Assembly: GCA_012797735.1 (NCBI GenBank)
Contig: JAAZOP010000036.1
Span: forward strand, 1 to 38,776
Origin: Myxococcales bacterium
Lineage (GTDB): Bacteria > Myxococcota_A > Polyangia > DRWM01 > JAAZOP01
DNA: 38,776 nt
Reading direction: 5' to 3'
The notes beneath the pieces are model-generated. The model ran no database searches. It was given only the letters and a program-made list of their open reading frames with translations, and had not been told where the DNA came from. The position numbers and the translations under genes are program-made. Below, in pieces: positions 1-38,776 of this stretch; the stretch's first letter is position 1, and each line of letters starts with the position of its first letter.

Positions 1-212
1 CCCCGCCGCCCTGCCGGACCTCGGGGCGTTGGTGGGGTAGGGCGGGGCTCCGCCGGATCGAGGACGGGTGCCGCGGCGGCCGCGGGCCGGGGCGCCGGGG
101 CCGGGCGCGATTCGCCGTCCGTCCGGGAGCCGCCGGCGGACGCGGCCTGCGGGCTGCTCGTCGAGGGTCGGGCGCTTCGCCGCGGGTCGCGGCCGATCCG
201 GAGCGTCGTCGA

Positions 213-2369
213 TCAGGCCGATGGATGGGTCGCGTCCGCCTGTGCGGCGCCGGCCGTGCTGTCCGCGGAAGCCTTCGCCTCCGCCCCGGCCTCCGCGTCG
301 GCGGTGCGCTGCGGGAGGCTTTGCATGACCAGCGTCGCGAGGTCGATCACCTGGAGTCTGTCGTCGAGGTCGGCGAGCTTGACCGAGTCCTCGAGCATCT
401 GCTTGCAGTAGGCGCAGCCGGTGACGATCGTGTCGGCGCCGGCCTCGGCGGCCTGGCGGACGCGCAGGTTGTTGATCCGCTCGCCGACCTTGAGGTCCAT
501 CCAGTAGTGGCCGCCGCCTCCGCCGCAGCACAGGCTCTTCTCGTGGTGGTTCCTCATCTCGAGCACGGTGGCGCCGGGGATGGCGCGCAGCACCTCGCGC
601 GGGGAGTCGTAGACCTTCTGGTAGCGGCCGAGGTAGCAGGGATCGTGGTAGACGATGCGGCGGGGCGTTCCGCGTTCCAGGCGCAACTCGCCGCTCCACA
701 GCGCCTCGTGGAGGAACTCGCTGTGGTGCACGACGTTGAAGTCGCCGCCGAACTGCCGGTACTCGTTCTTGAGCACGTTGTAGCAGTGCGGGCAGGAGGT
801 GAGCATCACGCGGAACTTGCGCTGCTTGATCCGCTCGACCTGCGCCTTGGCGATCTCCTGGAACAGCCGCTCCTCGCCCATCACGCGGGCCGGGTCGCCG
901 CAGCAGGTCTCGTCGGCGCCGAGCACGCCCCAGTCGAAGCCGCAGCGGTCGAGGAGCCGGCAGACGTCGGCGGCGATCTTCTGCTTGTTGGGGTCGAAGC
1001 TGGTGCAGCAGCCGATCCAGTAGATGATGTCGACGTCGTCGCCGGGTCCGACGACGCGGGCGCCGAGCTGCTCGAGCCAGGTGACGCGGTCTTCCTGGAG
1101 GCCGAACGGGTTGCCGTTGGCCTCGAGCATCTTCAGCGTGCGGGCCGCTTCGGCCGGCACGCGGCCCTGGATCAGCACCTCGTTGCGCCGCAGCTCCATC
1201 AGGGTGTCGACGTGCTCGATCGCCGCGGGGCAGACCTCCATGCAGGCGGTGCAGGTGCGGCAGAACCAGATGAAATCCTGGTCGAAGGCGTTGCCGACGA
1301 GGCAGGGCGCTTCGGGCGCGGCGGCGTCGGGCTTCGGCGCTTCGCCGCCGTTGCCGCCGCCGTTGGATCCGGCGGGGACGCGGGGGGTGTGCAGCAGTTC
1401 CTTCTGGCCGGCGATCAGGCGGCGCGGGGAGAACGGGTGGCCGGCCTGGGTCGAGGGGCAGATCTCGTCGCAACGGCCGCAGGAGATGCAGGCGTCGGCG
1501 TCGAGCCGCTGTTTCCAGGTCAGGTCGGTGGTCCGCTCGATGCCGACCCGGAAGTTCGCCTCGTCGAAGTCGTCGGCCGTCATCATCGCCTCGATGTCGA
1601 CCCGCGCCAGCTCGCCGCGCGGCTTGAGCTTCTGGAGGAAGACGTCGGTGGGGAGGGCGAGGAGGTGGACGAACTTGGTGTAGGGGATGCTGGCGATCCA
1701 GCCCATCGCGAACACGGTGTGGGTCCACCAGAGGACGCGGTGCATCGCGCTTCCGTCTTCCGGGGAGATGCCCCGCCAGGGGAGGCTGAACAGGAGGCCG
1801 ACGGGGGAGAGCCACGGCCACGGGTCGCCGAGGGTCGCCATGCGCAACCCTTCGGTGACGAAACCGGTGAGCACGAGCAGGGCGATCAGCGCGAGGGCGA
1901 AGCTGTCGGCGGGTCCGGTCTCGAGCGTCTTGGGTTTCCGGACGTAGCGGCGCCAGGCGGCGATGCTCACGCCGACGAGGATCAGCACGCCGGCCAGTTC
2001 GGCGGCCAGCGTGAGGAAGACATAGAGCCAGCCGCGGAAGAGGGTGGTGCCGAAGTCGTAGTCGAGGGCGACGACGGCGGTGACGCCGGCGAGGACCACG
2101 AAGGAGTAGAAGATCAGGCTGTGGAAGAAGCCGGGCAGCCGCGAGTTGCGGACGCGCTTCTGGAAGATCAGTTCGCCGAGCAACAGCTTGAGGCGCTGGC
2201 CCCACGCGGAGAACTTCTCGCCGCGCGGCCGGCCGCGACGCCAGAACTGCACGCGCTGGTAGACGCCCCAGCCGAAGATCGCCAGCGCGGCGAGGAACAG
2301 CACGTACATCGGCCACGCGGGCGAGATGTTCCACATGATCGGACGGGCAGCCTGGGAGAGATCGGGCAT
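213..2369 (-). CDS. Membrane-bound heterodisulfide-reductase-related Fe-S oxidoreductase (HdrF/FadF-like: NarI-like TM domain, 2x[4Fe-4S], two CCG domains)
   Basis: N-terminal hydrophobic helices with His residues (FHSLIF, WTHTV, FVHLL); ferredoxin motifs CISCGRCDEICP and CRTCTACMEVCP; CCG-domain motifs TCCG..SCPHC and HDPCYLGR..LCCGGGGG..GCAYC. Start placed at ATG 2369 because GGAG lies 6 nt upstream; TTG 2384 is the alternative. Confidence 0.9.
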   Translation of the reverse strand: MPDLSQAARPIMWNISPAWPMYVLFLAALAIFGWGVYQRVQFWRRGRPRGEKFSAWGQRLKLLLGELIFQKRVRNSRLPGFFHSLIFYSFVVLAGVTAVVALDYDFGTTLFRGWLYVFLTLAAELAGVLILVGVSIAAWRRYVRKPKTLETGPADSFALALIALLVLTGFVTEGLRMATLGDPWPWLSPVGLLFSLPWRGISPEDGSAMHRVLWWTHTVFAMGWIASIPYTKFVHLLALPTDVFLQKLKPRGELARVDIEAMMTADDFDEANFRVGIERTTDLTWKQRLDADACISCGRCDEICPSTQAGHPFSPRRLIAGQKELLHTPRVPAGSNGGGNGGEAPKPDAAAPEAPCLVGNAFDQDFIWFCRTCTACMEVCPAAIEHVDTLMELRRNEVLIQGRVPAEAARTLKMLEANGNPFGLQEDRVTWLEQLGARVVGPGDDVDIIYWIGCCTSFDPNKQKIAADVCRLLDRCGFDWGVLGADETCCGDPARVMGEERLFQEIAKAQVERIKQRKFRVMLTSCPHCYNVLKNEYRQFGGDFNVVHHSEFLHEALWSGELRLERGTPRRIVYHDPCYLGRYQKVYDSPREVLRAIPGATVLEMRNHHEKSLCCGGGGGHYWMDLKVGERINNLRVRQAAEAGADTIVTGCAYCKQMLEDSVKLADLDDRLQVIDLATLVMQSLPQRTADAEAGAEAKASADSTAGAAQADATHPSA

Positions 2370-2444
2370 GACCGACTCCGCCAACCCCCCGCGCCCGCGG
2401 CGCGGGCCGCCGGAGAAGCGGCGCCGTGGCGGGCGGAACGGGGA

Positions 2445-2933
2445 CTACGCGCCGGCCGGACGCCGCTTGAGCAGCGAGAAGTTGAGCCGCGCCGGACGGC
2501 TCACCCGCGCCGCATACGCCTGCTCGAGCGCCGGGACGGTGCAGACCGGGGCGAGCGGCTTGTAGTTCGGGCGGAAGTAGTGCCGCGCCTGCTGCGAGAC
2601 GCAGTCCCACAGGCAGCTCGTCGCCTCGAGCTTCCGGCCCCGGCGCTGCAACTCCTTCAGGAAGGTCTGCAGGACCGGCCACTGGCGGGAGAGCGACCAG
2701 ACCCGCTCCACCAGCACGCAGTCCCACGTCTCCTCGCAGGCCAGCAACTGCTGGATCCCCGGCCGCGAGATGATGTCCTCGTTGTAGACCTCGTCCTCGA
2801 AGAAGGCCGCGATCTCGATCCCGTTGTCCTGCGCGTACCGCCGGATCGCCTGCTTCTGCGCCTCGCGGCCGATCACCTCGCCCGTCTGCCCCAGCACGAT
2901 GTCACTCACGTACGCGACTGCCTTCTTCGTCAT
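2445..2933 (-). CDS. Serine recombinase/resolvase N-terminal-domain-like protein, catalytically degenerate, no DNA-binding domain (162 aa)
   Basis: Follows the resolvase pattern KAVAY...Q..AIRRYA..NG.EI...FED.....SRPGIQQLL...D.VLV....LSR...L..FL.EL...G.KL. Strong SD (GGAGGAAGGAAG) before ATG 2933. Motif YxRVS reads YVSDI and DRLxR reads WSLSR. Confidence 0.75.
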   Translation of the reverse strand: MTKKAVAYVSDIVLGQTGEVIGREAQKQAIRRYAQDNGIEIAAFFEDEVYNEDIISRPGIQQLLACEETWDCVLVERVWSLSRQWPVLQTFLKELQRRGRKLEATSCLWDCVSQQARHYFRPNYKPLAPVCTVPALEQAYAARVSRPARLNFSLLKRRPAGA

Positions 2934-2982
2934 GGCTTCCTTCCTCCGTTTCTCCCCCGCTCGAAACTCCGCAAGGCTGTAT

Positions 2983-2999
2983 ATCAAGGAACGTGCCAA
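2983..2999 (-). promoter_or_regulatory. Candidate sigma54 (-24/-12) promoter for the recombinase-like/oxidoreductase unit
   Basis: Minus strand reads TTGGCACGTTCCTTGAT against consensus TGGCACG-N4-TTGC(W). GG-N10 spacing is exact and the only deviation is GC->GA at -12. It lies 50 nt upstream of ATG 2933, next to a divergent sigma54-activator operon. Confidence 0.65.
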
Positions 3000-3000
3000 C

Positions 3001-3240
3001 ACGAGCGAATGTCTGTAAACAATTTGAATCAAAGGACTTATTCGATGGCTTTGCGGTGCAACTCAAGACAAACACCAGCCATGTAGCTGTTGGTTATACA
3101 GTCATTCCTTCTGGGATCCGACGGGTAGTGTCTCCGCATTCATGTGTTGTTATATGTAGTTATGATGCACCGATGGCTGCGGACAGAGGTGGTGTGCCGT
3201 TTGAAGATACCTGTGTTCTTGCGATATACATTTGGCTTGA
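3001..3240. promoter_or_regulatory. AT-rich divergent regulatory region with two TGT-N13-ACA motifs (3082-3100, 3212-3230), candidate enhancer sites
   Basis: About 45% GC by hand count (109/240), much lower than the flanking genes. The motifs TGTAGCTGTTGGTTATACA and TGTGTTCTTGCGATATACA both end in TATACA. Confidence 0.45.
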
Positions 3241-3321
3241 CCGGGACGGGGTGAGGGGGTGAGATCGGGGTGCGGGGGTTCTTGCGGCGGTCGCACGGGC
3301 GGCCGGGAGGTCGGCAGGCGG

Positions 3322-5232
3322 ATGAACCTCGAACCGCCGGGTGAGGCGCCTGAGGAGCGGCCGAGTCGTTGGGCGTTGCTGTGGAAGCGGCTGCGGCGGT
3401 TGTCGCTGCGCACGCGGCTCGTGCTCGCCTTCGTGATCCTGATCGTCAGTTCGGCCTCGGCGACGATCCTGATCGGCAGCACGGTTTTCGGGCGGAAGGT
3501 CGACGAGATGGCGCGCGCCAGCGCCGGGCTGTACCGGAAGCTGGGGGCGCAGGTGTTCGACCTCCAGCAGGAGCGGCTGGAGACGGCGCTGCAGTCGCTG
3601 GCGCACGTGACGGACGTGGTGCTGCTGGCGGAGCGGCTACGGGCGCCGGGACGGGCGGAACTGCCGGTCGATTTCGCGGTGCGGTGGGGGCCGTCGGGCG
3701 CGGCGGTGCTGGAGCGGAAGGCGGTGGGCGGGGACCTGGCCTACGGGGTGCGGACGTTGACGGAGCGGGAGCGGCGGGAGATCGACGGGACGGTGCTCGG
3801 CGCGGCGGCGGAGCGCGCCCGCAGGCAGGGGGCGGCGATCACCGGACTGGTCGTCCTGCCGGGCGCGCAGGCCGGCTGGATCGGCCTTCCGCCGCAGGAC
3901 GAGGACCAGCTCCTGGCGGTCTCGGCGGTCCACACCTCCGCCGGCGTCACGCTGCTCGGCCGGCGCCTCAACGACAACGTCGCGCTGCTCCGGCCGATGG
4001 CGGACCTGATCCATCCGAACAGTCCGCGGTTCGGCGCCACGGTGTTCCTCGGGGCGCGGCGCATCGCGACGATCGTCGGGGGCGCCGGGGGGACGGTGGC
4101 GGACCCGCGCGTCGTCCGCACGGTCCTCGAGGAGGGCCAAGTCTACACCGGCGTGGCCGACGTGGCCGGCACCGACTACTACGCCTCGTACCAGCCGCTC
4201 CGCGACCTCGACGGGCGGATCGTGGGGATGTTCGGCGTGGGCGAGGGGATCGGCGAGGATGCCTACGCCGAGATCCGGCGCCGGACGGTGGCGTTGTTCT
4301 CGGGGCTGATCGCCGGCGGGATGATCTTCGGGTTCCTGATGACGTATCTGTTCTCCGTCTGGCTCGTACGGCCGATCCGCGAGCTGGCGGCCGGGATGAG
4401 CCGGGTGGCCGAGGGCGACCTGGGGCACAAGGTCCGGATCGAGTCGGCGGACGAGTTGGGGCGGCTGGCGCGCGCGTTCAACCGGATGGTGCGGGCGGTC
4501 AAGGAGCGCGACAACAAGCTGCAGGAGATGACGGCGGATCGGCTCTCGGCCGTCGAGCGGCAGGTCTCGGTCGGGCGTCTCGCGGCCGGGGTGGCCCACG
4601 AGATCAACAACCCGCTGACGGCGATCCTCTCGCTCTCCAGCCTGCTGCTGAAGAAGGCGCCCCCCGGCGCTCCGGAGCGGGAGGACCTGGAGATCATCGT
4701 CGCCGAGACGACCCGCTGCCGCGAGATCGTCAAGGGCCTGCTCGATTTCGCCCGCGAGCGGCCGATCGCCAAGCGGATCGTCGATCTGCGCGACGTGCTG
4801 CGCGACACGATGCGTCTCACGGCCAAGTACGAGCCGCTCAAGGCGGTGACGCTGGAAACCCGTTTCCCGGACTACCCGCTGTACGTCAACGGCGACCCGA
4901 AGCTCCTGCAGCAGGTGTTCACCAACCTGCTGACGAACGCCGCGGAGGCGTGCGAAGGGCGGGGCGCGGTGCGGCTGACGGCGGCCGAGGACGCCAGCGG
5001 GGGGTTCGTCGAGGTGCGGTTCGACGACACCGGCAAGGGGATCCCGGCCGAGCATCTGCCGCGGATCTTCGAGCCGTTCTTCACGACCAAGGGCGCGCGC
5101 AAGGGCACGGGCCTCGGCCTGTCCGTGTCGCTCGGGATCGTGCAGAAGCACGAGGGCACGATCGATGTCCGCAGCGAGGAGGGGAAGGGGACGACGGTCA
5201 CCGTGACCCTGCCGCGCTGGGAGTGGGTCTAG
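3322..5232 (+). CDS. Membrane sensor histidine kinase (TM-Cache-TM-HAMP-HisKA-HATPase)
   Basis: Two TM segments; Cache-like ATVFLG..RIAT..Y.G.A.V.G..Y..SY.PL.D..G..VG; HAMP (RPIRELA..DELGRLARAFNRM); H-box AHEINNPL; N-box NLLTNA; DTGKGIP; FEPFFTTK; GTGLGL. GGAGGT lies upstream of ATG 3322. Confidence 0.93.
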   Translation: MNLEPPGEAPEERPSRWALLWKRLRRLSLRTRLVLAFVILIVSSASATILIGSTVFGRKVDEMARASAGLYRKLGAQVFDLQQERLETALQSLAHVTDVVLLAERLRAPGRAELPVDFAVRWGPSGAAVLERKAVGGDLAYGVRTLTERERREIDGTVLGAAAERARRQGAAITGLVVLPGAQAGWIGLPPQDEDQLLAVSAVHTSAGVTLLGRRLNDNVALLRPMADLIHPNSPRFGATVFLGARRIATIVGGAGGTVADPRVVRTVLEEGQVYTGVADVAGTDYYASYQPLRDLDGRIVGMFGVGEGIGEDAYAEIRRRTVALFSGLIAGGMIFGFLMTYLFSVWLVRPIRELAAGMSRVAEGDLGHKVRIESADELGRLARAFNRMVRAVKERDNKLQEMTADRLSAVERQVSVGRLAAGVAHEINNPLTAILSLSSLLLKKAPPGAPEREDLEIIVAETTRCREIVKGLLDFARERPIAKRIVDLRDVLRDTMRLTAKYEPLKAVTLETRFPDYPLYVNGDPKLLQQVFTNLLTNAAEACEGRGAVRLTAAEDASGGFVEVRFDDTGKGIPAEHLPRIFEPFFTTKGARKGTGLGLSVSLGIVQKHEGTIDVRSEEGKGTTVTVTLPRWEWV

Positions 5233-5251
5233 GGCGTTCGCGGAGGAGGCG

Positions 5252-6706
<1,455 letters not shown>

Positions 6707-6910
6707 CCCGGCCCGTCCCGGCGGAGCGGCGGCGGCCCGGGCGTTCGCGCGACGGTTCCGGTGCGGCGGGGTGCGTCGCGGTCGAACGGCCCGTCGTCGG
6801 GCGGGGTCGCGCGAGGGGTGGCATCCGGCCCTCCGGATTGCGTATGCTCGGCCCGGTCGTTGCGAACGGGCGCGACCGGCGACATCGGCAGGGGGGACGC
6901 GGAGGGTTCC

Positions 6911-9397
<2,487 letters not shown>

Positions 9398-9398
9398 T

Positions 9399-9434
9399 CC
9401 ACGACTTTCCGAATTCGTCGTGGCACCCGACGAA
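9399..9434. terminator. Overlapping inverted repeats between convergent glgP and kinase genes; possible bidirectional terminator
   Basis: CCACGAC (9399-9405) pairs with GTCGTGG (9417-9423); TTCGTCG (9414-9420) pairs with CGACGAA (9428-9434). No long U-tract. Confidence 0.35.
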
Positions 9435-9507
9435 ACTCCTCGATCCTCGACTGTCCACGCGCGGCGCAGAGGTTGCGTCGAGTGGCGGCCCCTGGCCGCG
9501 CGATGAG

Positions 9508-11706
<2,199 letters not shown>

Positions 11707-11899
11707 CGACGAGCCTCCAGGTGCCGGACTGTGGCAGACGCGGTGCCGGCGCGCAACGGTCCCGGCAGCGCCGTCCCGGCGGCGATCGTCGCGGCGCCGC
11801 GGCCGGGTCGGGACCGGGGTCGACCGACCTGCGGGCGTGCGATCCGGGGCGGCCGCGGCGGCTTGCGCCGGCGAACGACAACGTCTATCAGGGCGCGCG

Positions 11900-12796
11900 A
11901 TGCCGTGGAGCCGCGCCGGAGAGATCGCCGCGCTCGCCACCGCCTGCTGCTGGACGGTGACGGCGCTGGCGTTCGAGCGGGCGGGGAAGCGGATCGGCTC
12001 CCTGGTCGTCAACCTGCTGCGACTGCTCGTCGCGCTCGGCCTCCTCACCCTGTTCGGCGCGCTGGTTCGCGGGGCGCCCCTGCCGGTCGATGCCCCGCCC
12101 CGCGCCTGGCTGTGGCTCGCCGCTTCCGGCCTCGTGGGTTTCACGTTCGGCGACCTGTGCCTGTTCCGCGCCTTCGTGGTGATCGGCTCGCGGCTGTCCG
12201 TGCTGCTGATGTCGCTCGTGCCGCCGCTGTCCGCGGTGCTCGGCCGGCTGGTGATGGGCGAAAGGCTGACCGCCCTGGATTGGTTCGGGATGGCGCTGAC
12301 CGTGGGCGGGGTGGCCTGGGTCGTGCTGGAGCGGCGGCCCGAGGGCGAGGGACGCCCCGGTCGGGTGCCGTGGACCGGGATCCTGCTCGGGCTGGGCGGC
12401 GCCGTGGGCCAGGCGGTGGGACTGGTGCTGTCCAAGTACGGGATGCGCGACTACGATCCGTTCGCGGCGACGCAGATCCGCGTGATCGCGGGAGCGTTCG
12501 GGTTCGCCGCGGTGTTCTCCGTCATCGGCTGGTGGCCGCGGGTCTGGGCGGCGCGTCGCGACCGGACCGCGCTCGGCCTGGTGGGTCTCGGCGGTTTCTT
12601 CGGGCCGTTCCTCGGCGTCTCGCTGTCGCTGTACGCGGTCCAGCACACGGCGACCGGGGTCGCCGCGACGCTGATGGGCATCCTGCCGGTGCTGATCCTG
12701 CCGCCGGCGATCCTGCTGAACCAGGAACGCGTGTCGCCGCGCGCCGCCGCCGGGGCCGTCCTGGCCGTGACCGGAGTGGCGGTGCTGCTGTTGTGA
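11900..12796 (+). CDS. DMT/EamA family transporter
   Basis: About 298 aa, roughly 10 hydrophobic segments in two repeats; GEIAAL.TA..W, SG.VG...GD, GERLT, ERVS motifs. Confidence 0.88.
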   Translation: MPWSRAGEIAALATACCWTVTALAFERAGKRIGSLVVNLLRLLVALGLLTLFGALVRGAPLPVDAPPRAWLWLAASGLVGFTFGDLCLFRAFVVIGSRLSVLLMSLVPPLSAVLGRLVMGERLTALDWFGMALTVGGVAWVVLERRPEGEGRPGRVPWTGILLGLGGAVGQAVGLVLSKYGMRDYDPFAATQIRVIAGAFGFAAVFSVIGWWPRVWAARRDRTALGLVGLGGFFGPFLGVSLSLYAVQHTATGVAATLMGILPVLILPPAILLNQERVSPRAAAGAVLAVTGVAVLLL

Positions 12797-12802
12797 CGGG
12801 CG

Positions 12803-13093
12803 CTAGCGCGTCGAGCGCCGCGCCTCGCGGGTGAGCCGCCGGGTGCGGGCGTAGGTCCAGCCGCCGGCCAGCAGCACCGCGACGCCGGCGGGCACGAAGG
12901 CCCAGCCGACGACCTGGAGCGTGCCGCTCGGGAAGAAGTGCAGGAACGACACGCCGGCCACGAACAGCGTCAGCGCCGTCCGGGCGAACGCCAGCAGCGT
13001 CCGTTCGTTCGCCAGCACGGTGCGCTCCACCGCGAGGCGGTCGCGCAGCGTTGCGGTCTCGACCGGCGGGCTCCGGGGAACAGATTCGACCAT
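12803..13093 (-). CDS. DUF202 (YidH-like) membrane protein
   Basis: LRDRLAVERTVLANERTLLAFARTAL signature followed by two TM helices; SD GAGGAGG. Confidence 0.9.
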   Translation of the reverse strand: MVESVPRSPPVETATLRDRLAVERTVLANERTLLAFARTALTLFVAGVSFLHFFPSGTLQVVGWAFVPAGVAVLLAGGWTYARTRRLTREARRSTR

Positions 13094-13180
13094 CGGGCAA
13101 CCTCCTCTCCGGCCGGGAGGATAGCCGGGGTGGGCGTGCGAGTGGTAGACGCCCGCACCGGTCCATCGATGCGTGCGAGG

Positions 13181-15340
13181 TCAGCGCAGGCCCAGCGCGG
13201 TCTCGAGGAAGGTGTAGTTGCGAACGTACTCGCGCACGGTGTCGCTGCGGCCGGTGCCGGCTCCGTGACCCACCGCGCGCTCCATGTGGAACAGGATCGG
13301 CCGGCCCGAACTGCTGGCTTCCTGGAGGCGGGCGGCGAACTTGACGGAGTGCTTCCACGAGACGCGGGTATCGCGTTCGGCGGTGGCGACGAGCGCGGCG
13401 GGGTAGGGGGTGCCGTCGCGGACGTTGTGGTAGGGGGAGTAGTCGTAGAGCCAGGCGAAGGCGTCGGGCTCGGACGGGTCGCCGTACTCCGAGATCCAGA
13501 TCTCGGCCGGGGGGAACTGGGTAAAGCGGACCATGTCGTACAGGCCGACGGACGCGACGGCGGCGCGGAAGGCGTCGGGGCAGCGGGTGAGCATCGCGCC
13601 GACGAGCAGGCCGCCGTTCGAGGCGCCGACGATCGCGAGGCGTTCGGGGGTCGTCAGGCCGGTCGTCGGCAGCCAGCGCAGGACCGCCTCGAAGTCGTCG
13701 AACACGTTGTGCTTGTTCTCGAGCATCCCGGCACGGTGCCACGCCTCGCCGAACTCCGAGCCGCCGCGCAGGACCGCCTGCGCGAAGATCCCGCCGCGCT
13801 CCATCCAGTAGAGGATGTTGCGCACGAAGCCCGGCAGCATCGGGACGTTGAAGCCGCCGTAGCCGGTGACGAGGGTCGGGCGGGGGTCGCCGGCGGCCGT
13901 GCCGGCGGGGAGGACGAGGAAGACGACGAGCGGGGTGCCGTCCCGGGAGGCGACGGTCTCGCGCCGCAGCTCGTAGCGCGACGGGTCGAAGTCGCGGCCG
14001 ACGCGGTCCAACTCGCGCAGGCCGGTCGCCGGGTCGAAGGCGTAGAGGGTCGGGGGTTGGGTGAAGGAGTCGAACTCGAAGACCACCACGTCGTCGCCGC
14101 GGTTCTCCGTCGGGCCGTCGACCGAACCGCGCGTCGGCAGTTCGATCTCGCCGCGCGGCGTTCCGTCGAGGCCGAACCGGCGCAGCCGGCTCTCGACGTT
14201 CTCGGTGAAGCGCACGACGAGGGTGTCGCCGGCGAAGGACCACGACTCGATCGTCCCTTCGCCCTCCGGCACTACCTCGACCCACGCCGCGCGGTCGGCG
14301 GGGCGGTCCAGCGGCGCGGCGACGATGCGGAACCGCGGGTGGTCCTCGTTCGTGCCGAGGTACAGGCGACCGCCGTGCACCGCGCCGGACACGAGGTGAT
14401 CGCCGCCGGCATCCACCGGCACGGGCGCGGCGTCGGGGACGGTCCGGTCGAGCAGCAGGACGTCGCTCTGCGACCAGCCGTGGAACACGTTGAGCACGAC
14501 CCAACGGTCGTCGGGCGAGACGTCGGGGGCGACGAAGTCCGTCCTCTCCGCCAGGCGGTAGACCAGCGGATCCTGTGCCGGGTCGGAGCCGAGCGCGTGG
14601 AAGAACAGGTGGGCGAAGTACGAATCGACGTTCGCGGGATCCCAGTCGGGTTCTCCTTCGCGCGGGTAGCGCGTGTAGTAGAAACCGGTCTCGTCGGCGA
14701 GCCACGACAGGCCGGTCCACTTGGTGTGCTCGATCCGCTCGGCCAGCCGTGTGTCGGTCGCGACGTCGAGCACGTGCAGCACGGAGCGTTCGTCGCCCTC
14801 GTCGGACAGGCCGTAGGCGACGTAGCGGCCGCCGGGGGACGGGAAGACCCAGTCGAGGGCCACGCGGGGGCCGAGGGCGTTGGGATCGACCAGGATCCGG
14901 GGCGCGGGGGCGTCCGGTTCGAGCACGTACAGGGCGCCCTGTTCCTGGTCGCCGTCGCGCCGGACGTAGAACGTGCGGCCGCCGGCGCGGACGGCGTCGC
15001 GGAACCAGCCGATCGACAGGAAGGCCTCTAGCCGCTCGGCGGTCGTCGGGTCGGCGTGCTCGGCGAGGTAGCGTTCGGTGAACGCCGTCTGGACCTCGAT
15101 CCAGCGCCGCGTGAGGTCATCATCGCGCTCCAGCGCGCGGAAGGGGTCGGCGACCTCGCGGCCGAAGATGGTCTCGACGACGGCTCCGGCGCGCGCCTCG
15201 GTGTTCACGGCGGCCAGGGCGGGGTCGAGCGTTCCGCCGGGGCGCGGTTCCGCCGAACCGGCGCCGCCGCACGCGATGCAGATCGCGCCCGGCAGGAAAA
15301 GGGTCCGGAGGAGGGCGGTCGAGAGGCGGATGCGGCTCAT
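13181..15340 (-). CDS. Prolyl oligopeptidase (S9A), probably exported or lipoprotein
   Basis: DPFRALE, GYGGFN, RGGSEFGEAWH, catalytic GASNGG, D in RDTRV, H in GHG. GGAGGT upstream of ATG 15340. N-terminal hydrophobic stretch ends in IAC-GG. Confidence 0.94.
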   Translation of the reverse strand: MSRIRLSTALLRTLFLPGAICIACGGAGSAEPRPGGTLDPALAAVNTEARAGAVVETIFGREVADPFRALERDDDLTRRWIEVQTAFTERYLAEHADPTTAERLEAFLSIGWFRDAVRAGGRTFYVRRDGDQEQGALYVLEPDAPAPRILVDPNALGPRVALDWVFPSPGGRYVAYGLSDEGDERSVLHVLDVATDTRLAERIEHTKWTGLSWLADETGFYYTRYPREGEPDWDPANVDSYFAHLFFHALGSDPAQDPLVYRLAERTDFVAPDVSPDDRWVVLNVFHGWSQSDVLLLDRTVPDAAPVPVDAGGDHLVSGAVHGGRLYLGTNEDHPRFRIVAAPLDRPADRAAWVEVVPEGEGTIESWSFAGDTLVVRFTENVESRLRRFGLDGTPRGEIELPTRGSVDGPTENRGDDVVVFEFDSFTQPPTLYAFDPATGLRELDRVGRDFDPSRYELRRETVASRDGTPLVVFLVLPAGTAAGDPRPTLVTGYGGFNVPMLPGFVRNILYWMERGGIFAQAVLRGGSEFGEAWHRAGMLENKHNVFDDFEAVLRWLPTTGLTTPERLAIVGASNGGLLVGAMLTRCPDAFRAAVASVGLYDMVRFTQFPPAEIWISEYGDPSEPDAFAWLYDYSPYHNVRDGTPYPAALVATAERDTRVSWKHSVKFAARLQEASSSGRPILFHMERAVGHGAGTGRSDTVREYVRNYTFLETALGLR

Positions 15341-15429
15341 GGCGTGTACCTCCATTCTGCTGGCACGGCCGGCGCCGGTCGGCTATTCTCCCACAAGTCG
15401 GGCCCCGAGGGGCGCCAGGAGAAGTCGGC

Positions 15430-17142
15430 ATGGAGAACCATCGGTGGAGCGTTCGGGGAGTGGTCGGGACGGCCGCGCTCGCGCTGCTTGCGGGAGCGCT
15501 CGTCTGGCGGTGCGGTGACGACGATTCGGTCGCCAACCCGTGCACGCAGCCGTTGTGCGAGGGCGGGAGCGAGGCGTGCTGCATTCCGGCGGTGCCGGGG
15601 ACGTGGGACCCGGCGGCGATGGTCTGCAACTGCCAGCCGCCGGTCGCCGACGCGGACGCGGACGGGGACGACGTCCCGGGTCCGGACGCGGACGGGGACG
15701 ACGTCCCGGAGACGCTGGACGACGGGGCGGTGGACGAGGGAACGGATCCGTGCTGGGAGTACCCGTGCGGGAGCACGGGCACGCGGCTGGGGAATATCCT
15801 GCCCGACACGAGCTACACGGCGGTGAACACCGCGGCCGATGCGTACCTCGGGAGCGACGGTCTGCTCGGGATGCGCGACCTGTACCAGGCGAACGAGGCC
15901 CACGGCGGGACGCTCAAGGCGGTGCTGTTCTTCGTCACTGCGGTCTGGTGTCCGTACTGCGCGGAGGAGGCGGACAAGCTGAACGCGCTGTACGAGGAGC
16001 TGCGGGACCAGGGGGTGTTGCTGGTCGGGATCGTGACGGACGGCCCCACGCCGGGACGCCCGGCGACGGCGACGGAGGCGCGGACGTACGCGTCGCGGCA
16101 CGGCTGGACGTTCCCGGCGGTGATGGGCGACGTGCCGTCGAACTACTGGCCTCCGGAGGACGTGGCCTCGGGCGAGATCGGGGTGCCGCTGCACCTGTTC
16201 GTCGATGCGCGGGAAATGCGGTTGTACGGCCGCTTCGCGGGCGCCGTCGAGATGAAGATGCCGCGCTACGCTCTGGAGGAGATCGCGACCTCGCCGCACT
16301 GGCGTTCGCCGGGGGTGCGGGAGTTCGACTTCGACTGCGCCCCGGGGACCGGCAGCGAGAGCGAGCCGAACGACGGGGAGGCGGGGTACGAGGACGGGAC
16401 CGGATTCGCCGCGACGCCGTACACGTTGACCGGCGTGTTCTGCCCGCCCACGGTGGGCGACGGCCTGCTCCTGGACGTCGATGTGGTGAACCTGGGCCGG
16501 CTCGCGGCCGGTACGGCGATCGATGTCTCGATGACCACCGCCGGGAGCTCGACGTATCCGTTCTTCGAGCTGATCCCGGGGAGCAGCGCGGGAGGGTACC
16601 CGACGATGGGGCCGTCCGCGATGGGGACGGGAGCGGCGCGGCGGCAGTGGGTGATCCTGGCGGCCGACCAGTACTTCGTCGGCGGGCTGGACGGTCGCCA
16701 GATGTCGTCGTTCTACTACGGCGAGGGGGCGACGGTGCCGTTGCGGGACCAGTGTTGCGAGGGCGGGCCCGGGTACGACTACGAGATGACGATCGCGCCG
16801 TTCACGCTGGCGCCGACGGACGGCGCGGTGACGGTGGGGACGCCGGTGTCGGGCGCGTTCGCCGACGGCAGCCTCGACGTGTACACGCTCGAGATCACCA
16901 CGAGCGAGCCGCGGACGGTGCGGATGACGGCGGGGGACACGAACCGGCTGGATCCGTTCCTGGTGATCTACGACCCGGCGACCTCGACCGTCGTCGGCTG
17001 GAACGACGACGAGGCGTCCGGGAATCTCAACTCGCTGGTCCGGTTCACGCCGACGGCCGCCGGCACGCTGTACGTCGTGGCCGGCTACTACGCCGCCGCC
17101 TTCCGCTCCTCGCCCCCGGCCTACACGATCACGGTCGAGTAG
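15430..17142 (+). CDS. Lipoprotein with a TlpA/redoxin-like thioredoxin domain (WCPYC) and C-terminal PPC-like beta-sandwich domains
   Basis: Signal peptide ending in C-GDDD; Cys-rich N-domain; VLFFVTAVWCPYC..LN.LY.E....GV..VGI; cis-Pro-like GVP; ESEPND motif; C-terminal LDPFL.IYD..NDD..NS....Y.ITV typical of PPC-like domains. Confidence 0.7.
   Translation: MENHRWSVRGVVGTAALALLAGALVWRCGDDDSVANPCTQPLCEGGSEACCIPAVPGTWDPAAMVCNCQPPVADADADGDDVPGPDADGDDVPETLDDGAVDEGTDPCWEYPCGSTGTRLGNILPDTSYTAVNTAADAYLGSDGLLGMRDLYQANEAHGGTLKAVLFFVTAVWCPYCAEEADKLNALYEELRDQGVLLVGIVTDGPTPGRPATATEARTYASRHGWTFPAVMGDVPSNYWPPEDVASGEIGVPLHLFVDAREMRLYGRFAGAVEMKMPRYALEEIATSPHWRSPGVREFDFDCAPGTGSESEPNDGEAGYEDGTGFAATPYTLTGVFCPPTVGDGLLLDVDVVNLGRLAAGTAIDVSMTTAGSSTYPFFELIPGSSAGGYPTMGPSAMGTGAARRQWVILAADQYFVGGLDGRQMSSFYYGEGATVPLRDQCCEGGPGYDYEMTIAPFTLAPTDGAVTVGTPVSGAFADGSLDVYTLEITTSEPRTVRMTAGDTNRLDPFLVIYDPATSTVVGWNDDEASGNLNSLVRFTPTAAGTLYVVAGYYAAAFRSSPPAYTITVE
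15654..15709 (+). repeat. 30-bp tandem duplication in the acidic linker (DADGDDVP x2)
   Basis: GGACGCGGACGGGGACGACGTCCCGG occurs at 15654 and at 15684. Confidence 0.9.
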
Positions 17143-17235
17143 GCGCGCCGGTCCGCCGCACCCCCGGGGTTCCGCGAAGCGGTTCCGGACAGGCCGCTCT
17201 TGACACCGGGGGGCGGCGGTGGGACACCGCCGCCC

Positions 17236-18468
17236 GTGACGTACGTCGCGGTCGCCATCTTCCTGCTCACGTACGTGCTGATCGCCACGCGGCGGCTGCG
17301 GGTGTTGCGGATCGGCCGGCCCGCCGGCGCGCTCCTCGGCGCGGTGCTGATGGTGGTGGCCGGGGTGATGAGCCCGGCGGAGTCGTACGCCGCCGTCGAT
17401 CACGCCACGGTCGTCCTGCTGTTCTGGATGATGATGCTGACGGCGTACCTGGACCGCGCGGGGTTCTTCCACCGCGCGGCCGGGGCGCTGCTGCGCCGCT
17501 GCCGGACGCCGTGGGGCCTGCTCGCGGCGACGGCGGTGCTGCCCGGGTTGTTGTCCGCGGTGCTGGTCAACGACGCGGTGTGCGTGTTCTTCACGCCGGT
17601 GGTGCTCGAACTGTGCCGGCGGGGTCGGTTGCCGTTCGGTCCGTTCCTGATCGCGCTGGCCACGTCGGCCAACATCGGCTCGGCGGCCACGCTGGTCGGC
17701 AACCCGCAGAACATGATCATCGGTTCGTTCTCGGGGTACGGGTTCGGCGAGTTCCTGCTGCGCGCCGGGCCGGCCGCCGCCGCCGGGCTGGCCGTGAACC
17801 TCGGGCTGCTGTGGGTCTACTACCACCGCAAGCTGCCGGCGCAGTTCGCGGCGGGCGTCGCCGAGGCGCAGCCCGAGGCCGCGAACGGCGGGTTGCTGCC
17901 GTCGCTGGTGGTCACGGCCGGCATCGTCGTTGGTTTCTTCGCCGGAGGGGACCTCGGGTTCACCGTGCTGGCCGGGGTCGCGCTGCTGGTGTTGTGGGAG
18001 CACGACCACGAGCCGCGGGATGTGTTGGCGCGCGTCGATTGGAGCCTGCTGGTGTTCTTCTGCGGCCTGTTCGTGGTGACCGCCGGGTTGGCCAAGACGG
18101 GGCTGGTCCGCGAGACGTGGGAGGCCGCCGCCCCGTCGTTCCACCTCGGCGACGCGCCGGGGATCGCCTCGCTCACCGGGCTGCTCGTCGCGGGCTCGAA
18201 CGTCGTCTCCAACGTGCCGATGGTCCTGTTGACCGGGCCGTACCTGGGGGCGTTGGGGAATCCCGAGTTCGGGTGGGTGCTGCTGGCCTACGTCACCACG
18301 GTGGCCGGGAACCTGACCCTGGTCGGCTCGGTGGCGAACATCATCGTGGCGGAGCGGGCGCGGGACGACTACGTCCTGGGCTTCCGCGAGTACCTCCGGT
18401 TCGGTTTCGTGTCGACGATCCTGGTCTTGGCGACCGGCGTGCCGATCCTCTGGTTGACCTGCGGGTAG
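17236..18468 (+). CDS. ArsB/NhaD/CitMHS (IT superfamily) anion permease, Lsi2-like
   Basis: IGRPAGALLGAVLMV, LVNDAVC, ATSANIGSAATLVGNPQN, SNVVSNVP, TVAGNLTLVGSVANIIVAE. Start uncertain; GTG 17236 preferred over TTG 17200. Confidence 0.88.
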   Translation: MTYVAVAIFLLTYVLIATRRLRVLRIGRPAGALLGAVLMVVAGVMSPAESYAAVDHATVVLLFWMMMLTAYLDRAGFFHRAAGALLRRCRTPWGLLAATAVLPGLLSAVLVNDAVCVFFTPVVLELCRRGRLPFGPFLIALATSANIGSAATLVGNPQNMIIGSFSGYGFGEFLLRAGPAAAAGLAVNLGLLWVYYHRKLPAQFAAGVAEAQPEAANGGLLPSLVVTAGIVVGFFAGGDLGFTVLAGVALLVLWEHDHEPRDVLARVDWSLLVFFCGLFVVTAGLAKTGLVRETWEAAAPSFHLGDAPGIASLTGLLVAGSNVVSNVPMVLLTGPYLGALGNPEFGWVLLAYVTTVAGNLTLVGSVANIIVAERARDDYVLGFREYLRFGFVSTILVLATGVPILWLTCG

Positions 18469-18517
18469 GCGGTCGGGCGGACGTCGCGGGGCGGGGCATC
18501 GAGGCGGTGGGGCGCGG

Positions 18518-20206
<1,689 letters not shown>

Positions 20207-20470
20207 GGGCAACTCCGTGGCGGCGCGGGACCGGATCCCCGCGGCGACAGCGGGAGGATCGCCGGTCGGCGGTCCGCCGTCAACGGTCGGTCCGTTCCTG
20301 CAGGGAGCAACAGAGATGTCCGGTGCATGAGCACTCGTGGATGTCCGCTCCTGCGGGCCGGCCGGGCATGCGGGCGGGAGGACCACGGCAGAGCAGCGGT
20401 TGGCCGAGGGAAATGCCGGCCCCCCGGCCGTTCTGTGCTACGGTCGGCGCCGGCGAAGGAGGGCGGCCGG

Positions 20471-21973
20471 ATGACGAGCGAGGCGGAGGCCGGGAAGTCC
20501 CCGGGGTTGTTGCGGCAGTTCCCGCGGACGTTCTGGGTTGCGAACGTGATGGAGCTGTTCGAGCGCGGGGCGTACTACGGCCTCAACGCGCTGCTCGGCC
20601 GCTACCTGACCGACCGGACCGGCGGGGCGCTCGGGTTCTCCGAGGACGAGGCGGGGCTGCTGCAGAGCGTGGTCTACGCGCTGACCTACGTGCTGCCGAT
20701 CCTGGGCGGCGCGCTGGCCGACCGCTACGGCTACCGGCGGATGCTCCTGGTCGCCTTCTCGTTCCTGGCGGCGGGCTACTTCGCCTCGGGGCAGGTCGAC
20801 GGCTACGGCGCCGTGTTCGCGATGCTGCTCGTGATGGCCACCGGCTCGGGGCTGTTCAAGCCGATCATCTCCGGGACGATCGCGCGAACGACCAACGAGC
20901 GGAACTCGGGCTTCGGCTTCGGCGTGTACTACTGGACGATCAACCTCGGGGCGCTCGTGGCGCCCTTCGTGGCCGGGCAGCTCCGGGATCGGTTCGACTG
21001 GAGCGCGGTGTTCACGGCGTCGTCGCTCTACTGCGCGGCGATGCTCCTCCCGACGATCTTCCTGTACCGCGACCCGCCGCGGCCGCCGAGCACCAAGACC
21101 CTGGGACAGGTGCTGGCCGGAGCGCTCGACGCACTGTCCGACGCGCGGTTCATGCTGCTGATCTTCGTCTACTCGTGCTTCTGGATCCTGTACTTCCAGA
21201 ACTTCGGCACGGTGCTGTGGTACCTGCGCGATTTCGTCGATCCCGCGCCGGTCAACGCCTTCTTCGCGCGTCGAGGCCTGGAGTTCCGCTTCGACGCCGA
21301 GCACGTGACGATGATCAACGCGGGGACGATCGTGCTGCTGCAGATGCTGGTGAGCCGGGTGGTCAAGAACGTCCGGCCGCTGCCGACGATGGTGGCGGGG
21401 ATCCTGATCGGCTCGCTGGGGTTCCTGTGCCTCGCCCTGTCTCGCGAAGCGTGGGTCTTCATCCTCGGCATCGCCGTGTTCTCCGTCGGCGAGATGACCT
21501 GCCACCCCAAGTACCTCGGGTACATCGGGCAGATTGCGCCGGCGGACAAGAAGGCCAACTACATGGGCTACGCCTTCCTCTACGGCGTGGTCGGCTCGCT
21601 GGTGGGGGCCAACGTGGGCGGCGAGGCGTACAGCGCGCTGCTCGCGCCGCTGAAGGGCGATCCGAACGCGGGACCGACCCTGCGCTGGTTCTGGCTCGTC
21701 TTCGCGGTGCTCGGGGTCGCCACCATGCTCGGGCTGCTGGTCTACGACCGCCTGTTCGGCCGGGACGCTCCGGAGACGCGACGCCGCGCCGGCCGGGTGG
21801 TGATGGCGATCTACGTGCTGCTGCTGGCCGGCGCGCCGGCGCTTCTGGCATGGGTCTGGTCCGTCCGGGGCGCGCTGCCGGTCAAGACCGCGATCCAGGC
21901 CGGGATCATGATCCTCCTCGGCGGCGGCGGCCTCGCGATGCTGCGCCGCGGGCGGGTCAGAGCAGGAAGCTGA
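20471..21973 (+). CDS. MFS transporter, POT/PTR2 peptide:H+ symporter family
   Basis: ELFERGAYYG (ExxERxxYY-type), GGALADRYG, GSGLFKP, YWTINLGA; SD AAGGAGG. Confidence 0.9.
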   Translation: MTSEAEAGKSPGLLRQFPRTFWVANVMELFERGAYYGLNALLGRYLTDRTGGALGFSEDEAGLLQSVVYALTYVLPILGGALADRYGYRRMLLVAFSFLAAGYFASGQVDGYGAVFAMLLVMATGSGLFKPIISGTIARTTNERNSGFGFGVYYWTINLGALVAPFVAGQLRDRFDWSAVFTASSLYCAAMLLPTIFLYRDPPRPPSTKTLGQVLAGALDALSDARFMLLIFVYSCFWILYFQNFGTVLWYLRDFVDPAPVNAFFARRGLEFRFDAEHVTMINAGTIVLLQMLVSRVVKNVRPLPTMVAGILIGSLGFLCLALSREAWVFILGIAVFSVGEMTCHPKYLGYIGQIAPADKKANYMGYAFLYGVVGSLVGANVGGEAYSALLAPLKGDPNAGPTLRWFWLVFAVLGVATMLGLLVYDRLFGRDAPETRRRAGRVVMAIYVLLLAGAPALLAWVWSVRGALPVKTAIQAGIMILLGGGGLAMLRRGRVRAGS

Positions 21974-22664
21974 AGCCGACGGCGAGGTTGAACTCGAGGC
22001 TTCGGTAGCCGAAGTAGAGGTCGTCCGGATACTCCGGACGTTCGTCGTGGTCCTGTCCGTGGAACGTCATCACCACGTCCGCCAACAGCGAGATCACGAA
22101 CCAGTCGACGAGGTCGACCCCCAGGCCGAAGCCGACCTGCAGGAACGCGCCGGCGTCGCCGGTGATGTCGTACAGTTCCCACCAGCCGTTGACGATCTCC
22201 GGCCCGAGCCCCAACCGTCCGAAGAGCCAGCCCCAATCCCACAGGCCGGCCAGGCGGGCGCCGGCGAGCATCCGCATCCGGCCGGCATCCAGGTTGTCGT
22301 CGTCGTGGCTGTACGGTCCGGAAGCGAGGGGAACATCGGGGTCCCAGACCACGTAGTCGACACCGGTCTCGGGGCCGAGCAGGCAGCGACCGTTCTCGCC
22401 GCCGACCGGGAACAGCCAGGCCAGGTGCAGTCCGCCCAGGAAGGCCGGTTCCAGGGCGTCGGCATACGGAACCGCGTCCGCGCCGTAGTCCTCGAGAACC
22501 GTTCCCGTGACGAAGGCGACGGCGGGCAGGGCCGTGCCGAGGTGCGGTTCGAGCACGACGGTCGGGACGCGCTGGATCCGGCCGGCGGCCGGCGGCGCGA
22601 CCAGCAACGCGCCCGCCGCCGCGAGCAGCGCCGCCCCGAAACCGCCGGCGTCCCGTCGCCTCAC
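21957..22664 (-). CDS. Probable outer-membrane beta-barrel protein (small, OmpA/porin-like strands)
   Basis: Signal peptide (RRR..hydrophobic..AAG); alternating amphipathic strands; terminal strand FNLAVGFSFLL. GTG start overlaps the upstream TGA (GTGA coupling). Confidence 0.6.
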   Translation of the reverse strand: MRRRDAGGFGAALLAAAGALLVAPPAAGRIQRVPTVVLEPHLGTALPAVAFVTGTVLEDYGADAVPYADALEPAFLGGLHLAWLFPVGGENGRCLLGPETGVDYVVWDPDVPLASGPYSHDDDNLDAGRMRMLAGARLAGLWDWGWLFGRLGLGPEIVNGWWELYDITGDAGAFLQVGFGLGVDLVDWFVISLLADVVMTFHGQDHDERPEYPDDLYFGYRSLEFNLAVGFSFLL

Positions 22665-24718
22665 CACTGCACCCCGAAATGGAGGAACGGGAAGCCGAAC
22701 GGCACGTACCGCAGCACGGTCCACGCCTCTTCGAACATCGGCACCACGAACGAGACATCGCCCCAGATCGATTCCCCCATGATCCGAATACCGTAGATCA
22801 GGGTCCAGACCTCTCCGTAGGGGAAGACGTCGTCCCCCTCCTCATCGATCAGCCCCGGCGCCAGCAGCTCCGCGTTGAGCTTGACCATGCGCGACACGCG
22901 CCAGCTCCCGCCGACGCTCGGCAGGAACAGGACGAACGTGTACCGGTCGACCTCTTCGTTCGTGTCGTACCCGCCGGCGCTCCGGTCGAAGATCGTGGCG
23001 CCCCAGATCCCGAGCGCCAGGTTGAGGAAGGCGTCCGGGGAGCCGATGGTCAGCGCGGGGGTGGCGCCCCACACCAGGACCACGAGATCGATCTCGGGGT
23101 AGAGGAACCAGCAGCCGAGCTGGGTGTTGAGCCCGAGCGAGACGCTGTCGGCGACCTGCACGGTGAACCGCGCCGTGGGCGTCACGCCGACGTTCATGAT
23201 CGGGACGGTGACCGCCGCGCCCAACTCGACGTGCGGATTGAGGGTGTAGTCGAGGTTCCACATTCCGACGTCCGTGGTGCGGATGCTCCAGGTGCGCTCG
23301 CGCCGGAGCAGCGCGGTGGAAGTCCAGATCACGCGGCCGGGGTCCGGGTCCGCATAGGGCCAGCCGGCCGGCTCCTCCGGCCCCCCGGCCGGTTGCTCGA
23401 CTCCGGCCGGTCCCTCCAGCCCCTCCGGGATCGGCACCGGCGGCGGCACGGGCGGCAACGCTCCCGGCCCGGGAGCGGCCAGCCGGAGCGCCTCGCCGAG
23501 GTCCAGGACCATCCGCGAGAACTCGGAGCCCGTGGCCAGGTCCGGCGCGAAGGCGGCGCTGCGACGGCAGTCGTCGACCGCCCACTGCAGCCGGTCGAGC
23601 GCCGGGTTGCCGTTCTCCCGCCACGCCTCGAGCACCTCCTCGCGGGCGAGGAGGTTGAGGGGCATGCCGAGGCGCCGGAGGTCGCAGATCACGGTGTTCC
23701 AGTCGAGCATCGCCGCGAGGAGGGGGGCGAGGCCCGAGGCATCGGCGGCGTAGTTGCGCCGCAGCCGGCCGGTGCGCGTTCCGGCGTCGGCGGGTGCCGC
23801 CACGGCGCACGCGGTGGAGGGCGCCCCCGGCAGCGGCACCGCCGGACCCTCGGGTCGCAGCCAGCGGATGTCGATCGCCCCGGCGACGGCGGCGGCCAGG
23901 TCGTCGGTCGGCGCGGCGGCGCGCAGCGCCGCGAAGCCGGCCGCGGTCTCCACGGTTCGCATCGCCTCGGCCAGCGCGGAAGTCGGCAGCACGTACGCCA
24001 CCTCGGGGTCGTCCCGGTGCCGCATCGCCACCACGCCGACCCAGCGCCCGGCCTCGTCCAGCACCGGCGCGCCGAGCACTCCGGGCGCCGAGCGGACCGC
24101 GATCTCGCAGAGGCCGTAGACCCGCGGCTGCCGCACGGTCGCCTCGACCGGCCGCCCCGCCGCCCCCTGCGCGCCCGGGGTCACGGCAAAGACGGCGAGC
24201 CGCTGCCCGACCGTCACCGGGACGTCGGCGGCGGAGAGCGTGGCCGCCGCGGCGGGACGCGGCGCGGGGAGCAGGAACGCGACGTCGGTCGCCGGCGGCA
24301 GCGACACCCCGGCCGGTACCAGCTCCGGGGCGCCGGGCATCGCGAGCAGGACGAACGGGGCCCCGGCGACCACCGTGCGGGCGGTGACCGTCACGCCGTC
24401 GCCCGTCAGCGTGACGCCGGTGGCGACCGTGGCGACGGGGATGCCGAGCCGCTCGTCGCCGAACGGCTCGGTGCCCACGCTGCGCGGGACGATCACCGCC
24501 ACCGCGGCCGTCGTGGGCGGCACGATCGGCTCGCCGTCGTCCGGTTCCGGAACCGGTTCCACGGCCGCGGGCGGGAGAGGCGGCGCATCGGGGGGCGGGA
24601 TCGGCTCGCCGGGCGGCGCGATCTGCGCCGCCGCCGCCGCCGGCAGACAGAGCGGCAACAGGGCGATCGCGAGCCGAGCCGTCCGGGATGTGCCGGGAAG
24701 CCGCCGCCGCCGCTGCAT
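22661..24718 (-). CDS. Exported protein: degenerate trypsin/HtrA-like domain plus C-terminal probable beta-barrel
   Basis: Signal peptide ending AAA-Q; Pro-rich linker; trypsin-like TGVTLTGDGVTVTARTVV / DVAFL / PGVLGAPVLDEAGRWVGV; second Pro-rich linker; aromatic amphipathic C-domain ending FLHFGVQW. Start at 24718 or 24727. Confidence 0.65.
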   Translation of the reverse strand: MQRRRRLPGTSRTARLAIALLPLCLPAAAAAQIAPPGEPIPPPDAPPLPPAAVEPVPEPDDGEPIVPPTTAAVAVIVPRSVGTEPFGDERLGIPVATVATGVTLTGDGVTVTARTVVAGAPFVLLAMPGAPELVPAGVSLPPATDVAFLLPAPRPAAAATLSAADVPVTVGQRLAVFAVTPGAQGAAGRPVEATVRQPRVYGLCEIAVRSAPGVLGAPVLDEAGRWVGVVAMRHRDDPEVAYVLPTSALAEAMRTVETAAGFAALRAAAPTDDLAAAVAGAIDIRWLRPEGPAVPLPGAPSTACAVAAPADAGTRTGRLRRNYAADASGLAPLLAAMLDWNTVICDLRRLGMPLNLLAREEVLEAWRENGNPALDRLQWAVDDCRRSAAFAPDLATGSEFSRMVLDLGEALRLAAPGPGALPPVPPPVPIPEGLEGPAGVEQPAGGPEEPAGWPYADPDPGRVIWTSTALLRRERTWSIRTTDVGMWNLDYTLNPHVELGAAVTVPIMNVGVTPTARFTVQVADSVSLGLNTQLGCWFLYPEIDLVVLVWGATPALTIGSPDAFLNLALGIWGATIFDRSAGGYDTNEEVDRYTFVLFLPSVGGSWRVSRMVKLNAELLAPGLIDEEGDDVFPYGEVWTLIYGIRIMGESIWGDVSFVVPMFEEAWTVLRYVPFGFPFLHFGVQW

Positions 24719-24809
24719 CGGACGCATCGTCGCACGAAACGGCCGCGGAGGTCCACCGTCGGCGCGGCGCGGCCGGGGGCGGCGAAGGCGCCGGGCTTCC
24801 ATCGGTGGT

Positions 24810-24837
24810 TTGCCGCGGGGCTGAAACGAGGTATTCT
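24810..24837 (+). promoter_or_regulatory. Candidate sigma70-type promoter for the repeat lipoprotein
   Basis: TTGCCG-16 nt-TATTCT upstream of ATG 24902. Confidence 0.3.
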
Positions 24838-24901
24838 GCACGAGCGCCCGGGACGAAACACGGCGTCGGGCCGTCCTCGCCGGGCCGGGAGGGACCGGAA
24901 G

Positions 24902-26059
24902 ATGAAGCGCAACGCGATCCTGTGGACGCTGGCCGCGGCGGCGGGGTTGCTCGGAGCCGCGGGTTGCGGCGACGACACCTCGACCCCGACCGAGGACTGC
25001 ACGAACGACACCGACGACGACGGCGACGGCCAGGCCGACTGCAACGACTCCGACTGCACGGCGCACCCGCACTGCACGTCGGTGACCTCCGAGGTCGACT
25101 GCGACGACCTGCGCGACGACGACGGCGACGGGCGGACCGACTGCGACGACTCGGACTGCGCCGGAGCCGCGGTGTGCGTGCCGCGGGAGACCTCGTGCCG
25201 CAACGGGGTCGATGACGACGGCGACGGGCGGACGGACTGCGAGGACGACGAGTGCGACGGGCGCCCGCCGTGCGGGGTGACGGAGGAGACGAACTGCGAG
25301 GACGCCGTGGACGACGATGGGGACGGGCAGACGGACTGCGACGACGGGGACTGCGACGACGACCCGGCCTGCGGGGGAACCCCCGAGACGGACTGCGCGA
25401 ACGCCGTGGACGACGACGGGGATGGGCAGACGGACTGCGACGACGGGGACTGCGCGGCGGACGCACACTGCGTCCCGGAGAGCGACTGCAACGACACGGT
25501 GGACAACGACCTGGACGGGGCGACGGACTGCGACGACAGCGATTGCGCGGCGGCAGCGGTGTGCCTGCCGGAGAGCGACTGCGGGAACACGGTGGACGAC
25601 GACCTGGACGGGGCGACGGACTGCGACGACAGCGACTGCGCGGCCGACCCGGCGTGCTACGTCACCGGCAACGACAGCTGCACGAGTCCGCATGTGCTGC
25701 CGGACGATCCGAACGGGACGTGGCGGGGCGCGATCGATGCGCTGGCCAGCGACCACCGCGGCACTTGCGGCGGCAACGGCGGCCGGGACGCCGTGTTCCA
25801 GTTCACCACGACCGCCCGGGCGACGATCACCGCCTCGTTGGAGGGGAGCACGTTCGACACGGTGCTGTACCTGCGCAGCGGCGCGTGCACGGTTCCGGGC
25901 ATGACGGAAGAGGCGTGCAACGACAACGCCTCGGCCGGGGTCACCTGGTCGCGGATCAGCACGACCGAGAATGCCGGCACGTACTGGCTCGTCGTGGACG
26001 CCGCCTCCGCCGCCACGACGACCGGCACGTACGTCCTGACGATCACGGTCACGCCCTGA
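24902..26059 (+). CDS. Lipoprotein with seven Cys/Asp-rich putative metal (Ca2+)-binding repeats and a C-terminal PPC-like domain
   Basis: MKRN..LLGAAGC lipobox; 7 copies of E-x(1-2)-C-x4-DxDxDGxxDCxDx(D/E)C-x5-C; C-domain GNDSC..FDTVLYLR..C..ACND..GTYWLVVD..GTYVLTI. Confidence 0.88.
   Translation: MKRNAILWTLAAAAGLLGAAGCGDDTSTPTEDCTNDTDDDGDGQADCNDSDCTAHPHCTSVTSEVDCDDLRDDDGDGRTDCDDSDCAGAAVCVPRETSCRNGVDDDGDGRTDCEDDECDGRPPCGVTEETNCEDAVDDDGDGQTDCDDGDCDDDPACGGTPETDCANAVDDDGDGQTDCDDGDCAADAHCVPESDCNDTVDNDLDGATDCDDSDCAAAAVCLPESDCGNTVDDDLDGATDCDDSDCAADPACYVTGNDSCTSPHVLPDDPNGTWRGAIDALASDHRGTCGGNGGRDAVFQFTTTARATITASLEGSTFDTVLYLRSGACTVPGMTEEACNDNASAGVTWSRISTTENAGTYWLVVDAASAATTTGTYVLTITVTP
24992..25657 (+). 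repeat. Seven coding tandem repeats of about 93-99 bp
   Basis: Units 4/5 (period 99) and 6/7 (period 93) are nearly identical at DNA level. Confidence 0.9.
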
Positions 26060-26108
26060 CGGCTCGTCCGAGCCTCGACCTCCGGATCTCCCGGCTGCCC
26101 GGCGCGCC

Positions 26109-26639
26109 CTACTTCTTGCGCGGGTTGGCGGTGTGCACGTTGCCGGCGGTGTCGCTGATCGACAGCAGCAGGTTCCGCTCGTAGATCAGGTGCGGTCGCG
26201 CCTCGACGGGGCGTGGGTGCAGTCCGGTGTCCATGCGGATCGCGTCGCACGGGCAGGCCTCGACGCACAGCCCGCACGACACGCAGCGCAGTTCGTCGAT
26301 CCAGAACTCCACCGGGTACTTCTCGACGTGGGCCAGCGGGTGCTCCGGCGGGTACTCGCCGGCGACGATGTGGATGCACTCGGCGGGGCAGGCGGTCTGG
26401 CAGCACAGGCAGGCGGTGCAGCGGGGGGCGCCGTCGTCGCGCTGGGTGAGGCGGTGGAGGCCGCGGAAGCGCGGCGGGTAGGGCCGGCGCTGTTCGGGGT
26501 AGAGCAGCGTGACGGTGTCGCGGCGTCCGAAGACGTTGCGAAAGAAGTGGCGCAGCGTGACGCCCAGGCCGCGCACCGTCTCCGGGACGTACGACTGCTC
26601 CCAGAGGTTGCGGTCGGGACGGCGGACGACGTACGGCAT
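26109..26639 (-). CDS. nuoI: NADH-quinone oxidoreductase subunit I
   Basis: YPEQRR...RFRGLHRL, CTACLCCQTACP, CVSCGLCVEACPCDAI. Confidence 0.93.
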   Translation of the reverse strand: MPYVVRRPDRNLWEQSYVPETVRGLGVTLRHFFRNVFGRRDTVTLLYPEQRRPYPPRFRGLHRLTQRDDGAPRCTACLCCQTACPAECIHIVAGEYPPEHPLAHVEKYPVEFWIDELRCVSCGLCVEACPCDAIRMDTGLHPRPVEARPHLIYERNLLLSISDTAGNVHTANPRKK

Positions 26640-26649
26640 GCCCGGCCTC

Positions 26650-27774
26650 CTAGCGCAGCGCCGCCAGCACGACGGCGGTGACGGCGATGTTGCCCAGCGA
26701 GAGCGGCAGCAGGACCTTCCAGCCGAGGTCCATCAGCTGGTCGTAGCGGAAGCGCGGCAGGGTCCAGCGCAGCGCCATCTGCAGGAAGACCATCGCGCCC
26801 ACCTTGACGGTGAACCCGAGGAGCTGGACCAGCACGACGACCCCGTGCGGCCAGTTCCAGACCCAGGTGTCGAGGAACGGCAGATCGACGTGCAGTCCGT
26901 CGGCGAACAGGAACGGAACGTCCCACCCGCCGAGGAAGAACACGGTGAGGAGGATCGCGAGGACGACGATTTCCATCAGCTCGCCGAGGAAGAACATGGC
27001 GAACTTCATGCCCGAGTACTCGAGGAAGTAGCCGGCGACGATCTCCGACTCGCCCTCGGGCAGGTCGAAGGGCACGCGCTTGCTCTCGGCGATCCCGGCG
27101 ACCAGGAACAGCAGGAACGCCAGGGGCTGCACCAGGATGCCCCAGACGTGCTGGTGCTGCCACAGGACCATCTGCTCGATGCGCAGGGTGCCGAAGACGA
27201 GGATGCAGCCGACGAGCGAGGCGCCGAGGGTCACCTCGTAGGAGATCATCTGGCTCGCGGCGCGCAGCGAGCCCAGCAGCGAGAAGCGGTTGTCCGAGGC
27301 GGCGCCGGCGAGCACCGCGCCGACGACGCCGGTGCCGGCGATGGCCAGCACGAACAGGAGGCCGACGTCGATCGTCGCGACCTGCAGCGTCGTGGCCCAG
27401 GGGCCGGAGAACAGCGGGCCCTCGTGGTTGACGGCGCCGAGATGGGCGAAGTCGAGCGTGGGGCCGAAGGGGACGACGGCGAAGGTGACGACCACCGGGA
27501 AGAAGGCGAGGATCGGGGCCAGGGCGTGCAGCAGCCGGTCGGCGCGCCGCGGGATGAAGTCCTCCTTGACCATCATCTTCAGACCGTCGGCGAGGATGTG
27601 GATCAGGCCCCACAGGCGGAACCGCCCGAGGTTGGCCCGGTGGGGGCCGACGCGGTCCTGCATCATCGCCGACAGCCGCCGTTCGACCCAGACCATCAGC
27701 GCGCCGCCGGTGAGGATGAACAGCACGAAAGCGACGATCTTCGCGACGGTCATCCAGACGAAGAAGGCGTTCAT
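26650..27774 (-). CDS. nuoH: NADH-quinone oxidoreductase subunit H
   Basis: ERR.SA.MQDRVGP, ADGLK..KED, LRAASQMISYE, AESKRVPFDLPEGESE, RWTLPRFRYDQLM..GWK. Confidence 0.96.
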   Translation of the reverse strand: MNAFFVWMTVAKIVAFVLFILTGGALMVWVERRLSAMMQDRVGPHRANLGRFRLWGLIHILADGLKMMVKEDFIPRRADRLLHALAPILAFFPVVVTFAVVPFGPTLDFAHLGAVNHEGPLFSGPWATTLQVATIDVGLLFVLAIAGTGVVGAVLAGAASDNRFSLLGSLRAASQMISYEVTLGASLVGCILVFGTLRIEQMVLWQHQHVWGILVQPLAFLLFLVAGIAESKRVPFDLPEGESEIVAGYFLEYSGMKFAMFFLGELMEIVVLAILLTVFFLGGWDVPFLFADGLHVDLPFLDTWVWNWPHGVVVLVQLLGFTVKVGAMVFLQMALRWTLPRFRYDQLMDLGWKVLLPLSLGNIAVTAVVLAALR

Positions 27775-29300
27775 GGCGCACCTCCCTCCGCCGCCGGCCG
27801 GGGCAGCCGCGGCGCCACGGCCGCCCGGACGTCCGCCGCGCTGCGGAACGGCAGGCCCAGGTCCAGGCGGCGGGCCAGGCGTGCCAACAGGTCGGGAACC
27901 TCGAGCGCCTCGCCGCGGGGCGACATCGCCTGCGGAAACTCCTGCGCCTGCCCGCGGGCGTTGACGTAGGTCCCGGCCGTTTCGGCGAACGACGGGCTCG
28001 GCAGCCGCACGTGCGCCGCCTCGGGGAGCGGGCCCCGCCGCGGGGCGATCGACACCAGCGCCTCCAGCCGCAGCAGGCCGGCCGCGGCGGCGGGGCCCTG
28101 GGTCGCCGCGGCGGCGCCGAGCGCCACGGCGCCGCGGATCGAGCCCGCGGTCGCCTCATCGACAAGGCGTTCCAGGGGCTCCGGTTCGGCGCCGAGCATC
28201 GATCGTACGCCGGCGCGGTTCGGGTTCTTGTCGGCGTGGCGCAGCAGGTCGTCCGCCGTACCGGCCGTCCGCCCGGTCACGAAGAAGCGCTCGACCCCGA
28301 GCGCCTCGCGGGCGAAGGCGGCCAGCGCCCAGTTCTCCTCGCAGGAGTGCTCGGCCGAGAGCACCGCGGCCCGCTGGGTCTTCGGCACCTTCCGCAGCAG
28401 GGTCGCCGCCTCCGCCAGCGCCTCGTCCCAGGCGACCGGCCGGGCGTCGTCGCCGCGCCCCAGTTCGGGAGCGGTCAGGCGGTGGTCGTTGTGCAGGCGG
28501 AACGCCAGCACGCCGTCGTCGCAGAGCCAGCTCCGGTTGAGCGCCGGATTCTCGCGCGGGCGGAGCCGGAACGCCTCGCCGCGATGGTGATCCAGGAACG
28601 CGTTGCAGCCGGTGGCGCAACCGGGGCAGATCGTGGGGGTCGAGGCGAGGAACCAGACGCGGCACTGGAAGCGGAAGTCCCGGGACGTCAGCGCGCCGAC
28701 GGGGCAGACATGGGCGGTCATCAGCGAGTACGCATGGTCGAGGGTGCGGCCGGGGGCGACGGCGATCTCCGAGTGGTCGCCGCGATGGACTTCGATCAGG
28801 ACCGGGTCCCGGACGACCTCCGCGCAGAACCGGACGCAGCGGGTGCACATCACGCACCGTTCGGCGTCGTAGATCACGTGCGGGCCGAAGATCGCGCGCT
28901 TGCGCTTGCGGACTTTCCCCTCCTCGGACCACAGCCGCGAGGCCTTGAGGTCGTACAGCATGTAGTAGTCCTGGAGCTTGCACTCGCCGGCCTGGTCGCA
29001 GATCGGGCAATCGACCGGGTGGTTGAGCAGCAGGTACTCCATCATCGCCCGGCGCGCCTCGCGGACCTTCGGGGTGTCGGTATGGACGACCATGCCGTCG
29101 GCGGCCTCCAGCTGGCAGGACGGCTGGAGCTTGGGCTGCTTCTCGACCTCGACCAGGCACATCCGGCAATTCGCCGCGACGGACAGCTCGGGGTGCCAGC
29201 AGAAGTGGGGGATGTCGATGCCCAGCGCGCGGGCCGCCGCGATGACCGTCGTGCCCTCGGCGACCTCGATCTCCCGTCCATCGATCGTCAGCTTCCGCAT
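27771..29300 (-). CDS. nuoG: NADH-quinone oxidoreductase subunit G (short form, 509 aa)
   Basis: IPHFCWH..ANCRMCLVE..C; HPVDCPICDQAGECKLQD; CVMCTRC..CPVGAL; CPGCATGC..LCDDG; reduced molybdopterin-fold remainder. Confidence 0.9.
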   Translation of the reverse strand: MRKLTIDGREIEVAEGTTVIAAARALGIDIPHFCWHPELSVAANCRMCLVEVEKQPKLQPSCQLEAADGMVVHTDTPKVREARRAMMEYLLLNHPVDCPICDQAGECKLQDYYMLYDLKASRLWSEEGKVRKRKRAIFGPHVIYDAERCVMCTRCVRFCAEVVRDPVLIEVHRGDHSEIAVAPGRTLDHAYSLMTAHVCPVGALTSRDFRFQCRVWFLASTPTICPGCATGCNAFLDHHRGEAFRLRPRENPALNRSWLCDDGVLAFRLHNDHRLTAPELGRGDDARPVAWDEALAEAATLLRKVPKTQRAAVLSAEHSCEENWALAAFAREALGVERFFVTGRTAGTADDLLRHADKNPNRAGVRSMLGAEPEPLERLVDEATAGSIRGAVALGAAAATQGPAAAAGLLRLEALVSIAPRRGPLPEAAHVRLPSPSFAETAGTYVNARGQAQEFPQAMSPRGEALEVPDLLARLARRLDLGLPFRSAADVRAAVAPRLPRPAAEGGAP

Positions 29301-29310
29301 CTCCCGGCTC

Positions 29311-30513
29311 CTAGCGATCGCACTCGCCGCCGATCATGTTGATCGACCCGAACGTCGGAATGATGTCGGGCAACAGCCGCCCGCGGACCAGTTCCGGCAG
29401 CGCCTGCAGATTGGCGAAGCAGGGGGGCCGGACGCGGCACTTGTGCGGCCGCCCGCCGCCCGTCGAGACGATGTAGAACCCGAGCTCGCCGTTCGCCGCC
29501 TCCGTGTAGGAGTAGACCTCGCCTGCCGGAACCTGGATCCCCTCGGTGACGATCTTGAAGTGCTGGATCGTCCGTTCGATCGTGGTGTAGGTCTGGAGCT
29601 TGTCGGGGAGGATGACGCCGAGGTCGTCGGGGACGGCGATCGGGCCGTCGGGAAGCCGGCGCAGCGCCTGGTCGATGATGCGCGCGCTCTGGCGGATCTC
29701 CTCCAGGCGCACGACGAAGCGGTCGTAGTTGTCGCCGCGGCTGCCGACGGGGATGTCGAAGTCGAACTGGTCGTAGACGAGGTAGGGGTGGATCTTGCGC
29801 ACGTCGTAGGCCACGCCGGTGGAGCGCAGGCAGGGGCCGGTCCAGCCGTACGCCAGCGCGCGCTCGGGGGAGATCGCGCCGACGTCCATCGTGCGGTCCA
29901 TGAACACGCGGTTGCGCAGCAGCAGCTTCTCGGAGTCCTCGACCGCGGCCAGCGTCTTCTGCAGCGCCGCGCGCAGCCGCTCGTCGAACCCCTCCGGCAG
30001 GTCGTGCCGCAGGCCGCCGATGCGGCAGAACGAGTGGGTGACGCGGGCGCCGGTGACCTCCTCCAGGAGTTCGAACAGCCATTCGCGGGCCTTGACGAGG
30101 TAGAGGAAGACGGTGAACGCGCCGAGTTCCATCGCCATGGCGGCGTTGCAGACGCAGTGGTCGCAGATCCGGGCGACCTCGCCGAGGATCACGCGCAGGT
30201 ACTGGCAGCGGGGCGGGACGGTGATCCCGAGCAGTTTCTCGACGGCGAGGGCGTAGCCGATGTTGTTGAGCAGCGGGGAGGCGTAGTTCAGGCGGTCGGT
30301 GTAGGGGAAGACCTGGGTCCACGTCCCCGCCTCGCACTCCTTCTCGAAGCCGCGGTGCAGGTAGCCGATCTGGACGTCGCAGTCGACGACCTGCTCCCCG
30401 TCGAGCCGCAGCACGCAGCGCACCGTGCCGTGCATCGCCGGATGGCTCGGCCCCATGTTCAGGACCATCGGGTCCGCCGGCAGGACCAGTTCCTCTTCCC
30501 GGTACTCTTCCAT
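29311..30513 (-). CDS. nuoD: NADH-quinone oxidoreductase subunit D
   Basis: NMGPSHPAMHG, GYLHRGFEK, DRLNY, GPCLRSTG, EAANGELG, C-terminal GGECDR. Confidence 0.96.
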   Translation of the reverse strand: MEEYREEELVLPADPMVLNMGPSHPAMHGTVRCVLRLDGEQVVDCDVQIGYLHRGFEKECEAGTWTQVFPYTDRLNYASPLLNNIGYALAVEKLLGITVPPRCQYLRVILGEVARICDHCVCNAAMAMELGAFTVFLYLVKAREWLFELLEEVTGARVTHSFCRIGGLRHDLPEGFDERLRAALQKTLAAVEDSEKLLLRNRVFMDRTMDVGAISPERALAYGWTGPCLRSTGVAYDVRKIHPYLVYDQFDFDIPVGSRGDNYDRFVVRLEEIRQSARIIDQALRRLPDGPIAVPDDLGVILPDKLQTYTTIERTIQHFKIVTEGIQVPAGEVYSYTEAANGELGFYIVSTGGGRPHKCRVRPPCFANLQALPELVRGRLLPDIIPTFGSINMIGGECDR

Positions 30514-30546
30514 CTCTCTTCCCTCTCCCGGCTCCTCGCCCTTCCC

Positions 30547-31068
30547 CTAGTGCGGTCGTTCGGGGAACGGCGGCGGCTGGGGCGGAGCGTCGTCGCGCAT
30601 CGGCACGAGCGGCTGGCGCTTCTCCTTCGGGTAGTCCTTGCGCAGCGGGTGCCCCTGGAACTCGTCGTACAGCAGGATCCGGCGCAGGTCGGGGTGTCCG
30701 ACGAAGCGCACCCCGTACATGTCGAACGCCTCCCGCTCGAACCAGTTCGCCGCCGGCCACAGGCCGGAGAGCGACGGGCAGGTGCAATCCTCCTCCGGGA
30801 CGCCGACCTTGACGCGCAGCCGTTCGCTGGAGCGCCACGCCTTGAGGTGCAGCACCACCTCGAACCGCGGCTTGCGGTCGGGCCAATCGACGCAGGTCAG
30901 GTCGACGAAGAAGTCCATCGCGGTGCCGGGGGAGTCCTTGAGGAACCGGACGACCTCGAGGTAGTCCTCGCGGCGGACGACGACCGTGTCGTCGCCGCGG
31001 AAGGCGTGGGTTTCGAGGACCGCCTGGGGGAAGCGGGCGCGGACCAGATCGACGATGCGTTGCGACAT
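30547..31068 (-). CDS. nuoC: NADH-quinone oxidoreductase subunit C
   Basis: ANWFEREAFDMYG..F.GHPDLRRIL....F.GHPLRKDYP. Confidence 0.96.
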   Translation of the reverse strand: MSQRIVDLVRARFPQAVLETHAFRGDDTVVVRREDYLEVVRFLKDSPGTAMDFFVDLTCVDWPDRKPRFEVVLHLKAWRSSERLRVKVGVPEEDCTCPSLSGLWPAANWFEREAFDMYGVRFVGHPDLRRILLYDEFQGHPLRKDYPKEKRQPLVPMRDDAPPQPPPFPERPH

Positions 31069-31078
31069 GGCGCGCCTC

Positions 31079-31633
31079 TCAGCCGGCCTTCCGGCCTGCG
31101 CCCGGTTGCTGCTGCTGCCAGCGCGACAGTTCGCCCCGGCCGACCTTCTCCTGCAGCAGCATCAGCCCTTCGATCACCGCCTCGGGACGGGGCGGACAGC
31201 CCGGGATGTAGACGTCGCAGGGCAGGATCTTGTCGATGCCCTGGACGACCGAGTAGTTGTCGTAGAACCCACCGACGGCGGCGCAGGTGCCGAAGGCGAC
31301 GACCCACTTCGGTTCGCACATCTGCTCGTAGACCCGCCGGAGCGCCGGCGCCTGCTTGTGGACGATCGTGCCGACGACCCACAGCACGTCGCTCTGGCGC
31401 GGCGACCAGCGCGGGATTTCCGCGCCGAACCGCGACATGTCGAAGTGCGCGCACATCGTCGACATGAACTCCATCGCGCAGCACGCGGTGACGAACGGGT
31501 ACTGGAACAGCGACCAGCGGCGGGCCCAGGCGAGCAGCGGGTCGAGTCTGGTGGTGAGCCAGCCGGCCTGCGGGGCGCCCGCCGGGCCGGGCGGCGGCCC
31601 GCCCGCGGGGGGACGATCGCCTACTCCTCCCAT
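31079..31633 (-). CDS. nuoB: NADH-quinone oxidoreductase subunit B
   Basis: TACCAMEF, SPRQSD, YEQMCEPKWV..G.CA..GG, DVYIPGCPPRPE. ATG 31633 overlaps the nuoA 3' end. It is the C-terminal part of the 1656-aa ORF-track entry. Confidence 0.95.
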   Translation of the reverse strand: MGGVGDRPPAGGPPPGPAGAPQAGWLTTRLDPLLAWARRWSLFQYPFVTACCAMEFMSTMCAHFDMSRFGAEIPRWSPRQSDVLWVVGTIVHKQAPALRRVYEQMCEPKWVVAFGTCAAVGGFYDNYSVVQGIDKILPCDVYIPGCPPRPEAVIEGLMLLQEKVGRGELSRWQQQQPGAGRKAG

Positions 31634-31980
31634 CGCAACGCTCCTTTCCGGACCAGGTACAGGAGGGCCACGCCGAGCACCGCGAGGAACAGCAGCATCG
31701 CGAACAGGCCGCGCCGGCCGAGTTCCCCGAAGGCGGCAGCCCACGGATACAGGAACGCCAACTCGACGTCGAACACCACCAGCAGGATCGCCGTGACGAA
31801 GAACTTCGCCGACAGCCGGATGCCGCCCGTGCCGGTCGTCTCCGACCCGCACTCGTACGGGATCAGCTTCTCGCGCGTCGGGTTCTTCGGGCCGGTGAAG
31901 TGCCCGAGCATCCAGACCGCCACGGCCAGGAAGAGGCCGAAGGCGAGCGCCAGCAGGATCGGGAAATAGGCCGTTGCCAT
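31621..31980 (-). CDS. nuoA: NADH-quinone oxidoreductase subunit A
   Basis: K..PYECG, FDVELAFLYPW, KGALRW; three TM helices. Confidence 0.96.
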   Translation of the reverse strand: MATAYFPILLALAFGLFLAVAVWMLGHFTGPKNPTREKLIPYECGSETTGTGGIRLSAKFFVTAILLVVFDVELAFLYPWAAAFGELGRRGLFAMLLFLAVLGVALLYLVRKGALRWEE

Positions 31981-32057
31981 GCAGGGTTCCTCCCGCCACC
32001 CGGGTCCGGGACGGGGGCTGCGGACCGCCGCTCCCCCAGAATCCCGATCTTCCGGGG

Positions 32058-32086
32058 TTGATACGGGAAGCCCCCGGGGAAGTCAA
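32058..32086 (-). promoter_or_regulatory. Candidate sigma70-type promoter of the nuo cluster
   Basis: Minus strand TTGACT-17 nt-TATCAA, about 80 nt upstream of nuoA. Confidence 0.45.
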
Positions 32087-32209
32087 CGGCTCTCGGCCGG
32101 ATCGGCCGGCGGGGTCCCGGAACGCGGAGAGCGACGCTCCCGATTCCCTCGTTGCGGCCTTCCCAGCAGTCGGGCTAGGTTGCCGTCCCGGCGGAGGGGA
32201 CGGCGCAGG

Positions 32210-33541
32210 ATGGGCGCAGGAGAAGCGGTTCGCCGGTTCTATCGTCCCGCGGCGGCGGCCGAGCCGATCGCCGACCCGGAGCGGGTGCGCGCGGAGTGGA
32301 TCCGCTGGCGCGCGCGGATGTTCTTCGGCTTCTTCGTCGGCTACGCGGTGCTCTACTTCTGCCGCAAGAACATCTCGACCGCCCTCCCCGTGATGGCCGG
32401 CGACCTCGGGTACTCCAACACCGCCCTCGGCGTCATCGGCTCCACGCTCTACGTCACCTACGGCCTGGGCAAGTTCGTCAACGGCGTGCTGGCCGACCGG
32501 GCCAACGTGCGCGCGTTCCTCGCCACGGCGCTGGTCGTCTCGGGCGTCTGCAATCTCGTTTTCGGCTCCCTGTCCGCGTTGTGGGCGCTGTCGTTCGCCT
32601 GGGGCGCCAACGGCTGGTTCCAATCGATGGGCTTTCCGCCGATCGCGCGCGGGATGACGTTGTGGTTCCCGCCGGCGGGCAAGGCGACGCGCTGGGCGTT
32701 GTGGACCTGCTCGCACCAGGCAGGGACGGCGGCGGTGATGGCGTTCACCGCCTGGATCCTCGGCTGGGGCGGGTGGCGCTGGTGCTTCCGTCTGCCCGGC
32801 CTGATCTGCATCGGGCTGGGCCTGGCGCTGTGGTTCGTGATGCGCGACACGCCGGCCTCCTGCGGCCTCCCGCCGCTCGACCCGTTCCCCGACCGGAAGC
32901 GCGAGCCGGCGGAGGACGAGGCCGACTACCGGGCGACGTTCGTGCGGCTCGTGCTGCGGAACCGCAACGTCTGGGTGATCGGCTTCGCCGACCTGTTCGC
33001 CTACGTCGTGCGTTTCGGCTCGTTGGATTGGGTGCCGAAGTTCCTCAAGGAGGCGCGGGGCTACGAGGCGGGAGCGGCGGGCTTCTCGAGCGCGATCATG
33101 CCGTTGTTCGGGGTGGCCGGCGTGCTGCTGGCGGGTTTCGTCGCCGACCGGGTGTTTCGCGGACGGTATCGGGCGGTCAACGCCATCGCCTTCGCGGTGC
33201 TGGGACTGGCGCTGCTCGGCTTCTGGGGCATCGGGCCCGGCCACCCGCTGCTCGACCTGGCGTTGATGGCGGCGGTCGGGTTCCTGGTCGAGGTGCCGCA
33301 GTCGATCCTGGGCGCCGTCGCCGCGGTCGACGCCGGCGGCTCGGCCCGCATCGCCTCGGCCTCCGTCGGGCTGGTGGGCATCCTGGCCTACATCGGCGCG
33401 ACCGGCTCGGCCGTGGGCACCGGTTCGTTCGTCGATGCGTTCGGCTGGGACGGGGCGTTCTACCTCTGGATCGGCTGCGCCGCGGCCGGCCTGCTCCTGT
33501 GCCTGCTCGTCTGGAAGGAACCGCCGGTGCGGGGCGTCTGA
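32210..33541 (+). CDS. MFS organophosphate:Pi antiporter family (GlpT/UhpC-like)
   Basis: GYAVLYFCRKN, YGLGKFVNGVLADRAN, NGWFQSMG.PP, W..SH..G, RDTP..CGLPP, YVVRFG.LDW.P. Confidence 0.9.
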   Translation: MGAGEAVRRFYRPAAAAEPIADPERVRAEWIRWRARMFFGFFVGYAVLYFCRKNISTALPVMAGDLGYSNTALGVIGSTLYVTYGLGKFVNGVLADRANVRAFLATALVVSGVCNLVFGSLSALWALSFAWGANGWFQSMGFPPIARGMTLWFPPAGKATRWALWTCSHQAGTAAVMAFTAWILGWGGWRWCFRLPGLICIGLGLALWFVMRDTPASCGLPPLDPFPDRKREPAEDEADYRATFVRLVLRNRNVWVIGFADLFAYVVRFGSLDWVPKFLKEARGYEAGAAGFSSAIMPLFGVAGVLLAGFVADRVFRGRYRAVNAIAFAVLGLALLGFWGIGPGHPLLDLALMAAVGFLVEVPQSILGAVAAVDAGGSARIASASVGLVGILAYIGATGSAVGTGSFVDAFGWDGAFYLWIGCAAAGLLLCLLVWKEPPVRGV

Positions 33542-33568
33542 GCCCGGGTTCCGGCAGGATCGGTTGTG

Positions 33569-34336
33569 ATGGGGCTGTTCGACGACACGGACGGGTTGAT
33601 CGGAGGCGCGAAGGTCGCGGCCGGGTGGGGCATCCTCGCCCTGGACACCACGGCGCTCGGCGTTGCCGCCATTGCGCTCTCGGCGTTGCCGGGGGGTTCG
33701 GAACGCGCCTACGCCGTCGGCCGGTTCTGGAGCCTGCTCAACCTGCGCATCCTGGGGGCCGAGTTGCGCGTGCACGGCCGCGAGCGCCTGGTTCCGGGCC
33801 GGCCCTACGTCGTGATGGCGAACCACCAGAGCCACCTCGACACGTGGGCGGTGATCGCCGCGCTGCCGATGCGGCTGAGCTACGTGATGAAGCAGGAGCT
33901 GCGATCGATCCCGATCTTCGGCTACGGTTGCGAGCGCCTCGGGATGGTCTACGTCGAGCGGGGGAACCGGGAGTCGGCGCGGCGATCGATGGCCGAGGCG
34001 GCGCGCAAGGTCGCCGCGGGCACTTCGGTCGTGTTCTACCCCGAGGGGACGCGCAGCCGGGACGGGCGCCTCGGGACCTTCAAGACCGGCGGCTTCCGCC
34101 TCGCGCTCGAGGCCGGCGTCCCGATCCTGCCGCTGTCGATCGCCGGGACGCGCGCGCTGTTTCCGGCCGACGACTGGCGCTTCCGTGCGGGCCGGATTGA
34201 CGTCACGATCGGTGAGCCGATTCCCTGCGCGGGACGGCCGGCCGCGGACCTCGAGCGGCTCGTCGCGCAGACGCGTGCCGCGATTCTCGCCGCCCTGCCG
34301 CCGGAGCACCGGCCGCACGGCGCCGGGCGAGGCTGA
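33569..34336 (+). CDS. plsC: 1-acyl-sn-glycerol-3-phosphate acyltransferase
   Basis: NHQSHLD (HX4D), YPEGTRS, FKTGGF.LA. Confidence 0.9.
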   Translation: MGLFDDTDGLIGGAKVAAGWGILALDTTALGVAAIALSALPGGSERAYAVGRFWSLLNLRILGAELRVHGRERLVPGRPYVVMANHQSHLDTWAVIAALPMRLSYVMKQELRSIPIFGYGCERLGMVYVERGNRESARRSMAEAARKVAAGTSVVFYPEGTRSRDGRLGTFKTGGFRLALEAGVPILPLSIAGTRALFPADDWRFRAGRIDVTIGEPIPCAGRPAADLERLVAQTRAAILAALPPEHRPHGAGRG

Positions 34337-34402
34337 CGCTTCGGGCCGACGGGACGGCCGGCGCCGCTTGATCGCCCGGCGCGGCGATGGTAGCAGCGGC
34401 GC

Positions 34403-35371
34403 ATGCGGATCGCGATCATCGGTCCGGGAGCCGTCGGTTGCACGCTCGGCGCGTACCTCTCGCGGGCGGGGCGGGAGGTGGTGTTCCTGGCGCCGGACGA
34501 GGCGGAGGCGGAGCGGCTGGCGCGCCGCGGCCTCGACGTGGAGGGCGTGCGCGGGTCGTTCCACGTTCCGGCGGCGGCGACATGCGATGCCTCCCGGGTC
34601 GGTCCCGTCGAACTGGCGATCGTCGCGACGAAGGCCTACGACACGGCGCAGGCGATGTGGCAGCACGCGGCGGTGGTGGGGCCGGCGACGATGGTCGCGA
34701 CGTTCCAGAACGGGCTGGGCAACGTGGAGGCGATCGGCGGCGTGGTTGGCCCCGCCCGAGTGCTCGGCGGCACCACCGCCCTCGGCGCCAACCTGCTCGG
34801 GCCCGGCCGCGTGCATCACGCGGGGGAGGGCGACACGTTCGTCGGCGAACCGTCGGGCGGGATCTCCGGCCGCGCCGAGCACGTGGCGCGGGTGCTGACC
34901 GAGGCCGGGATCCCGACCGCGGCCGTGCCCGACGTGACGGTGCGGATCTGGGCCAAGCTGGCGATCAACGCGGGAATCAACGCGCTGACCGCCCTGCTGC
35001 GGGTGCGCAACGGCGTCCTGGCGCGGCATCCCGAGACGCTGGCGCTGCTCGAGTCGGCGGTGCGCGAGACGGCGGCGGTGGCGCGGGCGCGCGGGATCCC
35101 GCTGGAGGCGGAGATGCTGGTCGAGCGGGCTCGCGAGGTGGCGCGGCGCACGGCCGACAACGTCTCGAGCATGCTGGCCGACGTGTTGGCCGGCCGGCGC
35201 ACCGAGATCGCCGAGATCAACGGCGCGGTCGCTGTCGCGGCCCGCGAAACGGGCGTCCCGGCGCCCGTCAACGAGGCGCTGGCGGTGTTGGTGTGCGCCG
35301 CAGAGGCGACCCGCGCCGAACGCATCGAATCCCCCGGGCCGCCGGCCGGCGCCGGCGGCCCCGCCGGCTAG
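34403..35371 (+). CDS. panE: 2-dehydropantoate 2-reductase
   Basis: MRIAIIGPGAVG, ATKAYD, QNGLG, W.KLAINAGINALTA, SSMLAD...RRTEI..ING. Confidence 0.95.
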   Translation: MRIAIIGPGAVGCTLGAYLSRAGREVVFLAPDEAEAERLARRGLDVEGVRGSFHVPAAATCDASRVGPVELAIVATKAYDTAQAMWQHAAVVGPATMVATFQNGLGNVEAIGGVVGPARVLGGTTALGANLLGPGRVHHAGEGDTFVGEPSGGISGRAEHVARVLTEAGIPTAAVPDVTVRIWAKLAINAGINALTALLRVRNGVLARHPETLALLESAVRETAAVARARGIPLEAEMLVERAREVARRTADNVSSMLADVLAGRRTEIAEINGAVAVAARETGVPAPVNEALAVLVCAAEATRAERIESPGPPAGAGGPAG

Positions 35372-35470
35372 ATCGGCGCGCAGGAACTCTCCGTGGCCGC
35401 CGGAGACGTCGCCGGAAGGACGCGGCGGCTTGCCGGGGGCGGGAGGTTGGCGGTGGGTCCGACAACCGCC

Positions 35471-35498
35471 TTGTTCCGGAGGGCGCAGGCGATATACT
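35471..35498 (+). promoter_or_regulatory. Candidate sigma70-type promoter for the Trm112-like/REC/lnt/rnc unit
   Basis: TTGTTC-16 nt-TATACT, followed by SD GGAGGAG before ATG 35519. Confidence 0.4.
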
Positions 35499-35518
35499 GG
35501 CGCCGGAGGAGCGAAGCG

Positions 35519-35746
35519 ATGGCGCTGGACTGGCCCGAGGAACTCCTGGCGATCCTGGCGTGCCCGAAGTGCAAGGGCGGGTTGGACCGGCTGGCCGAGC
35601 CGGAAGGGTTCGGCTGCCGGAACTGCGGCCTGTTCTACGCGGTCAGCGACGGGATCCCGAACTTCCTGGTCGAGGAGGCGGTTCCGTGGGATCCGGCGAC
35701 GAGGCGCGGGAGTGCGGGCGGGGCCGCGCCGGCGCGGCCGCGGTGA
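35519..35746 (+). CDS. Trm112-like (YcaR/UPF0434) protein
   Basis: LLAILACPKCKG.L...C.NC...Y.V.DGIP.FL.EEA. Confidence 0.9.
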   Translation: MALDWPEELLAILACPKCKGGLDRLAEPEGFGCRNCGLFYAVSDGIPNFLVEEAVPWDPATRRGSAGGAAPARPR

Positions 35747-35759
35747 GGGAGGGTGCGCG

Positions 35760-36134
35760 ATGGCAGGGCCGCGGATCCTGGTGGTCGAGGACGATCCGGA
35801 CATCCAGCGCATCGTGACCACGGTGTTGTCGAAGGAGTACGAGGTCCGGACGGCGAACGACGGGCTGGAAGGGCTGATGGCGATCGAGCAGGGCTTCAAG
35901 CCCGAACTGGTGATCGCGGACATCATGATGCCCCGGCTCGACGGGATGGCCTTCGTCAAGGCGCTCAAGGGACACCGCGACACCAACCGGATTCCGGTGA
36001 TGTTCCTCACGGCGAAGAGCGCTCCGCGCGAAGTGGTCGAGGGGATCAACCTCGGGGCGCGCTACTACCTGACGAAGCCGTTCAAGGTGGACGAACTGCT
36101 GCAGAAGGTCCACCGGCTGTTGCCGCTCAAGTGA
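35760..36134 (+). CDS. Single-domain response regulator (REC)
   Basis: ILVVEDD, ADIMMPRLDG, FLTAK, YLTKPF. Confidence 0.93.
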   Translation: MAGPRILVVEDDPDIQRIVTTVLSKEYEVRTANDGLEGLMAIEQGFKPELVIADIMMPRLDGMAFVKALKGHRDTNRIPVMFLTAKSAPREVVEGINLGARYYLTKPFKVDELLQKVHRLLPLK

Positions 36135-36158
36135 TCGCGTTCGGCGGATGAGACGGGG

Positions 36159-37772
36159 ATGAAGCGTCGCAGGCTCGCCGACTACGCTCCCGTGGCGTCG
36201 CTCGTGGGGCTGGCGGTGTCGTCGGGCGCGCTGTACTTCCTCGGCTTCGCCGGCTTCAACCAGTGGTATCTCGCGTTCTTCGCCTACGTGCCGTTCGCCG
36301 AGTTCGTGCGCCGGGCCGGGAGCGGCAAGGCCGCGTTCTGGACCGGGTGGCTGATGGGTCTGGTGACCCATCTCGGCGGCTACTACTGGATTCCGGCGAC
36401 GATCGAGCGGTTCGGCGGATTCCCCTGGCCCCTGGCGTTGCTCTTCGACGTGCTGCTCTGCTCGTGGGGCGGCCTGTCGTTCGGCCTGCTGGCCTGGGGC
36501 CTCAAGCGCTGGTGGATGGCCGGCGGACGCCCGTTCCCCTCGCTGATCGCCGGCGTCGTCTTCATCGAGTTCGCCTACCCGCTGCTCTTCCCGTCGTACC
36601 TCGCGAACTCGTTCTGGCAGCTCCCGGTGTTCCTGCAGGTCGCCGAGATCGGCGGCCCGCTGCTGCTCTCCGCGGTCGTGGTCTCGGTCGCGACGGCTCT
36701 GTACCTGCTGCTCCGCTGGCGCCCGGGCGGCGAGAAGTTCCCCCGCATCCCCGTGCTCGTCGCGGCGGCCGCCCTGGCTGCGACGCTCGCCTACGGCGCG
36801 CTGCGCATCGAGCAGGTCGATGCCGGCCAGCGGGAGGCGGAGCCGTTGCGGGTCGGCATCGTGCAGGTCAACATGGGGACCTACCAGAAGCACGAGGAGC
36901 CGGAGGAGGGGCACCGGCGCCACGTCGCCGACTCGCTGGCGTTGCAGGCGGCGGGGGTGGACCTGATCGTGTGGCCCGAGTCGGCGTACCTGTACACCGT
37001 GCCGTGGGAACCCGGCTCGGACCTCTCCGAATACGTGACGCGGCGGGCGGACGTGGCGGGAGAGATCCGCACCCCGCTCCTGTTCGGCGCCCCGCGGATC
37101 GACCGCAGCGGCGGGGGCCGCCCGCGCCTGTACAACTCCGCCCTGCTGCTCGACGCGAGCGGCAAGGTCCTCGGCAGCACCGACAAGACCTACCTGCTCG
37201 CGTTCGGCGAGTACCTGCCGTTCGGCGAGACGTTCCCCTGGCTGTACGATCTGTCGCCGCACTCCGGCCGCTTCACGCCGGGCACGCGACTCGAGGCGCT
37301 GCCGTTCGGCGGATACCGGGTCGGCGCGCTGATCTGCTACGAGGACGTCCTGCCGGGGTTCACGCGCAAGCTGGTGAACGCCACGCGCCCGAACCTGCTG
37401 GTCAACCTCACGAACGACGCGTGGTTCGGCGCGACGACAGAGCCGGAGATCCACCTGGCCCTGTCGGTGTTCCGTGCCGTCGAACACCGGCGCTGGCTGG
37501 TCCGCGCGACGAACTCGGGCATCTCCGCCGTCGTCGACCCGGTGGGCCGCATCGTCGCGCGCAGCGGGCAGATGACCCGTGAGACGGTCCGCGCGACCGT
37601 GCGCTGGCAGTCCGGCCAGACGCTGTACGGTTTCGCCGGCGATTGGATCGGCTGGCTGTCCACGGCCGCGGTCGCCTGGGCGTTCTTCCGCCTGTGGCGC
37701 CACGGCCACCTGCGGCTGCGCTGGCGCCGCGCGAAACCGCTGCCCGGCACCAGGGTCAAGGGCGGGAGATAG
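36159..37772 (+). CDS. lnt: Apolipoprotein N-acyltransferase
   Basis: Multiple TM helices; nitrilase-fold triad WPES, K in DKTYLLAFGEY, ICYE; NLTNDAWFG; RATNSGIS. Confidence 0.95.
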   Translation: MKRRRLADYAPVASLVGLAVSSGALYFLGFAGFNQWYLAFFAYVPFAEFVRRAGSGKAAFWTGWLMGLVTHLGGYYWIPATIERFGGFPWPLALLFDVLLCSWGGLSFGLLAWGLKRWWMAGGRPFPSLIAGVVFIEFAYPLLFPSYLANSFWQLPVFLQVAEIGGPLLLSAVVVSVATALYLLLRWRPGGEKFPRIPVLVAAAALAATLAYGALRIEQVDAGQREAEPLRVGIVQVNMGTYQKHEEPEEGHRRHVADSLALQAAGVDLIVWPESAYLYTVPWEPGSDLSEYVTRRADVAGEIRTPLLFGAPRIDRSGGGRPRLYNSALLLDASGKVLGSTDKTYLLAFGEYLPFGETFPWLYDLSPHSGRFTPGTRLEALPFGGYRVGALICYEDVLPGFTRKLVNATRPNLLVNLTNDAWFGATTEPEIHLALSVFRAVEHRRWLVRATNSGISAVVDPVGRIVARSGQMTRETVRATVRWQSGQTLYGFAGDWIGWLSTAAVAWAFFRLWRHGHLRLRWRRAKPLPGTRVKGGR

Positions 37773-37802
37773 GCGCGGCGCGGCCGCGCGGGGACGGACG
37801 AG

Positions 37803-38537
37803 ATGGTGGAAAGAACGCGGTTGGACCTCGGCTACGAGTTCCGCGACCCCTCGCTGCTGCAGCGGGCGCTGACGCACGCGAGCTACGTCAACGAGTCGAG
37901 CGAGCCGCTGCAGAGCAACGAGGTGCTGGAGTACCTCGGCGACGCCGTGCTCGACATGCTCGTCGCCGAAGCGCTCGTGGCCTGCATGGCCGAGGCGGGA
38001 GAGGGGACCCTCACGCGGCTCCGCGCGATGCTGGTCGCCGAGGCGGGCCTGGCCCAGGTCGCCCAGGAAATCGGCCTCGGAGAACACCTGCGCCTCGGAC
38101 GGGGCGAAGAGGCCCAGGGCGGTCGCGAACGCCCCGGCCTCCTCGCCGACGCGCTCGAGGCGGTGATCGGCGCGGCGTACACCGACGGCGGCCTGGAGGC
38201 CGCCCGCACCGTGGTGAACCGGCTGTTCGGCCCGCGCCTGGCGCAGGCCGCCGCCACCGCCGGCATCGACCCCAAGAGCCGGCTGCAGGCGGTGGTCCAG
38301 GCGCACCGGCACCTCACACCGAGCTACCGGCTCCGCCGGGCCTGGGGCCCGGACCACGACCGGCAGTTCGAGGTCGAATGCCTGGTCGGGGACGACGTGG
38401 TGGGCACCGGTCGCGGACGCAGCAAGAAGGAGGCGACGATGGCCGCCGCCGCCGCCGCGCTGGAAAAGGCCGCGCCCCCTCTCGACGCGGAGCCGCCTCC
38501 GCGCCGCAAGGAACCCGCCGGAGGCGGAAAGCCGTAG
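37803..38537 (+). CDS. rnc: Ribonuclease III
   Basis: ALTHAS, NEVLEYLGDAVL, ADALEAVIGA..DGG; dsRBD DPKSRLQ..GPDH..F..G.GRSKKEA. Confidence 0.95.
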   Translation: MVERTRLDLGYEFRDPSLLQRALTHASYVNESSEPLQSNEVLEYLGDAVLDMLVAEALVACMAEAGEGTLTRLRAMLVAEAGLAQVAQEIGLGEHLRLGRGEEAQGGRERPGLLADALEAVIGAAYTDGGLEAARTVVNRLFGPRLAQAAATAGIDPKSRLQAVVQAHRHLTPSYRLRRAWGPDHDRQFEVECLVGDDVVGTGRGRSKKEATMAAAAAALEKAAPPLDAEPPPRRKEPAGGGKP

Positions 38538-38584
38538 GACCCGCGGGTGGTTCTCTCCCGCAGGGTCTGCCCGCCCGCGCCGGC

Positions 38585-38617
38585 GGCCGGACCCGCCGGG
38601 CGGCGCCGGGTCCGGCC
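38585..38617. terminator. 10-bp perfect inverted repeat between convergent rnc and hcp
   Basis: GGCCGGACCC (38585-38594) and GGGTCCGGCC (38608-38617); no U-tract. Confidence 0.4.
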
Positions 38618-38621
38618 CGCG

Positions 38622-38776
38622 CTACGCCGGCGTTCCCAGGATCGCCGCCAGGTCCTGCTCCGGCGTGGTGATCGGCATCACGTGGAACTTCTCCGCCAGC
38701 ACCGCGAGGGCCGCCGGCGTCACGAACGCCGGCAGCTTCGGCCCCAGACGGATGTTGCGGATCCCCAGATGCAACA
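38622..38776 (-). CDS. hcp: Hybrid-cluster protein (hydroxylamine reductase), C-terminal fragment; gene starts beyond the window
   Basis: Manual translation LHLGIRNIRLGPKLPAFVTPAALAVLAEKFHVMPITTPEQDLAAILGTPA* matches the characteristic Hcp C-terminus. Not in the ORF track. Confidence 0.88.
   Translation of the reverse strand, partial: LHLGIRNIRLGPKLPAFVTPAALAVLAEKFHVMPITTPEQDLAAILGTPA

What the first reader, a model, noticed from the sequence alone, without database searches (positions are those of the whole stretch)
2445..2933. A 'dead' serine-resolvase domain kept as a stand-alone, Cys-containing protein
Seen: a 162-aa ORF with a strong SD and no frameshift or stop. It keeps the resolvase scaffold (KAVAY, Q..AI..YA, FED, RPGI..LL, LSR) but has lost the chemistry: YxRVS reads YVSDI, so the Arg is gone and the nucleophile position is Ile unless a 2-residue deletion is invoked; the D..SG loop reads DEVYN; DRLxR reads WSLSR. 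There is no HTH or recombinase domain, and there are five Cys (CEETWDC, CLWDC, VCT). Known: serine recombinases need this Ser and the Arg residues for strand exchange. Inference: an exapted, non-catalytic resolvase fold that may act as a regulator, redox/metal sensor or accessory protein rather than a mobile-element enzyme.
Basis: partly seen in the sequence, partly recalled or inferred. Interest (0 to 1): 0.75.

Follow-up and report, generated by a model that had tools for sequence, protein, structure and literature searches.

The report
Inactive resolvase-fold partner of respiratory enzyme
A small protein built only from the catalytic fold of a DNA-cutting resolvase, but without its cutting residues, is conserved across several bacterial phyla beside a membrane iron-sulfur enzyme, so a mobile-element enzyme seems to have been recruited to a job other than moving DNA.

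Summary
Window 2445-2933 (minus strand) encodes a 162-aa protein that passes Pfam Resolvase and folds like serine-recombinase catalytic domains. It has no nucleophile Ser, lacks two catalytic Arg and the Asp, and has no long E-helix or DNA-binding domain.

It is not a decaying orphan. It belongs to an undescribed family: 41 representative clusters at E<=1e-30 and 43 genome loci, all MAGs. None of the 59 domains examined restores the catalytic motifs. dN/dS is 0.19-0.26 against the closest relatives.

In 36 of 43 loci the gene sits directly upstream of an EMO/EtfD/HdrDE-type membrane heme-b/Fe-S oxidoreductase. It usually lies behind a sigma54-type promoter and is divergent from an sCache histidine kinase and an NtrC-type regulator.

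Copies occur in tandem, fused two or three times, or fused to a receiver domain. Only one of the five Cys (Cys111) is conserved; every oxidoreductase-linked locus keeps it in at least one copy.

Best reading: an exapted pseudo-recombinase that acts as a cytoplasmic partner or effector of the oxidoreductase, under two-component control. A complex prediction gave only weak support (0.58; best control 0.00). The biochemical role remains inferred.

The parts
2445..2933 (-). Gene for the 162-aa protein that consists only of a resolvase fold ('RES'); the stop codon is 2445-2447
   Evidence: Family alignments. dN/dS.
2943..2947 (-). Shine-Dalgarno GGAGG, 9 nt before the ATG
   Evidence: Read from the sequence. 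The block is conserved in L001 and L002.
2983..2998 (-). Sigma54-type promoter element TGGCACGTTCCTTGAT (-24 GG; the -12 element has GA in place of GC). It starts 65 nt upstream of the ATG.
   Evidence: It is a conserved block in an otherwise variable spacer. Matches of at least 9/11 lie upstream of the first RES gene in 33 of 43 loci, against 50 of 1720 random 350-nt windows.
3076..3100 (-). Conserved upstream block (TGTATA...GCTACA) containing a short palindrome; a candidate activator-binding site
   Evidence: Conserved columns. The only 'terminator-like' hit (3089-3076) falls inside it. Its function is inferred.
3225..3242 (-). Second conserved upstream block (GGTCAAGCCAAATGTATA); a candidate activator-binding site
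   Evidence: The coordinates were computed by me from that alignment. Its function is inferred.
213..2384 (-). Downstream gene in the same operon: an EMO/EtfD/HdrDE-type oxidoreductase. It has a NarI-like membrane domain, two 4Fe-4S motifs and two CCG (non-cubane cluster) domains. Its true start is probably the ATG at 2369.
   Evidence: Pfam and NCBIfam. Match to PDB 9OJN at E 1.2e-94. Alignment A2. No terminator-like site between the two genes.
3259..5232 (+). Divergent sensor histidine kinase (sCache_3_3, HAMP, HisKA, HATPase_c). Its true start is probably the ATG at 3322.
   Evidence: Homologues align from residue 22 or 58 onward.
5252..6706 (+). NtrC-type sigma54-dependent response regulator (Response_reg, Sigma54_activat, HTH_8)
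   Evidence: Synteny.

Best explanation
The gene encodes a member of an undescribed family of small proteins (about 145-170 aa) that consist only of the serine-recombinase catalytic fold. In this family the nucleophile Ser, two catalytic Arg and the catalytic Asp are replaced. The E-helix is cut short and no DNA-binding domain is present. It is therefore not a recombinase.

The gene is co-transcribed from a sigma54-type promoter with an EMO/EtfD/HdrDE-type membrane heme-b/Fe-S oxidoreductase. The neighbouring sCache histidine kinase and NtrC-type regulator probably control that promoter.

Most likely mechanism (inferred): the protein docks on the cytoplasmic HdrC/HdrB-like module of the oxidoreductase as an accessory or regulatory partner. 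It would use its remodelled former active-site pocket (Y8, D11, Q26, E46-D47, R57, E76-R77, W79, R83, W109-D110-C111, S113-Q114, R117). The long subfamily would also use a C-terminal docking peptide ([RK]-P-x-x-L-x-F). In this way the two-component system would tune electron flow between a cytoplasmic donor, probably the acyl-CoA dehydrogenase/ETF route, and the quinone pool.

Shown: the fold, the loss of catalytic residues, family conservation, synteny, and the promoter motif.
Inferred: binding to the oxidoreductase, any role of Cys111, and the physiological pathway.
For: Fold and inactivation.
- PF00239 scores 38.2 bits against a gathering score of 23.3.
- The AlphaFold2 model has mean pLDDT 85.8.
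- Foldseek against the PDB gave 21 hits at E<=1e-3. All those listed, save one labelled a putative DNA-binding protein (3lhk), are serine-recombinase catalytic domains, for example Bxb1 at 2.2e-6 and TP901-1 at 2.4e-6.
- The catalytic positions are substituted in all 59 domains.

Real family.
- 26 clusters.
- 2401, 75 and 41 representative proteins at E<=1e-3, 1e-10 and 1e-30.
- dN/dS 0.19 and 0.26 against L001 and L002.

Link to the oxidoreductase.
- A homologue lies 14-368 nt downstream on the same strand in 36 of 43 loci. One further locus ends 315 nt after RES, and six have other neighbours.
- The loci come from MAGs labelled Myxococcales/Deltaproteobacteria, Acidobacteriota, Krumholzibacteriota, Nitrospirales, Bdellovibrio and Bradymonadales.
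- Genes downstream of the oxidoreductase vary, so the conserved unit is RES plus oxidoreductase.
- There is no sigma70-like promoter and no terminator between the two genes.

Control.
- A sigma54-like motif lies upstream in 33 of 43 loci, against 2.9% of random windows. It is conserved in the window, L001 and L002.
- The kinase and the regulator both lie divergently upstream in 25 of 43 loci.

Cys111.
- It is present in 25 of 25 single-copy oxidoreductase-linked genes and in at least one copy in 36 of 36 linked loci. The only loci with no Cys111 at all (L032, L041) are unlinked.

Complex prediction: weak support.
- Score 0.58 (runs 0.56, 0.61, 0.58); best of 3 controls 0.00.
- The mark was reached by 58 of 80 solved complexes and 2 of 110 mismatched pairs. 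At 0.60 or under it was reached by only 7 of those 80 and by both mismatches that passed.
- The runs agree in at least 74% of contacts, and the partner's pLDDT is at least 71.
- My own alignments were used, so the calibration counts hold only roughly.

Pathway hints.
- In L004 the RES gene is followed by an acyl-CoA dehydrogenase instead.
- EMO/EtfD takes electrons from ETF in fatty-acid oxidation (preprint 10.64898/2026.08.18.745454; abstract, sections 5, 8 and 10, and passages of the Introduction).
Against: - Six of the 42 loci that can be judged have RES without an adjacent oxidoreductase: L004, L030, L031, L032, L040 and L041.
- No RES-oxidoreductase fusion appears among the 150 best representative hits. 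The only fusions are RES repeats and receiver-RES.
- The receiver-RES fusions, and loci where RES stays with the kinase and regulator but without the oxidoreductase (L004, L040), fit a signalling role at least as well.
- S. aciditrophicus EMO was purified as a single 80-kDa band and works with ETF alone, so enzymes of this type need no such partner.
- The complex score is in the band the tool calls more often wrong than right unless the pairing was already likely.
- No interface was returned and no model coordinates were available. The clustering of conserved residues in one pocket is inferred from alignment to recombinases, not measured.
Confidence: 0.5

Rival explanations
1. Signalling adaptor. 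The resolvase fold is an output or connector module of the two-component system. It would act on the regulator, the kinase or other targets, for example as a feedback inhibitor. It is merely co-regulated with the oxidoreductase and does not bind it.
For: - Receiver-RES fusions occur in six representative clusters (P0061, P0072, P0076, P0085, P0087, P0088) and in L040.
- The receiver domain of L040 is 48% identical to the receiver domain of the window's regulator.
- RES stays next to the kinase and regulator without the oxidoreductase in L004 and L040.
- RES ORFs end in Ala in 36 of 56 cases, against 17 of 178 neighbouring ORFs. All 16 that end in 'AA' include the short subfamily. This resembles a C-terminal degradation signal for ClpXP-type proteases, which is my recollection and was not tested, and it would suit an unstable regulator.
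Against: - RES-oxidoreductase adjacency (36 of 43 loci) is more frequent than RES-kinase/regulator adjacency. It persists in L006, L017 and L023, which have at least 5.8 kb of upstream sequence and no kinase or regulator.
- Cys111 retention tracks linkage to the oxidoreductase.
- The complex prediction with the oxidoreductase gave a weak pass with controls at 0.00.
Confidence: 0.25
2. Redox substrate or carrier. Cys111 is a redox-active thiol, or a persulfide carrier, and RES is the dedicated protein substrate of the HdrD-like module. The relationship would be analogous to DsrC and DsrMK.
For: - Cys111 is kept in every oxidoreductase-linked locus and is often lost elsewhere: L032, L041, and four of the seven receiver fusions inspected.
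- The oxidoreductase has both complete CCG motifs. C495 stands where M. smegmatis EMO has T539, and C534 where S. aciditrophicus EMO has G535. An extra invariant Cys460 is also present.
- Small thiol carriers serving HdrB/HdrD/DsrK-type sites are an established theme (recalled).
Against: - Only one Cys is conserved, and it sits at the start of a helix in the folded core, not on a flexible arm.
- The oxidoreductase keeps the EMO-type His (H533, equivalent to H583 and H534), which according to the preprint fills the thiol-binding site of the proximal cluster.
- Paralogues in linked loci do without the Cys.
Confidence: 0.1
3. Re-armed enzyme or ligand sensor. The remodelled pocket keeps several Arg, gains two Trp and a Cys, and would bind or act on a phosphate-bearing small molecule.
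For: - An unusually large set of polar residues is invariant or nearly so: Y8, Q26, D110, S113, Q114 and R117 in 59 of 59 domains; D47, R77 and R83 in 57 of 59; E76 in 56; R57 and W79 in 55; W109 in 57.
- Many of them sit at positions that form the recombinase active site (plus established knowledge of Tn3 and gamma-delta resolvase).
Against: - Most of these residues are ancestral and are also conserved in true recombinases (the 'others' table), so they may be structural.
- The C111-x5-R117 spacing that recalls phosphatase P-loops is inherited from a T-x5-R in recombinases, and it lies in a predicted helix.
- No family, ligand or fold match other than recombinases was found.
Confidence: 0.1
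4. A decaying or still-active site-specific recombinase of a mobile element.
For: Databases name relatives 'recombinase family protein' or 'DNA invertase Pin-like'. PHROGs gives weak hits to integrase (24 bits) and DNA invertase (17.7 bits).
Against: - The catalytic residues are absent in all 59 domains.
- There is no DNA-binding domain.
- Selection is purifying.
- Chromosomal synteny is conserved across phyla.
- There are no convincing flanking repeats.
- The phage collection gave no hit, and the plasmid collection gave one weak hit at 30.8% identity.
- PADLOC gave no hit.
Confidence: 0.02

Closest known systems
Serine-recombinase catalytic domain (Pfam PF00239; for example TP901-1 integrase N-terminal domain 3BVP, Bxb1 9IU2, IS607-family TnpA 6DGC, gamma-delta/Tn3 resolvase, Gin)
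   Same: The alpha/beta fold is the same (Foldseek probability 1.0, TM-score about 0.5-0.65). Conserved Tyr, Gln, Asp, Arg-Pro-Gly, the last Arg of D-R-L-x-R, and the D-x-x-S-x-x-x-R stretch at the start of helix E are kept.
   Different: The nucleophile Ser is Ile or Val. The first Arg is Ser, Cys or Ala. The D-R pair is W followed by A, S or C. Helix E is cut to about 9 residues, or to a kinked 10+21 residues in the short subfamily. There is no HTH, Recombinase or zinc-ribbon domain and no mobile-element context.
Small resolvase-domain proteins without a DNA-binding domain that keep the catalytic motifs (P0095, P0143, P0098, P0104, P0122)
   Same: They form the sister group in a FastTree of 201 domains (support 0.71). 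They are of similar size and share the W-D/E-x-x-S/A-Q-x-x-R stretch.
   Different: P0095 and P0143 still have Y-x-R-x-S and (D/E)-R-L-x-R. Their genomic context is unknown. Support for the family clade itself is low (0.43).
EMO/EtfD (ETF:(methyl)menaquinone oxidoreductase) and HdrDE: the family of the neighbouring gene, not of RES
   Same: The neighbour has the same three-part architecture and matches M. smegmatis EMO (9OJN) at E 1.2e-94. It keeps the EMO-type His in C-P-H-C.
   Different: Characterised EMOs work with ETF and have no resolvase-like partner. Here both CCG motifs are complete, an extra invariant Cys is present, and no etfAB genes were seen in the flanks sampled.
DsrC with DsrMK (recalled analogy only)
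   Same: A small cytoplasmic protein with a conserved Cys is encoded beside a quinone-linked membrane complex that has an HdrD-like module.
   Different: The fold is unrelated. There is one Cys in the core rather than two on a C-terminal arm. No sulfur-metabolism genes were seen nearby.

Membership tests
Serine recombinase (resolvase/invertase/integrase) | Resolvase catalytic-domain fold | tested here: met
   PF00239 at 38.2 bits against a cut-off of 23.3. The best Foldseek hits in the PDB are recombinase catalytic domains.
Serine recombinase (resolvase/invertase/integrase) | Nucleophile Ser in the Y-x-R-x-S motif | tested here: not met
   The aligned position is I12. In 59 domains it is I in 46, V in 9, T in 2, N in 1 and A in 1, and never S.
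Serine recombinase (resolvase/invertase/integrase) | Catalytic Arg of Y-x-R and the Asp-Arg of D-R-L-x-R | tested here: not met
   Position 10 is never R, position 79 is W in 55 of 59 and never D, and position 80 is never R. Only the last Arg (R83) is kept, in 57 of 59.
Serine recombinase (resolvase/invertase/integrase) | Long E-helix for dimer/tetramer formation and DNA contact | tested here: not met
   The model has helix 111-119 and then no secondary structure to residue 162. The short subfamily has helices 114-123 and 127-147 at low confidence.
Serine recombinase (resolvase/invertase/integrase) | DNA-binding domain (HTH, or Recombinase plus zinc ribbon) | tested here: not met
   No such Pfam domain, and the protein ends at residue 162.
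Serine recombinase (resolvase/invertase/integrase) | Association with recombination sites or a mobile element | tested here: not met
   Only low-identity chance repeats were found. The neighbours are housekeeping genes. Chromosomal synteny is conserved. The phage collection gave no hit and the plasmid collection one weak hit.
EMO/EtfD/HdrDE-type oxidoreductase (neighbouring gene 213-2384) | NarI-like membrane domain, two cubane 4Fe-4S motifs, and two CCG (non-cubane cluster) domains in one chain | tested here: met
   Nitrate_red_gam, Fer4_8 and two CCG domains. 9OJN at E 1.2e-94. The Cys ligands are invariant in 31 sequences.
EMO/EtfD/HdrDE-type oxidoreductase (neighbouring gene 213-2384) | Electron transfer from ETF to menaquinone | not testable with these tools
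   No etfAB genes were seen in the window or in the sampled flanks. This needs biochemistry.
Response-regulator output domain | Fusion to a phospho-receiver domain | tested here: inconclusive
   The window protein is not fused. Relatives are fused: six representative clusters and L040.
Cys-x5-Arg phosphatase / arsenate reductase / rhodanese-type P-loop enzymes | Cys-x5-Arg loop between a strand and a helix, in one of those folds | tested here: not met
   C111-x5-R117 is present, but it lies in a predicted helix of a resolvase fold. The spacing is inherited from T-x5-R of recombinases. Cys is replaced in 13 of 59 domains.

The most novel reading that the evidence does not exclude
A mobile-element enzyme fold has been re-armed as a dedicated protein redox partner. 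Cys111 of the resolvase-fold protein would carry a thiol, disulfide or persulfide that the HdrD-like module of the quinone-linked oxidoreductase reduces or oxidises. The result would be a DsrC/DsrMK-like pair built from a former recombinase, switched on by a sigma54 two-component system in uncultured anaerobes of several phyla.
Probability: 0.12. Interest if true: 0.85.

Novelty: new variant of a known kind. Interest (0 to 1): 0.62.

Why it matters
Serine recombinases are known as DNA-rearranging enzymes of mobile elements and phase-variation switches. Six full-text searches found no paper that describes a conserved, catalytically disarmed family consisting only of this domain. A review of recruited mobile-element genes mentions only active serine invertases and resolvases in the passages I read.

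If the family really is a partner or effector of an EMO/EtfD-type oxidoreductase, three things follow:
- It would be a clear case of a recombinase fold exapted into energy metabolism or its regulation.
- It would flag a misannotation ('recombinase family protein') that inflates counts of mobile elements in MAGs.
- It would point to an unrecognised accessory component of an enzyme class that is central to anaerobic fatty-acid oxidation.

The family is so far seen only in MAGs, so a heterologous test would be the first experimental handle.

Tried and rejected
- NCBIfam gave only a far sub-threshold CcrB match: 20.6 bits against a cut-off of 900.
- PADLOC gave no hit for RES or the oxidoreductase. 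PHROGs gave only weak integrase and invertase hits.
- The ESM Atlas search returned only clusters named 'Resolvase, N terminal domain' and no structure search.
- The phosphatase-like Cys-x5-Arg idea was rejected. The stretch is helical in the model and inherited from T-x5-R of recombinases.
- A 'Cys-rich metal sensor' was rejected, because four of the five Cys vary.
- A conserved third operon gene was sought and not found. Genes after the oxidoreductase differ from locus to locus: MFS/Atg22, M19 peptidase, OPT, PIN, PilZ and others (31 ORFs sampled from 15 loci, not all of the 189 neighbour ORFs listed).
- The 583-aa protein after the receiver-RES gene of L040 has no Pfam match.
- Flanking recombination sites were sought and not found.
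- Model coordinates are not exposed, so the clustering and exposure of conserved residues could not be measured.
- Only one complex job was allowed. RES with the regulator, RES homodimers and RES heterodimers were not tested.
The genomic context of the receiver-RES proteins, of the multi-RES proteins P0028 and P0029, and of the sister-group proteins therefore stayed unchecked, apart from L029, L032 and L040.
- Supplements of the bioRxiv preprint (EMO phylogeny, Supplementary Table 2 and Figs 13-14) could not be seen. They may already classify this oxidoreductase clade.
Full report
**The observation.** The ORF is on the minus strand, from ATG 2933 to the stop at 2445-2447, and gives 162 aa with no internal stop.
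- A GGAGG lies 9 nt upstream of the ATG, and homologues begin at the same M-x-K-K-A. The ATG is therefore preferred to the TTG at 3032 that the ORF listing reports.
- Pfam Resolvase is passed at 38.2 bits (cut-off 23.3), but only for profile positions 17-97 of 145. NCBIfam has nothing above threshold.
- An AlphaFold2 model built on 27 family sequences has mean pLDDT 85.8. It shows the strand/helix order of a resolvase catalytic domain, a last helix at 111-119, and an unstructured tail from 121 to 162.
- Foldseek against the PDB gives 21 hits at E<=1e-3. All those listed, save one labelled a putative DNA-binding protein (3lhk), are serine-recombinase catalytic domains: Bxb1, TP901-1, IS607-type TnpA, Sin, PhiC31 and others.
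- A profile alignment to TP901-1 integrase pairs the recombinase Y-x-R-x-S with Y8-V9-S10-D11-I12, and D-R-L-S-R with W79-S80-L81-S82-R83.
The five Cys (66, 72, 107, 111, 131) are there.

**It is a family, not a wreck.**
- The word-indexed search found 26 clusters of 146-179 aa at 37-90% identity.
- The profile search of 1.84 billion representatives found 2401, 75 and 41 proteins at E<=1e-3, 1e-10 and 1e-30. Ordinary large serine recombinases appear only from about E 1e-12.
- The genome scan returned 43 loci, all from MAGs. They are labelled Myxococcales/Deltaproteobacteria, Acidobacteriota/Vicinamibacteria, Krumholzibacteriota, Nitrospirales, Bdellovibrio, Bradymonadales, Thermodesulfobacteriota (ORM2a) and one Paceibacterota.
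- In 59 domains (the window plus 58 from the loci), Y8, Q26, D110, S113, Q114 and R117 are invariant.
  - Position 12 is I, V, T, N or A, and never Ser.
  - Position 10 is never Arg.
  - Position 79 is Trp in 55 and never Asp.
  - Position 80 is never Arg.
- Of 148 domain instances in a wider set, not de-duplicated, none has R10+S12 or D79-R80.
- Ser10 is not a displaced nucleophile. It varies (S 26, C 18, A 9, T 3, and G, Y, N once each), and A or G occurs in single-copy genes.
- Nei-Gojobori dN/dS against the two closest relatives is 0.19 and 0.26. Against L003, L008 and L010 the ratios are about 0.45-0.47, with dS approaching saturation.
- Comparison with true recombinases shows what is ancestral and what is new.
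  - Ancestral: Tyr, Gln, Asp47, Arg57, Arg83, and the D-x-x-S-x-x-x-R stretch at the start of helix E.
  - Family-specific: D11, I12, E76, W79, W109, C111 and Q114.
- A FastTree of 201 unique domains was built on 125 profile columns. Rows with more than 35 gaps, identical cores, and locus domains starting after residue 40 were dropped.
  - The family, including the receiver fusions, falls in one clade of 129 tips with weak support (0.43).
  - Its sister group is five small proteins (support 0.71). At least two of them, P0095 and P0143, still carry Y-x-R-x-S and (D/E)-R-L-x-R.

**Context.**
- The gene 60-75 nt downstream on the same strand (213-2384) has a NarI-like membrane domain, two 4Fe-4S motifs and two CCG domains. 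It matches the M. smegmatis EMO/EtfD structure 9OJN at E 1.2e-94.
- From the residue alignment and the 2026 preprint on S. aciditrophicus EMO (abstract, sections 5, 8 and 10, and passages of the Introduction):
  - it keeps the EMO-type His (H533 in C-P-H-C) that fills the thiol site of the proximal non-cubane cluster;
  - unlike the two characterised EMOs, it has both CCG motifs complete (C495, C534);
  - it has an extra invariant Cys460.
- Divergently upstream lie an sCache_3_3/HAMP histidine kinase and an NtrC-type sigma54 activator.
- Nothing in the 38.8-kb window looks mobile. It holds glycogen phosphorylase, a hybrid kinase, prolyl oligopeptidase, complex I subunits, Lnt and RNase III.
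- There are no convincing flanking repeats. The plasmid collection gave one weak hit at 30.8% identity and the phage collection gave none.

**Synteny.**
- A homologue of the oxidoreductase follows RES on the same strand, 14-368 nt away, in 36 of 43 loci (31 complete, 5 cut by the contig end).
- L029 ends 315 nt after RES. L004, L030, L031, L032, L040 and L041 have other neighbours.
- The kinase and the regulator both lie divergently upstream in 25 of 43 loci.
  - L025 has them divergent from its second RES copy.
  - L033 and L040 have them upstream on the same strand.
  - L007 and L029 show one of the two before the contig ends.
- Five loci with at least 5.8 kb of upstream sequence have neither: L006, L017, L023, L030 and L041.
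- Genes after the oxidoreductase differ from locus to locus (31 ORFs sampled).
- A sigma54-type element lies 65 nt upstream of the ATG in the window (TGGCAC-N5-TTGA, at 2983-2998).
  - Matches of at least 9/11, including the GG, lie within 350 nt upstream of the first RES gene in 33 of 43 loci. The control is 50 of 1720 random 350-nt windows from the same loci.
  - In the window, L001 and L002 the element is a conserved island in a variable spacer, together with two further conserved blocks.
- No sigma70-like promoter and no terminator lie between RES and the oxidoreductase.
- The conserved unit is therefore kinase and regulator on one side, and a sigma54 promoter, RES and the oxidoreductase on the other.

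**Variation that bears on function.**
- (a) Two subfamilies exist.
  - The long form, which includes the window protein, has a disordered tail carrying [RK]-P-x-x-[LIMFP]-x-[FLS]. This occurs in 31 of 56 ORFs, with near variants in L010, L022 and L024.
  - The short form of about 145 aa has a Cys at position 10 and a C-terminal helix at 127-147 (model pLDDT 85.4).
- (b) RES occurs in two or three copies in 14 of 43 loci. It is fused twice or three times into one chain in L032, L029, P0029 and P0028. This suggests that it works as an oligomer.
- (c) Receiver-RES fusions exist in six representative clusters and in L040, where the fusion follows the kinase and the sigma54 regulator. The L040 receiver is 48% identical to that of the window's regulator.
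- (d) In L004 the gene after RES is an acyl-CoA dehydrogenase.
- (e) Cys111 tracks the link to the oxidoreductase.
  - It is present in 25 of 25 single-copy linked genes and in at least one copy in 36 of 36 linked loci.
  - Second copies often lose it.
  - The only loci with none (L032, L041) are unlinked.
  - Four of the seven receiver fusions inspected lack it.
- (f) RES ORFs end in Ala in 36 of 56 cases, and in Ala-Ala in 16, against 17 of 178 neighbouring ORFs.

**Mechanism.**
- The strongest single signal is the RES-oxidoreductase gene pair, so I take physical partnership as the best explanation.
The verdict was weak support.
  - The score was 0.58 (runs 0.56, 0.61, 0.58), and the best of three controls was 0.00.
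  - The mark was reached by 58 of 80 solved complexes and 2 of 110 mismatched pairs. At 0.60 or under it was reached by only 7 of those 80 and by both mismatches that passed.
  - The runs agree in at least 74% of contacts, and the partner's pLDDT is at least 71.
  - My own alignments were used, so these counts hold only roughly, and no interface was reported.
- With synteny as a prior this adds a little, no more.
- The receiver fusions, the C-terminal Ala and the loci without the oxidoreductase point to a regulatory character.
- The two lines fit together if RES is the effector through which the two-component system acts. Its synthesis is controlled in the stand-alone form, and its activity is controlled by phosphorylation in the fused form.
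- A thiol or persulfide carrier role for Cys111 is attractive. It is weakened by the EMO-type His in the partner and by the position of the Cys in the folded core.
- Characterised EMOs need no such protein. The role is therefore accessory or regulatory rather than essential to the core electron path.

**Comparison and novelty.**
- By fold the protein belongs to the resolvase superfamily. It fails five of the six defining features of a serine recombinase that I tested, so it should not be annotated as one.
- Six full-text searches found no description of an inactive or exapted family consisting only of this domain. The passages I read in a review of recruited mobile-element genes mention only active serine enzymes.
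- I rate it a new variant of a known kind: a pseudo-recombinase family embedded in a conserved, sigma54-controlled module with an EMO-type oxidoreductase.
- Everything beyond fold, residue loss, conservation, synteny and promoter motif is inference that needs the experiments listed.

Noticed in passing
window 2983-2998, 3076-3100, 3225-3242 (minus strand): A sigma54-type -24/-12 element and two further blocks are conserved with L001 and L002 in an otherwise variable spacer. The spacer has about 52% GC in a genome of about 70% GC. The two blocks are likely activator-binding sites for the divergent NtrC-type regulator.
   Followed up: partly
L029:3780-5219, L032:1812-2774; proteins P0028 (479 aa), P0029 (320 aa): Three or two RES domains are fused in one polypeptide. 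Fourteen of 43 loci carry two or three RES copies, which suggests an oligomeric working unit. Second copies are often degenerate: Cys111 is lost, and in L043 W79 as well.
   Followed up: partly
L040:6488-7450; proteins P0061, P0072, P0076, P0085, P0087, P0088: These are fusions of a receiver domain to the RES domain. In L040 the fusion follows a homologous kinase and sigma54 regulator, and is itself followed by a 583-aa protein with no Pfam match (L040:7505-9256).
   Followed up: partly
C-termini of RES ORFs in window and L001-L043: 36 of 56 RES ORFs end in Ala, and 16 end in Ala-Ala, against 17 of 178 neighbouring ORFs. This may be a C-terminal degradation signal. That reading is recalled and was not tested.
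   Followed up: partly
L004:6669-7151 and 7450-9264: Here RES is followed by a 604-aa acyl-CoA dehydrogenase instead of the oxidoreductase. The same MAG has a separate RES-oxidoreductase pair (L006). This hints at a link to the acyl-CoA/ETF/EMO electron route.
   Followed up: partly
window 213-2384 (minus strand), residues C459-C460, C494-C495, H533-C534: The EMO-like neighbour has both CCG motifs complete and an extra invariant Cys460. It also keeps the EMO-type His. M. smegmatis EMO has Ala and Thr at two of these Cys positions.
   Followed up: partly
window 2369/2384 and 3259/3322: The mechanical ORF starts are probably too long. Homologues suggest ATG 2369 for the oxidoreductase (M-P-D-L-S...) and ATG 3322 for the kinase.
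   Followed up: partly
proteins P0095, P0143, P0098, P0104, P0122: A sister group of small resolvase-domain proteins (114-188 aa) has no DNA-binding domain. At least two still carry the catalytic Y-x-R-x-S and (D/E)-R-L-x-R motifs. Their context and function are unknown.
   Followed up: no
L031 (JBAZWP010000016.1, labelled Paceibacterota, 30% GC): A RES homologue sits among small ORFs, a DNA methylase and a SPASM-domain protein, with no oxidoreductase or kinase. The context and taxon are outliers. This could reflect gene transfer or a binning artefact.
   Followed up: no
window 18536-21973, 22842-25466, 34387-35817: Long ORFs with high GC3 have no Pfam match at E<=1e-6.
   Followed up: no
window 26109-31068 (minus strand): Complex I genes lie in a row: 30-kDa, 49-kDa, NuoG-like, NuoH and a 4Fe-4S subunit. 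No NuoE/NuoF-like genes were seen between the 49-kDa and NuoG-like genes.
   Followed up: no
all 43 loci: Every genome locus carrying the family is a metagenome-assembled genome. No cultured isolate appeared among the 185,579 species representatives scanned.
   Followed up: no
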